From: an uncultured Ignavibacteria bacterium
GTDB taxonomy: Bacteria > Zixibacteria > MSB-5A5 > DSPP01 > RBG-1
Reading direction: 5' to 3'
DNA: 64,000 nucleotides
Assembly (NCBI GenBank): GCA_964399055.1
Contig: CAYNPJ010000001.1
Location: 582,935-646,934 of the forward strand
Part shown: piece after piece, positions 1-64,000 of the stretch
Position numbering within the stretch: position 1 is the first letter of the stretch
How the letters are laid out: every line of letters starts with the position of its first letter
Notes under the pieces: generated by a model
Seen by the model: only the letters and a program-made list of their open reading frames with translations
Told to the model about the DNA's origin: nothing
Database searches by the model: none
Made by a program: the position numbers and the translations under genes

Positions 1-572
1 GAGAGAGAGTCAAGGATATTTCCATTTTAGCGCACGAATTTCTAAAACAACTACAGGAAAAATATCCGGACCGACAGCCAGCCATCAGTGAGTCAGCCTT
101 GGAATTGATTATCCGCTACCACTGGCCCGGCAATGTGCGGGAGCTGAAGAATTTCATCGAGAGCGGGGTGGCCTTGTCGAGAACCGGAAGAATAGAAGTC
201 GGCACAGTTTCGGATTACATAGAGAAGCAGTCGCAGGGCAACCGCAATTTGCCGGTAGTAACCGGCAGAAGCACAACTGAAGCGGAGCATGACCTGATTT
301 TTCAGGCGCTCTCTAGTTTGAAGGCTGAAATCATCTCTTTGAAAAATCTAATCAAAGAAGGGCTGGAGATGACCGTGGGATACCCGGCCAAAAGCGAACA
401 GGCCTCGGAAACAGGTGTTGAAGTTGCGCAAGAGAGCTTAGAAGATTTGGAAAAGGAGCACATCCGAAAAGTTTTGATCCAGGTAGGAAGAAATCGCCGG
501 AAAGCCGCCAAGATTCTAGGAATAGGAGAGAGGACTCTGTACCGCAAGCTGAAGGAATACAGCTTGAGATAA
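1..572 (+). CDS. sigma-54-dependent transcriptional regulator (NtrC/Fis family), C-terminal part; 5' end outside window
   Basis: Frame is open from the window edge. Motifs DISILAHEFL and HWPGNVRELKN are typical of sigma-54 activator AAA+ domains. C-terminal Fis-type HTH: RNRRKAAKILGIGERTLYRKLKEY. Confidence 0.8.
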   Translation, partial: ERVKDISILAHEFLKQLQEKYPDRQPAISESALELIIRYHWPGNVRELKNFIESGVALSRTGRIEVGTVSDYIEKQSQGNRNLPVVTGRSTTEAEHDLIFQALSSLKAEIISLKNLIKEGLEMTVGYPAKSEQASETGVEVAQESLEDLEKEHIRKVLIQVGRNRRKAAKILGIGERTLYRKLKEYSLR

Positions 573-574
573 GG

Positions 575-2197
575 TTGAAAATGGGGAAGCTGATACTGGC
601 AGGGGTGGTTTTGATTGCCGCAACTGGATTCTGTCAGATAATCTCGCCGGAGATTTATCAGACCGAAGAGGATTTGTTAGAAGCTCTGCAATTAGGCGAA
701 ATCACTTTCGACCAGTATTTAGAGCTGCTGGATTTGATGAGGCAGAAAAATTTGTCAGCCGAGAGTGATTCCGAACTGATTACACAGATTCCGGACCTGG
801 ATTATCTTACCGAGGATTCTGTAGATAATGAAACTGAGCAGAAAATCGCCGAGTTCAGACGTACCTCGCCCGCAAAGCAGACTAAAGCTAAGGTAATTCT
901 GCAGCACCGGCAGAATATCTCCGAACCGAGCCAGCCGGAGACCTACTTCAGAATAGAGGCCGGACAGGGGAAAGACTGGAATCTCTATGTGGAAAGCGAG
1001 AATATGGAGAATCAGAATCGAATTAAAAGGAGGGCTTTGGAGGCAGGCAAGCCTCATAACTGGAACTTGGTCCTGGGGAATTTTCAACCGCGTTTCGGCC
1101 TGGGAGTAAATGTGGGTTACCGCACTTACTTAAATTTTTCCTCGCAAAATTCCCTGGAGACGGAAAATACACTTTTATTCCCTTTCTGGACCAGATATAA
1201 TGGAGTGCTGGCCGGTTATCAAAAGAGGAATAATTCCACGGCAATGTTTTATTCGCAGAATAGATTTGGAGATTACAAAGATCAGGTCTGGGGCGGAGCC
1301 GTAAATCTGCGGAGCAAACACTGGTTAATTTCACCAATCTTTTCTTATCAGGAGATTTCTAAAGGAAAAGATAGATTCCTCAGTCGGGCCGGAAGTCTGT
1401 ACGGAAAATTGTTCTGGGAGTCAGGTGAAATTGCAGCAGAGTATGTCTCAACCGATAGAAAAGAAAGCGGGCTGGTGGTGGAAGCGCTTTGGCAAAATAC
1501 CGATAGAATAAACACCTTTTTTTCATTTTGGAGCTACACCCGGGATTTTCTGCATCCCACTTCCGGGGGGAGAGCGCTGCCGGACTACCGCTTGACGGAG
1601 TTAGGGGATTTGGAGTTATCGCACCGCTCCAGGCAGGCCGGGGAGACCGGAGCATATTTTTCAACCGCGGCAAGGCTAAATCCGCGCACTAAATTAGACT
1701 TTGCCTATCAACAGTGGCAGGATGGAAATAGTTATCTGAACAAGAACAAGCTCAGATTGGGTCTGGCACACTGGTTCAAAAAGAACTTCGAGCTGCGCTT
1801 AAAAGAATACTGGGAGGATGATGACTTGAATGCAAGTTCTCCGGATAAATGGACCACGGTTGTAGTTGGAACTTACATTTTTAAAGGAAATACAAAATTA
1901 CAACTCAGGTTGAACTACCGAGTGAGTGATTCAGAATCGGGAAAGATTAATACGACCTGGGATGAGGTGATTTTTTACTTTCCGATTGCGGGAAAACTGT
2001 CCAGCAAGGTCAGACTGCGCTATCGAGATGATGACATTGCAACGGGAAGAAATTCCAGCTGGAGTTTCTACTTGAGTGAAAATTTCTGGCTGGCTGAAAA
2101 CCTGTTGCTTCTGGCGGAATTTGTCTCCAAGGAGTATCAGGATTTGGACAGAGAAGACTTACAGGTTGTAAGAGTGAGGCTGGAGTGGAGTTTATGA
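575..2197 (+). CDS. hypothetical secreted/outer-membrane protein
   Basis: 540-aa ORF with an N-terminal signal-like hydrophobic segment and aromatic-rich alternating strands. No recognisable catalytic motif. Confidence 0.4.
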   Translation: MKMGKLILAGVVLIAATGFCQIISPEIYQTEEDLLEALQLGEITFDQYLELLDLMRQKNLSAESDSELITQIPDLDYLTEDSVDNETEQKIAEFRRTSPAKQTKAKVILQHRQNISEPSQPETYFRIEAGQGKDWNLYVESENMENQNRIKRRALEAGKPHNWNLVLGNFQPRFGLGVNVGYRTYLNFSSQNSLETENTLLFPFWTRYNGVLAGYQKRNNSTAMFYSQNRFGDYKDQVWGGAVNLRSKHWLISPIFSYQEISKGKDRFLSRAGSLYGKLFWESGEIAAEYVSTDRKESGLVVEALWQNTDRINTFFSFWSYTRDFLHPTSGGRALPDYRLTELGDLELSHRSRQAGETGAYFSTAARLNPRTKLDFAYQQWQDGNSYLNKNKLRLGLAHWFKKNFELRLKEYWEDDDLNASSPDKWTTVVVGTYIFKGNTKLQLRLNYRVSDSESGKINTTWDEVIFYFPIAGKLSSKVRLRYRDDDIATGRNSSWSFYLSENFWLAENLLLLAEFVSKEYQDLDREDLQVVRVRLEWSL

Positions 2198-3885
2198 GAT
2201 TGGTGAACTTGTTAATGGCTGTTTTTGTGGCCTTGAGCCCTGCACTTTCACAAGCTCAGGTTGTTATCAATGAAGTATTGGCCAATGAACCGGGGAGTGG
2301 TACTTCTTTAGAGTGGGTGGAATTGTTTAACTCTGATTCGATTTCAGTCAATCTGGCTAACTGGAAATTCGCGGAAGGAGGAGATACAACCGTTTTCTCC
2401 GACCAGATTGTCATGCCGCCCAATGGATATTTGATTTTAGTGCGGAAGTTGGTCTCAATTCCGCCGGATGTAAACAGCTTCGAAGGGAAATGGGGGGATG
2501 GGAGCGGAGTCTGGGGAGATGCGCCATCTGAGAGTTTTCCGGCAATAGAAGCTAAGATGAGTCTAACTAATTCAGCAGGGACGGTTACTCTAATCTCGCC
2601 GATTGACTCTGTTCAGAATTTTAACTGGAATAGGGATGCTGGGGACGGGATTTCATGGGAAAAGATGGACCCTTTGGCCGGGGACGACAGCACTAACTGG
2701 AAGATCTGTGCATTATCTCAGGGCAGTACTCCCGGAAATATTAATTCTGTCACTCCGGCGGAGAATGATTTGACCATAGTAGAATTTTACAGCGAGCCGG
2801 ATAATCCGGAGGAGAATGCGGTCTTCGACCTCAAGCTGGATATTCAAAACCTGGGCCTATCAACTTCTCCGGCCAATAGCCTGACCATCTTCGATGACCT
2901 GAATTTTAACCAGATTATGGAAAGGGAGGAGGAGCTTTCCGCGGGGAGTATCCCTCAATTAGGTGTTACAGAAGTTTTTACCTTCACTGCAGCAGCAATA
3001 CTCACAGGAGGAAATCACCGATTAGTAGCCGGTTTAGATACCGATGACAAAATCTACAACAACCAGAAGTCGCTGGATTTAAGGGTGGGAGAATTTCTGA
3101 CAGACATAATCATCAATGAGATTATGGCTGCGCCGGATTTAAATCAGAATCAACCGGAATGGATGGAGCTGTACAACCGGAGCGAGCAGACGGTTAATTT
3201 GAAAAACCTGCAGTTGGGTGATGATAAAAAGCAGAGTATCATTACCGCAGAGGATATGTTCTTAGAGCCAGGGCGATTTCTTATTGCCACAGAAGACCGG
3301 AATGATTTCTTACATGCCTACCCAAGTTTCACCGGGCAATTAGTACAAATTGAAGGCTGGCAGACTTTAGATAACAGCGGGGATACGGTGATTCTGAAAG
3401 ATTCGCTCGGATTCGTGATGGAAAAAGTTGCTTATCCCTCCCAGAGTCTGAAGGGAGTCTCCTGGGAGAGGATTGATTACGAAAAAAGCTCATCTGAGCC
3501 GGACAACTGGTGGAGGAGCGTGGATTCAAGCGGCTCTACGCCTGGCAAACAGAACTCGGTGCAGGCGACTTTTACGTCCGGCATCGGGGTCAAAATAGAG
3601 CCAAACCCTTTTTCACCGGACGAAGACGGTTTTGACGACCTGACCGAAATCGAGTTCACCATTCCACTCGGAGTTGACCTGACCATGAAAATCTACGACC
3701 GAAGAGGTAGGCTGGTCAGAACTTTATTGGATAACGAGCCAAAGGTCTCCGGGAAAATCAGCTGGGATGGCAAGAATAATGACAGGAACAAGGTCAGAAG
3801 CGGAGTGTATGTTCTGTTCATTGAAGCTAAGGGAGAGGTCAGGGAAGTCAAGAAGGCGGCCATAGCAGTGACCAAGGGGAAATGA
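2185..3885 (+). CDS. lamin-tail-domain (LTD) protein with T9SS-type C-terminal sorting domain
   Basis: Signal peptide. Two LTD-like motifs: VINEVLANEPGSGTSLEWVELFN and IINEIMAAP...EWMELYN. C-terminus NPFSPDEDGFDDLTEIEFTIP...GVYVLFIEAKGEV resembles a Por secretion tail (T9SS CTD). Confidence 0.6.
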   Translation: MEFMRLVNLLMAVFVALSPALSQAQVVINEVLANEPGSGTSLEWVELFNSDSISVNLANWKFAEGGDTTVFSDQIVMPPNGYLILVRKLVSIPPDVNSFEGKWGDGSGVWGDAPSESFPAIEAKMSLTNSAGTVTLISPIDSVQNFNWNRDAGDGISWEKMDPLAGDDSTNWKICALSQGSTPGNINSVTPAENDLTIVEFYSEPDNPEENAVFDLKLDIQNLGLSTSPANSLTIFDDLNFNQIMEREEELSAGSIPQLGVTEVFTFTAAAILTGGNHRLVAGLDTDDKIYNNQKSLDLRVGEFLTDIIINEIMAAPDLNQNQPEWMELYNRSEQTVNLKNLQLGDDKKQSIITAEDMFLEPGRFLIATEDRNDFLHAYPSFTGQLVQIEGWQTLDNSGDTVILKDSLGFVMEKVAYPSQSLKGVSWERIDYEKSSSEPDNWWRSVDSSGSTPGKQNSVQATFTSGIGVKIEPNPFSPDEDGFDDLTEIEFTIPLGVDLTMKIYDRRGRLVRTLLDNEPKVSGKISWDGKNNDRNKVRSGVYVLFIEAKGEVREVKKAAIAVTKGK

Positions 3886-4676
3886 AGAAATTATTGTCAG
3901 TTATGCTAATCAGCAAGTGCTGCTGGGGAGCTTTTGAAATCACCGGAATAGATGCGCGAAGTTCGGCTTTAGGAAATTCGAGCTACGCGCTGTCAAAGGG
4001 CGTAGTGAGCAGTTTTCTGAATCCAGCAGGATTAGCAAAATTAGAAAAACCTGAGTTCTATTTGAGCTACAGTAATCAATTCAGCCTGGCTGAATTCTCG
4101 CAGGAGTGCATAGGGTTTGGCTTCAGCTATCGAAAAATAGGCATGGGTGTAGGATTTGAGAATTTCGGAAAAAGTGATTTTTATCAAGAGCAGAGAGTGA
4201 ATTTTTCAGCCGGGGCGCAAGTTATACCGAAATTAAATTTAGGGGTTGGCACGAGTTACTTAATGTTGAGAGCAGAAGGATACCCGACCCAAGATGCGGC
4301 CACGTTTGCTTTGGGTTTTCAATGGCAGAAGGGGAAATTTGAAATGGGTGGAGTGGTCAAAAACATCAATCAGCCAAAGGTAAGCGGGGATGAGGTCTTG
4401 AGAAATTATAATTTGGGAATACTTTACAAGGCACTGCCAGAGGTTAACTTAATGGTGGGATTATTTTATGACGCTGAGTTTGAGGAGCAGTTGCAGTTGG
4501 GACAGGAGATAAATGTTTCGCAGAACTTAGCCCTGCGGGCCGGATTTCAGACCGAGCCGAATCGCTATTCCTTTGGTGCGGAATTTTCCTGGAGCAGAAT
4601 TGAAATTGATTATGCTTATGTGAATCATCCGGAGTTGGGAGGGAGTCATAACGTAAGCATGAGCCTGAAGCTCTAA
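3882..4676 (+). CDS. putative PorP/SprF-family outer-membrane beta-barrel (T9SS cargo partner)
   Basis: 264 aa with a signal peptide and beta-barrel-like alternating pattern. Immediately downstream of, and coupled with, a T9SS-CTD cargo gene, as is typical for PorP/SprF pairs. Confidence 0.4.
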   Translation: MKKLLSVMLISKCCWGAFEITGIDARSSALGNSSYALSKGVVSSFLNPAGLAKLEKPEFYLSYSNQFSLAEFSQECIGFGFSYRKIGMGVGFENFGKSDFYQEQRVNFSAGAQVIPKLNLGVGTSYLMLRAEGYPTQDAATFALGFQWQKGKFEMGGVVKNINQPKVSGDEVLRNYNLGILYKALPEVNLMVGLFYDAEFEEQLQLGQEINVSQNLALRAGFQTEPNRYSFGAEFSWSRIEIDYAYVNHPELGGSHNVSMSLKL

Positions 4677-4710
4677 AGTTACAAGGTAGAACACGTTCGT
4701 ATAAAGATAT

Positions 4711-5871
4711 ATGACTGAAATCTACTTAAGAAGAGAGTCAGAGGAGCTAGAAGAAAAAATCTTAGCCCCCTACGCCACCAAGAGCAAGGACTCCCGCGGC
4801 AGAGTCCATCCGGAAGAGGAGCACCCCTATCGCACCTGCTTCCAGCGCGACCGGGACCGCATTATTCACTCCACTGCTTTCCGCCGATTAGAGTACAAGA
4901 CCCAGGTCTTTGTCAACCACGAAGGGGACCACTTCCGCACCCGCTTGACTCATACGATTGAAGTGACCCAGATCGCCCGCTCGATTGCCAGGGCCCTACG
5001 TCTGAATGAAGATTTAGCCGAAGCAGTGGCTTTAGCCCATGACTTAGGACATACCCCGTTCGGTCACGCGGGAGAAGAGGCCCTGCATGAAATTATGAAG
5101 GATAACGGAGGATTTGAGCATAATCGCCAGTCACTGCGGGTGGTTGACTACTTGGAAGAAAAATATCCGGAATTTCCCGGATTGAATTTGACCTATGAAG
5201 TCCGTGAGGGGATTGTGAAACATGAGACCGACTGGGATAAGCCCTTTCCTGAGGGATTTAATCCTGAGGAAAAGCCGGTCCTGGAAGCGCAAATTGTCAA
5301 CTTGGCCGATGAAATTGCCTATAACTGTCATGACATCGATGACGGGCTCTATTCTAAGGTTTTAAGCCAGCAGATGTTAGAAGAGGTGGAGCTGTGGATG
5401 ATTCTGTATAAAAAATTAAAAGAGAAATACACCAACCTGAGCGGGGCCAAAGTGAGGCACTTCATGGTGCGGCAGATGATAAATTGGGAAGTCTCGGATT
5501 TGCTGCAGACGACCGGACAGAAGTTAAAGGAGTTGGGAATCAACGCTATCGAAGATGTCCGCAGAGCTAAAGAACAGATTATCACATTTTCTCCTGGACT
5601 ACAGAAGCTGAATTCCGAATTGAAGAGCTTTCTGTTCCAGCATATGTATAAGCATTTCCGGATGGTGAGGATGGCAGATAAGGCCAGAAGAATTCTGACT
5701 GATTTGTTTGAAGCTTATTTGGAGAATCCGGAGCAGCTGCCCGGCTCGACCCGTGAAAAATTGAAAACGGAAGATAAAATGCGGGTGGTGTGCGACTATA
5801 TTGCCGGGATGACTGATAGGTTTGCCCAGCAGGAGTATAAGAAGCTGTTTGACCCGTTTGAGAAGGTATAG
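4711..5871 (+). CDS. dgt: dGTPase-like HD-domain deoxynucleoside triphosphate triphosphohydrolase
   Basis: HD motif HTIEVTQIARSIARAL...AHDLGHTPFGHAGEE. Length and architecture are typical of dGTP triphosphohydrolase-like proteins. Confidence 0.85.
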   Translation: MTEIYLRRESEELEEKILAPYATKSKDSRGRVHPEEEHPYRTCFQRDRDRIIHSTAFRRLEYKTQVFVNHEGDHFRTRLTHTIEVTQIARSIARALRLNEDLAEAVALAHDLGHTPFGHAGEEALHEIMKDNGGFEHNRQSLRVVDYLEEKYPEFPGLNLTYEVREGIVKHETDWDKPFPEGFNPEEKPVLEAQIVNLADEIAYNCHDIDDGLYSKVLSQQMLEEVELWMILYKKLKEKYTNLSGAKVRHFMVRQMINWEVSDLLQTTGQKLKELGINAIEDVRRAKEQIITFSPGLQKLNSELKSFLFQHMYKHFRMVRMADKARRILTDLFEAYLENPEQLPGSTREKLKTEDKMRVVCDYIAGMTDRFAQQEYKKLFDPFEKV

Positions 5872-5889
5872 TCTGATAATTTTTAGCTT

Positions 5890-6446
5890 GTAGACCCAGC
5901 TTGCCCCAAGCTGGGACAGAATAAAATGGTCAGATTAAGAAGATATAATGTGGAAAATTTAGCTTATCTAATAACTACTTCTGCTTTTCTGAATAGACCT
6001 TCGCTTTTGACAAACCAGAGAGCAGAAACAGTAGCGGATTACATCTATCGTGCCCGGCCTGACTTGATTCAATACCTTTTGGCATTTGCCATAATGCCCA
6101 GTCACATGCATATACTTTTTGTTCCCCAACCCGGAGTTACTATCTCAGGGGTTCTTCACTATATTAAAAGAGGCAGTGCCAGAGTAATTCAGGCACAAGA
6201 AAAGACAACCGGCCGGTTGTGGACCAGGAGATTTCACGACCAGGGCATCAGGACTGAGGAGCAGTTGAGAGAGTCGATTGAGTACATTCACAATAATCCG
6301 GTTAAAGCGGGGATGGTAAAGGAGGCGGAGGAGTATTTATGGTCGTCGGCGAATTCGAGGTGGAAGACGGATGTGGATTTGTATTTGGTCCCACGTTGAG
6401 GGTTCGACTCAGGCTCACCCTAAAAGGCAACGTGGGTCTACGAGCT
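5890..6446 (+). mobile_element. RAYT/IS200-like element copy 1 (left hairpin, tnpA, right hairpin)
   Basis: Left end GTAGACCCAGCTTG-CCCC-CAAGCTGGG hairpin (5890-5915). Right hairpin CCCACGTTG...CAACGTGGG-TCTACGAGCT (6390-6446). The GTAGACCCA / TGGGTCTAC termini are inverted repeats. Confidence 0.65.
5926..6399 (+). CDS. tnpA: REP-associated tyrosine transposase (IS200/IS605-like HuH TnpA)
   Basis: 157 aa. HuH motif HMHILF, C-terminal catalytic Tyr region EYIHNNPVKAG, IS200-like size. Identical to the copy at 8458-8931. Confidence 0.75.
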   Translation: MVRLRRYNVENLAYLITTSAFLNRPSLLTNQRAETVADYIYRARPDLIQYLLAFAIMPSHMHILFVPQPGVTISGVLHYIKRGSARVIQAQEKTTGRLWTRRFHDQGIRTEEQLRESIEYIHNNPVKAGMVKEAEEYLWSSANSRWKTDVDLYLVPR

Positions 6447-7349
6447 AATCCGTATTCTTATGTGAGGAATAATCCTTTGAACTACACAGACCCCAGTGGG
6501 ATGGACCCGATAGGTCTTTTCAAAGGTAGTGGTTTTCCTAGAGGAGGAATTGGAAAACCCGGTATACGCAATTTTGCAGGGCCGGAAGGGGGCACAGAAG
6601 GGGGAGGAAAATCTGTACCTTTTGGGAAATTATTCCCGGTGGCCGCAAGCAGGGGTCCTGAGGCTGCTTTTAATTATCTCGTCGGGAAAGGGATGATAAT
6701 ACATGACATGGGACCGCTAATCCTAGGTCCTAATCTGGGACCATCACGGCACGACCCATTTGATCTTTGGATGAAGATGGCCAATCAAGCTGCGGTTATA
6801 AATGATGCTAATAGGCGACAGTTAATGATTGAAGGAAACCTTCATTATTTGATGCAAGATGCTATAGATTACGCTAATAATCATCCCGAAGCTACTGAAG
6901 CAGAGATACAAGATTGGGTCAAGCAAGCAGCTCGAGCTACTGGTATACCTGAGCAAGTTGCTCTATCGGTACTCTACACGGAAAACAGAATAGGTATAGA
7001 TGATATTAAAAAAGGTGAGGATGCTAATAAGGTCAATCTGATGCAGATAGAAGACGGTCCGGGAATGGCAGGAACAGGAGAATATTTCGGTTTAAATCTA
7101 GCAGACGAAAGCGCTGTTCCTTGGCGGACTAATTGGGGCGCCAATATAGTGGCGGGTATGGCTTATTACGCACACCTGTATTATGATTACGCAATTACCC
7201 GTTATGGTTTTGAGCCAGGCTCTAGGCAGGCTTATCAGTCTGCCTATTCTATGTACAATGGTGGCCCAAAAGCTTGGTATCGATTCTTATTTATGATGGA
7301 TAAACGCGACCAGAATTTTCAAAACGAGCTAAACTATTGGGGTTTTTAA
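6339..7349 (+). CDS. orphan RHS C-terminal toxin module (RHS core end plus lysozyme/SLT-like tip), 5' truncated at the transposon boundary
   Basis: Homology begins exactly at the element end (6444) with ANPYSYVRNNPLNYTDPSGM, the conserved end of the RHS repeat-associated core (DPxG autoproteolysis motif). The tip carries SLT/lytic-transglycosylase-like motifs (NLMQIEDGPG, YSMYNGGPKAW). No RHS/YD repeats upstream. Confidence 0.55.
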   Translation: MVVGEFEVEDGCGFVFGPTLRVRLRLTLKGNVGLRANPYSYVRNNPLNYTDPSGMDPIGLFKGSGFPRGGIGKPGIRNFAGPEGGTEGGGKSVPFGKLFPVAASRGPEAAFNYLVGKGMIIHDMGPLILGPNLGPSRHDPFDLWMKMANQAAVINDANRRQLMIEGNLHYLMQDAIDYANNHPEATEAEIQDWVKQAARATGIPEQVALSVLYTENRIGIDDIKKGEDANKVNLMQIEDGPGMAGTGEYFGLNLADESAVPWRTNWGANIVAGMAYYAHLYYDYAITRYGFEPGSRQAYQSAYSMYNGGPKAWYRFLFMMDKRDQNFQNELNYWGF

Positions 7350-7411
7350 TACGCTCACTACCATTTTTGCACTAAGTCACAAACCAAAGAGTAGAAAGGA
7401 GGATAAAGACG

Positions 7412-8140
7412 ATGAGAATCAAATACGTAATCACTTTGTTAACTTTAATCTCTATTTTAACTGGGCAGAGCAATTCGAATAAAGCAGCTAAACCGGAGAG
7501 GGGAGAATTATACACTATCATTGGTCAGCTCTATGGTTATAGAGAAAGCCCAATTATAAAACCGGGAGTAGTTATGTGCTATGATTCAATGGATTGGGAC
7601 ATAAGAGACACCATTAATGCCCCAGGTGATTGGAAGGGAGAGAAATATGAGGTGAGGGAATATAGGTGGAAGGATTCGAGTTTTGTCTTTGAACGCAGAT
7701 ATTACACGAATGAAACCGGCAAGAAGCAGATCCATCGAGAGGATTATGATTATTCAAGAACCAGAAATTTAGAACTACCAGAGGTATTTTTTCAAATTCC
7801 ACAGATGGCCTTCATTGCAGGGATGAGGACGACAAAAGCTTATGCAGAAGGGGACTTCAATTCTGATGGAAGAAAAGACTTAGTAATCGTAATGGGAGAT
7901 ACTACGAGAGCAAAATATCCGAAATTTATAGACTACTATTTAGAGATTTGGGAGCAGAAAAATGATGGTGGATTCTCCAGAAAATTCCGTTACGATTTTA
8001 GCGATATTGATGTTGGAAAAGTAACGATACAAGATGCCACAGGTGATGGGAGACCAGAGGTTATACTTTGGACATTTAGTGGTGGTGCCAGTGGTTGGAC
8101 TGAGTTTGTGGATATTTTTTCAAGAGTAAAGGATAAATAA
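7412..8140 (+). CDS. secreted FG-GAP-like protein, candidate immunity protein for the upstream RHS-CT
   Basis: Signal peptide MRIKYVITLLTLISILTG. FG-GAP-like motifs GDFNSDGRKDLVIV and DATGDGRPEVILW. Sits directly downstream of a periplasm-acting toxin tip. Confidence 0.4.
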   Translation: MRIKYVITLLTLISILTGQSNSNKAAKPERGELYTIIGQLYGYRESPIIKPGVVMCYDSMDWDIRDTINAPGDWKGEKYEVREYRWKDSSFVFERRYYTNETGKKQIHREDYDYSRTRNLELPEVFFQIPQMAFIAGMRTTKAYAEGDFNSDGRKDLVIVMGDTTRAKYPKFIDYYLEIWEQKNDGGFSRKFRYDFSDIDVGKVTIQDATGDGRPEVILWTFSGGASGWTEFVDIFSRVKDK

Positions 8141-8421
8141 GCAGTTTCCTTAAAAATGAGGAGGATACTATCCTAAGCACTGGAGTAGAGAAGTATCGCT
8201 TTTTTGCTTTCTGCGTTGGGATTCTTGTTTACATATCTTTTTTACCAGATTCAGGCCTTGCTCAGATACCCCAGATTCAGGAAAACCAAATTATAAATGA
8301 CCCAGCTATAATCCCTCAAGGGGAATTCATTCTGGATACCACCATTAAGATTCCTCAACTCTCCTTCCGTAACGCCGACCTCCGCGATATCTTCGACGCT
8401 TTAGCCAAAACCTACAAGCTT
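8138..8421 (+). pseudogene. 5' fragment of an STN/secretin-N-domain protein, paralog of 34625-35506, truncated by the RAYT element
   Basis: Translates to ...IPQLSFRNADLRDIFDALAKTYK, near-identical to IPQLSFRNADIRDIFDALAKTYN in the 34625 gene. No ATG. The frame runs in-frame into tnpA copy 2. Confidence 0.5.
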
Positions 8422-8978
8422 GTAGACCCAGCTTGCCCCAAGCTGGGACAGAATAAAATGGTCAGATTAAGAAGATATAATGTGGAAAATTTAGCTTATC
8501 TAATAACTACTTCTGCTTTTCTGAATAGACCTTCGCTTTTGACAAACCAGAGAGCAGAAACAGTAGCGGATTACATCTATCGTGCCCGGCCTGACTTGAT
8601 TCAATACCTTTTGGCATTTGCCATAATGCCCAGTCACATGCATATACTTTTTGTTCCCCAACCCGGAGTTACTATCTCAGGGGTTCTTCACTATATTAAA
8701 AGAGGCAGTGCCAGAGTAATTCAGGCACAAGAAAAGACAACCGGCCGGTTGTGGACCAGGAGATTTCACGACCAGGGCATCAGGACTGAGGAGCAGTTGA
8801 GAGAGTCGATTGAGTACATTCACAATAATCCGGTTAAAGCGGGGATGGTAAAGGAGGCGGAGGAGTATTTATGGTCGTCGGCGAATTCGAGGTGGAAGAC
8901 GGATGTGGATTTGTATTTGGTCCCACGTTGAGGGTTCGACTCAGGCTCACCCTAAAAGGCAACGTGGGTCTACGAGCT
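8422..8978 (+). mobile_element. RAYT/IS200-like element copy 2 (identical to copy 1)
   Basis: Identical left hairpin (8427-8447), tnpA, and right hairpin with the same 29-nt loop insertion; ends in GGGTCTACGAGCT. Confidence 0.65.
8458..8931 (+). CDS. tnpA: REP-associated tyrosine transposase (identical copy 2)
   Basis: Protein is 100% identical to the 5926-6399 product. Confidence 0.75.
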   Translation: MVRLRRYNVENLAYLITTSAFLNRPSLLTNQRAETVADYIYRARPDLIQYLLAFAIMPSHMHILFVPQPGVTISGVLHYIKRGSARVIQAQEKTTGRLWTRRFHDQGIRTEEQLRESIEYIHNNPVKAGMVKEAEEYLWSSANSRWKTDVDLYLVPR

Positions 8979-9149
8979 TACCGGAGTAGGAATGGGGTTA
9001 AGTGCGCCAACATATATAGATTGGATTAATGATAATATTATGCCAATAATTAATGAATATTGTCCAGCATGCGGAGTTTATCCCATGGGTCCTTAGGTCG
9101 TTATTGTTTGTGGATGTCAAGCAGTGAAAAGAGAATCTAAAGGAAAATC

Positions 9150-9494
9150 ATGATACTAGACCTAGCACAAATTGCAATAGGGTTATTTTTCCTGCTAGTT
9201 GTATTTGTTTATCTTAAGAGATATCATTCCTTTCCCCTCAGCCCTCTCTACGCTTTAGGTTGGGGCATATTCATATCCATTGAATTGGGAATATATCTCT
9301 ACTCAAAACGGGTCGACTTCACTAATAGACTATTTATCATTCTTATGTTAGGACTTTATCTATTAGCACTATTCAGCCTATTAAATCACCTTGGAGAGAG
9401 AGATGACCAAGAATGGAAGAGGTTTCTCCATAGCCCAAATTTTTGGGGGTTGACCCTCATCAACTTTGCCATAGCATTAGCATTCGTATTATAA
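9150..9494 (+). CDS. hypothetical small membrane protein
   Basis: 114 aa with three hydrophobic helices, in an AT-rich patch. No homology recognised. Confidence 0.3.
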   Translation: MILDLAQIAIGLFFLLVVFVYLKRYHSFPLSPLYALGWGIFISIELGIYLYSKRVDFTNRLFIILMLGLYLLALFSLLNHLGERDDQEWKRFLHSPNFWGLTLINFAIALAFVL

Positions 9495-9811
9495 TTTTTC
9501 TAAATTTACATAGAATGAATTGCACTTGCGCATACAACCATTAAGAGCAGAACAGTTAAGTGATGTGAACTAACTCCACTTCAAGTAACTTTAGCAAGAC
9601 ATACAAGACAGTATGAACAATCAACAAATAAATCCCACTGCAGTCGTAATCAAGCCCGTCGGATTAATGGTTATTCTTACTATCTGTACATCTCTAGTGA
9701 AGTTTATTCTTGAACCATATCTTGGAATGTACTCATATGGTTACACTTCGTTCGTCTTACAGAATTTGGTGGATAGTGCTGGTGTAGTGAACCCCATTTG
9801 TCAAGACACGT

Positions 9812-9984
9812 TCAAGCTGCTTTTTCTATGCGGTTTTGGGCCTCAAACTCCTCCGGACTTTTGTAACCCAAAGCCGAATGGGGGTAGTGGTGATTGTAAT
9901 CTTCTACCCACCTTTTTAGTTTAGTCTCCACCTCCTCTAAGCTTTTAAATTCATTGACCCAGACTAGTTCCTCCTTGATAGCTT
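9812..9984 (-). pseudogene. C-terminal fragment of an IS3/IS481-family (rve integrase-core) transposase
   Basis: ...WVEDYNHHYPHSALGYKSPEEFE matches the conserved DDE-transposase C-terminal motif (N..RPHS.LGY.TP.EF). The N-terminal part of the ORF is encoded by the REP hairpin, so it is truncated. Confidence 0.5.
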
Positions 9985-10011
9985 GTAGACCCAGGTTGCC
10001 CCCAACCTGGG
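9985..10011 (+). repeat. solo REP-like hairpin of the RAYT family
   Basis: GTAGACCCAGGTTG-CCCC-CAACCTGGG. Same architecture as the RAYT left ends, with a compensatory GC>GG / GC>CC change that preserves the stem. Confidence 0.55.
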
Positions 10012-10281
10012 CATAGTTTCGCACCTTGGCTCGATTTCGCTCACCATCGAATTATGAGGACAGGGTAGGTCTCCATTTTCTCTTTTTATACTTGCACCAA
10101 ATATGAAGACTGATGCACAAAGAGACGGCAGCAGTCTCTCCGCTTAAACCTAACAGCAGTTACGCCCTTTTTGTCATTTATTTATGCACTCCTAACTTAT
10201 AGCCAGATAGAAAGTTAGCAGGCCATTTCACCACCTTATCCGACGCATTGAGTAAACCCTCACTGGCACAGGGTTTGCTCG

Positions 10282-10695
10282 ATGGTCTATCAGAAGACAA
10301 AAGGAAAAACGATGAACTGCTACTTTTACGGAACCGCCAGAGAGAGCCAGTCAATCTTAGGACACAACAGCGTGGTGGCCTTTTCCATCCCGGAGCTGAA
10401 TCTAATCTTCAAGGCCCAGATTAAAGGGAATCAGGCTCAGGCCGAATATGCCAGCCTGATAGCTCTCTTAGAGTTCATCGAGCTTAATCCCCGACTTTTT
10501 GACAAGAAGAAGATTCAGATTTACGGGGACAGCCCCACGGTAGTTCATCAGGTCAATTTTCAGGAAGGCTGCTCCAAAGAATTGGAGCCCTACCGCAATT
10601 TAGCCCTGCAATATAAAAGGAGAATCTCCTACACCTTAGGCTGGGTCTCCAAAGACGAAAACCGGGCCTTTCGGCTTACCTCTCCGGCTTTCTGA
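10282..10695 (+). CDS. RNase H-like domain protein (possibly inactive)
   Basis: Pattern ...GNQAQAEYASLIALLEFI...IQIYGDSPTVVHQV...DENRAFRL matches the RNase HI/RVT_3 Glu/Asp/Asp cores, but the first catalytic Asp is absent (YFYGTA). Confidence 0.4.
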   Translation: MVYQKTKGKTMNCYFYGTARESQSILGHNSVVAFSIPELNLIFKAQIKGNQAQAEYASLIALLEFIELNPRLFDKKKIQIYGDSPTVVHQVNFQEGCSKELEPYRNLALQYKRRISYTLGWVSKDENRAFRLTSPAF

Positions 10696-10787
10696 TTGAC
10701 AAACGGAAAGCCTGACCTATCTTAGCATTTAATAATTCAAATATTCTGATTCTACGTTTGTTTTGCTAACCAATCTTAAGAAATTAC

Positions 10788-11834
10788 TTGGCTAAGAAAA
10801 ATGTTGAAAAGTTCCGGCAAGAGATAAGTAAGAAGAAATTTGCCCGAGTTTATCTCTTCTCCGGGCCGCAGGAGGATTTGAAAAGGGAGGCGCTGAAGAT
10901 TCTGACCGAGGCGCTTTTGCCTTCAGGCTCGAAATCTTTCAACTTGGATAAAAGAGAAGCAGGTCAATTCGCAGTCCCGGACTTGGGCAATTTGATTTCC
11001 ACTCTGCCCTGGGGAGCGCCTCAAAGAATTGTAGTTCTCTCCGGGGTTGACGAATTGCAATTAGAGCAGAAACACGAATTAGCTAAATTAGTTGAGAAAA
11101 TCCCCCAAACCACCTGCTTAATTTTAACCGCAGTAAAAATTCCTGAGTCGGAAATACTTTACAAAGCCATAGATAAAAACGGAGAAGTGATTGAGTTTGC
11201 CACGCTACGGGAGGAGAAGTTAGTCGAAAGAATAATAGAAAAAGTACAGACTTCGGGAAAAGTAATAGATACACAGGCCGCAGAAAGGCTGGCTTTGGCG
11301 ATTGGCTCAGATTTGTCCGGCTTGGAGCAGGAAGTTGAGAAGCTGGTTACGTTCATAGGCGAGAAAAAGAGTATTACTGGAGAAGAAGTGGAGCAGCTGA
11401 TTTCCGCCAGTCCGGAATACAAGGTCTATGAGTTAATCGAGCAGATTTCCAAGGGAGAAGTTCAAAAATCCGTTGAGATTGTAAGAGAGGTTCTGTTCAC
11501 TCAGAAATATGCCGGGATTGTCACCAATCAATTGTTGCAAGATTTTTTCTTTTTATGGAGGTTGTTCACCTATACCGGCTCCAGAAGCGATTTCAAGGGG
11601 CTGACCGCCCATCTGGGTCTGGAGAGGCAGGCATTCAGAGTCTCCAAATATTTGAATTGTTCTCGAAATTACAATCAGGCTAAGGTTGAACAGTCGTTAA
11701 AGAAAATAACTGAAGCTGACCGGGCTCTACGTTACAACCCGCTCTCGCCAGAGATTCTGGTGGAGCAATTAGTCGTGGAGTTGTGCCAGATTGCATCAGG
11801 TAAGGCGACAGTCTTTACAACTGCCAAGATTTAG
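10788..11834 (+). CDS. holA: DNA polymerase III delta subunit
   Basis: TTG start. Length and N-terminal pattern KKFARVYLFSGPQEDLKREALKIL are typical of HolA. Confidence 0.65.
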   Translation: MAKKNVEKFRQEISKKKFARVYLFSGPQEDLKREALKILTEALLPSGSKSFNLDKREAGQFAVPDLGNLISTLPWGAPQRIVVLSGVDELQLEQKHELAKLVEKIPQTTCLILTAVKIPESEILYKAIDKNGEVIEFATLREEKLVERIIEKVQTSGKVIDTQAAERLALAIGSDLSGLEQEVEKLVTFIGEKKSITGEEVEQLISASPEYKVYELIEQISKGEVQKSVEIVREVLFTQKYAGIVTNQLLQDFFFLWRLFTYTGSRSDFKGLTAHLGLERQAFRVSKYLNCSRNYNQAKVEQSLKKITEADRALRYNPLSPEILVEQLVVELCQIASGKATVFTTAKI

Positions 11835-11934
11835 CCTGTTACACTTATACATTTCCAATCTCAGATATCCTGCCGAGCAAAGTCGAAATTAGAGCTTGAC
11901 TTGACCCTTTAGGAGAATAGTTTAATCTCCGGAG

Positions 11935-12669
11935 ATGGTTGTAAGGTCGTACGCTTTGGTTTTAGTTTTGGCCGCGTGCTTATTGCCAGACTGTGGCCGG
12001 AGAAAGGCGGACGTGAAAGAACAGAGTCCGGAAGAAATCTGGAGGGCCCGAAGAGCCAAGATGGTCAAGGAGCAGATCGAAGACCGGGGGATAAAGGACA
12101 GTTTAGTCCTGGCGGCCATGCGCAAAGTCCCCCGGCATAAATTCATTCCCGAAGAATATGTTGAATTAGCCTACGTGGACGGACCTCTTCCAATTGGCAG
12201 CGAACAGACCATCTCCCAGCCTTACATCGTGGCGGTGATGACCGAACTCTTAAAACTCAAAAAAGGGGATAAAGTTCTGGAAATCGGGACTGGCTCTGGC
12301 TATCAATGTGCCGTGCTGTGTGAAATTGCAGATTCTGTCTACACCATTGAAATAGTCGAACCCTTGGGTTTGAAGGCAAATCAAACTTTAAAGCGCTTAG
12401 GTTACAAAAACTTTGAACTTAAGATTGGTGACGGCTACCAAGGCTGGCCGGAAAAAGCTCCCTTTGAGGGCATAATCGTCACCGCTGCGCCCGATCATAT
12501 TCCGGAGCCGCTCTACGAACAGTTAAAGATGGGAGGGAGAATGGTCATTCCAGTGGGGGAAGCAAACCAGGAGTTGTTGGTAATTACCAAGACCGAAAGA
12601 GGAATGGTTACCGAATCGGTTTTGCCGGTTAGATTCGTGCGGATGACCGGGGAAGCGGAGGAAAAGTAA
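11935..12669 (+). CDS. pcm: protein-L-isoaspartate O-methyltransferase
   Basis: Motifs GSEQTISQPYIVAVMTELL and VLEIGTGSGYQ (SAM-binding). Confidence 0.85.
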   Translation: MVVRSYALVLVLAACLLPDCGRRKADVKEQSPEEIWRARRAKMVKEQIEDRGIKDSLVLAAMRKVPRHKFIPEEYVELAYVDGPLPIGSEQTISQPYIVAVMTELLKLKKGDKVLEIGTGSGYQCAVLCEIADSVYTIEIVEPLGLKANQTLKRLGYKNFELKIGDGYQGWPEKAPFEGIIVTAAPDHIPEPLYEQLKMGGRMVIPVGEANQELLVITKTERGMVTESVLPVRFVRMTGEAEEK

Positions 12670-12766
12670 TTTCTGAAGTTTTGCAGGCTGTTGTACACAT
12701 CACTTCAACTTCTGAGATTTTTGAACCCTTTTCAATTTTTGCTCGTAAATAACAATCAGGAGGTGT

Positions 12767-13003
12767 ATGATGGCTAAAAGAATCTATCGCTCGAGAAAAG
12801 AAAAAGTGATAGCCGGAGTTTGCGGAGGTTTGGGCGACTATCTGGGAATTGATCCGGTTCTTATCAGAATAGTCTGGGTGGTGACGGTAATCTGTGCTGG
12901 CACCGGAATCTTGGCTTACATCTTAGCCTGGATTTTTATCCCCAAGGAGCCGGTCTTTCAACACAGATCAGAACCAGAGGCCCGGGCAGCGGCCAACGTC
13001 TAA
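12767..13003 (+). CDS. PspC-domain membrane protein
   Basis: IYRSRKEKVIAGVCGGLGDYLGIDPVLIRIVWVV is the canonical PspC domain, followed by a TM helix. Confidence 0.7.
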   Translation: MMAKRIYRSRKEKVIAGVCGGLGDYLGIDPVLIRIVWVVTVICAGTGILAYILAWIFIPKEPVFQHRSEPEARAAANV

Positions 13004-13024
13004 TCTTTCAAGAAAGAGGAAATT

Positions 13025-13471
13025 ATGAATCATAGAATCTACCGCAGTAGAAAAGAGTCGCTGATAGCCGGGGTGTGCGGCGGTTTAGGCGAATATTTTG
13101 ACATTGACCCGGTTATCATTCGGCTGATTTTCGTCCTGCTGATTTTTGCCGGAGGAGCAGGTTTAATCGGCTATATCATCGCCTGGATAATCATTCCCCA
13201 GGCGCCGGCAACCGGTACAGCCGAAAGCGCTGAAGTTCCTCCTCCGCCGGCACAAGGAGAAGCTCCCTCCACACCAGCGGCAGAGCGGAGAGAAAAAGGA
13301 GCCTATTTGACCGGATTGATACTAATCGTAATCGGAGGGGTTTTTCTCTTCAGCAATCTATTCCACTGGTTCGAATTCTGGGAGCTGTGGCCAGTGATTC
13401 TAATCGTCATCGGCGCGGTGATTGTGATAAAAGCCAAGGGGAGTAAAGATGAAGATCCAGCATCTGCGTAA
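13025..13471 (+). CDS. PspC-domain membrane protein (second copy, Pro/Ala-rich linker)
   Basis: IYRSRKESLIAGVCGGLGEYFDIDPVIIRLIFVL PspC domain plus two TM segments. Confidence 0.7.
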   Translation: MNHRIYRSRKESLIAGVCGGLGEYFDIDPVIIRLIFVLLIFAGGAGLIGYIIAWIIIPQAPATGTAESAEVPPPPAQGEAPSTPAAERREKGAYLTGLILIVIGGVFLFSNLFHWFEFWELWPVILIVIGAVIVIKAKGSKDEDPASA

Positions 13472-14366
13472 CGGAGTCATCTTAATCTCGGTCGGCCTGG
13501 TCTTTCTTTTCAACAACTTGGGTTATGTAGACTGGGAAGTGTGGGAGACAATTCTATCCTGGTGGCCGGTCTATTTAATCGCCATAGGCATAGAGATAGT
13601 CTTCCGCAATAGCGCCTTAAAACCCTTAGCCCTGATTTCGCCTTTAGCTTTCGCTTTTTTCATCTTGGGCCCGGCCTGGTGGCAGTGGGAGGGGAGGGAT
13701 GAAGACAGATTAGTGCAAAGAATAGAGTGGAACCAGCCTCTTTCCGAGCAAATCAATTCACTCCAGGCGAATTTAGAGTTCAGACTGGGATGTCTGAAAG
13801 TAGAAGATTCAGATAACCGTGTTGTAAACTGCATGATGGAATATCAGTCCAGAGAGCCTTATGTCGATTTTAGCGAAACAGAGGGGAAAGCCAAGTTGAC
13901 ACTGCAGGACAGGAGCAAAAAATACTGGGGAATCAGGGTTAATGAAGCAGGAGTAGAGTCAAACTGGGGAAGCCCTAAAGATAAAGACTGGAATGTAGCA
14001 TTCGATACGATAACTACCTTAGAGTTAGATTTGAGCTCTCAATTATCCAAGAATGAAATGGATTTGACTAAGATTAAAGCCGGCAAGTTAAAATTCTCTT
14101 TCCAGCTGGCCAAGGGAGATATTAAATTAGGTGATAAAATTGATACGTTGACAGTCGATTTAGACCTGGAGCTCTCGAAAGTGAATCTTTGGGTGCCGGA
14201 AGAGGCTGTGGTCTTTCTGGAAAAACACCTCTCCCTTTCTGGATTCTCTGATTCGAATGTGAAAATAGTCAGAGGCGAGAATAATGCTTCAAACATCTCA
14301 GGCCAGCCGGTAATCTTTGTCAACTATGAAGGGGCGCTCTCCAAACTGAATCTGAAGGGTTATTGA
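13449..14366 (+). CDS. LiaF-like membrane protein with beta-rich C-terminal domain (DUF4097/DUF2154-like)
   Basis: N-terminal multi-TM region and beta-rich C-terminal domain. Coupled with the PspC-domain genes, an envelope-stress module architecture. Confidence 0.4.
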   Translation: MKIQHLRNGVILISVGLVFLFNNLGYVDWEVWETILSWWPVYLIAIGIEIVFRNSALKPLALISPLAFAFFILGPAWWQWEGRDEDRLVQRIEWNQPLSEQINSLQANLEFRLGCLKVEDSDNRVVNCMMEYQSREPYVDFSETEGKAKLTLQDRSKKYWGIRVNEAGVESNWGSPKDKDWNVAFDTITTLELDLSSQLSKNEMDLTKIKAGKLKFSFQLAKGDIKLGDKIDTLTVDLDLELSKVNLWVPEEAVVFLEKHLSLSGFSDSNVKIVRGENNASNISGQPVIFVNYEGALSKLNLKGY

Positions 14367-15128
14367 TTGAGTTTGTCAAAGTTTTCATTTCTACTCCTAC
14401 CTTCTCTAATCTTAGCGTGCTCTTCTCCGCAGGTTGATACCTTAGACAAAATCAAGGAGTCGGGTAAATTTCTAATCGGCACTGATGCCACTTATCCGCC
14501 TTTCGAGAGCCAGGACCTGCAAACCGGTGAAGTAGCCGGGTTCGACATAGATTTGATGAAAACAATCTGCCAAAAGTTGGGCGTCCAGCCAGAATTCATA
14601 GTAGTTCCCTTTGACGGAATAATTCCGGGCTTAAACAATCATAAATACGATGCCATCATCTCGGCCTTCACCATCACCGTGGCCAGAGAAGAGGCAGTCG
14701 ACTTCACCGATCCCTATTACGTAGCCGGGCAGGTGATTGCCGTGCCTGTGCGAGATACAGTCATCAGAAACATGGGTGATTTGGAGGGAAAGAGAATCGG
14801 AGCCCAGTTAGGCACCACGGGTGAGATGTTAGCCAAGCAGATTACCAGAGGAGAGGTCATCAGCTTCGACAACATCTCAGCCGCCTTCATTGATATGGAG
14901 AATGGAAAGTTAGATGCTATTATCAATGACAAACCCACCACGCAGATGATTATCAAGGTGCGCAGGTCTGCCAAAATTGTGGGTCCGCTTTTGACTAAGG
15001 AGTCTTACGGAATCGCAGTACGGCAGGGGGATAATAAGCTTTTGGAAGTGTTAAATTCGGCTCTACAGCAGTTGAAGGAAGAGGGGGTGTTGGAGGAGTT
15101 GAATAAGAAGTGGATTAGTCGCCAGTAA
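14367..15128 (+). CDS. amino-acid ABC transporter substrate-binding lipoprotein
   Basis: Lipobox LILACSS. SBP_bac_3-like sequence with GTDATYPPFE and FDIDL. Confidence 0.8.
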   Translation: MSLSKFSFLLLPSLILACSSPQVDTLDKIKESGKFLIGTDATYPPFESQDLQTGEVAGFDIDLMKTICQKLGVQPEFIVVPFDGIIPGLNNHKYDAIISAFTITVAREEAVDFTDPYYVAGQVIAVPVRDTVIRNMGDLEGKRIGAQLGTTGEMLAKQITRGEVISFDNISAAFIDMENGKLDAIINDKPTTQMIIKVRRSAKIVGPLLTKESYGIAVRQGDNKLLEVLNSALQQLKEEGVLEELNKKWISRQ

Positions 15129-15267
15129 AAAGCGAGGTTATTGGCCCCTCCCTGCCCTCACCTCTAGGGGAGGGATTTGAACCATTCTCCTTCACTTAAT
15201 ATAATCAGCTTGACTTAGAAGCAATTCTCCAGCTAACTTGGGTTTTATTTTGAAACTGGAGGATTGA

Positions 15268-15945
15268 TTGGACTGGGTATCCCAGCAGTTAAACATCTGT
15301 CTGGAGATTCTGAAGTATTTGGCGCCGGCAGTGCCGATGACCATCAAGGTCACTCTGCTGTCGTTTGCCTTAGCTTTAATTTTAGGAACGATTATTTCCC
15401 TGCTCAGAATCTCGCATATTGCACCGTTGAAGTGGCTGACCAAGATTTATGTGGACGTTATTCGGGGGGTGCCGCTTTTGGTTCAGATTTTCTTCATTTA
15501 CTTCGGACTGGGGAAGGTTTTAAACTTAGACCGCTTTTTGGCCGGGGTGATTGCCATTGGAGTCTGTTACTCCGCTTATTTAGCAGAAATTATCCGGGCC
15601 GGAATTCAATCAGTGAGCAAGGGGCAGTACGAGGCCGCCTTATCCTTAGGCATGACCTTTCCTCAGACCATGCGCTATGTTATTTTTCCCCAGGCCTTAA
15701 GAGTCATTCTTCCTCCCACGGCCAATGAGTTTATCGCCAGTTTGAAAGACAGTTCTTTGGTCTCCATAATCGGTTTAAGAGAGTTAACCAGGGCGGGAAG
15801 AGAATATTACTCCCAGTATTTTGTGGATTTTCAGACGTGGCTGATGGTAGGCTTAATCTACTTGGCCTTAACTTTGAGCCTGTCGCGATTGGTAGCCTGG
15901 TTGGAGAAAAAATATAAAGTCTTGGGCTACGAGGCAGCGCACTGA
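15268..15945 (+). CDS. amino-acid ABC transporter permease
   Basis: EAA-loop [28 protein letters not shown]. Polar amino acid permease family. Confidence 0.85.
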
Positions 15946-16673
15946 TGATTGTTCAGGCTAAAAATGTTTCCAAGAGATTCGGCCACCTAAGGGCAGTCGA
16001 TTCGGTTTCCTGCACGGTAGATAGAGGGGAAGTAGTGGTCATCCTAGGTCCTTCCGGCTCCGGGAAAAGTACTTTCCTGCGCTGTTTAAATGGTCTGGAA
16101 AAAACTGATTCCGGAGAAATCATAATTGACGGCATAAAATTAGACCATGACAAAAGCGCCGTCCACCGAGTCAGGCAGAAAATCGGCATAGTATTTCAAC
16201 AGTTCAATCTCTTTCCCCATCTGTGTGTTCTGGATAATCTGACTTTAGCTCAGACCGTGGTTTTAGGCCGGCAGAAAAAAGAGGCCCTGAAGATTGCCGG
16301 CGAATATCTGCGCAAAGTCGGCCTGAAAGAGAAGGACAAAAATTTTCCGGCCCAGCTCTCTGGGGGACAGCAGCAGAGAGTGGCCATTGCCCGGGCCTTA
16401 GCTCTTAATCCGCAGATAATGTTATTCGATGAACCCACTTCCGCTTTGGACCCGGAGATGATAGGGGAAGTTTTAGAGGTGATGAAGAATTTAGCCCGGG
16501 AAGGGATGACCATGATAGTCGTCACCCATGAGCTGGGCTTTGCTGCAGAGGTGGCTGACCGGATGATTTTTATGGACCAGGGTAAAATCGTGGAAGAAGG
16601 CAAAGCAGAGAAGATTCTGAACAATCCTCAACAGGAGCGAACCAGACTATTTTTAAGCAAGGTGCTGAGATAG
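15945..16673 (+). CDS. amino-acid ABC transporter ATP-binding protein
   Basis: Walker [10 protein letters not shown], signature [15 protein letters not shown], Walker [12 protein letters not shown]. Confidence 0.9.
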
Positions 16674-19600
16674 TGGAGGTGACAGTGAAGAAGGCTTTGT
16701 TTTGTTGCATAATACTAGTATGGAGTTGGACCGGGGCACAGGCTTACTGGCAGCAGGAGGTGCATTACAAAATTGAGGCTGAATTCATTCCGAAAGAGGA
16801 CAAAATAGTAGGGCAGGAAACCCTGATTTACACCAACAACTCTCCGGATACTTTAAATAAAGTTTACTTTCATCTATATTTGAACGCCTTCCAGCCTGGG
16901 AGTCCAATGGATATCAAGTCCAGACAGGAAGAAGACTACAGCATCGCTGAGCTTGCGCCCAGGCAGTGGGGGAAGATGGAAATTAAGAAAGTCAAAATTA
17001 ATGGGAAAGAAATCGATAAATTTGAAATTGACTATACCGTAATGGAAATAATCTTGCCGTTGCCACTGCTTCCGAACCAAGAAACCGAAATCTACCTGGA
17101 GTTTGAAGACCAGATTCCCGTTTTCGGCGCCCGAACTGGCAAGCAGGGAAAGCACTATGATATCGGGCAGTGGTATCCCAAGATTGCGGTTTATGACCGC
17201 TATGGCTGGCATAATGAACAGTATTTAGGCACCGGGGAGTTTTACGGAGACTTTGGAAAGTTTGAAGTGACTTTCACGGCGCCGGAAGAGTACATTCTGG
17301 GTCATACGGGAGAATTGTTAAACCAGGAAGAACTGTTCCCCGGTCTGCCCAAAGCGGCTGAGGATACGGTTCTGGTGGACATCTTAAAAAAATATAAAGA
17401 GGACCAGGACAGCACCAAGTTAGAAATAATAGCGGGTAAGAATGCCAAGGGTGGAAATAATAAGAGGGAGGACAAATCTGATGAGGCGGATACGACTATA
17501 AAGAAAAGACCCTGGAAGATGCAGGCTGAAAATGTGCATGATTTCTTCATTGCTGCCAATCCGGATTTCATCTGGGACCGGGCTCAGTTGGGCGATATCA
17601 CTATCAATACCCTCTATCCAAAGGATGCTGCCAGAATTTGGCAGAAAAAAGCGGCTGAGGAGACCAAATTCTGTCTGCAATTCATGAGTGAAAAATTCGG
17701 CCAGTATCCTTACACTCAGTTTACCTCAGTGGCCGGAGCAGTCCGCGGCGGAATGGAGTATCCCCAGATTATCACCATGAGCAAGAAAATCGGGGACCCG
17801 GTCAGCCACCGTTTTTTTTCGGTCCTGGCGCACGAGATTGCCCACAACTGGTTTTACGGCTTAATCGGCAATAATGAGACCAGGCAGGCCTGCCTGGATG
17901 AGGGTTTTACCTCCTTTGCCACGATTTTGATGATGGAGGAGCGGTTCGGCAGATACAACAACTCCTACGAGTGGCAGAACTGGATTCAGAAGACTTTTTA
18001 CTCCAATGACGATGAGCGAACCGGCTATGCCCGAAGTTACTTAAAGCGAGCCAATCGCAAAGAGGAGGAGCCGATTGATACCCATTCGGACCGCTTTGTC
18101 AATCCGCGCAACTATCGTCTGGCTGTCTATAACAAGACCGCCAGCGTACTCTTTATGCTGCAATATGCTTTGGGAGACTCCCTCTTCGATTCAGCCATGC
18201 AGGAGTACTTCAACTGGTGGCACTGGAAACATCCTTATTTAGGTGATTTTCAAACTGTGATGGAGGATATGTCCAAACAGAGTCTAGAGTGGTTCTTTGA
18301 CGAGTGGTTTGAGAAGACCCGCAGGCTGGATTTCGGGATTGCCTCAGTCAAAAGTAAGAAGATAGAAGAATCGGGAAGAGGGTATCTGACTCAGGTCAAA
18401 GTCAAGAAAGAAAAAGAAGCGGTGATGCCTCTGGATTTGCAGTTTAAGCTAGCAGATGGAACGTTGCATACGGAAAAAATCCCGGTGGAGGTCTGGCTGG
18501 AAGAGAGGAAGGAATATGTGGCTTCCGTGGAGCTGCCAACGAAACCGAAGTCAGTGGAAATAAATCCAGACCAGAGGCTTCTAGATGTGAACCGGTTGAA
18601 TAACTACTTCGTTCCGGGCTTACCCTCACCGTTGCCAAAATTACGGTTCGACTATAACTATCTAAATAAGTATAATCCGGTGCCAGTAGATGCCTATCAG
18701 TTTCTCTTTAATCCCAGTTTTTGGTATAATGATGTAGATGGATTAAAATCCGGACTCAGGCTGAAAGGCTCCTACTTAGAGTGGAGCCATAATTCAAACT
18801 TAGCCCTGTGGATGGGGCCGATGAGCGGGAGATTTCATTATGACGTCTCCTGGAAAGAGCCGAGCTTCTGGCTGGGGCCGGTGACTTACTTAAATCTCAG
18901 GAGCTTCTACTCAGAGGGGAGACAGGGGGAAGAGGCCAGTCTCGAAAAGGTCAATCTAAGGATTCCAGGCTACCGGGAGTATTTCGAGCCGCAGGGAAGC
19001 AGGTACGGAGTTGGCATCTACACCTATAGACTGAAGAGTGAACGCTGGCTTCCTCCAGCTATCAGCTGGGATAGTGGTGATTTAAATCTAATCAAGGCTC
19101 ACTATTTGGGGATGTTTCCGGGAAGGTACTATGACCAGGAGTTTTCCGCAGAATTCTCAACCGATTTTTACCGCACTGATTTTAATTTGCATAAACTCTG
19201 GCTGGAATATAAGGGGGAATTGGATTTAAAAATCTCTCAGGTCTGGTCCTGGAGAGTCTCTTTCGGCTATGCCAACGGGAAATTGCCGGTTCAGGATAGA
19301 TTTTACCTGGCTTCGGCCTCTCCCTTAGAAGAATTTGCCAACAGCTGGTATAGAAGCAGAGGAAGTCTGCCCAATAAATGGCGAGAAGAGGGGAATTTGT
19401 ATATGCCAGGAGGAGGGAATGTCCGTGGCTATACCGAGATGATTCTCTCCGGCCAGAAGCTCTTCAGCCTGAATTTCAAATGGGCCTTTCCTAATTATCT
19501 GAAGTTAATTCCAGCAAGAGTTCCCTATCTATCCGAGCAGATTAATTCACTGAAATGGGACCTATTTTACGATTTCGGCTCAGTCTGGAATTCAGACGAC

Positions 19601-19789
19601 CCGCCTCCCTGGAAGGACTTCTTTCACGATGCCGGAATAGGATTGGTCTATGAGATTCCCTATCTTGACCAGATTTTTTCCGACAGCCGGGTCAGATTAG
19701 ATTTTCCTTTCTGGCTGGATAAACCCCAGGTTGGTGAAAAACATTTTAAATTCCGCTGGTTGTTTTCCATGGGCGGGGGAATCTTGTAA
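16673..19789 (+). CDS. M1-family zinc metallopeptidase fused to a C-terminal Omp85/surface-antigen-like beta-barrel
   Basis: Signal peptide. Gluzincin motif VLAHEIAHNWFYG...LDEGF (HExxH plus E at 18 aa). The C-terminal roughly 400 aa are aromatic-rich and carry the GGNVRGY motif reminiscent of the Omp85 L6-loop VRGY/F. Confidence 0.55.
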   Translation: MEVTVKKALFCCIILVWSWTGAQAYWQQEVHYKIEAEFIPKEDKIVGQETLIYTNNSPDTLNKVYFHLYLNAFQPGSPMDIKSRQEEDYSIAELAPRQWGKMEIKKVKINGKEIDKFEIDYTVMEIILPLPLLPNQETEIYLEFEDQIPVFGARTGKQGKHYDIGQWYPKIAVYDRYGWHNEQYLGTGEFYGDFGKFEVTFTAPEEYILGHTGELLNQEELFPGLPKAAEDTVLVDILKKYKEDQDSTKLEIIAGKNAKGGNNKREDKSDEADTTIKKRPWKMQAENVHDFFIAANPDFIWDRAQLGDITINTLYPKDAARIWQKKAAEETKFCLQFMSEKFGQYPYTQFTSVAGAVRGGMEYPQIITMSKKIGDPVSHRFFSVLAHEIAHNWFYGLIGNNETRQACLDEGFTSFATILMMEERFGRYNNSYEWQNWIQKTFYSNDDERTGYARSYLKRANRKEEEPIDTHSDRFVNPRNYRLAVYNKTASVLFMLQYALGDSLFDSAMQEYFNWWHWKHPYLGDFQTVMEDMSKQSLEWFFDEWFEKTRRLDFGIASVKSKKIEESGRGYLTQVKVKKEKEAVMPLDLQFKLADGTLHTEKIPVEVWLEERKEYVASVELPTKPKSVEINPDQRLLDVNRLNNYFVPGLPSPLPKLRFDYNYLNKYNPVPVDAYQFLFNPSFWYNDVDGLKSGLRLKGSYLEWSHNSNLALWMGPMSGRFHYDVSWKEPSFWLGPVTYLNLRSFYSEGRQGEEASLEKVNLRIPGYREYFEPQGSRYGVGIYTYRLKSERWLPPAISWDSGDLNLIKAHYLGMFPGRYYDQEFSAEFSTDFYRTDFNLHKLWLEYKGELDLKISQVWSWRVSFGYANGKLPVQDRFYLASASPLEEFANSWYRSRGSLPNKWREEGNLYMPGGGNVRGYTEMILSGQKLFSLNFKWAFPNYLKLIPARVPYLSEQINSLKWDLFYDFGSVWNSDDPPPWKDFFHDAGIGLVYEIPYLDQIFSDSRVRLDFPFWLDKPQVGEKHFKFRWLFSMGGGIL

Positions 19790-19851
19790 TATTTTACTTG
19801 ACTTAAGACAGTCAATCCCTATTTTACCGGCACAAACGGAGGATGGAAAAA

Positions 19852-19929
19852 ATGTGCAAGACCTGTGCGGCCCACAATCCCGGCAAGAAGGGAAGCAAGA
19901 AGGGAATGAAGGGGACTAAGAAGAAATAA
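19852..19929 (+). CDS. possible 25-aa Cys/Lys-rich small protein
   Basis: RBS GGAGGA 8 nt upstream of the ATG. Product is MCKTCAAHNPGKKGSKKGMKGTKKK and is followed by an intrinsic terminator. Speculative. Confidence 0.25.
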   Translation: MCKTCAAHNPGKKGSKKGMKGTKKK

Positions 19930-19954
19930 TAGCCCCCAGCAAAGGATGGCCTTG

Positions 19955-19986
19955 AGCCCCGATTGAATCGGGGCTCATTTTTTTTG
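19955..19986 (+). terminator. rho-independent terminator
   Basis: GAGCCCCGATT-GAAT-CGGGGCTC stem-loop followed by T8. Confidence 0.6.
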
Positions 19987-20157
19987 TAGGCCCCTACTGC
20001 TTACCTAGTTTTCCTCCTCCGCTTATTGACTTGATATTGGAGGGGTAAATAGTTATAATTTTCACAAGTGAGACAGAGGAAAATGGACCGGCAGATGAAT
20101 TATTTAGCCAGAGATGTTGGAAATAAGATAGCTCAAAAAATAATTTAAGGAGGATTT

Positions 20158-21006
20158 ATGGAGATTAAAAAGGTTGGATTAGTGGGCTGCGGTCTGATGG
20201 GCTCAGGAATCGCCGAGACCTGCGGCAAGGCCGGCTACGGTGTCACGGTCACCGAAGCCAATGAGCAGGCCTTAAAGAAGGGGCAGGAGAGAATCACCAA
20301 ATCGCTGGATAGAGCGGTAGAAAAGGGCAAAGCCACTGCCGAGCAGAAGCAGAAGACCCTGGAGCTTTTGACATTTACGCCGAAGTTAGAAGATTTGAAA
20401 GACAGCGACATCGTTATCGAAGCCGTGGTGGAAAACATGGAGGAGAAGAAAAAAATCTGGAAGACCCTTGACCCTCTCTGCCGGCCAGAGGCTATTTTTG
20501 CATCCAACACCTCCTCTTTATCCATTGTAGAGATGGCTTCAGTCACCAAGAGAGCCAGCCGGATGTTAGGCTTGCATTTTTTTAATCCGGTGCCGGTGAT
20601 GAAGTTAGTGGAGATGGTAAAACCAATCACAGTGGACGAAGAAGTTTTCACCACCACCCGGAAATTCGCCGAATCCTTGGGCAAGACCGTCATAGTGGCC
20701 AAAGACACGCCCGGATTTATCGTCAATCTGCTTTTAATCCCCTATTTACTTGACGCGATACGCGCCTTAGAGAAGGGAATCGGCACCAAGGAAGACATTG
20801 ATGCCGGCATGACCTTGGGCTGCGGACATCCGATGGGACCCCTTACCCTGACCGACTTTATCGGCTTAGACACCACTTACTTCATTGCCGAAGCCATGTA
20901 TAAAGAATTCAAAGACCCGCGCTATGCCTCTCCCCCTTTGCTAAAGAGCATGGTGATTGCCGGCTATCATGGTCGAAAGAGTGGCCGAGGATTTTACACT
21001 TACTAA
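20158..21006 (+). CDS. hbd: 3-hydroxybutyryl-CoA dehydrogenase
   Basis: NAD-binding VGLVGCGLMGSGIAE. 3-hydroxyacyl-CoA dehydrogenase N- and C-terminal domains. Confidence 0.85.
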   Translation: MEIKKVGLVGCGLMGSGIAETCGKAGYGVTVTEANEQALKKGQERITKSLDRAVEKGKATAEQKQKTLELLTFTPKLEDLKDSDIVIEAVVENMEEKKKIWKTLDPLCRPEAIFASNTSSLSIVEMASVTKRASRMLGLHFFNPVPVMKLVEMVKPITVDEEVFTTTRKFAESLGKTVIVAKDTPGFIVNLLLIPYLLDAIRALEKGIGTKEDIDAGMTLGCGHPMGPLTLTDFIGLDTTYFIAEAMYKEFKDPRYASPPLLKSMVIAGYHGRKSGRGFYTY

Positions 21007-21009
21007 GGG

Positions 21010-21798
21010 ATGGATATGAATTACCAGAACATCTTATTGGAAAAGGAAGATAGGTTAGCGGTCATAACCATCAATCGTCCCAATGTTTTGAATGCCCTAA
21101 ATGACCAGACCATATCCGAGCTGCATCAGTGTCTACGAGAGATTTCCAGAGAAGCAGATGTCAGAGTCGTCATCCTCACCGGGGCAGGAGAGAAGGCCTT
21201 TGTGGCCGGAGCTGATATTAACGAGCTAAAGGTCTGCGACTCCCTTTCCGGGCATAGAAAATCTGTAAATGGCCAGAGCTTGTTAAACCATATCGAGAAT
21301 ATGGAACAGGTGGTGATTGCCGCCATTAATGGCTTTGCCTTAGGCGGTGGGTGTGAGTTAGCTTTGGCCTGCGATATCAGAATTGCCTCGGAGAACGCTA
21401 AATTAGGGCAGCCGGAAGTTAATTTAGGTATAATCCCGGGTTACGGAGGCACCCAGAGATTATCTCGCCTGGTCGGCAGAGGAAAAGCCAAGGAGCTGAT
21501 TTTCACCGGCGATATGGTAGATGCCCAAGAGGCTTTAAGAATCGGTCTGGTGGAAAAAGTCGTTCCTCTGCCGGAGCTTTTGAAAACCGCCAAAGAGATA
21601 GCCCAGAAGATTATTTCCAAGGGTCCCTTGGCCATTAAGGCGGCCAAGCGGGCGATTAATTTGGGTCTGAACGTGGATTTGAAATCTGGCTTGGATTATG
21701 AAGCCATGGAGTTCTCAGCCATCTGCGCCACAGAAGACAAGAGCGAAGGAACCTCGGCATTTTTGGAAAAGAGGAAGCCGGATTTTAAGGGAAAGTAG
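21010..21798 (+). CDS. enoyl-CoA hydratase (crotonase family)
   Basis: Crotonase fold motifs AAINGFALGGGCELALACDIRIA and ...GGTQRL. Confidence 0.85.
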   Translation: MDMNYQNILLEKEDRLAVITINRPNVLNALNDQTISELHQCLREISREADVRVVILTGAGEKAFVAGADINELKVCDSLSGHRKSVNGQSLLNHIENMEQVVIAAINGFALGGGCELALACDIRIASENAKLGQPEVNLGIIPGYGGTQRLSRLVGRGKAKELIFTGDMVDAQEALRIGLVEKVVPLPELLKTAKEIAQKIISKGPLAIKAAKRAINLGLNVDLKSGLDYEAMEFSAICATEDKSEGTSAFLEKRKPDFKGK

Positions 21799-21848
21799 AA
21801 GATTCCGTCAGTTACTGTTTCGCCTATTATTACAATGATAAATTCTCA

Positions 21849-21877
21849 GGGGCTGGTTGCAAAGCCAGCCCTTTTTA
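21849..21877 (+). terminator. rho-independent terminator
   Basis: GGGGCTGG-TTGCAAA-GCCAGCCC followed by TTTTT. Confidence 0.55.
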
Positions 21878-21962
21878 TTATTCAATTTGAATTTTTAATT
21901 ATAATTCTTAATTTAATGTCCCTGATTTAACGGGAAAAAGACTGAATCTTTAAGGAGGAAAA

Positions 21963-22541
21963 ATGGCAGGCGAGATAAAGATTACCAAGAAGTTCATCGC
22001 TTTCTTTTTCGGTGGAATTGTCCTGGCGGTATTTCTGGGTATCGTGGCCGGGCAGTATTTCAATGAGTGGAGGTTAAAGCGGGCACAAGAGAAGTTGATG
22101 AAGGAAAACCCTCCTATTACTTTGAAGGAAGGGGACATTATTCCCAATTTCACCTTTGCCAACCTGGATGGAAAACAGGAGGGAATCTACCAGATTCTGC
22201 AGTATGACAAGGCGGTGCTGATGCTGATGAGCACCTCTTGCGGTTTCTGCGCCAAGGAGATTGAAAAGTGGAAGGCCGAGCTAGCCACCCTGCCGGAGGA
22301 TGTGCAGTTAATCGGAATCTCCGCGGACTCGCTTGACAAATTAGTTTCTTACAGCCAGGAGAAGCAGATTTCTTTCCCCATGCTGTGCGATATGGCGGGC
22401 AAGTTCTTTGAGCAGTATCAGGTGAAGAGCTTTCCGGTTTTGGTCTTGGTGGACGCCAATAAAAAAGTGGTCAAGATTATGTCCGGCTATGACGCCAAGA
22501 AGAAGGTCAAAGATTACGTCAAGATGCTGGCCATGAAGTAG
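21963..22541 (+). CDS. membrane-anchored TlpA/ResA-like thiol-disulfide oxidoreductase
   Basis: N-terminal TM helix. Thioredoxin-fold CxxC motif STSCGFCAKE. Confidence 0.7.
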   Translation: MAGEIKITKKFIAFFFGGIVLAVFLGIVAGQYFNEWRLKRAQEKLMKENPPITLKEGDIIPNFTFANLDGKQEGIYQILQYDKAVLMLMSTSCGFCAKEIEKWKAELATLPEDVQLIGISADSLDKLVSYSQEKQISFPMLCDMAGKFFEQYQVKSFPVLVLVDANKKVVKIMSGYDAKKKVKDYVKMLAMK

Positions 22542-22581
22542 TTCCGTTTTCAGGCAGAACAAATTTAAGACAGAATTCAAG

Positions 22582-22609
22582 CACTCCGACAAAATCGGAG
22601 TGTTTTTTT
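22582..22609 (+). terminator. rho-independent terminator
   Basis: CACTCCGA-CAAAA-TCGGAGTG followed by T7. Confidence 0.55.
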
Positions 22610-22650
22610 CAAATGGATTAACCCGGAAATTTGTAGTATCTTTAGTTAAT

Positions 22651-24045
22651 ATGAGTGAGATCAAAGAAAAAGAGATTTTAGATGCCCTGCGCTCGGTCAA
22701 AGACCCGGATTTGGGCCGGGACATTGTCGAGTTGGGCTTCGTCAAGAATCTTAAGATTGTAGGTGAGAAAGCTTCCTTCACCATTGAGCTAACCACTCCG
22801 GCCTGTCCGGTCAAGGATCGACTGAAAGAGGAAGCCAGAGGAGCCGCCCTTTCAGTTCCTGGAATAAAAGAGGCTGAAATCCAGATGACCGCCAGAGTCC
22901 GCCCCAGTCTGTCAAGACAGAAAGAAGAGTTGATTCCCCGGGTCAAGAATGTCATTCCCATAGCCAGCGGCAAAGGAGGAGTGGGAAAATCGACAGTCAG
23001 CGCCAATTTAGCCGTGGCTCTGGTGCAGATGGGCGCTAAAGTGGGTTTAATGGACGCAGATGTTTACGGGCCCAGCATCCCCAGAATAATGGGAGTCACC
23101 CAGAGTCCGCAGGTCTTACCCGGCAACAAAGTAATTCCGCCGGAAGAGCAGGGAGTGAAAATTATCTCTATGGGTTTTTTCTTAAGGGAAGGAGAGGCAG
23201 TGGTCTGGCGGGGACCGATGCTGCACAAAACCATTCAGCAATTCTTAGGTGACGTGGAATGGGGGGAGTTAGATTACCTAATCGTCGATTTACCGCCTGG
23301 CACCGGAGACGTTCAGTTAAGCATCTGCCAGACCATCCCTTTAACCGGAGCAGCCATAGTCTCCACTCCTCAGGATGTGGCTTTAAAAGTGGCTGAAAAG
23401 GCCATTGTCATGTTCAAGAAGCTCAACACTCCAATTCTGGGAATGATTGAGAACATGAGCGGATTTGTCTGCTCTTCTTGCGGCCAGAAAAATGACATCT
23501 TCGGAAGCGGAGGAGCCAGAGAATACAGTCTGGAAAACGGCATTCCCTTTTTAGGAGAAATTCCCCTGGATACTAATCTGCGTCTGAGTTCAGATGCAGG
23601 CATACCCATAGTCAAAAGCTCCCCTGATTCAGCAGTGGCCAAAGCTTTCCAGCAGATAGCCCGGAATTTAGCCGCCCAGGTGAGCATCAAGAATTTAGGT
23701 GGAACTGTTGCCCGCTTAGCCCCCAGGCAGGTCAGCCAGCCGGATGTCAGTCACCTGAAAATTGTCTGGAATGACGGGCATGAAAGTATTTACTCAACTT
23801 ATGCACTAAGAACAGCCTGCCAGTGTGCGGTCTGCGTGGATGAGATGAGTGGACATAAAAAACTAAAACCGGAAGAGGTTGACCCTAAGATTCTCATTTT
23901 AGGAATCAATCCAGTAGGACAATATGCACTGCAGTTCCGCTTCAGTGACGGACATTCCACCGGCATATATGCTTTTGATTATCTGCGCTCTTTATGTAAT
24001 TGCTCCGAATGTCAGTCTAAAGCCAATGTAAAGATTTCAGGCTAG
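22651..24045 (+). CDS. apbC: Mrp/NBP35-family Fe-S cluster carrier ATPase with N-terminal DUF59 and C-terminal DUF971 domains
   Basis: P-loop IASGKGGVGKST and CxxC SSCGQ. N-terminal MIP18-like region. C-terminal Cys-rich DUF971-like tail. Start moved to the ATG after the upstream terminator. Confidence 0.8.
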   Translation: MSEIKEKEILDALRSVKDPDLGRDIVELGFVKNLKIVGEKASFTIELTTPACPVKDRLKEEARGAALSVPGIKEAEIQMTARVRPSLSRQKEELIPRVKNVIPIASGKGGVGKSTVSANLAVALVQMGAKVGLMDADVYGPSIPRIMGVTQSPQVLPGNKVIPPEEQGVKIISMGFFLREGEAVVWRGPMLHKTIQQFLGDVEWGELDYLIVDLPPGTGDVQLSICQTIPLTGAAIVSTPQDVALKVAEKAIVMFKKLNTPILGMIENMSGFVCSSCGQKNDIFGSGGAREYSLENGIPFLGEIPLDTNLRLSSDAGIPIVKSSPDSAVAKAFQQIARNLAAQVSIKNLGGTVARLAPRQVSQPDVSHLKIVWNDGHESIYSTYALRTACQCAVCVDEMSGHKKLKPEEVDPKILILGINPVGQYALQFRFSDGHSTGIYAFDYLRSLCNCSECQSKANVKISG

Positions 24046-24275
24046 CAAATGAAATCTCTTTACTGTCTTCTTTCTTGAAGTAACGGTTCGAGTTGCGTCC
24101 GGGCAATTCTGCCAAACATAGGACTATTCTGCCCGTAAAAACTCAGAGAAAAAGGTTGACTTTTGAAAATTAAAGAGAAATATTAAATATTTATTATTCT
24201 GAATGCCTGTCAGGATTGATTTCCTTGCCAAGCAAGATAGAAGCATAAAATAGCATAAGAGGAGAGAAAAAATTT

Positions 24276-25337
24276 ATGCCTGTAAACGCCAAGTTGGCGA
24301 CCAAGCCCAAGCAGGAGACCAGCCTGCCCTTTACCTCGGTAGAGGAGGCCAGAAAGCTCTATTACCTCCTGCTTAAGTGCCGGCTGGTGGACGAAGCCAA
24401 CCGCAAGCACTTCCGCACCGGGAAGTTCTTAGGGACCTATTATTCCGCAGTTGGGCAGGAAGCCACTACCGTAGTTCCGGCCTTTCTACTTAAACCTGAA
24501 GACGTGATTGCCCCCCAGCACCGAGAGATTGGCTGCAGTATCGGGCGGCAGGTCCCCTTGAAGCTGATGTTAGCCCACAACATGGGGCGCAGAGCTGGAT
24601 TTGACAAAGGAAAGAATCACCCTTGCCACTATGGCGGCAGTCAGTGGAATATTATTAACCCGGCTTCCACGATGGCGGCCCAGACTGTAGTGGGAAGCGG
24701 CTGCGCCCTGGCTTTCAAATTACAGAAGAGAGATAACGTTGTCATCGCCTTCACCGGCGAAGGCGGAACTTCCCAGGCCGGCTGGCATGAGGCCTGCAAC
24801 TTGGCCGGAGTTCACAAGCTCCCCATGATTTTCATCTGTCAGAATAACCTCTGGGCAGAATCGGTGCCAGCCAGCCTTCAGGCCGGGATAACGGATTTTT
24901 CCGACCGGGCCAAGGCCTACGGCTTTCCCGGAATCACTATTGACGGCAATGACGTAATTGCGGTTTACACCACGGTCAAGGAGGCCATAGCCCGGGCCAG
25001 AAAAGGAGAAGGTCCCACCTTAATCGAGATGAAGACTTACCGCTGGTACGGCCACTCGGAAATCGACCCGGCTGATTACCGGACCAATGATGAGGTAGAG
25101 GAGTGGAAGAAGAAAGACCCTTTGCCCCGCTTTGAAAAATTTCTGCTGGAGCGGGGAGTCATTACTCAGGCTGAAGTCGAAGAGCTGACCGCTCAGATTA
25201 AAAGAGAGCATGAAGAGGCTTCGGATTGGGCGGCCAACTCCCCCTTGCCGGCCCCGGAAGAAGCCATCGAAGACGTTTACGTACCCGGCACCAGAGTAGA
25301 GGAGATGCACCGTGAGCAGAACCGTAACTTTCATTGA
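24276..25337 (+). CDS. 2-oxoacid dehydrogenase E1 component alpha subunit (TPP-dependent)
   Basis: TPP-binding region GEGGTSQAGWHEACNLAG...IFICQNN. Operon position upstream of E1beta-E2-E3. Confidence 0.8.
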   Translation: MPVNAKLATKPKQETSLPFTSVEEARKLYYLLLKCRLVDEANRKHFRTGKFLGTYYSAVGQEATTVVPAFLLKPEDVIAPQHREIGCSIGRQVPLKLMLAHNMGRRAGFDKGKNHPCHYGGSQWNIINPASTMAAQTVVGSGCALAFKLQKRDNVVIAFTGEGGTSQAGWHEACNLAGVHKLPMIFICQNNLWAESVPASLQAGITDFSDRAKAYGFPGITIDGNDVIAVYTTVKEAIARARKGEGPTLIEMKTYRWYGHSEIDPADYRTNDEVEEWKKKDPLPRFEKFLLERGVITQAEVEELTAQIKREHEEASDWAANSPLPAPEEAIEDVYVPGTRVEEMHREQNRNFH

Positions 25338-26298
25338 TGCCATAACCGAGGCGATGAGAGAGGAGATGGAGCGGGATGAAACCGTCTATCTCATCGGCGA
25401 GGACATAGGAATTTATGGCGGAGTCTTCAAAGCCACCAAAGGCTTACAGAAACAATTCGGCGAATACAGAGTAATAGACTCGCCCTTATCCGAAAACGTA
25501 ATAGTCGGCTCCTCCATCGGCGCGGCGATACAGGGCATGAGGCCGGTGCCGGAGATTCAGTTCTCCGATTTTATCACCCCGGCTATGGACCAGATTGTCC
25601 AGCAAGCGGCCAAGCTGCGCTACCGCTCCGGCGGGGATTACAAGATTCCCATGACCATCCGGGTCTGCTGCGGCGGAGAAGTGGGGGGCGGCCTGTATCA
25701 CTCCCAGATTAACGAAGCCTGGTTTGTCCACACGCCCGGATTAGTGGTGGTGGCTCCTTCCACCCCTTATGATGCCAAGGGCCTGCTCAAAGCCTCTATC
25801 AGAGACGACAACCCGGTAATCTTCTTCGAGCACAAAAAACTCTACCGCTCCATTAAGGCTGAAATTCCAGACGGAGACTACACCATCCCCTTGGGCTCTG
25901 CTGATATCAAGCGACCGGGCAAGCATGTCACCATCATTACCTACATGCTAATGCTGCACAAGTCCCTTAAGGCGGCCGAAGAGTTAGCCCAAGAGGGGAT
26001 TGAATGCGAAGTGATTGACCTGCGGACAATTTACCCGATTGACAAACAGACCATTTTGGAATCGGTCAAAAAGACCGGCAAAGTTGTAATAGTGGTAGAA
26101 GCTCCCAAGACCGGCTCAGTGGCCGGAGAGCTTTCTGCCATTATCTCCGAGGAGGTCTTTGAATATCTGGATGCCCCCATCATCAGGGTTTGCGGACCGG
26201 ACACACCGCCGATTCCCTTCTCCCCACCCATGGAGCACTTTTGGCTTCCCAGCCCGGAGAGGATCATCAAGGCGGTCAAGCACGTGGTCAATTATTAG
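25312..26298 (+). CDS. 2-oxoacid dehydrogenase E1 component beta subunit
   Basis: Transketolase-like pyrimidine-binding and C-terminal domains, with typical E1beta conservation (IGEDIG.YGGVFK). Confidence 0.85.
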   Translation: MSRTVTFIDAITEAMREEMERDETVYLIGEDIGIYGGVFKATKGLQKQFGEYRVIDSPLSENVIVGSSIGAAIQGMRPVPEIQFSDFITPAMDQIVQQAAKLRYRSGGDYKIPMTIRVCCGGEVGGGLYHSQINEAWFVHTPGLVVVAPSTPYDAKGLLKASIRDDNPVIFFEHKKLYRSIKAEIPDGDYTIPLGSADIKRPGKHVTIITYMLMLHKSLKAAEELAQEGIECEVIDLRTIYPIDKQTILESVKKTGKVVIVVEAPKTGSVAGELSAIISEEVFEYLDAPIIRVCGPDTPPIPFSPPMEHFWLPSPERIIKAVKHVVNY

Positions 26299-26306
26299 GA
26301 GGACCG

Positions 26307-27599
26307 ATGGCAATAGAGATAGTGATACCCCAGTTAGGCGAGTCGGTAGTAGAGGGGACCATTTCCAAATGGCTCAAGAAGGAAGGGGATAAAATCGACA
26401 AGGATGAGCCGCTGGTCGAAATTGCCACGGATAAAATCAACATCGAGATTCCTTCACCCAAGGCCGGCACTTTAGGAAAAATCATTGTTAAAGAAGGCAC
26501 AGTGGTTCCGGTCGGCGAGTTGATAGGCTTATTAGCCGAGCCGGGAGAATCTTTAGATTCGCTCAAGGCTCCGGCTGGAGTCAAAACCGAGAAGGGAGTA
26601 GAAAAGCCTTCTTCCGCACCAACCACTTCTGGAGCTGCCTCAGAAACAGAAGCAGTTGAGACAGACCACAAACGTCTCTCTCCGGCGGTCAGACGGCTGG
26701 TGAAGGAACATAACTTAGATGTCAACAGGATAAGAGGGACCGGCTCCGAAGGCCGCATCACCCGAGACGATGTCTTAGCTTACATTGAGCAGTCGAAATC
26801 CGCTCCGGCACCTGCCAGGGCCGAGACCGCTCCCAAACCAGCTCCCAAGACAGTTCCCACATATGCCCCTTCGGCTCCAGCAGGGCCACGAGAAGAGATT
26901 ATCCCCATGACCCAGGTGCGAAGAATCATTGCCGAGCACATGACAAAAAGCGCCTACACGGCCCCGCATGTCACCACCTGGGATGAATTCGACTGTACCA
27001 AATTGGTAGAAATACGGGAGAAGCTAAAAATCATTGCTCAGGAAAAATACAACATCAAGCTGACTTATATGCCTTTGATTGCCAAGGCCTCGGTGATGGC
27101 ATTGAAGGAATATCCCTTGGTAAACGCTTCCCTTGAGGGTGAGAATATCCGCCTGAAAAAATTCTACAACATCGGCATGGCCGTGGGCCGTGACTCCGGT
27201 CTTATCGTGGTAGTGGTCAAGGACTGCGACAAGAAGTCGCTCTTGCAGATTGCTTCGGAGATGACCCAATTGGGTGAGAAAGCCCGGACCGATAAGCTGA
27301 CCTTAGATGAGATTCAGGGAAGCACTTTTACCCTGACCAATGCAGGGATGTACGGCGCACTGGCCTCTACTCCGATAATTAATTACCCCGAGGTAGCCAT
27401 CTTAGGACTGCATATGATTCAGAAGCGTCCGGCGGTGGTTGACAACCAGATTGTGATCCGGGAGATGATGACCGCCTGTTTATCTTTTGACCACCGTCTG
27501 ATTGACGGCCACTATGCAGTCCAATTTTTACACCGCATTAAATACTTCATAGAGCATCCGGATGAGTGGCTCTTGAGCGCGGTCTTGGATGCAGTTTAG
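26307..27599 (+). CDS. dihydrolipoamide acyltransferase E2 component
   Basis: RBS AGGAGG precedes the ATG at 26307. Lipoyl domain IATDKINIEI, E3-binding LSPAVRRLVKEHNLD, catalytic DHRLIDG. Confidence 0.85.
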   Translation: MAIEIVIPQLGESVVEGTISKWLKKEGDKIDKDEPLVEIATDKINIEIPSPKAGTLGKIIVKEGTVVPVGELIGLLAEPGESLDSLKAPAGVKTEKGVEKPSSAPTTSGAASETEAVETDHKRLSPAVRRLVKEHNLDVNRIRGTGSEGRITRDDVLAYIEQSKSAPAPARAETAPKPAPKTVPTYAPSAPAGPREEIIPMTQVRRIIAEHMTKSAYTAPHVTTWDEFDCTKLVEIREKLKIIAQEKYNIKLTYMPLIAKASVMALKEYPLVNASLEGENIRLKKFYNIGMAVGRDSGLIVVVVKDCDKKSLLQIASEMTQLGEKARTDKLTLDEIQGSTFTLTNAGMYGALASTPIINYPEVAILGLHMIQKRPAVVDNQIVIREMMTACLSFDHRLIDGHYAVQFLHRIKYFIEHPDEWLLSAVLDAV

Positions 27600-27673
27600 G
27601 TAGAAAATATGCCTTGCTTTCAGAAGAGTGGTAGGGGTCTGCCACTCTTTTTAATTCCCTAGAAAGGAAGAAT

Positions 27674-29089
27674 ATGTCTGCTGAGATTAGAACCGAAGCT
27701 TTAGTCATCGGCGCCGGGCCCGGCGGATACGTAGCCGCCATCAGGCTGGGGCAGTTAAAAAAGAAAACCGTCATTGTGGAGAGAGACAAAGTCGGCGGCC
27801 TGTGCCTGAATTACGGCTGTATCCCCTCCAAAGCGCTTTTATACGCGGCTGAGTTAATCAAGAATTTTAAGAAAGCGGAAAAATACGGAATCACTGCTGA
27901 AAATATAAAAATCGATATCAATGTTCTGCGCAACAAGAAGCAGCAGGTGGTAAATCAATTAGTCAACGGAGTGGGTATTCTGCTGAAAGGAAATGGGGTT
28001 CAAACTATGATGGGGGAGGCGAAGTTTACAGACCAGAAAGTGGTGGAAGTGAAATCGGCAACCGGAGAAGTTACCCGGATAATAGCCGACAGCCTCATCA
28101 TCTCAACTGGCTCGGCCCCTTTTTCATTTCCATTTCTGCCCTTAGACGGCAAAAAAGTGATTACCAGCAAAGAGGCCCTGGAAGTTCCCTTTATCCCCAA
28201 AGAGATGGGAGTTGTAGGCGGCGGCTATGTGGGGATGGAGATGGCTTCGGTCTATCATGCTTTAGGCGCGCATGTCACTGTGATTGAGATGTTGGACATG
28301 GTCTGCGCCAATGCGGATAAGCAGATTGCCCAGTTAGTCAATATGAAATTCAAAAGAGATGGAATTGTTCTTTTGACCTCTACCAAGGTGACTGGTTCGA
28401 AGACGTTGTCCGACGGTAAGATAGAATTGACTGTCACCGGTCCGGAAGGAGAAAAGAAATTGGCTTTTGATTTGGTGATGGTGGCAGTGGGGCATAAGCC
28501 GGTTACCAATGGGCTGGGTCTGGAAAAGACCGGAGTCAGATTAGACCAGAAAGGATTCATCCAGGTAGACTCGCAGATGAAGACCAATGTGCCGGGAATT
28601 TATGCGGTTGGCGATTGTGTTGGGCATCAACTCTTAGCCCACAAAGCTTTCAAGGAAGGCGAAGTGGCCGCAGAAGTGATTTCCGGCAACAATGAGGCGG
28701 AGATGAATTACCGGTTGGTCCCCTGGGCGGTCTTTACCCATCCGGAGATTGCCGGAGTCGGTCTCACTGAAGAGGAGGCCAAACAGAACGGCTATCAGGT
28801 TAAAATCGGCACCTTTCCTTTCAGAGCCATAGGCAGGGCCATCGGGATGGACGAAAGCGATGGCTTAATCAAAGTTGTAGCCAACGCTACTAACGATGAA
28901 CTTTTAGGAGTGCATATGTTCGGAGCCAGCGCCGGAGAGCTGATTGCCGAGGCAGCGGTGGCTTTGGGATTTGAAGCCACTGCGACTGAATGGGGAGAAA
29001 TCATTCACGTGCATCCCACCCTATCGGAGGCGGTGATGGAGGCGGCTTTAGGCGTCAACAAACGTTCGGTTCACATGATAAACAAATGA
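27674..29089 (+). CDS. lpdA: dihydrolipoyl dehydrogenase (E3)
   Basis: FAD motif GAGPGGYVAAIR, redox disulfide GGLCLNYGCIPSKAL, C-terminal HVHPTLSE. Confidence 0.9.
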   Translation: MSAEIRTEALVIGAGPGGYVAAIRLGQLKKKTVIVERDKVGGLCLNYGCIPSKALLYAAELIKNFKKAEKYGITAENIKIDINVLRNKKQQVVNQLVNGVGILLKGNGVQTMMGEAKFTDQKVVEVKSATGEVTRIIADSLIISTGSAPFSFPFLPLDGKKVITSKEALEVPFIPKEMGVVGGGYVGMEMASVYHALGAHVTVIEMLDMVCANADKQIAQLVNMKFKRDGIVLLTSTKVTGSKTLSDGKIELTVTGPEGEKKLAFDLVMVAVGHKPVTNGLGLEKTGVRLDQKGFIQVDSQMKTNVPGIYAVGDCVGHQLLAHKAFKEGEVAAEVISGNNEAEMNYRLVPWAVFTHPEIAGVGLTEEEAKQNGYQVKIGTFPFRAIGRAIGMDESDGLIKVVANATNDELLGVHMFGASAGELIAEAAVALGFEATATEWGEIIHVHPTLSEAVMEAALGVNKRSVHMINK

Positions 29090-29790
29090 AAAAGGAATGC
29101 TGGGCCTTTAATTTAGGCCGGGTTGATTACGCCGAGGCTCTGAATTTGCAGAGAGAGTTAGTTTCTCTGCGCCAGAGAGAGTCATTGCCAGAATTGCTGC
29201 TGCTGGTCGAACACGACCATGTCATCACCTTCGGCAGGGCAGGGAGAGAAACAAATTTGCTTTCTGACGAAGAGGCTCTAAAAAGAGCCAGTGTAGAGGT
29301 TCATTACATAGAGCGGGGAGGGGATGTAACCTATCATGGGCCCGGCCAGTTGGTGGCTTATCCGATTTTTGACTTAAATTACTGGAAGAAGGACTTACAT
29401 TTGTTCCTGCGCAATTTGGAAGATGTGATAATTCAGACTTTATCTGAGTACGACTTAAAGGCCGAAAGAATAAAGGGCTTGACCGGCGTGTGGGTGGAAG
29501 GCGAGAAAGTAGCTGCCATCGGGGTGGCAGTTAAGAAGTGGATTACTTTGCACGGCTTTGCTCTAAACGTCAACACCGACTTGAGCTATTTTACATTCAT
29601 TCATCCGTGCGGGATTACGGACAGGCCGGTGACCTCGATGCAGGAGTTGTTAGGAGAAAAAGTTGATTTTGAAGAAGTAATCAAGATTGTGCAGGAAAAG
29701 TTTGCCGAAGTATTCGGACTGAAGATAGAAATTGGCGCCCCAAATTTTCTTCATAAGATATTAGTTGCTCAGCCCACTCTTTCTACCTAA
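29086..29790 (+). CDS. lipB: lipoyl(octanoyl) transferase
   Basis: ATGA overlap with the lpdA stop. LipB-like core RGGDVTYHGPGQLVAYPI. Confidence 0.8.
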   Translation: MKKECWAFNLGRVDYAEALNLQRELVSLRQRESLPELLLLVEHDHVITFGRAGRETNLLSDEEALKRASVEVHYIERGGDVTYHGPGQLVAYPIFDLNYWKKDLHLFLRNLEDVIIQTLSEYDLKAERIKGLTGVWVEGEKVAAIGVAVKKWITLHGFALNVNTDLSYFTFIHPCGITDRPVTSMQELLGEKVDFEEVIKIVQEKFAEVFGLKIEIGAPNFLHKILVAQPTLST

Positions 29791-29873
29791 ATCGGAAAAT
29801 ACCTCTTCTAAAAGAAAGAGGAACTAAATCCCCTCTCCTATGAGGGGAGGGTTAGGGAGGGGTTAGTTATTTT

Positions 29874-29977
29874 CGTCATTGCGAGGAGAGCCGATATATC
29901 GGCTCGACGTGGCAATCCCCCAGAATAAACGCTCGGTATCCATTCACTGGAATCACCACGCCCCGAGTGGCCGGGGC
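29874..29977 (+). repeat. MITE-like element with terminal inverted repeats CGTCATTGCGAG / CTCGCGATGAC
   Basis: 11/12-nt TIR in a 104-nt non-coding unit. The same left TIR recurs at 35604. Confidence 0.4.
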
Positions 29978-30113
29978 TCGCGATGACTGCTGACATTATT
30001 GTTTCATCTCTCGATGTAAAAAGGTTTAGTTCGGTTAACGTCTGTGGATTGCTTGACTTGCCGCCAGAAAGCTGATAGATTGCCTCTTGTGATTTTCTTC
30101 ACCAGAAGCAGTT

Positions 30114-30503
30114 ATGTCCAAGAAAATTATTTCCACCGATAGAGCGCCCCAGGCAGTAGGTCCTTATTCTCAGGCGGTAGTGTTGGAGAATCTGAATCTG
30201 GTCTTTGTCTCCGGGCAGATTGCCATTCCACCGGGGTCAAAAGAGTTAATCCGGGGAGGAATCGTCGAAGAGACTAAGCAGGTTTTGGAGAATCTTAAGA
30301 ATATCTTGGAAGCGGCGGGGAGTTCCCTCGACAAAGTGGTCAAGACCACGGTCTTCTTGCGCAGTATGGATGACTTCGGCCTGATGAATGAAACTTACAA
30401 TCAGTATTTAAAGACTAATTTTCCGGCGCGCTCCACGGTCCAGGTGGCCGCGCTCCCCAAGGGAGCCAGAGTAGAAATAGAAGCTATAGCATATCTAGAT
30501 TAA
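30114..30503 (+). CDS. ridA: RidA/YjgF-family reactive intermediate deaminase
   Basis: 129 aa with typical RidA conservation (APQAVGPYSQAV, VFVSGQI, PARS.VQV). Confidence 0.85.
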   Translation: MSKKIISTDRAPQAVGPYSQAVVLENLNLVFVSGQIAIPPGSKELIRGGIVEETKQVLENLKNILEAAGSSLDKVVKTTVFLRSMDDFGLMNETYNQYLKTNFPARSTVQVAALPKGARVEIEAIAYLD

Positions 30504-30515
30504 AAAGGAGAAGAG

Positions 30516-31724
30516 ATGATTGATTTCAGCTGGAGCGATGAACATATAGCAGTCAGAGAATTGGTGCGGGAATTCTGTCAGAAGGAAGTTGCCCCCAATT
30601 TAGTCGAAAGAGACCGGACCCAGAAATTCGACCCGGATATACTGAAAAAGATGGCCGAGAAAGACATCTTAGGCATTTGCATTCCGGCCAAATACGGCGG
30701 AGCAGGTTTTGACTACATCAGCCTAGGGGTCTGCTGCGAAGAGTTGGAATACTGTGATACTTCACTCAGAGTAATATTGTCGGTGCATATCGGCTTAAAC
30801 AGTCTGACTTTACTCTCCTGGGGAACTGAGGAACAGAAACAGAAATATTTAGTCCCTAATGCCAAGGGAGAAAAAATCGGGACCTTCGGATTAACCGAGC
30901 CAAATGCCGGCTCAGACGTGGTCGGTATCCTGAGCACTGCAGATGATAAGGGAGACCATTATCTCTTGAACGGCGAGAAGATGTGGATTTCCTTAGCTGA
31001 GGTGGCTGATAATTTCTTGATTTTTGCCTGGACCGACCGGGAGAAGATGAAAAAAAGAGACCACTCCGGCATTACCGCTTTTATTGTCGAACGCCACTGG
31101 AAAGGGATAACCACCGGAGCTATTCACGGCAAATTAGGTATTCGGGCCGGTAATACCGGTTGGATTTCGATGCAGGACGTGAAAGTCCCCAAAGAAAATC
31201 TTCTCGGAAAAATCGGAGAAGGTTTTCACATAGCTATGTTCTGTTTGGACCAGGGTAGATACACAGTGGCTGCCGGCGCAACCGGTCTGGTCAAAGCCTG
31301 CTTGGACGCCTCGATTAACTATTCCAAGACCAGAAAAACTTTCGGACATCTGATTGCCGAACATCAGTTAGTCAAAGAGATGATTGCCGGCATGGAGTCA
31401 GATTATCATGCGGCTCAGTTGCTATGGTTAAAAGCTGGCTGGCTAAAGAATATGGGTATTCGCAACACCAAAGAGACTTCCTTAGCCAAGTGGTATGCCA
31501 CAGTTGCTTCAGAGCGGGCCGCGTCAGATGCGGTCCAGGTCCATGGCGCTTATGGCTACTCAGATGAATATCCGGTGGAGAGATTCTATCGCAACTGCAA
31601 AGGGGCGGTTATCTACGAAGGCTCGCGGGAGATTCACAAGCTGATGCAGGCGGATTATGTGCTGGGCTACCGTCAGGATAAGCCGACCAGGTGTACTCTG
31701 CCGAAGTACGGGGAGATAAAGTAA
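30516..31724 (+). CDS. acyl-CoA dehydrogenase
   Basis: ACAD N-terminal, middle and C-terminal domains ([22 protein letters not shown]). Confidence 0.85.
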
Positions 31725-31760
31725 TTCTATGAATAGTAGATTAATCTAAATGTAAAAATC

Positions 31761-32292
31761 GTAGACCCAGCTTGTCCCCAAGCTGGGATAAGATAAGATG
31801 GTGAGATTACGACGATATAATGTCGAAAACTTGGCATACTTTGTCACAACTTCTTCGTTTTTGAGCCAGCCCGTTCTCCTGACAAATAAAAGAGCCGACG
31901 CAATCGCGAACCATATTTATGCGGCTAAAGAGGAATTGATTGAGTATCTTTTGGCATTTGCCATTATGCCTAATCATTTGCATTTGTTATTTGTACCGAT
32001 GCCGAACGTAACTATTTCTCAAGTTTTGCATTATATTAAGAAGGGGAGTTCCAGGGTTATACACGAACAGGAAAAAGGCAGCGGGAGGTTGTTGACCAGG
32101 CGATTTCATGACAGAGGGATTAGGAGCCAGGAGCAACTGAGGAAGGCCATTGAGTATATTCATTTTAATCCGGTGAAGGCGGGATTGGTTAAGGAAGCGG
32201 AGGAGTATTTATGGTCGTCAGCGAATTCGAGGTGGAAGACGGATGCGGATTTGTATTTAGTCCCACGTTGAGGCAACGTGGGTCTACGAGCT
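31761..32292 (+). mobile_element. RAYT/IS200-like element copy 3 (diverged)
   Basis: Same GTAGACCCAGCTTG...CAAGCTGGG left hairpin and CCCACGTTG-AG-GCAACGTGGGTCTACGAGCT right hairpin, but without the 29-nt loop insertion. Confidence 0.65.
31798..32271 (+). CDS. tnpA: REP-associated tyrosine transposase (copy 3, about 70% identical to copies 1 and 2)
   Basis: HuH motif HLHLLF and catalytic region EYIHFNPVKAG. Same length as the other copies. Confidence 0.7.
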   Translation: MVRLRRYNVENLAYFVTTSSFLSQPVLLTNKRADAIANHIYAAKEELIEYLLAFAIMPNHLHLLFVPMPNVTISQVLHYIKKGSSRVIHEQEKGSGRLLTRRFHDRGIRSQEQLRKAIEYIHFNPVKAGLVKEAEEYLWSSANSRWKTDADLYLVPR

Positions 32293-32516
32293 TGGGGAAG
32301 TATCCAAACTTTTTGGATACTCAAAAGAAGTTGCTTTGACTAAAAGCTTATTATATCATTTCTTTATTTACGAATCATCTGTCGAGACTTGGGAGCCATG
32401 GGAATATTGGGACCTTTATTCTGACATGTATGGAGTAACAAGTGCGTACTCAAGATGAGAACTTTTTGTTTACACGAATTAGAGCCAAAACGATCTAACA
32501 GTTAAAGGACCCAAGA

Positions 32517-33365
32517 GTGAAGAACAGTGGATGGTATTTCTTTACTGGTTTCCTAGTCTTTCAGTCTTTTGGAACATCTGTAACTAGCGGCTACGATGAA
32601 ATACTAACTAATAGTTATTCTTTTCTAGTGCAGCAGGTGACATTCAAGATTGACACACCTCTTGCGGAAAGTAGAAAGAAGCAGTCAAAGCTTGGCTTCA
32701 ACTCATTTGCTCTGATAGGACTTGGGCATCATGATAACTTGACTAAATTTAAGCGCACTGCCTTACCCAAACTAAAAACTGGAGTGGTATATGTTCGATT
32801 GGACCTTGGAATTGGACTACACTATAACTCAGCTTTGTTAATCCCTATTATGTCAATTAGCAAACCCATAACCGGCACAAGCCGTGATAGCGGTCTCATA
32901 CATAACAGCGAAATACTTGAGGTTGGAATTCCGTTCCAGTTTAGGCTGCTTCCCCAGGAATCACGCATCAGCATGGTTCCAATGGTGGGCCATAAGTGGT
33001 TGTGGGAATTAGCGAAAATCAGTGACAACGATGATCAAACTCCTGATGTGTTGAATAAAAAATACAAGGATAATGGGTTGCTTGTTGGTTCAGGATCAAG
33101 CTTTAGAATACTCAGGAAAGTGAATAGCGAGGTTAAACTAACGTTTACTTTTGTCTATGAATTCCTAAGAAATCAGGTGCAAAGATATAGACTTGAATGG
33201 CGAAACATGTGGTTTGATTCTTTTGAGGTTGATTCTAACTCAAGGCAGTTATCTGTATCTGAGATTATGAATTATTGGTCTTTTGGAGTTGAGTATATTT
33301 CAAGGTCTGGCGGGAGAGTTGATTGGTATTTTCTTGGGTCGGTTTCCTTTGGATACGGATTTTAA
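32517..33365 (+). CDS. hypothetical outer-membrane beta-barrel protein
   Basis: Signal-like N-terminus, alternating aromatic strands, C-terminal ...SFGYGF (terminal Phe). Low GC. Confidence 0.35.
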   Translation: MKNSGWYFFTGFLVFQSFGTSVTSGYDEILTNSYSFLVQQVTFKIDTPLAESRKKQSKLGFNSFALIGLGHHDNLTKFKRTALPKLKTGVVYVRLDLGIGLHYNSALLIPIMSISKPITGTSRDSGLIHNSEILEVGIPFQFRLLPQESRISMVPMVGHKWLWELAKISDNDDQTPDVLNKKYKDNGLLVGSGSSFRILRKVNSEVKLTFTFVYEFLRNQVQRYRLEWRNMWFDSFEVDSNSRQLSVSEIMNYWSFGVEYISRSGGRVDWYFLGSVSFGYGF

Positions 33366-33540
33366 TTGATGCCTTCAGCTTGTGTCAAAAACATCAATAC
33401 ACAGACATGCATAAGTTCTTGGCAACTTGTTAAAAGTAAATTTATAGATATGTTATTTAATTTACAGAATGGATCAATAGGTTTGGCTTACATTGATTTT
33501 TTCAATCAAAATCCTAACATTCTTTGACTGAGGAGGTGGA

Positions 33541-34101
33541 ATGAAACGAATAATCTTCTCACTTGGGATAGTATGGGTTATTTACTCTTTTGGTTGGTCT
33601 GTCCAGAACCCCAAACGAATAACAGAATTCTCCATAGCTGCCTCTTTTCAGCTTTTGCAAAGTGGAGGAGAGACAGAAAGCTTCCTTAATATTCCTATTA
33701 GAGCGGGATACTTTTTTAAAAGAAATATAGAAATAGAGGCCGAATTCACCTTAACCGCACCTGAGAATGCAGACGCGGGCTACATTTTATCGGGCATTGC
33801 CTCCTATAATTTTATAACACCAGGTGGACTTATGCCATTTATCTCAGCTGGATACGGTGTTACTAACTCCTATCCAGTTGTCAGCAATCAGGTGGTTACT
33901 AATGCTGGCGGAGTAACCTTAGGCGTGTTAAACTTGGGCGGAGGTCTGAAAGTACCCATGGGGACAAAGGCAGCTCTGAGAGCTGAGTACCGCTTTCAGA
34001 ACTTTACCGGAAAACGTGATGTGACAGGGCCTTTCCAGCAAAATGAGATAAGCTTTCGAGCACATTCCATTTTCACAGGCGTCAGTTTATTTTTACCTTA
34101 G
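33541..34101 (+). CDS. small outer-membrane beta-barrel protein (OmpW/OmpA-beta-barrel-like)
   Basis: Signal peptide and eight-strand-like pattern with Gly/aromatic alternation. Confidence 0.45.
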   Translation: MKRIIFSLGIVWVIYSFGWSVQNPKRITEFSIAASFQLLQSGGETESFLNIPIRAGYFFKRNIEIEAEFTLTAPENADAGYILSGIASYNFITPGGLMPFISAGYGVTNSYPVVSNQVVTNAGGVTLGVLNLGGGLKVPMGTKAALRAEYRFQNFTGKRDVTGPFQQNEISFRAHSIFTGVSLFLP

Positions 34102-34132
34102 ACGAAAAGTGAACAAATTGTAGATCGAAAAG

Positions 34133-34618
34133 ATGAAAAGAGTATTGATAAGCCTATTGTTCATAGCGGTATCCCCGCTTTTCATAATTTTTCATTTGAT
34201 AGGTTGTAATAAATCAACAGTTCCGTTGCCATTTACAGATATAACCGTAACTGATTCGTTGGGTAACGTAATATCCGGTGACCGCTATGATTGGTGTGGG
34301 GGATGTGGAGGTTTAATACCAAGCTGCTACTCTTTCTACCCGGCCTATCCGAACCCTGCCACTGATAGTATCATTCTTTGGTATGGCATACCCCAGCTTT
34401 CCCTAGTCAGTCTGACAATTCGCAACATCTATGGTCAGAAGGTCATAACTCTTTTGGATTATGAACAGCAGGACCCGGATTATCATTTTGTGACATGGTA
34501 TCTTCAAGATTGGATGTCAAATAAAATTCCCTCAGGAATTTACAGGGCTAGGCTCGAATGTTTTTCAAGTGATAAGAAACTAATTTTTGACTGTGAGGGT
34601 GACATAGAAGTAAAGTAG
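34133..34618 (+). CDS. hypothetical lipoprotein
   Basis: Signal peptide with lipobox LIGC, Cys-rich (WCGGCGG). Confidence 0.35.
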   Translation: MKRVLISLLFIAVSPLFIIFHLIGCNKSTVPLPFTDITVTDSLGNVISGDRYDWCGGCGGLIPSCYSFYPAYPNPATDSIILWYGIPQLSLVSLTIRNIYGQKVITLLDYEQQDPDYHFVTWYLQDWMSNKIPSGIYRARLECFSSDKKLIFDCEGDIEVK

Positions 34619-34624
34619 TGGTTA

Positions 34625-35506
34625 GTGAGGCAAGTATACATGGAAGGCTCATCTCGCTTCTTAAAATGGCTATTCTTGATGCAGGTGATAATATGTTTAG
34701 TAGCGAGTCTTAAGGCACAGCCACTTTTACTCTCACTTACTCAAGTCGTAGAGGATACTTCTCAATCGCAGGTCGATACTGTCGATTTCAAGCAATCCTT
34801 AGTAAGCCCCGATACGATAATCCCACAGCTCTCTTTCCGTAACGCAGACATTCGTGATATCTTTGATGCTTTGGCTAAAACCTACAATCTCAACCTCTGG
34901 ATAGATGAAAAAGTTCAAGGGAAAACCACTCTCCACTTGGTCAATGTCTCACTCAACAGCGTGTTTGAATTCTTGGCTCAGCAGAATCAATTAGTCTATG
35001 AAAAATCGGACAACATAATCAAGGTATACAAGGCTCCTCCTCCGCCTCCTGAGCCTCTGAAGATTTTCTATTCGCTCAGTTTCCTTTCGGTTGACTTGAA
35101 GGATGCAGACCTGGCTGAAGTTATCAGGACTCTGGTTAAGGAGAGTAAAGAAAACATAGTCATAGAGGCCGGGGTTATAGGCAGAATAAGTGGCACCCTT
35201 GAGTCAATAGAGTTTGAAAAGGGTTTAAAAGCCCTGATGATTTCCAATGGTTATGTGGTCAGAAAGATTGAGGGGATTTACCACATTGACCGGCTGCCCA
35301 CCGAGCAGCAGGCCCCTACTTTCAAAGGGGTTTATTCAGTCAGCTACAAAGATGACAAGCTCAATATAGATATCGGCAATGCCCAACTATCCAACCTTGT
35401 CCGCCAGATAGCCGAGATGGCCAAGCTGGATATTTTCGTATATGGAGACCTGCAAGGGCAGATTTCGGTCTTTCAGCCGGAGATTCCGTGTCTTCGTCAC
35501 TTGTGA
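34625..35506 (+). CDS. STN/secretin-N-domain protein
   Basis: LSFRNADIRDIFDALAKTYNLNLWIDEKVQGKTTLHLVNVSLNSVFEFLAQQNQLVY fits the secretin/TonB short N-terminal (STN) domain. No secretin barrel domain present. Confidence 0.45.
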   Translation: MRQVYMEGSSRFLKWLFLMQVIICLVASLKAQPLLLSLTQVVEDTSQSQVDTVDFKQSLVSPDTIIPQLSFRNADIRDIFDALAKTYNLNLWIDEKVQGKTTLHLVNVSLNSVFEFLAQQNQLVYEKSDNIIKVYKAPPPPPEPLKIFYSLSFLSVDLKDADLAEVIRTLVKESKENIVIEAGVIGRISGTLESIEFEKGLKALMISNGYVVRKIEGIYHIDRLPTEQQAPTFKGVYSVSYKDDKLNIDIGNAQLSNLVRQIAEMAKLDIFVYGDLQGQISVFQPEIPCLRHL

Positions 35507-35603
35507 ATCAAATCACAAAAAGCTCCTTCTCAAGCGGAAAAATAACCCCCTTTTTACTACCAAAAACCAGCATTTTACCCCTTTTTTGCTATACGAGTGA
35601 ACC

Positions 35604-35680
35604 CGTCATTGCGAGGAGTCCCGTCTTCGACCCTGAGGAGCTCAGACCCGAAGGGAGCTTGTCGAGGGACGACATGGTAA
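35604..35680 (+). repeat. MITE-like repeat sharing its core with the insertion at 46345-46444
   Basis: Starts with CGTCATTGCGAGGAG (same as 29874). Core GTCTTCGACCCTGAGGAGCTCAGACCCGAAGGGAG (35623-35657) is nearly identical to 46367-46399. Confidence 0.4.
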
Positions 35681-35865
35681 TCTGTTTTTAAAACCTCACC
35701 CATCCCTCTCCTAGTAGGAGAGGGTGTAAGATTTCCTCCCCTAAGAGGGGAGGGCTAGGGAGGGGTTTTTTCTACTGAAAGGGGCTTTCTTATTTTGAGT
35801 TTCGTTTTATAACCCTTTGCCTGAACTAATGTTCAGAGAAATGTTTCACGTGCAACAATTTTGCC

Positions 35866-35899
35866 TAATAAAAAAGGCGTCCCGACTTGTCGGGACGCC
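35866..35899 (-). terminator. rho-independent terminator for the minus-strand operon
   Basis: GGCGTCCCGAC-TTGT-CGGGACGCC followed, on the minus strand, by a T-run. Confidence 0.5.
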
Positions 35900-35920
35900 C
35901 TTCACACTGATTGTTGCTAA

Positions 35921-36481
35921 TTAACCGCGTTTCACCCCATATTCCCTTTCATCGTCGTCGCGGTCCTTCTTCTCCTTGGATTTAACCTTCTTGCTGACTC
36001 TTTCCCAGCGCTCAGAGGCCTCTTTGTTTTTGGGGTTGAGGGTCATGGCCATCTGGTACTCTCTTTCAGCATCCCGATATCTTCCAATGTATTCCAGGGA
36101 GATGCCGATGTGCAGTCTGACCCTGGAGAGCCAGACTTTATCGCCAGAATTATACTCAATGGCCAGGCGGAAGTGCTCAATGGAGTCGTTGTATTTTTTC
36201 CAGCGCTGATAGGTCAGCCCCAGGTAGAAGTAAGCCTCCCAGTTGCGGGGGTCTTTGTCAATGGCCAAGCGGAACTGTTCAGTAGCCTGTTTATAGTGCC
36301 CTTTGTTTAACTGTTTGAGCCCGTTGTCCACATGCTTCTGGGAAGCAATGGCCTGGCCTTTGTTCTTGGCCGGGGGCGGAGCCGGTTTCTCGGTCTCAAC
36401 GATGACCACCTTGCGGGTAGTGCAGCCGGAGAAGGCGGCTAAGGTTGCTAAGGATAACAGCAGGACGGCAAATCTTTTCAT
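35921..36481 (-). CDS. TPR-repeat lipoprotein
   Basis: Lipobox AFSGC. TPR-like repeats (AYFYLGLTYQRWKKYNDSIEHFRLAIEYN...). Confidence 0.65.
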   Translation of the reverse strand: MKRFAVLLLSLATLAAFSGCTTRKVVIVETEKPAPPPAKNKGQAIASQKHVDNGLKQLNKGHYKQATEQFRLAIDKDPRNWEAYFYLGLTYQRWKKYNDSIEHFRLAIEYNSGDKVWLSRVRLHIGISLEYIGRYRDAEREYQMAMTLNPKNKEASERWERVSKKVKSKEKKDRDDDEREYGVKRG

Positions 36482-36533
36482 ACTTGCTCCTCTCTTTTAT
36501 TATCCTATATATCGGCAGAAGGTTTTGAAGAAT

Positions 36534-37688
36534 TTACGGCTGATTGCGGCGCAGGATTTGGACTAGTAGCTCAATTTCGTCAGAGGTGTTGTAAAAATGG
36601 GGCGAGAGGCGCAGGCACTTTTCCCGGAAGGAGCAGATGATTTTGTTTTTCATCAACTTCCGGTGCAACGCCTCTGCATTAGGGCAGGTGAAGGAGAGGA
36701 TGGCGGAGCGATGTTCTGATTTAAGGCTGGATTTGATTTCGTAAGGAGAGTCCTGCAGATATTCAATTAGAGGGTCGAGTAGCTGCCGGGTATGTCTTTC
36801 AATATTAGAGACTCCGATGCCGCTAATCAGTTTCAGAGAGTTCGCTAGAATGTAAAGCAGGGCATAGGGGTAGGTGCCGATTTCAAATTTTCTGGCTGAG
36901 AGAAAAGGGGGCTTGTCATAATGACTCAATTCTTCAAATTTCTCTTTCCAGTCCACTCCCAGCCAGCCGAAGAAGACCGATTTCAATCTCCTCTGAAGTT
37001 TTTCCGAGGCATAGAAGAAGGCTGTTCCAGGAGAGGACAAAAGCCATTTGCTGGCGCCACAGGAGAGGAAGTCTATCCGGCATTTATTGACATCCAGAAT
37101 CTGATTACCCACGCCTTGAATGCCATCCACCACAAAAATGATTCCTCTTTCCTGGCAGATTTTTCCGATGGCCTCCAAGTCATTCTTATAGCCGTTGAAA
37201 TATTGAACGAAGCTCAAAGAGAGAACTCTAACAGTTTGGTCAATTGCCTTTAGAAAGTCATCAATCGAAAAGAATCCGTTTCTGCTCTTGATAAATTTAA
37301 CTTTAACGCCGTCCTGCCGGAGATTGAGCCAGGGGTAGACATTGGCCGGGAATTCGATGTCGGATAACAAGACGGTGTCACCCCTTTTCAATTTCAATCC
37401 CTGAGCTACTACATTTAAGCCATAAGAAGTGTTGGGAGCGATGCCGATTTCGGAAGCCTTAGCCTTTATCAGGCTGGCAGCTAAGTTCCGCGATTCCTCC
37501 AGAACTGAGAATTGATATTTGTGGCTGGTGGGTATGTTTTCCAGAAGAAGATAACGATAATAGTCCTGTATAGCTTTATAAGAACTCAAAGGAATTGGAC
37601 CATCTGAGGCGTGGTCGAAATAAATCACATTTTTGACGAAAGGAAATTCTTTACGATAAAATGCGGGACTAAATCTCTTAGCCTTCAA
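36534..37688 (-). CDS. class V aminotransferase-fold PLP-dependent enzyme (cysteine desulfurase/SufS-like)
   Basis: PLP-lysine region SCGASKWLLSSPGTAFFYAS. Aminotransferase class V architecture. Confidence 0.7.
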   Translation of the reverse strand: MKAKRFSPAFYRKEFPFVKNVIYFDHASDGPIPLSSYKAIQDYYRYLLLENIPTSHKYQFSVLEESRNLAASLIKAKASEIGIAPNTSYGLNVVAQGLKLKRGDTVLLSDIEFPANVYPWLNLRQDGVKVKFIKSRNGFFSIDDFLKAIDQTVRVLSLSFVQYFNGYKNDLEAIGKICQERGIIFVVDGIQGVGNQILDVNKCRIDFLSCGASKWLLSSPGTAFFYASEKLQRRLKSVFFGWLGVDWKEKFEELSHYDKPPFLSARKFEIGTYPYALLYILANSLKLISGIGVSNIERHTRQLLDPLIEYLQDSPYEIKSSLKSEHRSAILSFTCPNAEALHRKLMKNKIICSFREKCLRLSPHFYNTSDEIELLVQILRRNQP

Positions 37689-38113
37689 TTGAAGAAGTAG
37701 CCGAAGGTGCCAAAAATCAAAAAGAGTTTAAGCAGGCGCCAGAGAAGTTGATGCAGCCAGAAAGTCAGGGATAGTTTCACTGAAGTAGCCAGCCAGAGCA
37801 TGTCCGGAAAAGAGCCCAGCATAAAGACCAAAAGAGCCACAAATAGGCCGGCTTTGATTCCGGAAAAAGGGATGAAGGAGAAAATCAGGCTGTAGATAAA
37901 ACCCGGGAGAATGACTTCCCACAAGATCGACTGCAGAATCAGTTCAAAAATATCTACCGGGTGAGTGCGGGCCGGCTTGATTACCACAGCCGGAACTGTC
38001 TCTGATACTTTCAGAGCCCGGGCGGTCAGGCGCGACAGAAAAATCGAGAGGGTCAAAAAAAGACTGGCCAAAAGAACGGAGAGAACAAAGGGCTGGATTA
38101 ACATCAAATCCAC
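37685..38113 (-). CDS. hypothetical polytopic membrane protein
   Basis: 142 aa with four hydrophobic helices. Overlaps both neighbours by 4 nt, indicating an operon. Confidence 0.35.
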   Translation of the reverse strand: MDLMLIQPFVLSVLLASLFLTLSIFLSRLTARALKVSETVPAVVIKPARTHPVDIFELILQSILWEVILPGFIYSLIFSFIPFSGIKAGLFVALLVFMLGSFPDMLWLATSVKLSLTFWLHQLLWRLLKLFLIFGTFGYFFN

Positions 38114-39087
38114 TTCTGCTCTCTATACCACAAAATTGTCTCTTGGGCGCCGGTTTTGAAATCATACTCAGGCTGAAAACCGAGTTCCTGCCTGGCCTTG
38201 GTGATGTCGCAGACCCAGAGCTGATAATTTAGCTCTTTAATCTTGCGCCGGGTGAGGTAAAAACTTTTCCTGGAAACTCTCGCCAAGATGTCGGCGCCTG
38301 CTGCCAGAATATACAAAATCCATTTGGGTACAGTCAGGTTGCGAAATTTTTTCCCCTGCACTTCAGCTAAAACTTTTCCAGCCTCCAGCCAGGTGTAAAC
38401 CTGACCGTCGCTTAAGAAATAAGGTTGTCCTAATGCTCGCCTGGATTCAGCGGCCAGGATGATGCCTTTGACCAGGTCTTTGACATGAATTAAGGAGAAA
38501 CGGTAGTCCCCTTTGCCCAAGACCGGCATAATCCCCCATTGAATGACCTTGAAAATGCTCAGAAGCTGTTTATCCCTGGGCCCGTAAATACCCGGCGGCC
38601 TAATCACCGTGACCGGAAATTTCTCCGAATAGTGAAAGGTCTCTCTTTCCCCGGCCAGCTTGCTCTGTCCATAAACCGAAGTGGGATTGCACAGGTCAGA
38701 TTCCTTTTTAGGCTTTCCATTAAGACTGGGCCCGGCAGCAGCCAGACTGGAGATGTAAACAAATCTCTTCAAAGGGAGATGATTTTCCCAGGCCACTTCC
38801 AAGAGATTTCTAGTCCCTTCATAGTTCACTTTGAGAAAAAGGGCCGGGTTATGGCTCTTAATCAAACCGGCGGTGTGAAAAATGTACTCGTAATCAACCA
38901 GAATTTTTTTCAGCGACTCTTTGTCCTGTATATCTCCGAAGACAAATTCTACTCCCTTGTCAACCAGCCAGTTCAGATTACTGCTCTTTCTGACCAGACA
39001 GTGGACTCTATAGCCCCGACGGACCAATTCTTCAGCCAGGTGGCTGCCTACAAAACCACTGGCGCCAGTTACCAGACAGAGAGACAT
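38104..39087 (-). CDS. NAD-dependent epimerase/dehydratase (extended SDR)
   Basis: Rossmann motif LVTGASGFVGSHLAEELVRRGYRV and catalytic YGQSK. Confidence 0.85.
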   Translation of the reverse strand: MSLCLVTGASGFVGSHLAEELVRRGYRVHCLVRKSSNLNWLVDKGVEFVFGDIQDKESLKKILVDYEYIFHTAGLIKSHNPALFLKVNYEGTRNLLEVAWENHLPLKRFVYISSLAAAGPSLNGKPKKESDLCNPTSVYGQSKLAGERETFHYSEKFPVTVIRPPGIYGPRDKQLLSIFKVIQWGIMPVLGKGDYRFSLIHVKDLVKGIILAAESRRALGQPYFLSDGQVYTWLEAGKVLAEVQGKKFRNLTVPKWILYILAAGADILARVSRKSFYLTRRKIKELNYQLWVCDITKARQELGFQPEYDFKTGAQETILWYREQKWI

Positions 39088-39169
39088 AATCCGCTTGACA
39101 AAAGTGTTTGTTTAGCCTAAGATAGGCAAGTTTTGCCGAAATGTAAACTGTCTTAACTTACTAAAATAT

Positions 39170-40357
39170 ATGGACATATTTCAGAAGTGCTACGGCTTTA
39201 CCGCAGCCAGGGAGGTGATGGCCTTAGGACTCTATCCTTACTTCCATCCCCTCTCCTCCGGGCAGGACACCGGCGTGGTCATTGACGGCAAGCCGATGAT
39301 AATGATCGGCTCCAACAATTACCTGGGCCTGACCTCCCATCCGGAAGTAAAAGAGGCGGCCATGAAAGCCGTGGAGACGTACGGCTCAGGCTGTTCCGGC
39401 TCCCGTTTTTTAAACGGCACTTTGGACCTGCACGTAGAATTAGAAGAAAAGTTGGCCAGATTTGTCAGAAAAGAGGCGGCTCTGGTCTTCTCCACCGGGT
39501 TCCAGACTAATCTTGGGACCATCTCCGCCTTGGTCACCAAGCATGATTACGTCATCACTGACCGGGCCGACCACGCCTCGATTTTCGACGCCTGCCGGCT
39601 CTCTTTCGGCGATACGATTAAATATAGGCACAACGACATGGAGGATTTAGAAAGGGTTTTAGCAGGCTTAGAAGAAGAAGCCGGCAAGTTAATCGTGGTC
39701 GACGGCGTATTCTCCATGGAAGGAGATTTAGCCAATCTGCCGGAAATCGTGCGCATAGGCAAAAAGTACGGGGCCAGAATCATGGTGGACGACGCGCACG
39801 GTATTGGCGTCATGGGGAAAAATGGCCGGGGAACTGCCGAGCACTTCGGCGTGGAAGATAAAGTTGATTTAATCATGGGAACCTTCTCCAAGTCTTTTGC
39901 CTCCTTGGGCGGATTCATTGCCGGAGAAGAGGCGGTCATCCACTATCTCAAACACATTTCCCGGGAGCTGATTTTTTCGGCCTCCATGCCTCCGGCTGCA
40001 GTGGCCGCCACTCTCAAGGCCCTGGAAATCATCCAGAAAGAGCCGGAGAGAAGAGCCCGTTTATGGGAAATTACTCACCGGATGCACCGGGAGTATCGCA
40101 AATTAGGTTTCGACATCGGCCCGACCGAAACCCCGGTTATCCCCATTCTAATCGGAGAGGATATGGACACCTTCCGCTTCTGGAGGGAGCTGTTCGACAG
40201 CGGAATCTTTGCCAACCCCATCATCTCTCCGGCAGTCCCCAAAGGCAAGGCTTTAATCCGCACCAGCTATACTGCTACCCACACTGACCAGCAGATGGAC
40301 AAGGTTCTAAAGGTCTTCGCCTGCGTGGGAAAGAAATTAGGCGTACTGCGCAATTAG
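39170..40357 (+). CDS. alpha-oxoamine synthase family PLP enzyme (8-amino-7-oxononanoate synthase / serine palmitoyltransferase-like)
   Basis: Class II aminotransferase with GTFSKSF PLP-lysine region. Typical BioF/Kbl/Spt length and conservation. Confidence 0.8.
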
Positions 40358-40363
40358 ACTTGC

Positions 40364-41482
40364 GTGCCGATTCGAGAAGTCCGCAATAAATTAGACCTAA
40401 GGAAATTCACTCTCCTCCCCTGGAAAATCTATAAGAAAGACCCACACTGGGTGGCGCCCTTAATCTCAGAGCGCCTGAGATTTTTCAGCCCTAACAGAAA
40501 TCCCTTTTTCAAGCACGCGGAGGTAAAATATTTCTTAGCCGAGAAGAACTCTAAAGTTGTGGGCCGCATCGCCGGCATAGTCAATCACGCGCACAATCAG
40601 TATCACCAGGATAAGGTAGGCTTCTTCGGACATTTTGAGTGCACCGATGACTATGAAGTCGCCTTAGAACTCTTCGATGCTGCTAAAGAATTTCTTAAGT
40701 CCAAGGACATGGAATACATGCGGGGCCCGGCCAATTTCTCCTCCAATGACGATATGGGCTTCTTGGCCGAAGGGTTTGATTCGCCGCCGGTCTTGATGAT
40801 GCCTTACAATCCGCCTTACTATTTAGAGTTTGCGGAAAGATACGCCATGAACAAGGTCAAGGACTTATACGCCCTGTACATGCACAAGGAGAGCCTACCC
40901 CCGGAGAGAATGAATGCCATAGCAGAGAGAATCAAAAGAAATGAAAAGATTACCATTCGGAAGATTGACCCCAAGAATCTGGAAAAAGAAATCACTTTAA
41001 TCAAGGAAATCTACAACTCGGCCTGGAGCAAGAACTGGGGCTTTGTCCCCATGACTGAAGAGGAGATTGATTTCTTGGCTGACGACCTGAAGAAGGTTTT
41101 AGACCCGGATATCGCTTATTTAGCTTTCGTGGAAGATAAACCTGCCGGATTCTCTTTATCCCTGCCGAACATCAATCCGGTCTTGCAGAAACTGAAAGGG
41201 AGCATCTTGCCTTTGGGGTGGCTGAAGTATCTCTGGTACACCAAGGTCAATAATTTAGTCGATGGACTGCGGGTGATTACCTTAGGGGTGAAGCCGGAGT
41301 ATCAGAAAAAGGGGATTGACGTGGTCTTCTATGTGGAGACTTTTCAAAAGGGGATAGCAAAGGGATACAACTGGGGGGAGTTTAGCTGGATTTTGGAGGA
41401 CAACTACCTGATTATTAAGCCCTTGGAGGCGATGGGGGCGAGGGTGTATAAGGTGTATAGGATGTATGAGATGAGGATTTAG
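40364..41482 (+). CDS. hypothetical protein, possibly a GNAT-fold (FemAB/BioF2-like) acyltransferase
   Basis: 372 aa, coupled to the alpha-oxoamine synthase. Weak resemblance to FemAB-like acyltransferases. Assignment uncertain. Confidence 0.3.
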   Translation: MPIREVRNKLDLRKFTLLPWKIYKKDPHWVAPLISERLRFFSPNRNPFFKHAEVKYFLAEKNSKVVGRIAGIVNHAHNQYHQDKVGFFGHFECTDDYEVALELFDAAKEFLKSKDMEYMRGPANFSSNDDMGFLAEGFDSPPVLMMPYNPPYYLEFAERYAMNKVKDLYALYMHKESLPPERMNAIAERIKRNEKITIRKIDPKNLEKEITLIKEIYNSAWSKNWGFVPMTEEEIDFLADDLKKVLDPDIAYLAFVEDKPAGFSLSLPNINPVLQKLKGSILPLGWLKYLWYTKVNNLVDGLRVITLGVKPEYQKKGIDVVFYVETFQKGIAKGYNWGEFSWILEDNYLIIKPLEAMGARVYKVYRMYEMRI

Positions 41483-41588
41483 AGATGGCAAGTCCGAGCT
41501 TATACTCTCGTACCGCTCACGTTATCTTCTTGTAAAACAATAACATAGCACTGACGTCTTCTAGATCTAAAAATATAATAGATTTTTC

Positions 41589-41617
41589 TTGACAGTTCGT
41601 ATATGTTAGGTATATTT
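41589..41617 (+). promoter_or_regulatory. sigma70-like promoter for the AT-rich three-gene operon
   Basis: TTGACA, 16-nt spacer, then TATATT, about 40 nt upstream of the 41659 start. Confidence 0.3.
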
Positions 41618-41658
41618 GTAATAGTTAACGATATTTCAAAATATAGCACATATTTATT

Positions 41659-41874
41659 ATGGATGAAAACAAAAGAGACAGGTTCTTAAGATTAGCAGCA
41701 AAACGAACGAATTCGATCTTAAAAAAGATTCGCGTATTAGGTAACTGTGCTAATAGAAATTACTACGAATACACAGAAGAGGACTTGCGGAAAATATTCG
41801 CGGCTATTGAGAAGCAGCTTCAAGCTGTAAAGTCGAAATTTCAGCCTTCAGGGGAAAGGGAGTTCAAACTCTGA
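41659..41874 (+). CDS. hypothetical small protein (first gene of island operon)
   Basis: 71 aa, helical and basic (FLRLAAKRTNSILKKIRVLGN). Stop overlaps the next start (TGATG). Low GC. Confidence 0.4.
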   Translation: MDENKRDRFLRLAAKRTNSILKKIRVLGNCANRNYYEYTEEDLRKIFAAIEKQLQAVKSKFQPSGEREFKL

Positions 41875-42572
41875 TGCAGCCGATACATGAAATGTTCCCG
41901 GGGTTACCTGAGTTTTCACCAGATACCTACTTGAAGATTGGCATGGATGATTTGGTAACTGTATCGCTTCACTTTCTATTGGAATCAGGAAAGCCACCCA
42001 CTTTTGAGAACTTAGTTGCGCTTGCTTACTCATTGTTTCCCCAACGATTTTCGATGGTTGGTTATGCTCAGTGGCCCGATTCTGCAATTATTAACAAATG
42101 TTGGCTTAGGTGCAGGACTGATAAGAAGCTGATTTCTGGAAACGTTGCATCCGGTTTTCAACTCACGCCAAAGGGCAAGTTCGTTACAGAAAAAACGCTC
42201 GCGAAACTTCTACCTTCGTTGGAATTTGACAAAGACGGAAAAGGAAAACTTCAGAGAAAAGGCGGAGACAGAAGGACAGCAGCCGGGCGAGTGGTTTCTA
42301 GGGTCGAAAAAAGTACTGCATTCAATAAGTACAAGTCTGATGGTCACGTTGAAAACGTATCAGAGTACGAACTCTGTGATATTCTGTACTGCACTTTAGA
42401 AAGTTCCGCAGAGACTCTTAAAAAAAATTATGAGTTGGTCAGCCAATATTTAAAGGAGTATTCCAGAGATGACTTGGTCAAATTCATCGACATGCTCAAA
42501 GTAAAATTCAGCAGTAAATTTCTGGCCTCTAAAATTCGTGGCGGAATGCTTCCAAAGAAAGGGCATTGTTGA
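41874..42572 (+). CDS. hypothetical protein (second gene of island operon)
   Basis: 232 aa, no recognisable motif. Translationally coupled on both sides. Confidence 0.45.
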   Translation: MQPIHEMFPGLPEFSPDTYLKIGMDDLVTVSLHFLLESGKPPTFENLVALAYSLFPQRFSMVGYAQWPDSAIINKCWLRCRTDKKLISGNVASGFQLTPKGKFVTEKTLAKLLPSLEFDKDGKGKLQRKGGDRRTAAGRVVSRVEKSTAFNKYKSDGHVENVSEYELCDILYCTLESSAETLKKNYELVSQYLKEYSRDDLVKFIDMLKVKFSSKFLASKIRGGMLPKKGHC

Positions 42573-42583
42573 AGGAGTATAGC

Positions 42584-44467
42584 ATGGTAATACTTCAAAA
42601 GAAGAAACTCCAAGCGAGTTCAAGGGCGTTTCAAACTCTAGCATCTCAAGCAATAGGAAATGACCTTCTAAAGGGCTTAGTTGAACTTATAACAAATAGT
42701 GATGATAGTTATTTTCGACTTGAGAAAAATGGTGTAACGACTTCCGGTAAAATAGAGATCGAAATTGAGAGACGGCCCAGAAGTAGACAAACTTTGGTGC
42801 GAGTTCGGGACTTCGCACAGGGTATGGATAATCAGCAGATGGATGAATGTATTGCTCATAATGGTGATGATGTTAGTGGCGACACTGGACGAGGCTTTTT
42901 TGGTATGGGTTTAAAAGATACGATCATAAATTTTGGCAAAGGAGAAATTTATTCAGTCAAAGACGGTAGATATTATAAATGTCGACTTGAAGGAGATGAT
43001 TTTACTCCATTTCTACCACAAAGGGTTGATGCCAAGCTAAGGAAGGAACTCGGCATTGCAAATAATGGTACTCTCGTCTCGATTTTAGTCATGAATCCTA
43101 GAGTGAGGATACCTCAATTCGATACCTTGCGCGAAGATTTACAAAACCATGTTCTATTAAGATTGATAATGAAGGATCCAAATAGAACTATAATCCTCCG
43201 CGACCTGCGTACCGGCACAGAAAATACCTTATTCTACCAGGAACCAGAAATAGAAGAGATTTTGTACGACGATAATTTTGGATTGGATGACTATCCTGAG
43301 GCGGACCTCCATCTTACAATTAAAAAGGCTAGGGGAGCTTTCCAATTGAGTCAAAATGGCTCTTGTAGAACAGGTGGAATATTATTTACAACTAGAAGAA
43401 CGGTTCATGAATCTACGATGTTGGAATATGATTCAGACCCTTTTGCGGCGAAACTATTTGGGGAGCTGAGATGTGAATACATTTACGAATTGCAAAAAAC
43501 AGCCGAACCAGTCGTAGACCGAAATAGGGATGGACTGAGAAGAAATCATCCTTTCACTAGATCCTTATTTAGGAAAATATTTCAGATATTAAAATTGATA
43601 GTTGATGACGAGAAACAAAAGCAAAAAGACCGTGAACGTGAATTAGAAAATGAAAACACGCGACGTCGATTTCGAGAAGCAGTACGTGAGTTGAATCAAA
43701 TTGCTTCAGTAGAGCTAGAGGATATCGGTGGTCTCGGTCCTGGCCCTGGCCCGATTACGAAAAAGCCGAAGTTTCCTGCAAATGATTTTGAATTCATTCC
43801 CGATACGTATAGGATAGTTGTTGGAAAACGCCAGGATTTGAATCTCAGGTTAATGCTGGGCCCGCTTCTGCGCACTGGTTCTATTGTAAATTTCTCGACG
43901 GAATGTACGGGTCTAACTGTGATTAATCCGGTAGAGAAAATACCAGAATCGGACGATTCGACATTGCCGGTTAATATGAAGGTGACAATAGAGGCTCATA
44001 GGCATGGGGCAGAGGGGTTTGTGGCTGCCTCCTGCGGCGACAAAAAAGCCGTTGCTCTCGTTGAGGTAGTTTCTCTTCCAGACGATATTGAAAGACCCCA
44101 TCAACCGAGGAGAGCTGGACTATTCAGAGATATCAAGTACGAGAACCAGGACAATGTTCAACGGGCAAGATTTGAACAAGCTACAGGGATTATCTACATA
44201 AATACATCTGCGCCGTCGGTAAGGCTGTATTTTGGCCCTGAGGGTGAGGGTCAAGACCTAGGTCCTAATAGAGTATTACAGGCTGAGCTTGTAACTGAGC
44301 TCGCATGTAGAGAGATAGCCAAGATTAAGCAGTCAAAATCGCTTATTGATCTCCCGCCCGGCATTGAGCCAATAGACGCGTTTTACAATGAGATCAACAG
44401 GCTAAAGGGAGCATACGCGGAAAAAATTCATGAATGTCTTGTCGATTCAAAATTCAGAAGAAGTTGA
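42584..44467 (+). CDS. GHKL/Bergerat-fold ATPase-domain protein (HATPase_c-like N-terminus, large unknown C-terminal region)
   Basis: RBS AAGGAG before the ATG at 42584. N-box-like LVELITNSDDS, then G1/G2-like HNGDDVSGDTGRGFFGMGLKD. Roughly 450 aa of uncharacterised C-terminal sequence. Confidence 0.55.
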   Translation: MVILQKKKLQASSRAFQTLASQAIGNDLLKGLVELITNSDDSYFRLEKNGVTTSGKIEIEIERRPRSRQTLVRVRDFAQGMDNQQMDECIAHNGDDVSGDTGRGFFGMGLKDTIINFGKGEIYSVKDGRYYKCRLEGDDFTPFLPQRVDAKLRKELGIANNGTLVSILVMNPRVRIPQFDTLREDLQNHVLLRLIMKDPNRTIILRDLRTGTENTLFYQEPEIEEILYDDNFGLDDYPEADLHLTIKKARGAFQLSQNGSCRTGGILFTTRRTVHESTMLEYDSDPFAAKLFGELRCEYIYELQKTAEPVVDRNRDGLRRNHPFTRSLFRKIFQILKLIVDDEKQKQKDRERELENENTRRRFREAVRELNQIASVELEDIGGLGPGPGPITKKPKFPANDFEFIPDTYRIVVGKRQDLNLRLMLGPLLRTGSIVNFSTECTGLTVINPVEKIPESDDSTLPVNMKVTIEAHRHGAEGFVAASCGDKKAVALVEVVSLPDDIERPHQPRRAGLFRDIKYENQDNVQRARFEQATGIIYINTSAPSVRLYFGPEGEGQDLGPNRVLQAELVTELACREIAKIKQSKSLIDLPPGIEPIDAFYNEINRLKGAYAEKIHECLVDSKFRRS

Positions 44468-44585
44468 TTCCCTAGCTTGGCCGGATAATAAAAATCTTAA
44501 AATTGCTGCGACAATACATAAAGCCAGCCCTTATTTATAGTTCAACAAGTTCACTATAAGAGGACTGGCCTTCGGTCAGCATCCT

Positions 44586-44634
44586 TCGACTGCGCTCGGT
44601 ATATGCTGAGGCGGTAGGATTCGAACCTACAATC
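44586..44634 (-). repeat. direct repeat of the tRNA-Asn 3' end plus downstream flank (att-like remnant A)
   Basis: TTCGACTGCGCTCGGTATATGCTGAGGCGGTAGGATTCGAACCTACAATC matches the 3' 29 nt and flank of the tRNA at 48457-48528. Confidence 0.55.
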
Positions 44635-44703
44635 CTTCCCCAGAGCTTGCTATTGTATTCAAGACCGAGTAACTTACCCCCCAGACCATTCAAATTGAGA
44701 GAC

Positions 44704-46332
44704 ATGAAAAACGCCTTACTAATCTGTCCTGAATTCTCGCCCCTGGGATTCTGGAACTACAAGGGCGTTTGCAGATTAGTCGGGGCCAAATATCCGGCTG
44801 CGCCTCTGGGGATCATAACTCTGGCGGCGCTTCTGCCGCAGGAATGGGATATCAGGCTGATCGACATGAACGTAACCGAATTACATGATTCTGATATCGA
44901 ATGGGCCGACCTGGTTTTTATCGGGGGCATGCTGCCGCAGCAGGTTGCGTTTTTGAAGCTGATTGACAGGGTTCACGCCCGCGGTAAGAGAGTTGTTTCC
45001 GGCGGGCCTGACCCAACCTCACAACCCGAAGTCTATAAGAGTTCTGATTATCTGGTTTTAGGTGAAGCCGAAGATACTATCCATTCATTCCTGAATGATC
45101 TATACCGGGGCGCGCAGAAAGGGGTATATTTCCCATCTGAGAATAGACCTGACCTTAGCAGCAGTCCTGTTCCACGGTTTGATTTACTCACTTTTAATGA
45201 TTACCTGATGGTCGGCATCCAGTTTTCCCGGGGCTGTCCCTATAACTGTGAATTCTGCGATATAATTGAGCTTTACGGCCGGGTACCGCGTACAAAATCA
45301 CCTCAGCAAATTGTAAACGAGCTTGGTGTACTTTACGACCTGGGGTACAGAGGTCATATTGATTTTGTAGATGACAATTTCATAGGCCATAAAGGAAAAG
45401 TAAAACAGACTCTGAGAGAGCTCAAGAAATGGTCGCAGGCACATAATTATCCATTTTTCTTCTCGACCGAGGCGTCTGTTAATCTCGCAGATGACCAGGA
45501 GCTTCTCGGACTGATGCGGGATATAGACTTCAGGTACGTATTCATTGGCATAGAATCGGTAAGCGAGGAAGTACTGCGATCCAATCAGAAAAGACAGAAC
45601 CTCAATCGAAAGCTCTCTGACGATCTTCATAAAATCTACAATTATGGAATGGTGGTTAACGGGGGCTATATCGTCGGATTCGATAATGAAACCAGCCAGA
45701 CCACCAGGCTAATTGCCGACTCTATCGAACAGAGTAAGATATGTATGGCTATGGTAGGTTTGCTATACGCCCTCCCCGGTACTCAGCTGACTCGTAGACT
45801 GGAACAAGAAAACCGGCTATCTGAGCATAGCAACCGGTTGGATCCAGGCAACCGGGATAACGTTGACCAGGGCACCAGCGGACTTAATTTTGCCACCCAA
45901 AGACCCAGAAATGAGATAATAGATGATTTTGTGTACATACTGAAGAAAACATACAATGCAAGGAAATACTTCAATAGATGTTTGAGGCTGGGCCGGGCCT
46001 TGAAAGTCAGTAGGAAACACCGGCCTCCATTTTCCAGGAAAGTGATCGCCGCGCGTGCCTTAATCCGGCTGGTCAGACAGCTGGGGTTCTGGCCTTCGAC
46101 CGCTTACTATTTTTGGAGAAACAGCCTGATCATGTTGCTGGTCCGCCCGTCCGCTTTAGCTGAAGTAGTCAATCTTATGGCGATGTACATTCATTTTAGC
46201 AAACAATCAGAATATATCATTGAGCTGATGGCTCGTAATTCGCGGAATGGCGATGAACTGGATAAAGCGGCCACTGCCGCTGTGGCGAAGGAAGCAAAAG
46301 AGATTCTCAGCGGTCAGCCTAACCATCACTGA
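44704..46332 (+). CDS. B12-binding domain radical SAM protein
   Basis: N-terminal cobalamin-binding-like domain (ALLICPEF...IGGMLP). Radical SAM CxxxCxxC SRGCPYNCEFCDI. Start set at the internal ATG 44704. Confidence 0.8.
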   Translation: MKNALLICPEFSPLGFWNYKGVCRLVGAKYPAAPLGIITLAALLPQEWDIRLIDMNVTELHDSDIEWADLVFIGGMLPQQVAFLKLIDRVHARGKRVVSGGPDPTSQPEVYKSSDYLVLGEAEDTIHSFLNDLYRGAQKGVYFPSENRPDLSSSPVPRFDLLTFNDYLMVGIQFSRGCPYNCEFCDIIELYGRVPRTKSPQQIVNELGVLYDLGYRGHIDFVDDNFIGHKGKVKQTLRELKKWSQAHNYPFFFSTEASVNLADDQELLGLMRDIDFRYVFIGIESVSEEVLRSNQKRQNLNRKLSDDLHKIYNYGMVVNGGYIVGFDNETSQTTRLIADSIEQSKICMAMVGLLYALPGTQLTRRLEQENRLSEHSNRLDPGNRDNVDQGTSGLNFATQRPRNEIIDDFVYILKKTYNARKYFNRCLRLGRALKVSRKHRPPFSRKVIAARALIRLVRQLGFWPSTAYYFWRNSLIMLLVRPSALAEVVNLMAMYIHFSKQSEYIIELMARNSRNGDELDKAATAAVAKEAKEILSGQPNHH

Positions 46333-46477
46333 GGCGGTAGGATTGGCCTGTTCCGCCTTCGGCTCTGTCTTCGACCCTGAGGCTCAGACCCGAAGGGAGG
46401 TCCTCGACTCGAAGAGAGCCAGCCGAAGGCTACGTCGAGGAAAACCTACAATCTTCCGGTTAACAGCCGGCTGCACT
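46329..46477 (-). repeat. tRNA-Asn fragment (3' end through D-arm), interrupted by a roughly 100-nt MITE-like insertion in the T-loop (att-like remnant B)
   Basis: CTGAGGCGGTAGGATT [insert 46345-46444] CCTACAATCTTCCGGTTAACAGCCGGCTGCACT is identical to the tRNA at 48457-48528 over 16 plus 34 nt, but diverges in the acceptor 5' strand. Confidence 0.5.
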
Positions 46478-46624
46478 CCCCTGGTGCCAATTAGAGCGAG
46501 ATCAAAGCCGGCTCTACATTAGCAAGCTCAAAAAAAGCGTTGACATTCCCAATATTCGGCCTAAATTTCAATAGAGGTCGTTTCAGCCTATTTAGATAGT
46601 AAACTAACAGCCAAGGAGGAATAT

Positions 46625-48259
46625 ATGTCAATGTCTTCATTAAGGCTGGGGTTAATCTTAGTCATCGCATTAATCCACGCATCCGTAATTTTCAGCCAGG
46701 AAGAGGTGTACGAAGCCTGGGTAGCCCGCTACAACGGCCCGGGTAATTCTGACGACCAGGCCACAGCCCTGGTCCAGGATAACAGCGGGAACGTATACGT
46801 GACAGGTTTTAGCAGAGGAAATGGGACAGGCTGGGATTATGCAACCATAAAGTACTCTCCTGCCGGAGAGGAGTTATGGGTAGCCCGCTACAACGGGCCG
46901 ATAAGCTTTAACGATTTGGCCTACGCATTAGCAGTAGACCAGAGCGGAAATGTGTACGTTACCGGTGGAAGCTTTGACAGCAGCGGGCTCGATTATGCCA
47001 CGATTAAATATTCTCCCTCCGGGGAGAGTCTGTGGGTGAGAAGATATAACGGGCCGGGTGATTCGGCTGACTGGGCCAATGACCTGGCAGTTGACCAGGA
47101 GGGCAACGTATACGTGACCGGTCAGAGCGGCGGAATCGGCAGCCAGGATGATTATGCTACCATTAAATACTCTCCTAATGGAGACAGTCTCTGGGTGAGA
47201 AGATACAATGGCATGGGTAATGAGAACGACGTTGCTAAGGCTTTAGCAGTGGATGACAGCGGAAATATTTTGGTAACTGGCTATAGCGTTGATAGTGTCC
47301 GCTCAGCCGATTTCCTGACCATTAAATATTCCCCTAGCGGGGATACTCTGTGGGTGAGAAGATTAAACGGTCCGGGAAACATGTCCGACAACGCGAATGA
47401 TATAGCCTTGGATGACAGCGGCAATGCGTATGTGACAGGTCATAGCTGGGGTGTCGGCACTTCGCACGACTATCTCACGGTCAAGTACTCGGCTGCCGGG
47501 GCGATGTTGTGGGCCAGCAGATATGACGGTCCGGATGGCAATACGGAATCCGCCTATGCCATATCGGTTGACCCTTATTACAATGTCTGTGTGACCGGTT
47601 ACAGCCTGGGCAGTACCAGCTCAATGGACTATGCCACCGTAAAATATTCCTCTGACGGAGACACCGTCTGGGTAAGAAGGCATAATGGTTCAGACAATGC
47701 TGCCGACCTTGGCAATGCCATAGAGGCAGACCATCTCGGCAATGTCTATGTGACCGGTGAGAGCCCTAACAGTGGTTCTTTCACCGATTTTGTAACCATA
47801 AAATACAGCTCATCAGGCAACAGCACATGGTTGAAACGTTACAACGGCCCTGGAAATGGTAGCGATCGAGCCGAAGATTTGGAATTAGACGACAGTGGTA
47901 ATGTGTATGTAACTGGCCACAGCGCTGGTGATGAATCTTCCGATGATTATGCCACTATTAAGTATTCTCCCTGCTCTGCTGAGAGCCCCTTAGCAGGTGA
48001 TGCCAGCTCGGACCAAACTTATACTTTGGTAGATATCATTGCCACCGTGAACTATATTTTCAATAGACCCGGTTTCGCGGCCTGTTCCTCTAACTCCGCC
48101 ATTTGCTGGTTATCCGACAGATTGTGTCGGGGGGACTGGAATGGCTCTGGTGATGTGACCTTAGGGGATGTGATTCAGGGAGCAAACTTCATTTTTGATA
48201 AATCCGGCGGTCCTTGGTCTCCGGTTTCTTCCTTGGGCTGCTGTCCTTATTCTCCTTAA
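46625..48259 (+). CDS. secreted SBBP beta-propeller-repeat protein with dockerin-like Cys-rich C-terminal domain
   Basis: Signal peptide. At least 8 tandem roughly 50-aa repeats with the YVTG / DYATIKYS / LWVRRYNGPGN motifs (SBBP type). Conserved C-terminal roughly 90 aa ending in CCPYSP. Confidence 0.6.
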   Translation: MSMSSLRLGLILVIALIHASVIFSQEEVYEAWVARYNGPGNSDDQATALVQDNSGNVYVTGFSRGNGTGWDYATIKYSPAGEELWVARYNGPISFNDLAYALAVDQSGNVYVTGGSFDSSGLDYATIKYSPSGESLWVRRYNGPGDSADWANDLAVDQEGNVYVTGQSGGIGSQDDYATIKYSPNGDSLWVRRYNGMGNENDVAKALAVDDSGNILVTGYSVDSVRSADFLTIKYSPSGDTLWVRRLNGPGNMSDNANDIALDDSGNAYVTGHSWGVGTSHDYLTVKYSAAGAMLWASRYDGPDGNTESAYAISVDPYYNVCVTGYSLGSTSSMDYATVKYSSDGDTVWVRRHNGSDNAADLGNAIEADHLGNVYVTGESPNSGSFTDFVTIKYSSSGNSTWLKRYNGPGNGSDRAEDLELDDSGNVYVTGHSAGDESSDDYATIKYSPCSAESPLAGDASSDQTYTLVDIIATVNYIFNRPGFAACSSNSAICWLSDRLCRGDWNGSGDVTLGDVIQGANFIFDKSGGPWSPVSSLGCCPYSP

Positions 48260-48456
48260 TGAGAATTCTTATCTGAAATTTCAAGGTTCAGAGAATAGGT
48301 ACAGAAACGGCAGGATTGGCCTTGTCCGAGCCAGCGGAGGTTGTTCGGGGGAAACTTCTTGTATTAGGTACAGCCATCCCTCCACTCATTTCATTCGCTC
48401 GGGATGAATTTCTCGCTGCGCTCGAAATTCAATGCCTCGACTTCGCTCGGCACAAG

Positions 48457-48528
48457 CTGAGGCGGTAGGATTCGAACCTACAATCTTCCGGTTAACAGCC
48501 GGCTGCACTGCCCTTGTGCTACGCCTCA
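48457..48528 (-). tRNA. tRNA-Asn (anticodon GTT)
   Basis: Cloverleaf folds by hand. Acceptor TGAGGCG/CGCCTCA, U8, D-stem GCAC/GTGC, anticodon loop CTGTTAA, T-arm GTAGG-TTCGAAT-CCTAC. One G-A mismatch at the base of the anticodon stem. No encoded CCA. Confidence 0.6.
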
Positions 48529-48542
48529 ATTTTCAAAGGGCA

Positions 48543-49370
48543 TTAAAAAATCTGTTCTCCCCGTTTGCTCTGACACCTAGGGCAAAAATGAGTCGACCTC
48601 TGCCCTACTAAGATTCTCTTAATTTTCGCTCTACATCTGGAACAGGGTTTCCCCTCTTTGCCATAGGCTTTATGATAAATCTGAAAATGACCGGGATTGC
48701 CCTCCACGTCCACATAATTGTCCACTGAGGAGCCGCCGGTTTTAATGGCTTTGGTCAGGACCTTCTTGATAGCCTTATATAAGCGCAGAAGTTCAACTTT
48801 ACTTAAGCTATAAGTCTTCCTCAAGGGGTGGAGTTTGGCCTCAAATAAAGACTCGTCCGCATAAATGTTACCAATGCCTGCTAAAAAGCTCTGGTCTAAA
48901 AGAGCGGGTTTTAGCAATCTCTTTCTATTGCGGAAAAGTTCAACAAATTCATCAAAACTTATCTGCAAAGGCTCCGGGCCTAATTTTTGAATTGGCTCCT
49001 GGCCATTGGTCATAAGAGCAAGTTTTCCGAATTTGCGGATGTCGTGGAAATGAAGCTCTCCTTGAGCATCTTTGAATCTGAACAGAGCCACGTCATGCTT
49101 GTTGCCTTGGGCTCTCTTACTATAGTAAAAGAGATGGCCGGTCATTCCCAGATGAGCCACAAGAGTTTTATTGTCCGATAGTAAAAAGAGGATATTTTTC
49201 CCCCGCCGGTTTATCTCTTTGATTCTCTTTCTGGGCAGGGAGACTGTTAATTCGCGCAAATCGGATTTAACGATCTTGGGAGAGAAAATCTTGACCTCCT
49301 GGATAGTTCGACCCAGGACAGTCTTTTTCAGCCCGGCCACTACGGTTTCAACTTCAGGTAGTTCAGGCAT
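48543..49370 (-). CDS. mutM: formamidopyrimidine-DNA glycosylase
   Basis: N-terminal MPELPEVETV (catalytic Pro2/Glu3) and C-terminal zinc finger CSRCRAKI...FCPRCQ. Confidence 0.85.
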   Translation of the reverse strand: MPELPEVETVVAGLKKTVLGRTIQEVKIFSPKIVKSDLRELTVSLPRKRIKEINRRGKNILFLLSDNKTLVAHLGMTGHLFYYSKRAQGNKHDVALFRFKDAQGELHFHDIRKFGKLALMTNGQEPIQKLGPEPLQISFDEFVELFRNRKRLLKPALLDQSFLAGIGNIYADESLFEAKLHPLRKTYSLSKVELLRLYKAIKKVLTKAIKTGGSSVDNYVDVEGNPGHFQIYHKAYGKEGKPCSRCRAKIKRILVGQRSTHFCPRCQSKRGEQIF

Positions 49371-49371
49371 G

Positions 49372-49947
49372 CTATTTCTTCAAATCAGACAGAGCTTTTT
49401 TCAAATCCTCGAAATCGTTCTGGTCTCTGACCGAATACTCCAAATCTTGGTAGGCAATCTTTCCCTGATTGTCAATCAAAAAGACGGTGCGTTTGCACAT
49501 GCCGTAGTCTTCGTTCCAGGAAGCATACTGCTTGGCCACCTTGCCTCCATAGTCAGACACCAGGGTGAAAGGGAGATTGTGATGCTTGGCCCATTCGTGA
49601 TGAGAATAGGCATAGTCGCCGGAGATAGCCACAATCTGAGCATTCAATTCCTGCAGGGCGGAGAAATTGTCCCGAAAAGTGCACATCTCTTTGGTGCAGC
49701 CGCCGGACCAATCAGCCGGATAAAAGGCCAGGACTATGGGGCCCTTGCCAAATAAATTAGAGAGCTTTAAACCTTCGCGGGCAAGGCTGTCTTTAGTGGC
49801 ATAAGGTAAGGTGAAATCGATGGATTTCTCTCCAACGTCCGGGGTCTTGATTTGAGTCATTTTTTCTCCTTGGGCTTGGTTTTCGTAAGCAAAGGTTAAG
49901 CCGGTCATGAGAAAAGAGGCTGCCACAAACAGACATTTTATTTTCAT
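49372..49947 (-). CDS. secreted peroxiredoxin (AhpC/TSA, Bcp-like)
   Basis: Signal peptide. Peroxidatic Cys motif FYPADWSGGCTKEMC. Confidence 0.8.
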   Translation of the reverse strand: MKIKCLFVAASFLMTGLTFAYENQAQGEKMTQIKTPDVGEKSIDFTLPYATKDSLAREGLKLSNLFGKGPIVLAFYPADWSGGCTKEMCTFRDNFSALQELNAQIVAISGDYAYSHHEWAKHHNLPFTLVSDYGGKVAKQYASWNEDYGMCKRTVFLIDNQGKIAYQDLEYSVRDQNDFEDLKKALSDLKK

Positions 49948-50063
49948 ATCTCCTCCACCGCTTCAAATAATATTTAACTTTATACGACTAAAAAGTCAAT
50001 TTCAACGGAGAATCGCTTGATGAATTTTCAATTTCTGATATCTTGGACGCACTGGAGTAAAAC

Positions 50064-52205
50064 TTGACAGATTTCTTAAAGGAGCTGAACCCACCACAGA
50101 GGGAGGCGGTTACCCATCCAAAAGGACCGCTGCTCATTTTAGCCGGAGCAGGCTCAGGCAAGACCAGAGTTTTGACTTACCGCATCGCCTTCCTGATAGC
50201 AGAGAAATTGGCCAATCCGGAAAACATTTTGGGCGTCACCTTCACCAATAAGGCGGCGGGTGAAATGAAAGAGAGAGTGGCCAATTTAGTTGGGGTGAAA
50301 TCGGCCAGTATCTGGCTCTCCACTTTTCACTCTTTCTGCGCCAGGCTGTTGCGCCAATACGCGCAGCATATAGGCTACAGCCAGCATTTCACCATCTATG
50401 ACGAGGATGACCAGAGCGCTCTAATCAGCGAATGTATAAAAGAAAGAGATTTGCCCAGACAGAGATTTGCACCCTCTTTAGTGCTGAATAAAATCTCGGC
50501 CTGCAAGAATGTGTTGATAGATTATCAGAGCTATTTCCAGCACGCGCATGATTACTTTGAAAAGACCGTAGCTGAACTCTACCAGAGTTACCAGACCAGA
50601 TTAGAAAAAGCCAATGCGCTCGATTTCGATGACTTGCTCATGCAAACCGTCAGATTACTACAGAGGCAAGAGAAAGTTCTGGCACAATTACAGGAAAGAT
50701 TTCAGCATATCTTAGTAGATGAATACCAGGATACTAATCATGCCCAGTACGTTCTGGTCAAATCATTATCCGGCCAGAGCAGAAATTTAGCGGTGGTTGG
50801 GGATGACGACCAGTCCATCTACGGCTGGAGAGGGGCGGATTTGAAGAACATTTTGGATTTTGAGAGAGATTATCCGGAGTGCAAGGTGGTCCGCCTGGAG
50901 CAGAACTACCGCTCTACGCAGAATATTTTAGAGGCGGCCTGGTCAGTGGTGAAGAACAACTTCTCCCGCAAGGAAAAGAAGCTGTGGACAGAGAATGTGT
51001 CCGGAGAAAAAATTAAATTACTGGAAGGCTACGACGAGAAACAGGAAGCGCAGTCGGTAGTAGAAAAAATCCGAGAGCTGAGATCAAGAAACGAGTGGTC
51101 TGATTTCGTGATTCTGTACAGGACCAATGCGCAATCGCGGGTGTTAGAGCAGGCTCTGCGGGATGCAGGGATGCCTTACGTGATAGTGGGGGGTGTGCGA
51201 TTTTACGAAAGAAAAGAAATCAAGGACATATTGGCTTTCTTGAAAATCTTAGCCAATCCCAAAGATGATTTGAGCTTGAAGAGAATTATAAAAACGTTTG
51301 GCGAAGGAATCGGAGAGAAAACGATTTCCGTATTGGAGAAGAAAGCGCTGACGGAAGGGTTATCACTCTTAGAAGCGTTGCAGGATAAGACATTTATAAG
51401 TGAACTTTCTACCAAGGCTAAAAAATCATTTGAGAAACTCATAGGTTGGCAGAAGGAATTTGAAGAGGCAAAAGATGGAATCTCATTGCCAGAACTTACT
51501 GAAAGAATTCTGGAAAGGACCGGCTATTTGGAAGAGTTGACGCTGGAGAGGAGCGAGGAATCTTTAAACAGAGCGGAAAACCTCAGAGAATTAGTCTCAG
51601 CAGTCAGGGAATTTACGGAGCGGAGTGAGAATCCGAGTCTGGAAAGTTTCCTGGAAGAGGTGGCGTTAATCACCGACATCGACCAGTGGGACAATGCCAA
51701 AGAGGCGGTTAGCCTGATGACCCTGCATTCGGCCAAAGGGTTGGAATTCTCAGTAGTTTTTTTGGTCGGTTTGGAAGAAGGACTTTTTCCACTCTCGCGT
51801 TCCTTAGAGAGTGTGGAGCAGACTGAGGAAGAGAGAAGATTGTTTTACGTGGGCTGCACCCGGGCCAAGCAACTCTTGTTCTTAAGCTATGCTAGAATGA
51901 GAAACAGATTCGGACAAACTTATAACCTGCGCTCGCGATTCTTAGATGAAATTCCAGAGGAGCTGATTGAAATTCAAAGGCCGGAGCAGGTTTTGTGGGA
52001 GAAAGTTGAAAAGTTGGCGGAGATGGAGTCCAGGCTGGATTCGATGTTACGGGTTGGTAGCCGGATAATACATCCTACTTTCGGGTACGGGCAGGTGGTG
52101 GCTAAGGAGGGGAGTGGGGAAAACCTACGGCTGACAGTGGTATTTAATAGAGGGATGAAGAAGAGGCTCTTGGCCAAATATGCGGATTTGGAGATAGTGG
52201 GGTAA
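50064..52205 (+). CDS. pcrA: ATP-dependent DNA helicase PcrA/UvrD
   Basis: LNPPQREAV, Walker A AGAGSGKT, UvrD motifs (VDEYQDTN, LEQNYRST). Confidence 0.85.
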   Translation: MTDFLKELNPPQREAVTHPKGPLLILAGAGSGKTRVLTYRIAFLIAEKLANPENILGVTFTNKAAGEMKERVANLVGVKSASIWLSTFHSFCARLLRQYAQHIGYSQHFTIYDEDDQSALISECIKERDLPRQRFAPSLVLNKISACKNVLIDYQSYFQHAHDYFEKTVAELYQSYQTRLEKANALDFDDLLMQTVRLLQRQEKVLAQLQERFQHILVDEYQDTNHAQYVLVKSLSGQSRNLAVVGDDDQSIYGWRGADLKNILDFERDYPECKVVRLEQNYRSTQNILEAAWSVVKNNFSRKEKKLWTENVSGEKIKLLEGYDEKQEAQSVVEKIRELRSRNEWSDFVILYRTNAQSRVLEQALRDAGMPYVIVGGVRFYERKEIKDILAFLKILANPKDDLSLKRIIKTFGEGIGEKTISVLEKKALTEGLSLLEALQDKTFISELSTKAKKSFEKLIGWQKEFEEAKDGISLPELTERILERTGYLEELTLERSEESLNRAENLRELVSAVREFTERSENPSLESFLEEVALITDIDQWDNAKEAVSLMTLHSAKGLEFSVVFLVGLEEGLFPLSRSLESVEQTEEERRLFYVGCTRAKQLLFLSYARMRNRFGQTYNLRSRFLDEIPEELIEIQRPEQVLWEKVEKLAEMESRLDSMLRVGSRIIHPTFGYGQVVAKEGSGENLRLTVVFNRGMKKRLLAKYADLEIVG

Positions 52206-52339
52206 ACTGGCTTCAATTTGAGCAGGCAGGGATTTTTTCTACCTTTTAGAATTTGAGAATCGGTCTCAGTTATTAAATAATTGTCCTTGACTGGAACTGA
52301 TTATAAGCTAGATTTAATTAGTAGGCAAAGGGAAAAAAT

Positions 52340-53878
52340 ATGGGGAAGAGACCGCTGGCCATTCTTCTGTGGGTAGGATTCATCCTATTTTTAGTCTCAG
52401 CGGCAAAGGCCGAAGTGTCAGCGGAAATTGGAGATGACATCCCGGTGGATATTGCAGTTGACCAGAATGGGAATGCGTATGTGACTGGTCTTAGTTACGC
52501 TCCGATTACTGGATTGGATTTTGCCACTTTAAAATATTCATCCGTAGGAGAGCTACTATGGAAAAGGCGTTATCCAGTCCAGGGACATGGTGATGATGTT
52601 CCGGTCAAGTTGGCCCTGGATTATGCGGGGAACTTATATCTCACTGGATATACCGATGATTACCCTACCAGTAATAATTATGCCACTATCAAATACTCTC
52701 CTGTGGGTGGTCTTTTGTGGTCAAAAAGTTATGGCGGGCCTGGCGGTGGCAGCGATGCTCCAACCGATCTGGAGTTAGATGACTCAGGCAATGTTTTTGT
52801 AACCGGTTATGCTTATTTTAATCCAGGTGGCAAAAATTATGTCACAGTGGCTTATACTTTTACAGGGCTCACGATTTGGGGTGCCATATATGATGGGCCG
52901 ATAAATTCAGAAGACCGAGCTGTAGCTTTAGAAGTTAGTCCAGACGGCAATATCTATGTTACGGGTACCAGTGTTAGCCGCCTTCTCTGGTACGATAATC
53001 CATGGGGACCTGGTTATATGGGTCCGGATTATGATTATGCTACAATAAAACTGAATTCTCAAGGCGATACAGATTGGGTGCGGAGGTTCGGCAATTATTA
53101 TGATTATGATTCGCCTAATGACATGGCGCTAGATGATTCTGGGAATATCTTTATAACTGGCATTTCAGGAACTATCAGTTATAAACCAGATGGTAGCGTA
53201 AGATGGACAAATAAAAATCTTCAAGGCAATTTAATAGTTTGTGACACTTCCGGCAATATCTACATACTTAATAAGGAAAGCGTCTCCAAGTATTCCGCGT
53301 CTGGAAGCTTCATTTGGTTTGCGAACCACGGAGGGAATGACTTAGCCTTAGACAAGAACGGCAATGTATATATAGCTGGAGGGAGTTCTGATTTTTTAAC
53401 GGTCAAACTCCCTTCTGGCGGAAGTAATGCTTGGGTAAGACATTATGATGGGCCAGCCGGTGGAACTGACCAAGCCACGGCCATTGCAGTGGACGACAGC
53501 GGGAACGTTTATGTTACTGGAAAAAGCCAGGGGATAGGAACATGTTACGATTATGCCACGGTAAAATACTCGGCAGATGGAAATCAACTCTGGATTAATC
53601 GTTTCAATAATTACTGTCTGGCAATTCCAGGTGATGCCGATGCTAGTAGCGATTTTACCTTAGGAGATATAATAGCCATAGTCAATTATTATTTCAACAA
53701 GCCGGGCTGTTCTCCTCAGCCTTTGTGTTGGTTGTCAAATTTACTATGTCGCGGAGATTGGAATGGTAGCGGCACTATATCTCTGGGAGACATAATTCGG
53801 GGCGTAAATTATTTTTTCAACAAGCCGGGCGGCCCCTGGAATGCACTTCCCAGCGGACCATGCTGCCTAGTGCCGTAG
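52340..53878 (+). CDS. secreted SBBP beta-propeller-repeat protein with dockerin-like Cys-rich C-terminal domain
   Basis: Signal peptide. YVTG and DYATIKYS-type repeats. C-terminal domain homologous to those at 47972-48259 and 62965-63231, ending in CCLVP. Confidence 0.6.
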   Translation: MGKRPLAILLWVGFILFLVSAAKAEVSAEIGDDIPVDIAVDQNGNAYVTGLSYAPITGLDFATLKYSSVGELLWKRRYPVQGHGDDVPVKLALDYAGNLYLTGYTDDYPTSNNYATIKYSPVGGLLWSKSYGGPGGGSDAPTDLELDDSGNVFVTGYAYFNPGGKNYVTVAYTFTGLTIWGAIYDGPINSEDRAVALEVSPDGNIYVTGTSVSRLLWYDNPWGPGYMGPDYDYATIKLNSQGDTDWVRRFGNYYDYDSPNDMALDDSGNIFITGISGTISYKPDGSVRWTNKNLQGNLIVCDTSGNIYILNKESVSKYSASGSFIWFANHGGNDLALDKNGNVYIAGGSSDFLTVKLPSGGSNAWVRHYDGPAGGTDQATAIAVDDSGNVYVTGKSQGIGTCYDYATVKYSADGNQLWINRFNNYCLAIPGDADASSDFTLGDIIAIVNYYFNKPGCSPQPLCWLSNLLCRGDWNGSGTISLGDIIRGVNYFFNKPGGPWNALPSGPCCLVP

Positions 53879-53991
53879 GCAGTTATAATTTGGGACTTAC
53901 CCCTTCCTTATTCGCCATCGATCAGTCGTAGGGACAATTCGCCTTTGGCGATACCCATCTCTGACTCACCCTCCTCTAAGAGGAGAGGGTA

Positions 53992-54023
53992 ATAAAAAAG
54001 GCAGGCCGAGGTGACCTGCCTTT
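53992..54023. terminator. bidirectional intrinsic terminator hairpin
   Basis: A-run, then GGCAGG-CCGAGGTGA-CCTGCC, then T-run. Lies between convergent genes. Confidence 0.4.
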
Positions 54024-54048
54024 GAAAAACTTTTTCCTCCTTGTCTTC

Positions 54049-54189
54049 TTAGCCGCCGATTCGAAACATCTTGGTGCCGCACTTGGGGCAGACACCCTGC
54101 ACGGCTTTCTTCTTGTTCTTCATGGTGACAGTCTTGGGATTCTTCATCTCTCTTTTGGCCTTACACTTCACGCAGTAAGCCTGTGGCAT
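54049..54189 (-). CDS. small zinc-ribbon protein (DUF5679-like)
   Basis: MPQAYCVKCKAKREMKNPKTVTMKNKKKAVQGVCPKCGTKMFRIGG with two CxxC pairs. AGGAGA RBS 7 nt upstream of the internal ATG. Confidence 0.45.
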   Translation of the reverse strand: MPQAYCVKCKAKREMKNPKTVTMKNKKKAVQGVCPKCGTKMFRIGG

Positions 54190-54402
54190 CTGGTTCTCCT
54201 TTCGGTTAGGTTTGCAGGAGTATAGTGATTTATTCCGGTTTGTCAAAGGAAATCTTGCTGGCTACTAACAATTTCTGCCACTTGTAAGATTGTGACCCCA
54301 CCTTAATCCTCCCCTCTGGTTCGACTTCGCTCACCATAAATAGGGGAGGAAATAAACAGGAGTTGGGCTTGACAATCAATTCAACAGAGCTAAGATTGAG
54401 CC

Positions 54403-54699
54403 ATGGCTATTTCACGGGAAAAAGTGGAGCATATTGCCAAGTTAGCGCGTCTGCAACTGACCGAGGACGAAATAACGCGCTTTCAGGTTGAGCTGGGTAA
54501 GATTATCGAGTATTTCGACCAGTTGAAGAAGCTGGATACGGAGAATGTCCCTCCAATGACTCATGCGGTGCCATTGGAGAATGTTTTAAGAGAGGATCAG
54601 TCAGAGAAAAGTCTAACAATCGAAGAAGCCCTGCAAAATGCTCCGGAAAAGAAGGATAGCTATTTCCAAGTCCCGAAAGTAGTTGGGCAGGATTCTTGA
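54403..54699 (+). CDS. gatC: Asp-tRNA(Asn)/Glu-tRNA(Gln) amidotransferase subunit C
   Basis: MAISREKVEHIAKLARLQLTEDEI...ENVPPMTH matches the GatC consensus. Confidence 0.8.
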   Translation: MAISREKVEHIAKLARLQLTEDEITRFQVELGKIIEYFDQLKKLDTENVPPMTHAVPLENVLREDQSEKSLTIEEALQNAPEKKDSYFQVPKVVGQDS

Positions 54700-54780
54700 G
54701 GAAAACCCCTCGGGTCAAAATATTTTTTTGAATTTTGGTTGACAGTTTGAAAGCTTTCTTGTAAGATTGCTTTCGATGTT

Positions 54781-57178
<2,398 letters not shown>

Positions 57179-57261
57179 GCAATTCCGACACAAGCGGGGA
57201 TATACTGAGGTCAGGGTTCAGAATCATTCGGGCCGCTAGTAAATTCTAACAAACATCTGCC

Positions 57262-58041
57262 ATGAAACTTCCCCTATATCTGATTGACGCCTTCACGAGC
57301 AGAGCGTTCACCGGCAATCCGGCTGCGGTCTGTCCTCTGACGGAGTGGCTGCCTGAGAAAACCATGCAGGCTATTGCTGCAGAGAATAATCTCTCTGAGA
57401 CTGCATTTTTCATCAAAAAGGGAGAAGACTATGAACTGCGCTGGTTTACTCCTACTACGGAAGTAGATTTATGCGGACATGCCACGTTAGCCTCCGCCTA
57501 CCTGATATTGAATAAAATTGAGCCAGATAAATCAGCCGTGCATTTCCACAGCAAGAGCGGAATCCTTAACGTAACTAAAGAGGGGAAGCTGTTAGCCTTG
57601 GATTTTCCCTCCCGTCCGGCTGAGCCTGCTCAAGCGCCGTTTGAGCTATTAAACGGACTGGGAATACAACCTAAAGAGGTTTTAAAAGCCAGGGATTACT
57701 TAGTGCTGCTCGAATCTGAGAAAGCCGTAAAGAATCTGAAGCCCGATTTCGCAGAACTCTCCAGATTAGAACAGGCCAGCGTGATTGTAACCGCTCCAGG
57801 AGAGGGAGTTGACTTTGTCTCCCGCTTTTTTGCGCCGGGTTTTGGAATTCCGGAAGACCCGGTCACCGGCTCGGCCCACTGTACCTTGATTCCCTTCTGG
57901 TCAAAGAGATTGAACAAAACTAAGTTAATTGCCAGACAGGTCTCTGCCAGAGGAGGGGAACTTTTTTGCGAGGATAAAGGAGAGAGGGTCAAAATAGCCG
58001 GTGAAGCGGCGCTCTATTTAGAAGGGGAGATTACAATCTAA
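57262..58041 (+). CDS. PhzF-family isomerase
   Basis: PhzF/DapF-fold conservation (LPLYLIDAFT...GNPAAV, ...TGSAHC). Confidence 0.8.
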   Translation: MKLPLYLIDAFTSRAFTGNPAAVCPLTEWLPEKTMQAIAAENNLSETAFFIKKGEDYELRWFTPTTEVDLCGHATLASAYLILNKIEPDKSAVHFHSKSGILNVTKEGKLLALDFPSRPAEPAQAPFELLNGLGIQPKEVLKARDYLVLLESEKAVKNLKPDFAELSRLEQASVIVTAPGEGVDFVSRFFAPGFGIPEDPVTGSAHCTLIPFWSKRLNKTKLIARQVSARGGELFCEDKGERVKIAGEAALYLEGEITI

Positions 58042-58923
58042 GTGAGGAGCACAACTATCATCAGCAGCAAAATTGTCAAGGTAGGCAAAATTAAAATCGG
58101 AGGCGGAAACCGTCTGGCTCTGATTGCCGGGCCCTGCGTGATTGAGTCGGAGAAATTAGTGATGCGGACGGCTGAAGCGATTAAAAAGCGCACTGAGCGT
58201 TGCCGCATCTCTTTCATCTTCAAATCTTCTTATCTCAAAGCTAACCGGTTGAGCATTGATTCATTTACCGGGCCGGGAATAAAAAGAGGACTTAGGATTT
58301 TGGAAAAAGTAAGAAAGGAATTTGAGGTTCCGGTTTTAACAGACGTGCATTCTGTTGAGGAGTCTAAAATAGCCGGAGAAATAGTTGATGTAGTGCAAGT
58401 CCCGGCTTTCCTGTGCCGTCAGACCGATATCGTCTTAGCCGCAGGCAGAACCGGTAAAGTGGTCAATTTGAAAAAAGGGCAATTTATGGCGCCGGAAGAT
58501 ATGGCTGCCATTGTCAAGAAGGTTGAGTCAACCGGAAATAAGAATATTCTGCTGACCGAAAGAGGGACTACTTTTGGTTATCACAACTTAGTGGTAGATA
58601 TGCGCTCGTTACTAATTATGCGTGAATTCGGTTATCCGGTGGTCTTCGATGCCACCCATTCACTTCAGTTACCAGGAGGCGGCGGAAAAGTCTCCTCAGG
58701 TCAGCCAGAGTTTATTATCCCTCTGGCAAGGGCGGCAGTAGCCTGCGGATGTGATGCACTCTTTGTCGAAACCCACCCGGATGTAAAGAATGCTCTCTCG
58801 GATGCCAGGAGCATGCTGCCTTTGGACCAGTTAGATATGTTACTCAGACAGGTTACAGAGATTGACCAATTGATGAAAGAGAATCTTTCTAGTGAAAGAA
58901 AGTCTGCAAAAAAAACTAAGTAA
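58042..58923 (+). CDS. kdsA: 3-deoxy-8-phosphooctulonate synthase
   Basis: KDO8P synthase motifs (LIAGPCVIES, FKSSYLKANR, DATHSLQLPGG). Confidence 0.85.
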   Translation: MRSTTIISSKIVKVGKIKIGGGNRLALIAGPCVIESEKLVMRTAEAIKKRTERCRISFIFKSSYLKANRLSIDSFTGPGIKRGLRILEKVRKEFEVPVLTDVHSVEESKIAGEIVDVVQVPAFLCRQTDIVLAAGRTGKVVNLKKGQFMAPEDMAAIVKKVESTGNKNILLTERGTTFGYHNLVVDMRSLLIMREFGYPVVFDATHSLQLPGGGGKVSSGQPEFIIPLARAAVACGCDALFVETHPDVKNALSDARSMLPLDQLDMLLRQVTEIDQLMKENLSSERKSAKKTK

Positions 58924-59398
58924 GGTTAAATTACTCATCTTAGATGTGGATGGTGTGCTGACTGACAATGGAGTGTATGTTGGCTCAGATGGGAATGAGT
59001 TTAAGAAATTCAATATTCAGGATGGATTTGGAATATATTTGGTGCAGAAAGCCGGAGTGCAGGTAGCTCTTTTATCCGGAAGATATTCTAAGGCGACTGA
59101 GTTTAGGGCGCAAGAGTTGAAGATTGAGCACGTTTACAACGGGTACACAGACAAGTTAAAAATATATCAGGAGCTGAAAGAGAAATTGTCACTTCAGGAT
59201 GAAGAGATTGCTTTTGTGGGAGACGACTTACCGGACATTCCAGTGTTGGAAAATGTCGGTGTGCCGATGACGGTAGCCAACGCTCAGCCAGAGGTGAAAA
59301 AAGTTGCCGAATACCTTACCAAGACTCCGGGCGGTCAGGGGGCGGTCAGAGAAATTATCAACTTGATTTTGAAGGCGAAAAAATTCAAATATGAATAA
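58892..59398 (+). CDS. kdsC: KDO 8-phosphate phosphatase (HAD-IIIA)
   Basis: GTG start overlapping kdsA. HAD motif I LLILDVDGVLTD, motif IV GDDLPD. Confidence 0.75.
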   Translation: MKESLQKKLSKVKLLILDVDGVLTDNGVYVGSDGNEFKKFNIQDGFGIYLVQKAGVQVALLSGRYSKATEFRAQELKIEHVYNGYTDKLKIYQELKEKLSLQDEEIAFVGDDLPDIPVLENVGVPMTVANAQPEVKKVAEYLTKTPGGQGAVREIINLILKAKKFKYE

Positions 59399-59401
59399 AA
59401 T

Positions 59402-60358
59402 ATGAAGGAAAAAGCTAAACAGGTCATCCGCAAGCAGGCGCAAGCCATCTTAGACTTAGAGAATCGCATCAATGAGCAGTTCACGAAGGCCGTTGAAATC
59501 ATACTCAACTGCAAAGGGCGGGTCATTGTCACCGGCATGGGAAAATCCGGCATCATCGCCAGAAAGATTGCCGCAACTTTAGCTTCCACCGGAACAGCGG
59601 CTCTGTATCTACATCCGGCAGAAGGGGTGCATGGAGATTTGGGGATCGTCCGCAGAGAAGATGTCGTGATAGTAGTCACCAAATCCGGAGATACAGACGA
59701 AGTCTATCAGCTCTTTCCTTTATTCAAGAGATTCGGGATTCCCATCATCTCCCTTCTCGGCAATGTCAACTCGCCGGTGGCCGAAAAGTCGGACGTGGTG
59801 ATTGACGTCTCTGTTTCCGAAGAGGCAGGCGGGGATAATCTCATACCAACTTCATCGACTACTGCGGCATTAGTGATGGGAGATGCCTTGGCCTTAGCGC
59901 TTTTAGAAGAAAGACACTTTTCACCGGAGGATTTTGCATTATTACATCCGGGCGGGACGATTGGCAGACAGTTATTACTCCGGGTGGAGGATGTGATGCA
60001 CACCGGGGAGGAGGTGCCGATTGTCAAAGAGTCCGATTCAATGAAGGAAGTGATATTGGAGATGACCTCCAAGAGGTTCGGGGCCACTTCAATAGTGAAC
60101 CAGCAGGGGCAATTGACCGGAATCTTCACGGACGGGGACCTGCGGCGCCTGGTGGAAAAGAGTTCGGATATATTTTCGCTTTCGGCTAAGGATGTGGTTC
60201 AACTGAACCCGAAGATTATTTCCAAGGAAGCTCTGGCGGCGAGGGCTTTGAATCTGATGGAGTTTTTTAATATAACTTGTTTGCTGATAATAGATAAGGA
60301 GAGGAAGCCGGTGGGGATTGTGCATCTGCATGATTTGTTGAAGGCGGGGGTGGTGTAG
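59402..60358 (+). CDS. kdsD: arabinose-5-phosphate isomerase
   Basis: SIS domain (GRVIVTGMGKSG) followed by tandem CBS domains. Confidence 0.85.
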   Translation: MKEKAKQVIRKQAQAILDLENRINEQFTKAVEIILNCKGRVIVTGMGKSGIIARKIAATLASTGTAALYLHPAEGVHGDLGIVRREDVVIVVTKSGDTDEVYQLFPLFKRFGIPIISLLGNVNSPVAEKSDVVIDVSVSEEAGGDNLIPTSSTTAALVMGDALALALLEERHFSPEDFALLHPGGTIGRQLLLRVEDVMHTGEEVPIVKESDSMKEVILEMTSKRFGATSIVNQQGQLTGIFTDGDLRRLVEKSSDIFSLSAKDVVQLNPKIISKEALAARALNLMEFFNITCLLIIDKERKPVGIVHLHDLLKAGVV

Positions 60359-60471
60359 ATTTAAGATAAGTCCAGAGCATTCAGTATATAACCGTCTAGA
60401 TGTGTCTTGACAAAGGGAGTGTGCTATAGTAGAATTAGTACTAATTCACTCTACAAGTAACGGAGGTAGCC

Positions 60472-63231
60472 ATGAGGCTCGAAAACTTGCAGTTAACTGG
60501 AATCTCAATCCTCATACTTATGATAATTATTACCACACCCGTACGTGCTGGATTCGAACCACGCGTAGATTATCCCACAGGCATAGCTCCCCAATCAGTA
60601 GTTGCAGAAGACCTAGATGGGGATGGACTGAAGGACATTGCAATTGGACAGAATGAGTTATTTATTACGGTGCTAAAGAACAACGGAAATGCGAATTTCG
60701 GTACCAGGGTCGATTATCCCGTCTCAGGAGACGCTCCTCGTGAAATTGTTGCTGGCGATCTTGACCAGGACGGCAATACAGATTTAGCGGTAACACAAAC
60801 GTATGATAATGCGATTTCCATAATGTGGAACAATGGTGACGGTTCCTTTTCTCAAATTACCTATAATACGGGAGCATATCCGACCGGCATTGTTCTTGTA
60901 GATTTGGACAGCGACGGCCTTTTGGATGTTGTGACATCCAATGTAAATGGCCACTCGATATCAATCCATGTAAATGCCGGAAACAGGGCTCTCTACCAAC
61001 ATATAGACTACAAAGTAGGCATCAACCCACGATCGCCGTTCGCCTCTGATCTGGATAATGACGGGGATCAAGACCTTGTTGTGGCCGACCCTACGTCTGA
61101 TAGTATCTTCGTACTACTAAACGATGGCAGTGGCAGTTTGGGCTTACCAGTTGGTTATGAGTCTGGTGATAAACCTGCTGATGTCGTAGCTTCTGATTTT
61201 GATGGTGATGGAGATTTTGATTTAGTGGTCCCAAATAATGGTACAAATCCTAATTTTGGAACATCAGTATCAGTATTCAAAAATAGAGGGGACGGGACAT
61301 TTGAAGGAAGAATAACTTTCCAAACGGGTATTGCTCCTCGCAGCGTCGTTGCAGTGGATTTTGACGGAGACGGGGATCAAGATCTAGGAATAGCCTGCGG
61401 AGTGGGAGGAATTTTGTCTATTCTTTACAATGATGGGGTCGGTGTATTTGCTGAAAGAATCGATTATGTTACCGGTCAAGGACCTTGGTCAGTTTTTGCT
61501 GCAGATCTCGATGGAGATGGCGATCAAGATATAATAGTACCAAATCAGAACGCAGCATCAGTGTCAGTATTCCTAAATCATGGCCACGGGGGCTTTAGTG
61601 AAAAACAAGACTACCGAACGGGTTTGGAACCGTTGTCCGTTGCTCCTGCAGATCTAAATGGAGATGGGTTTAAGGATTTAGCAGTTGCAAACTATAACTC
61701 AGCCGGTACTGGATCTATCTCAATATTTATGAATCGAGGTAATGGAACATTTCTGCCAAAAGTTGACTACTTAGTTTATAGTCCTGTTTCCATAATTGCG
61801 ACAGACATAGATGGTGATGCAGATTTCGATGTAGTAGTAGCTAATGACTTCAGTTCTACCTTATCCATACTAAAGAATAATGGCGAGGGAACTTTCGCAA
61901 CTCCAGTTGAATATAGTACAGGATCGTGGCCGAGTTCAGTCTCCGCTTCAGACATAGACAATGACAATGATCAGGACCTAGTTGTTACAAACGCGGGGGG
62001 CAACACCGTTTCTGTTCTCAAGAACTACGGCAATGGGACTTTTGCTCCGAAAGTCGACTATGAAACAGGCTTAAGACCTAGCTCAGTATTTGTCTCAGAC
62101 ATGAATAGTGATGGTGATGAGGACCTAATTGTAGCGAATCCAGGGACCGCAGAATCGTCAGGAGATAAGGTTTCCATATTAGAGAATAACGGAAATGGCA
62201 CGTTTGCTCCGAAAGTCGACTACAGTGCTGGCCCATATCCCTTCTCGTTGTATGTTGCAGACCTCAATGGAGATGGTGCCAAAGACATCCTGGTGACAAA
62301 CGTTTTGCAGAACTCTATTTCTATATTAAAGAACAACAAGAACGGGACTTTCACATGGTCAGCTGTAGGGACTGGTCATTACCCCTACTCCGTATTTGCT
62401 TCTGACGTGGATGGAGACCAGGACCTGGACCTGATGACAGCCAATTTTTATGGCAATACATTCACACTCTTAAAGCAAACGTCAACCCTCTCTTTCGACG
62501 AGAGGCGGTACTATGTCACTGGTATCACACCCAAGTCAATTGTGGCATCTGATATTGATAATGATGGCGATCCGGATTTGATCGTAGCAAACAGCCGGAG
62601 TAATACAGTTTCCGTGTTTAGAAACCTATCTAACAACTTTCGCTGGATTACAATTCAAGCATACTCCCCTGTTGACCTTATAGTTACTAACCCCAATGGC
62701 GATAGTATAGGACCGTCCTTTAGCAGTATTGAAAATGCTACATACAATATTTCTAATGACAGTATTTACATACCTAATGCTGTAATCGGGCCATACAAGA
62801 CCAGAATTGTAAGGGACACACTAGACCAATCTGGTCAGACAATCTATTCTCTGGGAGTTCAGATTGGAGTAAATCCTGAGAATATGATTATCTCCGATGC
62901 TTCGGTTCCTGGCGTGGGCCAGAGCAATGAATTTGTAACTGGATACAATCCTGCCTCTCCGGAGTGTTTATCTACACCTGGGGACGCAAATGCTGATGGC
63001 TCTCTTACTCTTGCGGACATAATTTCGACTGTTAACTACATCTTTGGTAAAAGCGGGTGCATCCCTGTTTCCATTTGTTGGCTCAAGGGTATCTCGTGTC
63101 GAGGGGACTGGGACGGCTCCAGCACAGTTACGCTTTCAGACGTCATCCGCGGCGTCAACTACATCTTCAACAAGCCCGGCGGCCCCTGGGCTCCTTTACC
63201 CTCTGGCGCCTGTTGTCTCCCTGTCCCCTGA
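60472..63231 (+). CDS. secreted FG-GAP/VCBS-repeat beta-propeller protein with dockerin-like Cys-rich C-terminal domain
   Basis: Signal peptide. More than 12 FG-GAP-like DxDxDGxxD repeats (DLDGDGLKDIAIG, DFDGDGDFDLVV, ...). C-terminus homologous to the other two CC-tail domains, ending in CCLPVP. Confidence 0.6.
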   Translation: MRLENLQLTGISILILMIIITTPVRAGFEPRVDYPTGIAPQSVVAEDLDGDGLKDIAIGQNELFITVLKNNGNANFGTRVDYPVSGDAPREIVAGDLDQDGNTDLAVTQTYDNAISIMWNNGDGSFSQITYNTGAYPTGIVLVDLDSDGLLDVVTSNVNGHSISIHVNAGNRALYQHIDYKVGINPRSPFASDLDNDGDQDLVVADPTSDSIFVLLNDGSGSLGLPVGYESGDKPADVVASDFDGDGDFDLVVPNNGTNPNFGTSVSVFKNRGDGTFEGRITFQTGIAPRSVVAVDFDGDGDQDLGIACGVGGILSILYNDGVGVFAERIDYVTGQGPWSVFAADLDGDGDQDIIVPNQNAASVSVFLNHGHGGFSEKQDYRTGLEPLSVAPADLNGDGFKDLAVANYNSAGTGSISIFMNRGNGTFLPKVDYLVYSPVSIIATDIDGDADFDVVVANDFSSTLSILKNNGEGTFATPVEYSTGSWPSSVSASDIDNDNDQDLVVTNAGGNTVSVLKNYGNGTFAPKVDYETGLRPSSVFVSDMNSDGDEDLIVANPGTAESSGDKVSILENNGNGTFAPKVDYSAGPYPFSLYVADLNGDGAKDILVTNVLQNSISILKNNKNGTFTWSAVGTGHYPYSVFASDVDGDQDLDLMTANFYGNTFTLLKQTSTLSFDERRYYVTGITPKSIVASDIDNDGDPDLIVANSRSNTVSVFRNLSNNFRWITIQAYSPVDLIVTNPNGDSIGPSFSSIENATYNISNDSIYIPNAVIGPYKTRIVRDTLDQSGQTIYSLGVQIGVNPENMIISDASVPGVGQSNEFVTGYNPASPECLSTPGDANADGSLTLADIISTVNYIFGKSGCIPVSICWLKGISCRGDWDGSSTVTLSDVIRGVNYIFNKPGGPWAPLPSGACCLPVP

Positions 63232-63244
63232 GTTTATAATCATG

Positions 63245-63440
63245 CCACCCTCTCCTAAGAGGAGAGGGCTAGGGTGAGGTTTAATTAAACCCCACCTTAA
63301 TCCTCCCTTCAGGGTGAACCTTCAGGATGAACCCCTCTTAGGGGAGGAAAATGAAACTGACCCCTCCCTATCCCTCCCCTTAAAGGAGAGGGGATTTGAC
63401 TCTCTCCCCTTTTAGGGGAGAGGTGGAGAGGGGTAAGTAA
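63245..63440. repeat. cluster of GGGGAGAGG-type palindromic (REP-like) units
   Basis: At least four imperfect palindromes: CCCTCTCCTAAGAGGAGAGGG, CCCCTCTTAGGGGAGG, CTCCCCTTAAAGGAGAGGGG, CTCTCCCCTTTTAGGGGAGAG. The same family occurs at 29830, 35704, 35735 and 53968. Confidence 0.45.
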
Positions 63441-63549
63441 GAAATTTTTTTATAAGTTCCGTCAGGAGCTACTCCTGACGCAACCACAGATGTCCATCAC
63501 ATCAAAGCCCAAGTTGACTCCTAACTCCCCTGAGTATTAAATTCAGGGG

Positions 63550-64000
63550 GTGAGCCTTAAAAGAATCCGCAAGTCCCTCAAAAACAGTTTCATCTTCTAT
63601 TTCCTCTGGTCTGTCATCTTTTTTCTGCTCCTTCTCCCCCGCAAAGTCTCTTTAGCGCTCGGTGGCTGGTTAGCTTGCTTAGCCTATCTGTTACTCCCCA
63701 AAGAACGAAAAATCACCCATCAAAATCTCAAAACTTTTTATTCCCCTCAAAACTTATCTCAACTTCGCTCTCTCTCCCGTTCAGTCTTCATCAACATAGG
63801 CAAATCAGCCGCGGATGCGGTCCGCCTCCCCAAGTGGAAGGATAAAGATTTCAGAGAGTTAGTCTGGGTGGAGGGCTTGACCAGATTTGAATCTGCCTAC
63901 AAAAGGAGGAAAGGTTTAATCGCGGTCACCGGGCACATCAGCAATTTTGAACTGATTCCGGCTTATTTTTCCTGGCTGGGTTTCAAAACTGCGGTGATTG
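63550..64000 (+). CDS. lipid A biosynthesis acyltransferase (LpxL/HtrB family), 3' end outside window
   Basis: GTG start. N-terminal membrane anchor and LPLAT H(X)4D motif region AVTGHISNFEL. Frame is open to the window edge. Confidence 0.55.
   Translation, partial: MSLKRIRKSLKNSFIFYFLWSVIFFLLLLPRKVSLALGGWLACLAYLLLPKERKITHQNLKTFYSPQNLSQLRSLSRSVFINIGKSAADAVRLPKWKDKDFRELVWVEGLTRFESAYKRRKGLIAVTGHISNFELIPAYFSWLGFKTAVI

Follow-up and report, generated by a model that had tools for sequence, protein, structure and literature searches.

An M1 peptidase core fused to a POTRA-less Omp85-type barrel: a candidate periplasm-facing aminopeptidase

What role could a zinc peptidase play when it is built into the same polypeptide as an outer-membrane barrel, and on which side of the membrane would the enzyme lie? 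The question arises from an open reading frame in a 64,000-nucleotide stretch of DNA, here called the window. An earlier note had read its product as an M1-type peptidase anchored at the cell surface by its own barrel, in the manner of autotransporters or two-partner systems. The frame (16673..19789, plus strand; 1038 codons from GTG) is present as that note described. With a Shine-Dalgarno sequence (GGAGG, 16675-16679) ahead of it, the GTG at 16685 is the more likely start; it gives a product of 1034 aa, and a database protein (P0001) is 100% identical to this product. All residue numbers below follow the 1038-aa numbering, and the features of the locus are collected in Table 1. The GC content of the gene (46.8%) matches that of the window (46.4%).

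Table 1. Features of the M1-Omp85 locus, with positions in the window and residues in 1038-aa numbering
Feature	Residues	Position	Strand	Evidence or remark
Polar amino-acid ABC importer, three genes		14367..16673	+	Directly upstream of the M1-Omp85 gene
SBP_bac_3 lipoprotein		14367-15128	+	ABC importer
Permease		15268-15945	+	ABC importer
ATPase		15945-16673	+	ABC importer; stop codon shares 1 nt with the longest M1-Omp85 ORF
M1-Omp85 fusion gene		16685..19789	+	Likeliest start GTG 16685 (1034 aa); longest ORF from GTG 16673 (1038 aa)
Sec (type I) signal peptide, MKKALFCCIILVWSWTGAQA		16685..16744	+	Predicted cleavage before Y25-W-Q-Q (MKKALFCCIILVWSWTGAQA/YWQQ)
M1 domain I, beta-rich, N-terminal	25-315	16745..17617	+	AF2 strands, pLDDT; Foldseek
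Disordered K/E/D-rich insert in domain I	246-275	17408-17497	+	Lineage-specific; column conservation 0.15
M1 catalytic (thermolysin-like) domain	316-550	17618..18322	+	Pfam PF01433; invariant residues; residue-level alignments
GGMEY	359-363	17747-17761	+	In M1 catalytic domain
HEIAH	387-391	17831-17845	+	In M1 catalytic domain
Third zinc ligand, E410	410	17900-17902	+	HEIAH-X18-E arrangement
Catalytic Tyr486 in VYNKT	486	18128-18130	+	In M1 catalytic domain
M1 domain III-like beta-sandwich	554-630	18332..18562	+	AF2; profile alignment to tricorn factor F3 extends through the region
Linker (44 residues)	631-674	18563..18694	+	AF2; column conservation; relatives with single modules
Omp85-type 16-strand outer-membrane beta-barrel	675-1038	18695..19786	+	AF2; Pfam PF01103; PDB profile search; Foldseek
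Loop L6 (58 residues), between strands 11 and 12	871-928	19283..19456	+	AF2; alignment
GGGNVRGY in L6	913-920	VRGY (917-920) at 19421-19432	+	Alignment
FYDFG, strand 13; FxDxG lid-lock partner of the L6 Arg	965-969	19565..19579	+	Conservation; covariation
Intrinsic terminator-like hairpin		19953..19987	+	11-bp stem, 7 GC pairs, then T run

We built a full-length AlphaFold2 (AF2) model from a 40-sequence alignment, with a pLDDT of 88.6 and a pTM of 0.86. The larger module makes up only 61% of the chain, yet the pTM is this high for the full model, which indicates a fixed geometry between the two modules and a rigid predicted assembly. Pfam, AF2, PDB profile searches and Foldseek agree on a complete M1 catalytic core followed by an Omp85-type barrel with 16 predicted strands in one exported chain, and so confirm the architecture the earlier note had proposed; HEIAH, E410 and GGNVRGY (914-920) lie where that note placed them. 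The N-terminal helix of the model spans residues 2-22. Most aligned homologues have an equivalent signal peptide and a conserved WQQ mature N-terminus, while three begin without a signal peptide and are probably truncated gene calls. Inspection of the N-terminal sequence revealed no lipobox.

The Pfam Peptidase_M1 model (PF01433) matched residues 327-545 (E 3.9e-21; 76.1 bits against a cutoff of 27.7). PDB profile matches for the M1 module included ColAP, PSA, F3 and LTA4H, and Foldseek aligned ~650-690 columns to IRAP, ERAP, PepN and F3 (E about 1e-22). Across 40 homologues of 30-76% identity, no variation occurs at G360, E362, H387, E388, H391, E410 or Y486. HEIAH...E410 aligns with HELAH...NEG of ColAP in the HEXXH-X18-E arrangement of M1 enzymes. 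GGMEY aligns with GGMEN of ColAP, a variant of the GXMEN motif in which the functional Glu is kept and the Asn is replaced by Tyr across the aligned family (Phe in one sequence). Y486, the Tyr expected from other M1 enzymes to stabilize the transition state, and K488 are both invariant and align with PYVKG in ColAP, SYSKG in PSA and SYGKG in F3. The zinc motif, the GxME Glu, the Tyr of YxK and the folds of domains I-III are shared with PepN, ERAP1/IRAP, tricorn factor F3, LTA4H and ColAP. This protein differs in being exported rather than cytosolic, in having GGMEY for GAMEN, and in continuing into a membrane barrel with no helical domain IV; its domain I has diverged beyond the reach of Pfam Peptidase_M1_N.

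A helical domain IV that caps the active site is typical of long M1 enzymes, although not universal. None of the ERAP1_C type follows domain III here: AF2 predicts no helical domain and Pfam gives no match, and the barrel takes the place of domain IV in sequence order. A soluble C-terminal beta-sandwich or ERAP-like domain was also considered; AF2 gives a barrel in this region, and the small beta-sandwich of residues 554-630 merely precedes it. The invariant Glu of GxME points to anchoring of a free N-terminus, as in an exopeptidase, over endoproteolysis, and exopeptidase activity would be expected of the module. The position that we take to be that of the substrate-amine-binding Glu in domain I of ERAP1 and PepN appears to be occupied by Tyr168 (QWYP). 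With Tyr in place of this Glu and of the GxMEN Asn, strict aminopeptidase specificity is not assured.

AF2 places 16 strands between residues 675 and 1033 in both the full-length and the barrel-only model (pLDDT 85.2 for the latter), as the earlier note had anticipated. The Pfam Omp85 model (PF01103) matched residues 813-1026 (E 6.5e-7; 29.6-30.8 bits against a cutoff of 24), so that both modules score above their Pfam cutoffs. A profile of the barrel family gave significant matches among PDB sequences to BamA chains only (best E 2e-6), and the best 50 Foldseek matches to the barrel were all BamA or Sam50. The likeness to these closest matches in sequence and fold extends to the 16 strands, an L6 between strands 11 and 12 with (V/I)RG(Y/F), and FxDxG on strand 13. 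The identity is about 14%, however, the TM is only 0.43-0.51, and the fusion has no POTRA domains and shows no sign of insertase activity. The FxDxG and L6 motifs form the lid-lock as defined previously (PMC11358297). Its two residues, R918 and D967, covary: both are present in 27 sequences, neither in nine, D alone in four and R alone in none. One subclade has lost both residues; otherwise L6 with its lid-lock motifs is conserved.

The POTRA domains that the earlier note had suggested looking for are missing: no POTRA family matched at E<=1 in Pfam, and AF2 predicts no beta-alpha-alpha-beta-beta unit in the 44 residues before strand 1. Pfam also gave no match to DUF5982. The barrel is still admissible to the Omp85 superfamily because two of its subfamilies, noNterm and Metallo, likewise lack POTRA (Heinz and Lithgow 2014). 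Metallo (PF00149) also resembles the fusion in carrying an enzyme rather than POTRA at its N-terminus, but an N-terminal Peptidase_M1 module is not among the ten Omp85 subfamilies of that classification, and our literature search found no paper describing one. We conclude that the M1-Omp85 proteins are a real and undescribed non-POTRA Omp85 subfamily. The architecture is thus unusual, as the earlier note held, in being absent from the 2014 classification and from the papers found, but it belongs to a large conserved family and is not a one-off.

Full-length relatives form about 280 clusters at 50% identity and occur in most phyla of the FCB group, and the architecture is common in Zixibacteria, Bacteroidota, Gemmatimonadota and their relatives; among the carriers are cultured Chitinophagaceae, including Taibaiella soli. 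Databases annotate these proteins solely as "M1 family metallopeptidase". The family is hidden because the Pfam Omp85 model misses most of its barrels: PF01103 matched 6 of 20 fused members and none of four stand-alone barrels. Both modules also occur separately. Complete stand-alone barrels, about 400 aa long and starting at strand 1, are homologues of the fused one (E about 1e-45 to 1e-58). Barrel-less M1 relatives end directly after an NRxNN motif and retain the signal peptide, so they are taken to be soluble exported enzymes. In the fusion, the corresponding D-x-N-R-L-N-N (residues 638-644) is conserved within the linker and closes the M1 module. It is followed by a fusion-specific amphipathic strand (LRFDY, residues 657-661) with alternating aromatic residues. 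Residues 632-660 have a pLDDT of ~90 in the full model versus 42-73 in the barrel-only model, a difference that likewise speaks for a rigid assembly. Since the modules occur both separate and fused, nature itself provides a comparison that could show what the enzyme gains from the barrel.

By this fold we infer that the barrel sits in the outer membrane. The strand register of BamA would put the N-terminus of strand 1 at the periplasmic face, and with it the M1 module on the periplasmic side. Classical autotransporters such as EstA and NalP, which also join an N-terminal hydrolase to a C-terminal outer-membrane barrel, have a barrel of 12 strands whose pore holds a linker helix, and they expose the passenger at the surface. 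In the AF2 model of M1-Omp85 there is neither a 12-strand barrel nor a pore helix, and the linker holds no pore-spanning helix or extended segment able to thread the lumen. A closer parallel is PlpD/FplA, in which a hydrolase at the N-terminus and a 16-strand Omp85 barrel at the C-terminus share one chain and the enzyme lies at the outer membrane (PMC11116518). PlpD, the one enzyme-Omp85 fusion studied so far, used to be classed as type Vd secretion, but its enzyme domain was shown to stay periplasmic; a short beta-signal-like segment outside its barrel may pair with the barrel, to which strand 657-661 would correspond here (PMC11116518). PlpD differs in being a patatin phospholipase with one POTRA and in forming a dimer. 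Since Omp85 topology, a linker without a threading segment, an L6-filled lumen and the PlpD precedent all point the same way, the M1 module would be held in the periplasm. M1-Omp85 would then be a second case, after PlpD, in which an Omp85 scaffold has been co-opted to keep an enzyme on the periplasmic face of the outer membrane, and the family would be much larger, phylogenetically broader and without POTRA.

The periplasmic orientation runs against the surface anchoring proposed in the earlier note. On that view the barrel would export or carry M1 to the outside much as in type V secretion, and a cell-bound ectoenzyme would work on peptides from the environment. The passenger-barrel order of the chain does resemble that of autotransporters, the carriers are sediment and soil heterotrophs rich in peptidase genes, and amino acids freed outside would still reach an ABC importer. 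Furthermore, the short, putatively extracellular loops L1 and L3 on the L6 side are well conserved (0.6-0.8), better than the periplasmic turns (0.17-0.35). The conserved L1 motif WYNxxDG, however, is also found in stand-alone barrels that have no M1 passenger. Its 16 strands enclose an L6 plug with lid-lock motifs in the M1-Omp85 barrel, and the type V hallmarks, the pore helix of Va, the TPS domain and beta-helical exoprotein with a 2-POTRA TpsB of Vb and the POTRA between passenger and barrel of Vd, are absent by Pfam and AF2. The would-be passenger is a compact zinc enzyme of roughly 600 aa, and the prototype PlpD keeps its enzyme inside. The window also encodes a T9SS-sorted protein (CHU_C), so a surface-display route is apparently available to the lineage, one that M1-Omp85 does not use; this and the soluble exported relatives count for the periplasmic orientation. 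We therefore regard surface display as quite unlikely. If it were true, cell-bound aminopeptidase activity in sediments and soils would have in this family a widespread molecular source. The poorly conserved periplasmic turns give no positive sign of a conserved docking surface on that side.

The genes around the fusion bear on its role. No terminator-like site lies between the three ABC importer genes and M1-Omp85, which appear from their arrangement to be co-transcribed, and the downstream hairpin probably ends this transcription unit. The same SBP, permease and ATPase (58-69% identical) stand directly upstream in three other lineages (L006, L007 and L014), despite M1-Omp85 proteins that are merely 32-42% identical. 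Homologues also neighbour genes for S8 peptidase, M16 peptidases, asparaginase II or aminotransferase. Downstream in the window lie genes for 3-hydroxyacyl-CoA dehydrogenase, enoyl-CoA hydratase, a 2-oxoacid dehydrogenase complex and acyl-CoA dehydrogenase. Given the operon junction, the recurrent ABC linkage, the peptidase and catabolic neighbours and the downstream catabolic genes, a nutritional role seems probable from gene context. The ABC linkage is limited to one clade and absent at Bacteroidota, Gemmatimonadota and some Zixibacteria loci, which counts against this scheme.

We hypothesize that M1-Omp85 is an outer-membrane-anchored, periplasm-facing M1 zinc aminopeptidase with a nutritional role, and give this reading as a whole a probability of about 55%. 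The protein would be exported by Sec, and its barrel would enter the outer membrane, presumably via BAM, to act chiefly as a rigid anchor. The M1 module (domains I-III) would remain periplasmic, fixed against the barrel, and trim oligopeptides arriving in the periplasm at their N-termini. The freed amino acids would be taken up by the importer of the same operon and supply the downstream amino-acid and acyl-CoA catabolic genes. On this scheme the family is a concrete candidate for the aminopeptidase activity bound to the envelope of sediment and soil bacteria that degrade peptides.

Work on Omp85 proteins has dealt almost entirely with their roles in inserting and translocating proteins. The conserved lid-lock motifs suggest that the barrel may do more than anchor the enzyme. 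It could serve as a peptide conduit whose periplasmic mouth forms a domain IV-like lid and feeds peptides into the active site. The barrel occupies the very place after domain III that domain IV has in canonical M1 enzymes, the high pTM speaks for a fixed M1-barrel geometry, and linkage to an amino-acid importer would fit. Loops L4, L7 and L8 are modest (11-15 residues in AF2), and the extracellular dome could be incomplete. In known Omp85 proteins, however, L6 fills the lumen, and both L6 and its lid-lock motifs are conserved here outside one subclade; barrel-less M1 modules work without such a lid; and we know of no Omp85 protein that acts as a nutrient diffusion channel. Channel coupling is accordingly very unlikely in our view. 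A broader proposal, a single-chain peptide-processing machine in which the barrel is either chamber lid and conduit or a POTRA-independent means of placing the peptidase at the surface, seems to us doubtful. A barrel that conducted peptides or displayed the peptidase would bring a nutrient-acquisition function new to the Omp85 superfamily.

Finally, the fusion could act in envelope quality control or biogenesis, with the barrel seam binding the beta-signals of unfolded OMPs and the peptidase degrading stalled or misfolded ones, like BepA at BAM. The barrel keeps Omp85 hallmarks, the beta-signal-like strand 657-661 precedes strand 1, and a part in periplasmic quality control has been suggested for a different enzyme-Omp85 subfamily (Heinz and Lithgow). 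The gene adjoins envelope-stress genes (PspC, LiaF-like) in some Zixibacteria, and Tol-Pal genes lie near it in RBG-1. Against these stand the GxME Glu, which favours an exopeptidase acting on free N-termini, and the recurrent neighbours, which are genes of amino-acid transport and peptide catabolism, and we hold this function to be highly improbable. Several paralogues occur per genome, a number that suits nutrition better than housekeeping; two of them, P0045 and P0111, share one 5.04-Mb contig.

The open reading frame that the earlier note had assigned to a single secreted protein, with an N-terminal M1 zinc peptidase module and a C-terminal Omp85-type barrel (hereafter the fusion), is present in the window; its coordinates and those of its parts are collected in the table, with residues numbered on the 1038-aa frame. 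The stop codon TAG of the upstream ABC ATPase gene (16671-16673) overlaps the start region. A GGAGG Shine-Dalgarno sequence lies at 16675-16679, and because its spacing ideally suits a second GTG at 16685, the true product most likely begins there and comprises 1034 aa. P0001, the database copy of the window protein, is identical (100%) to this shorter product and of equal length. The N-terminus, MKKALFCCIILVWSWTGAQA/YWQQ, has the sequence of a type I signal peptide, and most homologues in our 40-sequence full-length alignment carry an equivalent one, with a conserved (W/F)QQ where the mature protein starts; three aligned homologues begin without a signal peptide and are probably truncated gene calls. 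Lipoprotein anchoring was rejected, as the cysteines of the signal peptide are neither in a lipobox nor conserved. The GC content of the gene (46.8%) is close to that of the window (46.4%), and no paralogue of the fusion was found in the window.

Features of the M1-Omp85 fusion and its gene neighborhood (nt, nucleotide positions in the window; aa, residues of the 1038-aa frame)
Feature	Position	Strand	Remark
Upstream genes		+	PCMT, PspC, LiaF-like, then polar amino-acid ABC importer (SBP_bac_3 lipoprotein, permease, ATPase)
M1-Omp85 fusion ORF	nt 16673-19789	+	1038 codons, GTG start
Signal helix	aa 2-22		AlphaFold2
Domain I, beta-rich	aa 29-315		AlphaFold2
Disordered K/E/D insert within domain I	aa 246-275		AlphaFold2; lineage-specific
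Helical catalytic domain	aa 316-550		AlphaFold2
Small beta-sandwich (domain III)	aa 554-630		AlphaFold2
Linker between beta-sandwich and barrel			AlphaFold2; 44 residues
D-x-N-R-L-N-N	aa 638-644		opens linker; final conserved element of M1 module
Amphipathic strand LRFDY	aa 657-661		fusion-specific; alternating aromatics across family; predicted by both models
Strong terminator-like site	nt 19953-19987		11-bp stem, then T run

The complete M1 catalytic core that had been claimed was borne out by a Pfam Peptidase_M1 match at residues 327-545 (E 3.9e-21, 76 bits, cutoff 27.7) and by catalytic residues that are invariant among the 40 aligned homologues; NCBIfam gave partial, weak matches to PepN and BamA and nothing else. 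An AlphaFold2 model of the fusion, computed from the same alignment, reached a pLDDT of 88.6 and a pTM of 0.86. When the whole model was compared with the PDB using Foldseek, ~650-690 columns, which in the model are M1 domains I-III, aligned to IRAP, ERAP1/2, APN, PepN, and F3 (E ~1e-22). The invariant positions (30-76% identity to the query) are G360, E362, H387, E388, H391, D409, E410, Y486, and K488. The GGMEY motif containing G360 and E362 aligns with GGMEN of ColAP, while the family profile avYeKtasvl aligns with PYVKG of ColAP, SYSKG of PSA, and SYGKG of F3, marking the catalytic tyrosine. The fusion therefore keeps its zinc site, general base, and transition-state tyrosine, together with the glutamate that anchors the free amino group of a substrate, and their retention argues for an active exopeptidase. 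The asparagine of GxMEN is replaced family-wide by tyrosine (phenylalanine in one sequence), and the domain I position occupied by glutamate in ERAP1 (QFEP) and PepN appears to be tyrosine throughout the family (QWYP, Tyr168 in the fusion); because of these two replacements, peptidase specificity should not be assumed. Helical domain IV is the only one of the defining M1 features compared that the fusion lacks, and the barrel holds its place in the sequence order. This arrangement raises the idea of a channel-coupled machine whose barrel mouth would stand in for domain IV as a lid and pass peptides on to the catalytic cleft, a reading that we regard as quite unlikely.

The C-terminal region is predicted to form an Omp85-type barrel. 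Pfam Omp85 (PF01103) matched residues 813-1026 (E 6.5e-7, 29.6 bits, cutoff 24), so that both families proposed for an HMM check score over their cutoffs, and AlphaFold2 placed 16 beta-strands between residues 675 and 1033, as the earlier note had anticipated. When residues 632-1038 were modeled by themselves (pLDDT 85.2, pTM 0.82), all of the top 50 Foldseek matches in the PDB were Omp85 barrels, namely BamA in many states and Sam50 (E 7e-11 to 1e-8, TM 0.43-0.51, ~420 columns), and a profile of the barrel region searched against all PDB sequences gave significant E-values for BamA chains only (best E 2e-6). Given the predicted 16-strand barrel and these BamA- and Sam50-only matches, a soluble beta-sandwich or ERAP-like C-terminus was rejected. 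No POTRA domain, the remaining element to be looked for, was detected, either as a Pfam POTRA family at E<=1 or as a predicted beta-alpha-alpha-beta-beta unit in the 44 residues between domain III and strand 1. The fusion otherwise shows the Omp85 superfamily features compared, and the recognized noNterm and Metallo subfamilies likewise lack POTRA domains.

The GGNVRGY motif, previously likened to that of loop L6, indeed lies in a 58-residue loop (871-928) joining strands 11 and 12, with V917-R-G-Y920 in the loop and F965-Y-D-F-G969 on strand 13. Both fit the motif definitions of the Omp85 lid-lock (PMC11358297), the pairing of the L6 arginine with the aspartate of FxDxG on strand 13. Across the 40 aligned sequences, R918 and D967 are both present in 27 and both absent in nine, while D967 occurs alone in four and R918 alone in none. 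This pattern is as expected from a conserved salt bridge between L6 and strand 13, although the nine double losses probably stem from just about two clades and are not independent events. The double losses are found in the homologues P0008, P0010, P0015, P0018, P0023, P0038, P0039, P0040, and P0043. In this Zixibacteria-type subclade, VRGY has become LYGY, MPGY, LSGY, or LGGY, and the strand-13 aspartate of FxDxG is also gone, a joint loss of a pair that is regarded as conserved in the Omp85 family.

The two modules appear to be held in a fixed arrangement. Linker residues 632-660 have a pLDDT of ~90 in the full model vs 42-73 in the barrel-only model, and since confidence falls once the M1 module is removed, this segment is predicted to pack against it. 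The pTM of the full model is also above the 0.61 attainable from the larger module by itself, so AlphaFold seems confident in the relative placement of the M1 module and the barrel, which implies a rigid assembly in the model.

The architecture is widespread. A word-indexed protein search with the fusion returned >7000 matches, of which the best 120 were inspected. Nearly all of these are full-length proteins of ~1000 aa, from Zixibacteria, KSB1, Gemmatimonadota, Eisenbacteria, Kryptonia, and Bacteroidota; the Zixibacteria genome RBG-1 encodes a protein 51% identical to that of the window. Their database names are "M1 family metallopeptidase" or "aminopeptidase N", and just six of the 120 carry an Omp85 flag. 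Against 1.84 billion cluster representatives, the barrel profile gave 1418 matches at E<=1e-3, of which 280 reached E<=1e-30, mostly in proteins of ~1000 aa with the barrel at about residues 600-1000. With each species represented by a single genome, a scan gave 80 loci; these were analyzed by ORF calling and HMM, and the fused form was found in Cytophagia, Chitinophagales (including the cultured Taibaiella soli R1-15), Ignavibacteria, Candidatus Chrysopegis (Kryptonia), Krumholzibacteriota, Gemmatimonadales, Marinimicrobia, Latescibacterota, and Caldithrix.

Each module also occurs alone. M1 modules of ~600-650 aa with signal peptides, mainly from Gemmatimonadaceae, end directly after NRxNN; at L046, L051, L055, L060, L066, and ~30 more Gemmatimonadaceae loci, the barrel-less protein stops within a few residues of D-x-N-R-x-N-N. 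A split arrangement was not seen, as none of the 40 loci with a barrel-less M1 has a barrel-profile match in any frame. Stand-alone barrels, for example in Balneolales, are complete at ~400-417 aa, carry signal peptides, start at strand 1, and are annotated as hypothetical. Four of them (P0190, P0207, P0237, and P0256) match the fusion barrel at E 1e-45 to 1e-58. As a Pfam match of any kind is lacking for the stand-alone barrels, and PF01103 picks up just 6 of 20 fused ones, the architecture has gone unannotated; the stand-alone barrels seem to form an Omp85 subfamily that lacks POTRA domains and has likewise escaped annotation. Proteins of ~1000 aa at five loci from Flavobacteriales and other Bacteroidota (L047, L048, L063, L070, and L084) share the M1 module, and the ~400 residues after it show alternating aromatics as in a barrel. 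These regions contain a YNxxDG-like motif and gave no barrel-profile or Pfam Omp85 match, with the L6 motif unrecognizable; they may represent a more divergent barrel.

Heinz and Lithgow (PMC4104836) divided the bacterial Omp85 proteins into ten subfamilies, among them patatin-, WD40-, and PF00149 ('Metallo')-Omp85 as well as noNterm; an M1 fusion is not one of the ten. Such a fusion is also not mentioned in the 2024 papers on the patatin-Omp85 protein PlpD (PMC11116518) and on Leptospira noNterm proteins (PMC11358297), and full-text literature searches on Omp85 proteins and peptidases, and on peptidases of Zixibacteria, yielded no description of it. The fusion has the M1 and Omp85 features compared, except domain IV and POTRA, and lacks the structural features of type V secretion that were examined. 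On these grounds we would place it among the enzyme-Omp85 fusions, as a real, widespread, and under-annotated form that is itself not described in the literature searched.

We propose, with a probability of roughly 55%, that the fusion is an M1 aminopeptidase anchored in the outer membrane and facing the periplasm, producing amino acids from oligopeptides for a co-transcribed importer. The barrel would serve as the anchor, with the M1 module on the periplasmic side, and amino acids released from oligopeptides would pass to the ABC importer. We infer the orientation from four points: in the BamA strand register, strand 1 has its N-terminus on the periplasmic side; no linker segment could thread a lumen already filled by L6; the relatives that lack a barrel are exported as soluble enzymes; and the enzyme domain of PlpD is periplasmic, against an earlier type Vd secretion model (PMC11116518). 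The alternative, that the barrel displays the M1 module at the cell surface, follows the earlier note, whose one-chain architecture holds while self-export to the surface is not supported by the structural comparison with type V secretion; we consider surface display unlikely. Comparing the conservation of the barrel loops with that of its turns did not tell these readings apart: the L1 (WYNxxDG) and L6 motifs conserved in the fusion are also present in stand-alone barrels and are thus intrinsic to the barrel and silent on the docking face. An envelope quality-control protease acting at the Omp85 seam is a further conceivable role, and a very improbable one.

The gene neighborhood bears on the importer part of the periplasmic reading. 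No terminator-like site was found at the junction of the ATPase and fusion genes, and a promoter-like site lies 3' of the terminator that follows the fusion, before the next gene. Importer genes 58-69% identical to those of the window also lie directly upstream of the fusion at L006, L007, and L014, where the fusion itself is 32-42% identical. The linkage is missing at RBG-1, CP070742, and all Bacteroidota and Gemmatimonadota loci; seen only in the window and these three loci among the 87 examined, it is not universal. Neighbors of the fusion elsewhere include S8 peptidases, M16 peptidases, asparaginase II, and an aminotransferase.

Synteny with Zixibacteria-type loci extends to PCMT-PspC-LiaF and 3HCDH-ECH and, taken with the 51% identity to the RBG-1 protein, suggests that the window comes from a Zixibacteria-like genome. 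The PCMT, PspC, LiaF-like order (11935-14366, + strand) is shared with two Zixibacteria genomes (L003 and L007), and between this block and the fusion lies the ABC importer in the window and L007 and a 4HBT thioesterase in L003. Downstream, 20158-31724 (+ strand) encodes 3-hydroxyacyl-CoA dehydrogenase, enoyl-CoA hydratase, 2-oxoacid dehydrogenase E1 alpha, E1 beta, E2, and E3, lipoate ligase, and acyl-CoA dehydrogenase, a set that would fit the catabolism of branched-chain amino acids or fatty acids; genes for a redoxin and for an Mrp/NUBPL-type Fe-S ATPase with a fused GBBH-like domain break up this run.

Between the fusion stop codon and the terminator, a lysine-rich 25-aa ORF (MCKTCAAHNPGKKGSKKGMKGTKKK; 19852-19929, + strand) is preceded by a separate GGAGGA Shine-Dalgarno (19838-19843). 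The ORF is kept in the contig of a 76%-identical relative (L005, 3203-3286) with an in-frame one-codon indel and a few substitutions, which suggests a real small protein. Elsewhere in the window, Pfam returned nothing at E<=1e-5 for five ORFs of 282-633 aa (575-2197, 42566-44467, 40364-41482, 6339-7349, and 32517-33365, + strand). A protein at 2185-3885 (+ strand) combines a Lamin Tail Domain with a CHU_C type IX secretion sorting domain, which suggests that the organism has a T9SS, in keeping with an FCB-group affiliation. Large repeat proteins are encoded at 60472-63231 (FG-GAP) and at 46625-48259 and 52340-53878 (SBBP beta-propellers).

Follow-up and report, generated by a model that had tools for sequence, protein, structure and literature searches.

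What does a compact, AT-rich run of three genes, ending in the gene for a GHKL-type ATPase and placed near a tRNA-Asn gene, do for the uncultured bacterium that carries it? The locus lies at positions 41589 to 44467 of the window, the whole stretch of 64,000 nucleotides analysed here, and a first-pass annotation had offered it as a candidate defence operon. GHKL-S5 ATPases are known from mismatch repair, topoisomerases, chaperones and eukaryotic gene silencing. In prokaryotes, ATPases of this type (MORC, paraMORC1-5) are predicted to act in restriction-type systems (Iyer, Abhiman and Aravind, 2008; PMC2292703); GHKL domains are present in proven defence proteins, such as VcSduA (PMC12137116), and pairs of a GHKL protein with a winged helix-turn-helix (wHTH) partner can control immune operons, as in CapK/CapS (PMC13373217). 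The reading favoured here, with a confidence somewhat short of even, sees the locus as a cassette that is complete in itself, moves horizontally and belongs to the biological-conflict (defence-type) kind.

Gene layout and insertion site

Three plus-strand open reading frames, genes A, B and C, lie behind one promoter in the window, and all three are real genes. The features of the locus, with the subdivisions of B and C predicted from sequence and structural models, are:

41483 to 41588, no strand: left border; DNA from here on is missing in L096, the closest syntenic relative of the host
41589 to 41616, plus strand: sigma-70-type promoter, TTGACA-16 nt-TATATT, 43 nt 5′ of gene A
41659 to 41874, plus strand: gene A, 71 aa, pI 9.9
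41874 to 42572, plus strand: gene B, 232 aa, putative DNA-binding adaptor (winged helix, aa 24-112; basic disordered linker, 113-135; helical domain, 136-216; conserved tail RGGMLP)
42572 to 42577, plus strand: Shine-Dalgarno sequence AAGGAG, sharing one base with the B stop, 6 nt before the C ATG (read from the sequence)
42584 to 44467, plus strand: gene C, 627 aa from the ATG or 633 aa from an upstream TTG
42584 to 43498, plus strand: N-terminal ATPase module of C, aa 1-305, with GHKL/Bergerat domain (about 1-200) and S5-fold transducer (201-305)
43499 to 44467, plus strand: C-terminal half of C, aa 306-627
44581 to 44634, no strand: right border, a direct repeat (54 nt, 89% identity) that takes in the tRNA-Asn 3′ end and 24 nt of the flank downstream of it
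48456 to 48528, minus strand: tRNA-Asn(GTT)

The sequence facts that the first-pass annotation had given for the layout were borne out. The genes are tightly coupled, as it had said: A and B overlap in cTGATGc, and AAGGAG starts on the last base of the TGA stop of B (42570-42572). The sigma70-like promoter scores 11/12, the top match within 41.4-44.7 kb, where promoter-like matches overall show no excess over chance (6 observed, 7.3 expected). Of 17 homologous loci, which come from different phyla, 10 have an exact TTGACA no more than 120 nt upstream of gene A, and because of this recurrence the cassette apparently carries its own promoter; beyond the TTGACA box, no shared operator was found upstream of A in the 17 loci. 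The block is AT-rich, as had been claimed: its GC content is 0.413 against 0.464 ± 0.024 in windows of the same size (the lowest 4%), and the GC3 of A, B and C is 0.36-0.43 against 0.52-0.67 in flanking genes. GC is just as low in two other stretches of the window.

The block was horizontally acquired, as the annotation had supposed; this rests on its absence from L096, its atypical GC3 and its slot downstream of tRNA-Asn. Synteny with L096 ends at 41480, the end of a 372-aa gene (blastn, L096 55-5765 to window 35787-41480), and no homologues of A, B, C or the radical-SAM gene were found in L096. There, the 372-aa gene is followed by one ORF, a tRNA-Asn-like gene and an SBBP-repeat gene; the same slot in the window holds A-B-C, a tRNA fragment, a radical-SAM gene and a pseudo-tRNA. 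Since L096 has the same flank up to 41480 but no cassette, the cassette is an insertion in a variable slot downstream of tRNA-Asn.

The annotation's picture of a classic tRNA-linked island stands only in part. The repeat of the tRNA-Asn 3′ end, said to lie about 120 nt past the block, begins 114 nt after the C stop (repeat family D6) and includes an exact 30-nt copy of the 3′ end at 44605-44634 (2 exact matches in the window, 0 expected), so that adjacency to a tRNA 3′ end is found along with absence from a close relative. The other marks of an island, an integrase and repeats at both ends, were not found: from 36 to 57 kb of the window no integrase or recombinase is encoded, and there is no tRNA 3′ repeat at the left border of the cassette, the copies being at 44605 and 48456 only. 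Because the left-border repeat is missing, the two copies enclose the radical-SAM and SBBP genes instead of A-B-C, and the cassette lies outside the interval between the repeat and the intact tRNA-Asn. Within that interval, an interrupted tRNA-Asn copy (46331-46487) was considered as a tRNA with an intron; it is recognised by neither Rfam nor ARAGORN, has a folding z-score of -0.68, and is treated as a decayed copy.

Domain architecture of the three products

From its motifs and predicted fold, C is identified as a GHKL ATPase of the GHKL+S5 type with an intact ATP site. The Bergerat-fold motifs noted in the first pass are real and hold across the family, and in alignments of 62 sequences each ATP-binding residue is either invariant or conserved to at least 90%: motif I (ExxxN) comprises E34 and N38, motif II (DxGxG) D76 and G80, motif III (the Gly-rich ATP lid) R103, G104, G107 and G109, and motif IV G162 and the conserved Thr T163. 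The Bergerat alpha/beta sandwich fold is present; directly after it comes the S5-fold transducer, which supplies a conserved basic residue, as in GHKL-S5 clamp ATPases. A profile of C matches the Grp94/Hsp90 N-domain (E = 2e-4), the Pfam HATPase_c match is weak (E = 0.005), and PDB searches by sequence returned nothing for B or C. The C-terminal half begins with a conserved loop (R315-x-G317...H322) and continues with a 60-residue helix (323-382), an Ig-like beta-sandwich (402-540) and a helical domain (560-619); neither a nuclease motif nor a conserved D...ExK-type motif was found there in the 62-sequence alignments.

The N-terminal module of C is MORC/SMCHD1/Hsp90-like, and its closest structures are the ATPase modules of eukaryotic MORC2, MORC3 and SMCHD1 (PDB 5ix1, 5of9, 6mw7), to which sequence identity is only 13-16% (15-16% for MORC2 and MORC3). 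C has none of their CW, chromo-like and SMC-hinge domains and, unlike them, is prokaryotic and operon-encoded with a dedicated wHTH partner. The MORC S5 signature GhXhhpXXRhl is not exactly matched: in GGILFTTRRTV (aa 264-274; family consensus GGILIxSxRA) the Arg is one position off, as judged by comparing the patterns alone.

Gene B had been described as lacking any recognisable domain, a view that structure overturns: a winged helix and a helical domain can be recognised. Tyr64 is invariant, and in homologues the linker widens into long, basic K/P-rich repeats that are H1- or AlgP-like. Pfam searches with B, with its long homologues and with the alternative genes found upstream of B gave no match. 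Topo VI- or Spo11-like cleavage by the winged helix is unlikely, as the second domain is all-helical and there is no Toprim.

Gene A encodes the basic 71-aa protein that had been reported, its product is predicted from sequence to be helical, and its family alignment and HMM share the motif RF.RLA..RTN..L.K.R.LGNC.N...Y.Y.E.D..KIF; no Pfam family was found for A or any of its 26 homologues.

A GHKL protein beside a DNA-binding protein might signal or regulate as a pair, whether as a sensor of histidine-kinase type with a DNA-binding regulator or as a controller of a neighbouring operon in the manner of CapK/CapS. The HATPase_c match, the winged helix of B and the CapK/CapS precedent of a GHKL and wHTH pair that regulates immune operons speak for such a pair; CapK/CapS, like B-C, is linked to mobile immune loci. 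The sensor kinase with a response regulator, which the first-pass annotation had named as a refutation of its proposal, is not what was found: A, B and C contain no HisKA/DHp or Response_reg (receiver) domain, and the predicted fold of C is the S5-containing one of MORC, Hsp90, MutL and topoisomerases, not that of a kinase. The CapK/CapS form was likewise rejected. CapK is an HTH-STAS-GHKL serine kinase of anti-sigma-factor type and CapS a STAS-wHTH protein, encoded upstream of an immune operon (PMC13373217), whereas in C the GHKL domain is N-terminal and precedes S5, B is a wHTH with an all-helical C-terminal domain, neither has a STAS domain (Pfam), the genes stand in the opposite order, and neither an operon nor single genes are conserved downstream of B-C among the loci compared. 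Signalling in either form is therefore disfavoured and extremely improbable.

Distribution, partners and neighbours

Relatives of C were found in at least 319 of 185,579 species genomes, a rare and patchy distribution that covers both prokaryotic domains, including Acidobacteriota, Chloroflexota, CPR, Nitrospirota, Bacteroidota, KSB1 and Planctomycetota among bacteria and Nitrososphaerota, Bathyarchaeia, Micrarchaeota and Nanoarchaeota among archaea. This patchy spread across phyla implies lateral transfer, and pseudogenised copies occur (L191). The family is confined almost wholly to uncultured lineages. Among 72,556 plasmids and 50,697 phage genomes there is no B-C module, and neither B nor C has a match in PHROGs; three large IMG/VR contigs carry B-C pairs. 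Mostly uncultured hosts, together with absence from the plasmid and phage collections searched, are probably why experimental screens and PADLOC missed the family.

The conserved core is the B-C pair, and A is an optional third component. Across 80 species genomes, drawn from four archaeal lineages and over 20 bacterial phyla, B stands immediately 5′ of C in 63, usually overlapping it or spaced by 1-20 nt, and the identity matrices of B and C co-vary (r = 0.91, 58 loci). In 14 of 67 loci (~21%), and likewise in the closest relative (L189), gene A immediately precedes B in the order A-B-C, which agrees with the co-transcribed trio of the first-pass annotation; strict linkage, by contrast, holds for B-C and not for A, which is found in only about a fifth of loci. 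An early tblastn search of the first 12 loci had suggested that A is not conserved, a result overturned by the HMM search across the 80 genomes. The slot 5′ of B is interchangeable, being filled by A, by HARE-HTH proteins (in Acidobacteriota) or by VapB-VapC pairs, and many loci have no gene in it. Distant GHKL relatives have other DNA-binding partners, a DndB-family protein in one locus (L079) and an alpha-CTD/HhH protein with a gene A homologue in another (L095).

The variable slot bears on whether the cassette is a toxin-antitoxin or addiction module, in which uncontrolled DNA clamping by B-C would be toxic and would be neutralised by A or by the alternative upstream genes. The cassette is compact, self-promoted and mobile, its first gene, small and basic, resembles many antitoxins and regulators, and the slot at times holds true VapBC pairs. 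Against this, about 80% of loci have no A and many nothing in the slot at all; since most loci do without A, B-C must be viable alone, and the components are far larger than typical toxins. Addiction is thus a most unlikely function.

Genes flanking the module vary; the fixed core-genome context that the annotation had also named as a refutation is not observed. In raw counts, most flanking genes are ordinary housekeeping genes, and toxin-antitoxin, methylase, STAND-NTPase or recombinase genes adjoin the module in a minority of loci: PIN (5), MazE (3), Fic (2), type II methylases (7 of 69 loci) and HNH (2 of 69), the last two counted within two genes of the module, along with nSTAND, GmrSD, OLD, ParE, HigB, integrase and serine recombinase genes.

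Such neighbours recall the prokaryotic MORC and paraMORC ATPases (PMC2292703). Like theirs, the GHKL domain of C is N-terminal, has all ATP-binding motifs and is followed by an S5 fold with conserved basic residues; further common traits are a sporadic spread in distant bacteria and archaea, indicative of lateral transfer, C-terminal extensions particular to each family, and occasional adjoining DNA methylases and HNH nucleases. By the same logic, B-C could be an accessory subunit of an unlinked restriction-modification-type system, remodelling or looping DNA and so aiding nucleases or methylases encoded elsewhere or, in some genomes, next to it. Apart from the predicted role of MORC and paraMORC proteins as restriction-modification components, this would fit the methylases of the 7 loci (type II-like), the HNH and GmrSD genes of a few, the HARE-HTH proteins in the upstream slot of Acidobacteriota, whose domain is tied to restriction enzymes, and L095, which joins A and a GHKL module with a D12 methylase. 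Some 90% of loci, however, have no nearby methylase or nuclease, no methylase, helicase or nuclease adjoins the cassette in the window, two of four methylases examined are on the opposite strand, and the SF-II helicase that accompanies ~70% of prokaryotic MORCs has no counterpart among the 25 most frequent Pfam families of flanking genes (69 loci), none of which is a helicase family. The restriction neighbourhood of MORC and paraMORC is thus not matched, and an accessory role in restriction is rather unlikely.

The cassette also differs from MORC and paraMORC operons in its core, which lacks an SF-II helicase, restriction-fold nuclease, TIR domain and methylase, and in its obligate partner, a winged-helix protein whose family Pfam lacks; the long helix, Ig-like and helical domains of C are not among the extensions described for paraMORC1-5. 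VcSduA (type I-D Shedu) combines a GHKL domain, a clamp-like middle domain and a DUF4263 nuclease (PMC12137116). C shares with it an N-terminal GHKL ATPase, a middle domain after it and a mobile defence context, but a Shedu-like GHKL nuclease was rejected, C having no DUF4263 (Pfam, PADLOC), PD-(D/E)xK domain or nuclease motif; VcSduA, moreover, is a single protein without a wHTH partner. PADLOC-DB v2.0 gave no match for A or B and only coiled-coil noise for C (JetA, E = 0.028; Csm2, E = 0.049), and NCBIfam gave none for any of the three. The annotation's failure to name the trio was therefore apt: no named system matches it in PADLOC-DB v2.0, NCBIfam or literature searches. The cassette is a distinct, compact GHKL-S5 version: its dedicated winged-helix partner belongs to an undescribed family, and nuclease, helicase and methylase are all missing.

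Proposed mechanism and related proteins

A defence role for the cassette is plausible on circumstantial evidence. We infer that its core would work as a two-protein machine, made up of the DNA-binding adaptor B and the ATPase C. A C dimer may be held together by its long helix and C-terminal domains, and ATP binding would close the N-terminal ATPase heads, as in MORC, MutL, Topo VI-B and Hsp90. The winged helix and basic linker of B would bind DNA, and either the helical domain or the RGGMLP tail of B could serve to dock it on C, so that the ATP-gated clamp receives or senses the DNA. This clamp might then trap or compact the bound DNA, presumably that of an invader or mobile element, and its use would be blocked without cutting, or it would be flagged for unlinked host nucleases. 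A would be an accessory that the module can do without; it may regulate the module or serve it as an adaptor, or else autoregulate the promoter.

No nuclease, toxin, helicase, methylase or effector domain was found in the conserved core, which thus has no evident way to destroy or discriminate foreign DNA. In a bolder version of the defence reading, which we hold to be unlikely, B-C, with or without A, would be an effector-less immune or silencing system, in which an H1-like adaptor loads a MORC/SMCHD1-like clamp on foreign DNA that is neutralised by ATP-dependent topological entrapment or compaction and not by cleavage. If so, it would be a prokaryotic counterpart, and possibly an antecedent, of eukaryotic MORC/SMCHD1 silencing, with a range that takes in CPR bacteria and DPANN archaea, and giant viruses would have acquired it. 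A defence or silencing role would, in general, show an ATP-gated clamp that acts on DNA without cutting it and would offer a simple two-protein model for MORC/SMCHD1-type mechanisms; should neither role hold, B-C is still a widespread mobile module.

The same features could instead belong to a module that organises the nucleoid or chromatin, or silences genes, for the host or a mobile element (xenogeneic silencing, or element maintenance and partition), by MORC-like compaction with a histone-H1-like basic adaptor. The nearness of C in structure to the chromatin compactors MORC2, MORC3 and SMCHD1, the K/P-rich linkers of B homologues, the lack of an effector domain, the B-C pairs on IMG/VR contigs and the full-length C-like proteins of giant viruses (below) are consistent with such a module. 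Its rare, patchy spread and pseudogenised copies speak against a housekeeping role, and it is absent from sequenced plasmids and phages. This explanation, too, is fairly improbable, and the defence-type cassette is the one preferred here.

Relatives of C extend beyond the more than 300 species of bacteria and archaea. The giant-virus proteins are longer (560-940 aa) and uncharacterised, and no B-like partner was detected on their contigs. Fold similarity to C is full-length in Hokovirus HKV1 A0A1V0SGC9 and Yasminevirus A0A5K0UA26 (Foldseek E of 4e-28 and 2e-25, over alignments of 730-770 columns), and HMM matches in giant-virus proteins, including those on GVMAG contigs, extend over the ATPase module as well as the helical domain at the C-terminus (E of 1e-57 to 1e-81).

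Gene layout and insertion site

Three genes on the plus strand, A, B and C, make up the cassette under study.

Cassette genes
41659–41874, plus strand: gene A, ORF of 71 aa
41874–42572, plus strand: gene B, ORF of 232 aa
42584–44467, plus strand: gene C, ORF of 627 aa

The tight coupling proposed in the first-pass annotation is borne out by the sequence: the end of A and the start of B overlap in TGATG, and AAGGAG follows the B stop codon with a spacing of 6 nt to the ATG of C. The σ70-like promoter proposed there is the top promoter-like site of the region (TTGACA-16-TATATT, 41589–41616; 11/12 match), and an exact TTGACA lies 5′ of A in 10 of 17 homologous loci. The reported drop in GC is likewise real; the cassette region has a GC content of 0.413 where the window averages 0.464 (sd 0.024), within the lowest 4% of equal-sized windows, and GC3 is 0.36–0.43 in A, B and C versus 0.52–0.67 in flanking genes. 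Two more stretches of the window, 6500–10000 and 31300–36000, are as low in GC as the cassette (0.40–0.42) and could have been acquired too; in the latter stretch a weak secretin-N/STN match accompanies several genes lacking Pfam matches.

The cassette, self-promoted from its predicted promoter, is laterally mobile. The closest relative of its flank, contig L096 (protein identity 77–92%), is collinear with the window as far as position 41480, across the genes for an epimerase, an aminotransferase and a 372-aa protein; beyond that point it carries one unrelated ORF, a minus-strand tRNA-Asn-like gene and an SBBP-repeat gene. The same slot in the window holds, in order, A-B-C, a tRNA 3′ fragment, a radical-SAM/DUF4070 gene, a pseudo-tRNA-Asn, an SBBP-repeat gene and the intact tRNA. 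Because L096 shares the flank yet holds other content in the slot, the cassette is an insertion in a variable slot downstream of tRNA-Asn.

Features of the tRNA-Asn slot
44581–44634: 54-nt direct repeat of the tRNA-Asn 3′ end and downstream flank
44605–44634: exact 30-nt tRNA 3′ fragment
44647–46332: radical-SAM/DUF4070 gene
46331–46487: interrupted pseudo-tRNA-Asn, a second decayed copy
48456–48528, minus strand: intact tRNA-Asn(GTT)

The 54-nt repeat begins 114 nt past the C stop codon, close to the 120 nt first estimated. The proposed tRNA-linked island is upheld as an insertion downstream of tRNA-Asn, but no integrase was found at 36–57 kb of the window and no copy of the tRNA repeat at the left border of the cassette; a composite, decayed hotspot is the most apt description. 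The radical-SAM/DUF4070 gene, missing from L096 and lying between the tRNA-Asn 3′ fragment and the pseudo-tRNA, looks like a separate insertion in the same hotspot, and its stop codon overlaps the pseudo-tRNA. The latter has the 3′ end CTGAGGCGGTAGGATT, split by an insert of ~96 nt with inverted repeats from an anticodon/D-arm part (46443–46487) that is 96% identical to the real tRNA; it was not called by ARAGORN or Rfam (folding z-score −0.68). A related junction, GGCAGGATTGGCCTTGTCCG, recurs at 48301–48328, just past the intact tRNA. The tRNA-Asn-like gene of L096 (6425–6542, minus strand) has a 37-nt insertion within the anticodon loop beside the GTT anticodon and could be an interrupted tRNA of unusual type, or else a pseudogene; ARAGORN found no tRNA on that contig. 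SBBP/NHL beta-propeller repeat proteins are encoded at 46625–48259 and 52340–53878, the former gene with an internal DNA periodicity of 159 nt and repeat families D1–D5.

The encoded proteins

In Pfam, C matched HATPase_c only, below threshold (E = 0.005), and it had no significant match in PADLOC, NCBIfam or a PDB sequence search. Homology searching recovered 84 relatives. The Bergerat-fold ATPase motifs reported in its N-terminus hold across a 62-sequence alignment, in which E34, N38, D40, D76, G80, G94 and G109 are invariant and R103, G104, G107, G162 and T163 almost so; together these residues constitute GHKL motifs I to IV. A second alignment, from 62 genomes, was concordant and added R193 and R315 (both 100%), along with conserved R201, H322, P406 and R527; in it the C-terminal half showed no motif of nuclease type. 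The family profile matches the Grp94/Hsp90 N-domain at E = 2e-4.

Domains of C in the AlphaFold model (pLDDT 89)
Residues 1 to ~200: GHKL domain
Residues 201–305: beta-rich domain
Residues 323–382: single 60-residue helix
Residues 402–540: beta-sandwich
Residues 560–619: helical domain

Values listed beside proteins compared with the C model
MORC3: 21.3
SMCHD1: 20.7
MORC2: 20.7
TRAP1: 19.6
ParE: 17.4
Topo VI-B: 17.3
MutL: 16.7

Sequence searches with B gave no match in Pfam, PADLOC, NCBIfam or PDB, but the initial view that it has no recognizable domain is overturned by its predicted model (pLDDT 82), which comprises a winged helix (residues 24–112), a disordered basic linker (113–135) and a helical domain (136–216). 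Thirteen close homologues keep two conserved blocks and an RGGMLP tail. Among 1.8 billion cluster representatives, searching with a profile yielded 813 members, of which the long ones (up to 590 aa) owe their extra length to K/P-rich low-complexity repeats within the linker, where no Pfam domain was found. Since it combines a winged helix with a basic linker, which repeats expand in the longer members, B is predicted to bind DNA and to have a basic, flexible tether. In three homologues of 414–590 aa (P0116, P0124 and P0139) the linker consists of tandem K/P/A-rich repeats resembling histone H1 or AlgP.

The basic protein A (pI 9.9) falls into no Pfam family. A first comparison of 12 loci found no homologues; neighbour clustering in 80 genomes then defined a conserved family of 71–94 aa directly 5′ of B, which an HMM places at 14 of 67 loci and also, as a small gene missed in the annotation, in the Verrucomicrobiae MAG whose B-C is closest to that of the window. 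It accompanies C proteins of ~630 and ~750 aa alike. A close homologue also heads a different cassette (L095, 2535–10753), whose neighbours are a DUF2924 gene and one for a large serine recombinase. This cassette encodes a 524-aa protein with three RNA_pol_A_CTD-like (alpha-CTD/HhH) domains and Sigma70_r4, a 556-aa HATPase_c_3 GHKL protein with no more than distant similarity to C (E = 5e-6), an uncharacterized protein of 295 aa, a D12 adenine methylase and an nSTAND NTPase.

Distribution and genomic neighbours

A pattern scan found C relatives in at least 319 of 185,579 species genomes. Among the best 80 of these, which span more than 20 bacterial phyla (several CPR lineages included) and the archaeal Nitrososphaerota, Bathyarchaeia, Micrarchaeota and Nanoarchaeota, B is present in 67 and immediately 5′ of C in 63; in 4 of the 13 genomes without B the upstream sequence is too short to judge. 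Pairwise identities of B and C correlate (r = 0.91), and B is lacking where C is most divergent (Arthrobacter and others). The three-gene unit originally described thus stands for its B-C part, whereas A occurs at only 14 of 67 loci: the obligate core is a winged-helix protein and a MORC-like GHKL-S5 ATPase with intact active-site residues, and A is an optional third component. In one of these divergent cases, a B-less 758-aa C-like ATPase on an Acidimicrobiia chromosome (L079, 8809–12259), the position of B is taken by a protein of the DndB family with a ParB fold (Pfam E = 7e-97), an arrangement suggesting that such ATPases can exchange one DNA-binding partner for another. Frameshifts split both B and C in an Acidobacteriota genome (L191, 8865–11840), an apparent case of decay of the module in its host.

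The plasmid and phage collections searched yielded no match to C. B-C pairs occur on three large IMG/VR contigs, and C-like genes without B on nine giant-virus MAG contigs (L178–L186, IMG/VR GVMAG), where no B-like partner was found. The top matches in a viral fold library (BFVD) were Hokovirus A0A1V0SGC9 (Foldseek E = 4e-28) and Yasminevirus A0A5K0UA26; the giant-virus proteins (Nucleocytoviricota MAGs, Hokovirus, Yasminevirus; 560–940 aa) resemble C in its ATPase module as well as in its C-terminal helical domain, with HMM E-values of 1e-57 to 1e-81.

Besides A, B and C, the surroundings of the module show no conserved gene.

Pfam/PADLOC neighbours within two genes, 69 loci
N6_N4 or type II methylases: 7
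PIN: 5
HARE-HTH: 4
MazE: 3
Fic/SoFic: 2
HNH: 2
nSTAND3: 2
GmrSD_N: 1

Single loci also have integrase, PIN-TPR-GreABC, DUF5677, NYN, OLD, ParE or HigB genes. Genes of defence or recombinase type flank a minority of loci and lend the proposed defence setting circumstantial support; many neighbours are housekeeping genes. The cassette may alternatively be an addiction module, or a helper of unlinked restriction systems.

Classification and candidate function

C belongs to the GHKL superfamily and to the S5-containing clamp class. It differs from MORC/paraMORC operons in neighbourhood, carries the S5 signature of MORC only approximately, and lacks the defining features of Shedu, CapK/CapS and two-component systems; a signalling role is disfavoured. 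No description of the B-C pairing was found in the literature, and the earlier statement that the genes match no named system agrees with the searches of PADLOC-DB v2.0, NCBIfam and the literature. We place the cassette among candidate conflict systems: it is built on a GHKL-S5 ATPase, its partner protein is of a new family, and it lacks an enzymatic effector.

In the GHKL-S5 proteins MutL, topo II/VI, Hsp90, MORC and SMCHD1, ATP drives N-terminal dimerization around a substrate. Prokaryotic MORC and paraMORC proteins are predicted to work in restriction-type systems (PMC2292703). From these two precedents we infer a clamp in which B would tether DNA to a C dimer; ATP binding would close the dimer on the DNA, which could then be trapped, compacted or passed to other factors. 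A candidate role in defence or conflict fits the patchy distribution of the cassette, its insertion, neighbours and decay, but it contains no effector or discrimination device. As an alternative, it may serve nucleoid or element silencing. At five loci (L030, L048, L054, L061 and L064) AbrB/MazE-type antitoxin and PIN (VapC) genes lie directly 5′ of B-C on the same strand; these loci belong to different phyla, and the linkage is recurrent.

What the first reader, a model, noticed from the sequence alone, without database searches (positions are those of the whole stretch)
44586..48528. Tandem array of tRNA-Asn 3'-end direct repeats marks serial island insertions
A complete tRNA-Asn(GTT) lies at 48457-48528 on the minus strand. 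Copies of its 3' end recur in the same orientation at 46329-46477 (3' end through D-arm, split by a MITE) and at 44586-44634. The latter is the 3' 29 nt plus about 20 nt of shared downstream flank (TCGACT.CGCTCGG). Between the repeats lie a B12-radical-SAM gene and a secreted beta-propeller gene. Just beyond lies the AT-rich operon. This is the signature of successive integrations at one tRNA, each leaving an attL/attR-like remnant. No integrase is present, so the elements appear to be fixed remnants
Basis: seen in the sequence. Interest (0 to 1): 0.6.

Follow-up and report, generated by a model that had tools for sequence, protein, structure and literature searches.

The report
tRNA-Asn insertion hotspot with scars
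Next to an asparagine tRNA gene of an uncultured Zixibacteria-like bacterium lies a stretch where accessory genes have repeatedly been swapped in and out, leaving four leftover copies of the tRNA's tail; this is a familiar kind of bacterial gene-exchange hotspot, here with no integration enzyme left.

Summary
ARAGORN and Rfam call one tRNA-Asn(GTT), at 48456-48528 (-). Same-orientation copies of its 3' part lie at 44605-44634 (30/30 nt, plus about 24-36 nt of shared downstream flank) and at 46329-46344 plus 46443-46487, split by a 98-nt hairpin element, H. I found a fourth, decayed copy at 48301-48379.

Seven related genomes share the backbone UvrD-AhpC-Fpg-tRNA-Asn-[variable]-372-aa gene-aminotransferase. 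The variable part carries different cargo in each: SBBP propeller, B12-rSAM, AbiE toxin-antitoxin, DNA methylases, SRAP plus a Y-family polymerase, an FG-GAP protein. So this is an accessory-gene hotspot anchored at the tRNA.

The rSAM block ends exactly at two repeats. Its synonymous divergence from one relative is far lower than that of the flanking genes (0.72 vs 0.44 identity, p=2e-10), so it was exchanged laterally.

The simple "serial att scars" reading is only partly right:
- No integrase occurs in the window or in any relative's locus.
- The H-plus-18-mer unit is a conserved composite found at cargo junctions in five genomes. It is not a MITE that happened to land in a scar.
- One copy spans tRNA positions 10-56, more than a crossover core would need.
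- The most decayed copy lies nearest the tRNA.

Verdict: a new member of a known kind, of modest interest.

The parts
48456..48528 (-). Intact tRNA-Asn(GTT), 14 nt downstream of the fpg stop codon. It anchors the hotspot.
   Evidence: ARAGORN; Rfam RF00005, 65.4 bits. The same Fpg-tRNA-Asn adjacency holds in L002, L003, L005, L006/L007, L095, L097 and L104.
48380..48455 (-). Flank F (48432-48455, CCGAGCGAAGTCGAGG motif) plus REP-like short palindromic units directly after the tRNA.
   Evidence: Shared in the same register with remnant d (D7). Also shared with L002, L097 and the distal 18-mer of L005.
48301..48379 (-). Unit b, old and decayed. It comprises a degenerate tRNA 5' part (48353-48379), hairpin element H with its centre deleted (48318-48352) and a degenerate 3'-end 17-mer AATCCTGCCGTTTCTGT (48301-48317).
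   Evidence: (D5). It is orthologous to the units in L002 (full H), L005 and L097, which carry the same internal deletion. It lies within the collinear 76% nt backbone block.
46625..48259 (+). Cargo 1: a secreted SBBP beta-propeller protein (544 aa). A sigma-70-like promoter match lies at 46540-46567.
   Evidence: Pfam SBBP 7e-37; NCBIfam; promoter scan. Homologues of 50-53% identity occupy the same kind of slot in L005+L094 and L102. The gene is absent from this locus in L002, L095, L097 and L007.
46329..46487 (-). Unit c. It comprises tRNA positions 10-56 (46443-46487, 43/45), the full 98-nt hairpin element H inserted at T-loop GGTT|CGAATCC (46345-46442), and the 16-nt 3' end (46329-46344, 16/16). 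It is not a tRNA.
   Evidence: (D8). It is not called by ARAGORN or Rfam. H folds as a long imperfect hairpin. H+16 is 82% identical to the L002 unit.
44704..46332 (+). Cargo 2: a B12-binding/DUF4070 radical SAM protein (542 aa from the ATG at 44704). Its TGA stop (46330-46332) lies inside remnant c.
   Evidence: Pfam and NCBIfam. The family is conserved at 60-70% identity across phyla. The block 44634-46329 is 85.8% nt identical to L013, against 70.8% for the backbone. 4-fold-site identity is 0.72 vs 0.44, p=1.8e-10.
44605..44634 (-). Remnant d: tRNA positions 44-73, 30/30 identical, with an intact T-arm and no H.
   Evidence: (D7). A counterpart 29-mer in L013 carries that genome's own acceptor variant CCGCCCCAG.
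44524..44604 (-). Flank F of remnant d (44569-44604) plus a conserved 45-nt hairpin (44524-44568).
   Evidence: 88.9% identical over 81 nt to L013 417-497. There it lies on the other side of the tRNA remnant.
41483..44523 (+). Distal part of the variable region: an AT-rich (about 41% GC) operon of 71, 232 and 633 aa. The 633-aa protein has a weak GHKL ATPase N-terminus. No tRNA remnant lies at its far edge.
   Evidence: Composition; Pfam. Homology with all relatives stops exactly at the stop codon of the 372-aa gene (41482). The nearest relative, L101, has a DNA methylase plus a HerA-like ATPase here instead.
40364..41482 (+). Conserved 372-aa GNAT-like gene, the far boundary of the hotspot.
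   Evidence: 72-96% aa identity in L002, L094, L095, L097 and L101-L104, always followed by different cargo.

Best explanation
Window 41.5-48.5 kb is an accessory-gene hotspot. It is bounded by tRNA-Asn(GTT), which lies next to fpg, and by a conserved 372-aa acetyltransferase-like gene. The finding covers its tRNA-proximal half.

DNA segments of one to three genes have entered at the 3' half of the tRNA gene. Each entry regenerated a working tRNA next to fpg and pushed a copy of the tRNA's 3' part downstream. The copies are of two kinds:
1. An 18-nt 'T-loop to 3' end' repeat that always abuts a roughly 97-nt hairpin element, H (units b and c). [quoted passage not shown]
2. Copies of 30 nt or more that keep the T-arm and the tRNA's own downstream flank (remnant d).

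The recombinase genes have been lost, or they act in trans from elsewhere. The segments are now integrase-less remnants. They are reshuffled mainly by homologous recombination in the conserved flanks and between the repeats themselves (gene conversion, deletion).

Shown:
- The repeats and their anatomy.
- The variable cargo between conserved flanks.
- Lateral exchange of the rSAM block.
- Mosaic flanks.
- Absence of an integrase.

Inferred:
- That the original entries were site-specific recombination events.
- That H is an att arm.
For: Repeats and anatomy.

The conserved backbone UvrD-AhpC-Fpg-tRNA-Asn ... 372aa-aminotransferase carries different cargo in each relative:
- L002: an FG-GAP/dockerin protein.
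- L097: AbiEi/AbiEii.
- L095: SRAP plus a Y-family polymerase.
- L003: an N6 methylase.
- L101: a methylase plus a HerA-like ATPase.
- L005+L094: SBBP plus a 199-aa membrane protein.
- L007+L013: rSAM.

Variable-region boundaries fall at the tRNA 3' end or unit b on one side and at the 372aa stop codon on the other.

The H+18-mer composite sits at cargo junctions in the window (b, c), L002, L005, L097 and L102. The insertion point is always GGTT|CGAATCC.

The rSAM block is bracketed by the intact tRNA and a 3' remnant in a second genome as well. Its homology block ends exactly at d and c. Its 4-fold-site identity is 0.72, against 0.44 for the flanking genes of the same genome pair, p=1.8e-10.

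The distal remnant in L013 carries that genome's own acceptor-stem variant. This is what one expects of a displaced resident 3' end.

Mosaic flank identity between L002 and L097 is 98.6% vs 88.5%.

Precedent: tandem tmRNA-gene islands in Dehalococcoides. They show a mid-T-loop insertion, 20-bp direct repeats, a conserved element motif just upstream of each repeat, and some integrase-less 'cis-mobilizable or fixed' members (PMC3146451). The general tDNA-fragment signature is described in PMC4383910.
Against: - No tyrosine or serine recombinase gene or recognisable fragment occurs in the 64-kb window or in the variable region of any of about 10 related loci.
- No phage or provirus carries the tRNA 3' end as an attP. 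The 29-mer gave 0 hits, and the 22-mer hit only jumbo-phage tRNA arrays.
- Segments are 1.7-3 kb, far smaller than typical islands.
- Unit c, and the L094 counterpart, retain most of the tRNA (positions 10-56 and 4-72) and perhaps about 12 nt of its 5' flank. A crossover core does not explain that.
- The decay order is inverted. Unit b, nearest the tRNA, is the most decayed and is shared by four genomes. Remnant d, the farthest, is 30/30.
- Flank F follows both the intact tRNA and d, which simple attL/attR logic does not predict.
- Most relatives have no distal remnant next to the 372-aa gene.
- rSAM belongs to a widely conserved family, which is unusual for island cargo.
Confidence: 0.55

Rival explanations
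1. Local duplication without any site-specific integration. The tRNA-Asn gene, with a little of both flanks, was duplicated in tandem one or more times. The extra copies then decayed through 5' truncation, hairpin or REP insertion and internal deletions. Neighbouring genes were swapped afterwards only by homologous recombination in the flanking core genes.
For: - Unit c keeps positions 10-56, and the L094 pseudo-tRNA keeps positions 4-72, with a 5' flank resembling CTTTGAxAxTTG.
- Flank F accompanies both the intact tRNA and d in the same register (D7).
- No integrase was found anywhere.
- Flank identities are mosaic.
- The region is full of REP-like palindromes, which promote slippage and rearrangement.
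Against: - Duplication does not explain why 18-nt 3' ends cut exactly in mid T-loop recur at junctions between unrelated cargo in five genomes.
- It does not explain why the rSAM block's lateral-transfer boundaries coincide with the repeats.
- It does not explain why variability starts exactly at the tRNA 3' end in L095.
Confidence: 0.2
2. H is an autonomous-looking miniature mobile element, of the MITE or IS200/IS605-derived hairpin type. Its target is the T-loop sequence GGTT|CGAA. It hit dispensable tRNA-Asn copies independently (b and c), because hits in the functional gene are lethal. On this view the repeats themselves arose by either of the routes above.
For: - H occupies the identical T-loop position in two separate copies in one genome and in relatives.
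- There is no target-site duplication, as for Y1-transposase hairpin elements.
- Three Y1_Tnp genes lie in the window.
- A 35-nt H-like core occurs in a REP cluster at 35623-35657.
- G5 has the unit-c-position pseudo-tRNA without H.
Against: - No complete H copy occurs away from the tRNA-Asn 18-mer in about 150 kb of related sequence.
- The hairpins framing the Y1_Tnp genes are unrelated to H.
- The fold z-score of H is only -1.9.
- H could have spread between b and c by gene conversion.
Confidence: 0.15
3. This is a still-active cassette system. One-to-three-gene modules bounded by the tRNA-Asn 18-mer plus H are excised, reordered and inserted by a recombinase encoded elsewhere in the genome. 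Analogues are cis-mobilizable elements, Xer-dependent dif modules and integron cassettes.
For: - Modules are small and lack a recombinase.
- The ends of H and the 18-mer are perfectly conserved in several genomes even though H's centre is deleted.
- d is 30/30 and the 16-mer of c is 16/16, while neighbouring non-coding DNA has diverged.
- SBBP lies on either side of a b-type unit in different genomes (L005 vs L102).
- rSAM is found in a different context in L010/L012.
Against: - No recombinase candidate, no circular junction and no two genomes with the same cassette in two different array positions have been shown.
- Unit b is clearly decaying in the window and in L097.
- Distal array ends lack a site.
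- Conservation of the short repeats can be explained by gene conversion against the intact tRNA.
Confidence: 0.08
4. The repeats are an assembly artefact or a chance similarity.
For: The window comes from a metagenome-derived contig. An independent short-read contig of the same organism (L001) breaks right next to the tRNA.
Against: - E-values of 1e-13 to 1e-16 and three exact 16-mers against about 0 expected.
- Homologous arrays occur in independent assemblies from JGI, ENA and NCBI.
- A contig break at a repeat is what real repeats cause.
Confidence: 0.02

Closest known systems
Genomic islands integrated in tRNA/tmRNA genes, as defined for the Islander database (PMC4383910)
   Same: An intact tDNA lies at one end. 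Displaced 3' tDNA fragments lie downstream in direct orientation and mark the segment ends. Cargo is strain-specific. Both a T-stem/T-loop type and a longer type of fragment are known classes of attachment site.
   Different: No interval contains an integrase gene, which is a filter criterion of Islander. Intervals are 1.7-3 kb with one to three genes. One 'fragment' spans most of the tRNA. The far edge of the hotspot has no fragment.
Tandem ssrA (tmRNA) genomic islands of Dehalococcoides (PMC3146451)
   Same: Several direct repeats of the gene's 3' end are stacked downstream. [quoted passage not shown] A conserved element-derived motif lies immediately upstream of each repeat (here the hairpin H). 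Some array members lack integration genes and were interpreted as cis-mobilizable or fixed. The region is highly variable between strains.
   Different: In Dehalococcoides most islands keep a six-gene integration module with a serine recombinase (DsiB). Here there is none. The target here is a tRNA rather than a tmRNA gene. The upstream motif is a 97-nt palindrome rather than 15 bp. A second class of repeat (d) with the tRNA's own flank is also present.
Cis-mobilizable elements (CIMEs) and accretion of integrative elements (own knowledge of streptococcal ICESt1/3 work; concept cited in PMC3146451)
   Same: Segments are flanked by attachment-site repeats but encode neither recombination nor transfer functions. 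They are arranged in tandem at one chromosomal site.
   Different: No cognate autonomous element using the same site has been found, and mobility is untested.
Recombination-driven horizontal-transfer hotspots between core genes, often next to tRNA genes (own knowledge, e.g. Oliveira et al. 2017)
   Same: Conserved core flanks, rapidly changing small cargo rich in defence-type genes (TA, methylases), no mobility genes, and mosaic flank identities.
   Different: Here internal tRNA-derived repeats subdivide the hotspot and coincide with the borders of a laterally exchanged block.

Membership tests
tDNA-integrated genomic island (Islander criteria) | Intact tRNA/tmRNA gene at one end | tested here: met
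   tRNA-Asn(GTT) 48456-48528
tDNA-integrated genomic island (Islander criteria) | Cognate tDNA 3' fragment(s) in the same orientation at the other end of each interval | tested here: met
   d at 44605-44634, c at 46329-46344 (+46443-46487), b at 48301-48317
tDNA-integrated genomic island (Islander criteria) | Integrase (tyrosine recombinase) gene inside each interval | tested here: not met
   Pfam scans of the ORFs of at least 90 aa judged to be genes (most smaller and overlapping antisense ORFs were not scanned) found no recombinase, only three IS200-type Y1_Tnp genes far away. None was found in the relatives' variable regions, from precomputed Pfam marks on gene calls, tblastn with window proteins and direct scans of part of the cargo.
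tDNA-integrated genomic island (Islander criteria) | Interval absent or different in relatives, with the break in synteny at the tDNA | tested here: met
   Seven different cargo sets lie between the same flanks. Homology ends at the tRNA 3' end or unit b, and at the 372aa stop.
tDNA-integrated genomic island (Islander criteria) | Displaced fragment comprises only the part of the tDNA 3' of the crossover | tested here: inconclusive
   True for b (18-mer type) and d (positions 44-73). Unit c also holds positions 10-56, and L094 holds positions 4-72.
Dehalococcoides-type tandem T-loop islands | Crossover in mid T-loop with a conserved element-side motif directly upstream of each direct repeat | tested here: met
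   H abuts the 18-mer at GGTT|CGAATCC in window b and c, L002, L005, L097 and L102. This does not apply to d.
Dehalococcoides-type tandem T-loop islands | Integration module with a serine recombinase next to attL | tested here: not met
   No recombinase domain in any interval
Cis-mobilizable element (CIME) | Flanked by att repeats and lacking recombination and transfer genes | tested here: met
   The SBBP and rSAM intervals
Cis-mobilizable element (CIME) | A cognate autonomous element uses the same att site, and excision occurs when its integrase is supplied | not testable with these tools
   Scans of viral contigs found no attP.
MITE (for the 98-nt insert H) | Target-site duplication | tested here: not met
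   The insertion lies between GGTT and CGAATCC with no duplicated bases.
MITE (for the 98-nt insert H) | Terminal inverted repeats | tested here: inconclusive
   H is a long imperfect palindrome. The stem CCTTCGGCTGGCTCT/AGAGCCGAAGG is predicted, the z-score is -1.9, and only 3 sequences were available for covariation.
MITE (for the 98-nt insert H) | Multiple dispersed copies in the genome | tested here: not met
   In the 64-kb window and 104 loci, the conserved ends of H were found only next to the tRNA-Asn 18-mer. A single 35-nt core match lies at 35623-35657. The whole genome is not available.
Simple tandem tRNA gene array | All copies are complete, foldable tRNA genes | tested here: not met
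   Only one tRNA is called by ARAGORN, and by Rfam even at E<=1.
Integron | An intI integrase gene with an adjacent attI and a cassette array with attC sites | tested here: not met
   No integrase domain was found in the window. The repeats derive from the tRNA and are not of the attC type. attC models were not run.

The most novel reading that the evidence does not exclude
The tRNA-Asn 18-mer plus the conserved hairpin H is a live recombination site. One-to-three-gene modules (SBBP, rSAM, toxin-antitoxin, methylases) are shuffled as recombinase-less cassettes by an enzyme encoded elsewhere. That would be a tRNA-anchored cassette system comparable to integron cassettes or Xer-dependent dif modules.
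Probability: 0.08. Interest if true: 0.7.

Novelty: new member of a known kind. Interest (0 to 1): 0.3.

Why it matters
It documents, for the little-studied Zixibacteria lineage, a tRNA-anchored accessory-gene hotspot whose cargo changes even between genomes that are 90-98% identical in the flanks. It also shows that a conserved metabolic-type gene (B12 radical SAM) can travel as a repeat-bounded block. For annotation it is a warning: tRNA fragments and a hairpin-split pseudo-tRNA here are scars, not genes, and the rSAM stop codon is supplied by a scar. If the hairpin-plus-18-mer unit proved to be an active site used by a trans-acting recombinase, the locus would become a model for integrase-less gene cassettes at tRNA genes. 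On present evidence it is an ordinary, well-preserved example of a known phenomenon.

Tried and rejected
- Genome-collection scans. The Fpg protein alone found no relative. An Fpg alignment returned only distant phyla such as Acidobacteriota and Firmicutes, with no Zixibacteria, so it was useless for synteny.
- Viral contig scans for an attP. The 29-mer gave 0 hits. The 22-mer hit only tRNA arrays of about 130-190-kb phage contigs. The 372-aa gene has no relative in viral contigs.
- Searches for the function of the AT-rich operon proteins (71, 232 and 633 aa) and other cargo. PADLOC, NCBIfam, PHROGs and PDB sequence searches gave nothing beyond a weak GHKL ATPase match.
- The idea that H is mobilised by the IS200-like Y1 transposases in the window. 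Their flanking hairpins are unrelated to H, so I did not pursue it.
- The idea that c or the L094 copy is an intron-containing functional tRNA. I rejected it because the 5' acceptor strand is missing in c and neither copy is called as a tRNA.
- The idea that the shared flank F is unique chromosomal flank. I revised it: F belongs to a family of short REP-like palindromes that vary in number downstream of the tRNA in relatives.
- A full event-by-event reconstruction of the array history. I abandoned it because gene conversion, deletions within palindromes and lateral exchange make several orders of events equally possible.

Full report
**1. Observation**

ARAGORN finds one tRNA in the 64-kb window, tRNA-Asn(GTT) at 48456-48528 on the minus strand. 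Rfam agrees at 65.4 bits. Even at E<=1 it reports no other tRNA-like match in 44300-48700.

Three same-orientation copies of parts of this gene are real:
- **Remnant d.** 44605-44634 equals tRNA positions 44-73 (30/30). About 24 nt of flank is shared in the same register (44581-44604 vs 48432-48455), and the 54-nt pair is 89% identical (D7; blastn E=1e-13).
- **Unit c.** 46329-46344 is the last 16 nt (16/16). 46443-46487 matches positions 10-54 at 43/45 (E=6e-16). A 98-nt palindromic insert, H (46345-46442), separates the two parts.
- **Unit b (new).** At 48301-48379 lies a degenerate 17-mer (13/17), an H with its centre deleted, and a decayed 5' part (D5, 30, 79, 95).

The exact 16-mer occurs three times. 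Shuffles give 0.6 matches even when 3 mismatches are allowed.

Between the repeats lie a B12/DUF4070 radical-SAM gene (44704-46332) and a secreted SBBP beta-propeller gene (46625-48259). The rSAM stop codon, TGA at 46330-46332, lies inside unit c.

**2. Two kinds of unit**

Read in the tRNA's orientation (alignment A2), the copies fall into two types.
- **Type I** is the T-arm through the 3' end, then 5 nt, then flank F (CCGAGCGAAGTCGAGG...). It occurs after the intact tRNA and in d.
- **Type II** is a tRNA 5' part, then H, then the 16/18-mer (CG)AATCCTACCGCCTCAG. H is inserted exactly between GGTT and CGAATCC in the T-loop, with no target-site duplication. Units b and c are of this type.

F belongs to a set of short REP-like palindromes whose number varies downstream of the tRNA in relatives.

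**3. Organism and backbone**

The best protein matches are named Zixibacteria. Contigs carrying close homologues of Fpg, of the 372-aa protein and of rSAM, together with a metagenome scan for the tRNA 3' 29-mer, yielded about ten related loci.

All share the backbone UvrD-AhpC-Fpg-tRNA-Asn-[variable, 1.2-7 kb]-372-aa GNAT-like gene-aminotransferase.

| Genome / locus | Cargo in the variable part |
|---|---|
| Window | SBBP, rSAM, and an AT-rich 71/232/633-aa operon |
| L002 | FG-GAP/dockerin protein |
| L097 | AbiEi/AbiEii toxin-antitoxin |
| L095 | SRAP plus a Y-family polymerase |
| L003 | N6 DNA methylase |
| L101 (90% nt identical to the window in the flank) | methylase plus HerA-like ATPase |
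| L005+L094 (one genome: 127-nt overlap at 100%) | SBBP plus a 199-aa membrane protein |
| L007+L013 | rSAM |
| L104 | two small genes |

Homology between genomes stops at the stop codon of the 372-aa gene on one side. On the other side it stops at the tRNA 3' end (L095) or within unit b. This is a tRNA-anchored accessory-gene hotspot.

**4. Age and distribution of the units**

- Unit b, directly after the tRNA and its REPs, is present in the window, L002 (full H), L005 and L097. The last two share the window's internal H deletion. Unit b lies inside the collinear 76% backbone block. It is therefore old, although it is the copy nearest the tRNA.
- A b-type H+18-mer also sits on the promoter side of SBBP in L102. 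The window has unit c at that position.
- In the same position L094 has a nearly complete pseudo-tRNA (positions 4-34 and 33-72, both 100% identical). It carries a 36-nt insert in the anticodon loop and no H.
- Remnant d with its flank F and a 45-nt hairpin has a counterpart beyond rSAM in L013. There F and the hairpin are 88.9% identical to the window, and a 29-nt tRNA remnant lies on the other side of them. That remnant carries L013's own acceptor variant, CCGCCCCAG.
- In the window plus 104 fetched loci, the conserved ends of H occur only next to the tRNA-Asn 18-mer. A single 35-nt core match lies in a REP cluster at 35623-35657.

**5. The rSAM block has moved laterally**

Between the window and genome G7 (L007+L013), the rSAM block is 85.8% identical over 1700 nt. 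It spans window 44634-46329, exactly from the edge of d to the edge of c. The UvrD-AhpC-Fpg-tRNA backbone of the same genome pair is 70.8% identical.

At 4-fold degenerate sites of conserved codons, identity is 144/200 (0.72) for rSAM and 138/317 (0.44) for Fpg+AhpC+UvrD. Chance levels are 0.26-0.29, and Fisher p=1.8e-10.

In G7 the block is bracketed by the intact tRNA and the distal remnant. In L010-L012, rSAM homologues of 80-81% identity sit in another context, MgsA-425aa-rSAM. The rSAM family itself is conserved at 60-70% identity across several phyla.

**6. No recombinase, and recombination mosaics**

Pfam scans of the window's ORFs of at least 90 aa that I judged to be genes found no tyrosine or serine recombinase. 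They did find three IS200-type Y1_Tnp genes, at 5.9, 8.5 and 31.8 kb. The hairpins that frame those genes are unrelated to H.

None of the relatives' variable regions holds a recombinase. No viral contig carries the tRNA end as an attP.

L002 and L097 are 98.6% identical on the distal flank but only 88.5% on the proximal flank, and they carry different cargo. That pattern is the signature of homologous recombination across the hotspot.

**7. Most likely mechanism (confidence about 0.55)**

Segments entered at the 3' half of tRNA-Asn. Each entry regenerated the gene and displaced a copy of its 3' part.

The 18-mer type, with H as the element-side arm, matches a mid-T-loop crossover. This is the arrangement described for the tandem tmRNA-gene islands of Dehalococcoides, including a conserved element motif directly upstream of each repeat and integrase-less members (PMC3146451). 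[quoted passage not shown]

The recombinase genes are gone or act in trans. Cargo is now exchanged mainly by homologous recombination in the core flanks. The repeats are homogenised or eroded by gene conversion and by deletions inside palindromes.

What is shown: the anatomy, the variability, the lateral transfer of rSAM, the mosaic flanks and the absence of an integrase. What is inferred: that the original entries were site-specific, and that H is an att arm.

**8. What does not fit, and the rivals**

Points that do not fit the simple reading:
- Unit c and the L094 copy contain most of the tRNA.
- The decay order is inverted: b, nearest the tRNA, is the most decayed, while d, the farthest, is perfect.
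- F follows both the intact tRNA and d.
- Most relatives lack a distal remnant.
- The segments are tiny.

These points keep several alternatives alive:
- Pure local duplication with later decay (0.2).
- H as a T-loop-specific miniature mobile element that hit dispensable copies independently (0.15). This can be combined with either origin of the repeats.
- A still-active cassette system using a trans-acting recombinase (0.08).
- Artefact or chance (0.02). This is excluded in practice by independent assemblies that show homologous arrays.

**9. Comparison with known systems, and verdict**

The locus works like a tDNA-anchored island array and like a recombination hotspot. It fails the integrase criterion of the Islander definition and lacks the serine-recombinase module of the Dehalococcoides islands. 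I therefore file it as integrase-less remnants (CIME-like or fixed) rather than as islands proper.

It is not a tRNA gene array, because only one copy is a tRNA. H does not meet the MITE criteria that could be tested: there is no target-site duplication, and no dispersed copies were found in the sequence held.

Novelty: a new member of a known kind, in an uncultured phylum. The conserved hairpin-plus-18-mer junction is the one feature worth following up. Interest 0.3.

**10. Dead ends**

- Both genome-collection scans failed to give usable relatives.
- The viral scans gave no attP.
- Family and structure-sequence searches for the AT-rich operon proteins gave nothing useful.
- Covariation support for the H hairpin is negligible with three sequences.

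Noticed in passing
window 5883-6448, 8416-8979, 31760-32295: Three copies of a compact IS200-like/RAYT-like unit. Each has a 157-aa Y1_Tnp gene framed by the same hairpins (GTAGACCCAGCTTGCCCCAAGCTGGG ... GGCAACGTGGGTCTACGAGCT). The first two are identical over at least 300 nt, and the third is 76% identical in protein.
   Followed up: partly
window 31725-35920: A low-GC (0.39-0.43) block encoding Y1_Tnp, an OMP beta-barrel, a Por_Secre_tail protein and a secretin-N0/STN protein. It lies between the acyl-CoA dehydrogenase and TPR genes, which are adjacent or nearly so in L002, L102 and L103. It is probably another insertion. REP-like palindromes at 35600-35770 share a 35-nt core with H.
   Followed up: partly
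window 41659-44467: An AT-rich three-gene operon (71, 232 and 633 aa). Its only family match is a weak GHKL ATPase hit at the N-terminus of the 633-aa protein. In the nearest relative (L101, 90% nt identical in the flank) the same slot holds a DNA methylase plus a HerA-like ATPase. It may be an uncharacterised defence-type system.
   Followed up: partly
window 46312-46332: The rSAM reading frame runs into tRNA remnant c and uses its TGA as the stop codon. This gives a C-terminus ...GQPNHH, whereas the homologue in L006 ends a few codons earlier at its own stop (...GQA*).
   Followed up: yes
window 44524-44568; L013 417-470: A 45-nt hairpin (CCAGTCCTCTTATAGTGAACTTGTTGAACTATAAATAAGGGCTGG) is conserved at about 89% with a genome whose backbone is only about 71% identical. 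Paired changes appear to keep the outer stem. Its function is unknown; it may be a terminator or a recombination-associated site.
   Followed up: no
L094 6425-6531 (minus strand): A near-complete tRNA-Asn copy (positions 4-34 and 33-72, both 100% identical) is interrupted by 36 nt exactly within the anticodon loop. ARAGORN does not call it a tRNA. It sits where the window has unit c.
   Followed up: partly
window 52340-53878: A second SBBP propeller paralogue (39% identical to the first) lies between uvrD and gatC. L002 and L003 have unrelated genes in that interval, so this is a second small variable spot in the same neighbourhood.
   Followed up: no
L002 vs L097 (loci): Two close relatives are 98.6% identical on the 372aa/aminotransferase side of the hotspot but 88.5% identical on the Fpg/tRNA side, and they carry different cargo. 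This is a recombination breakpoint at the hotspot.
   Followed up: yes
L001 (Logan contig of the same organism): An independent short-read contig carrying the identical Fpg ends 63 nt past the fpg gene and holds no called tRNA. This is consistent with assemblers breaking at the repeated tRNA-derived sequence.
   Followed up: no
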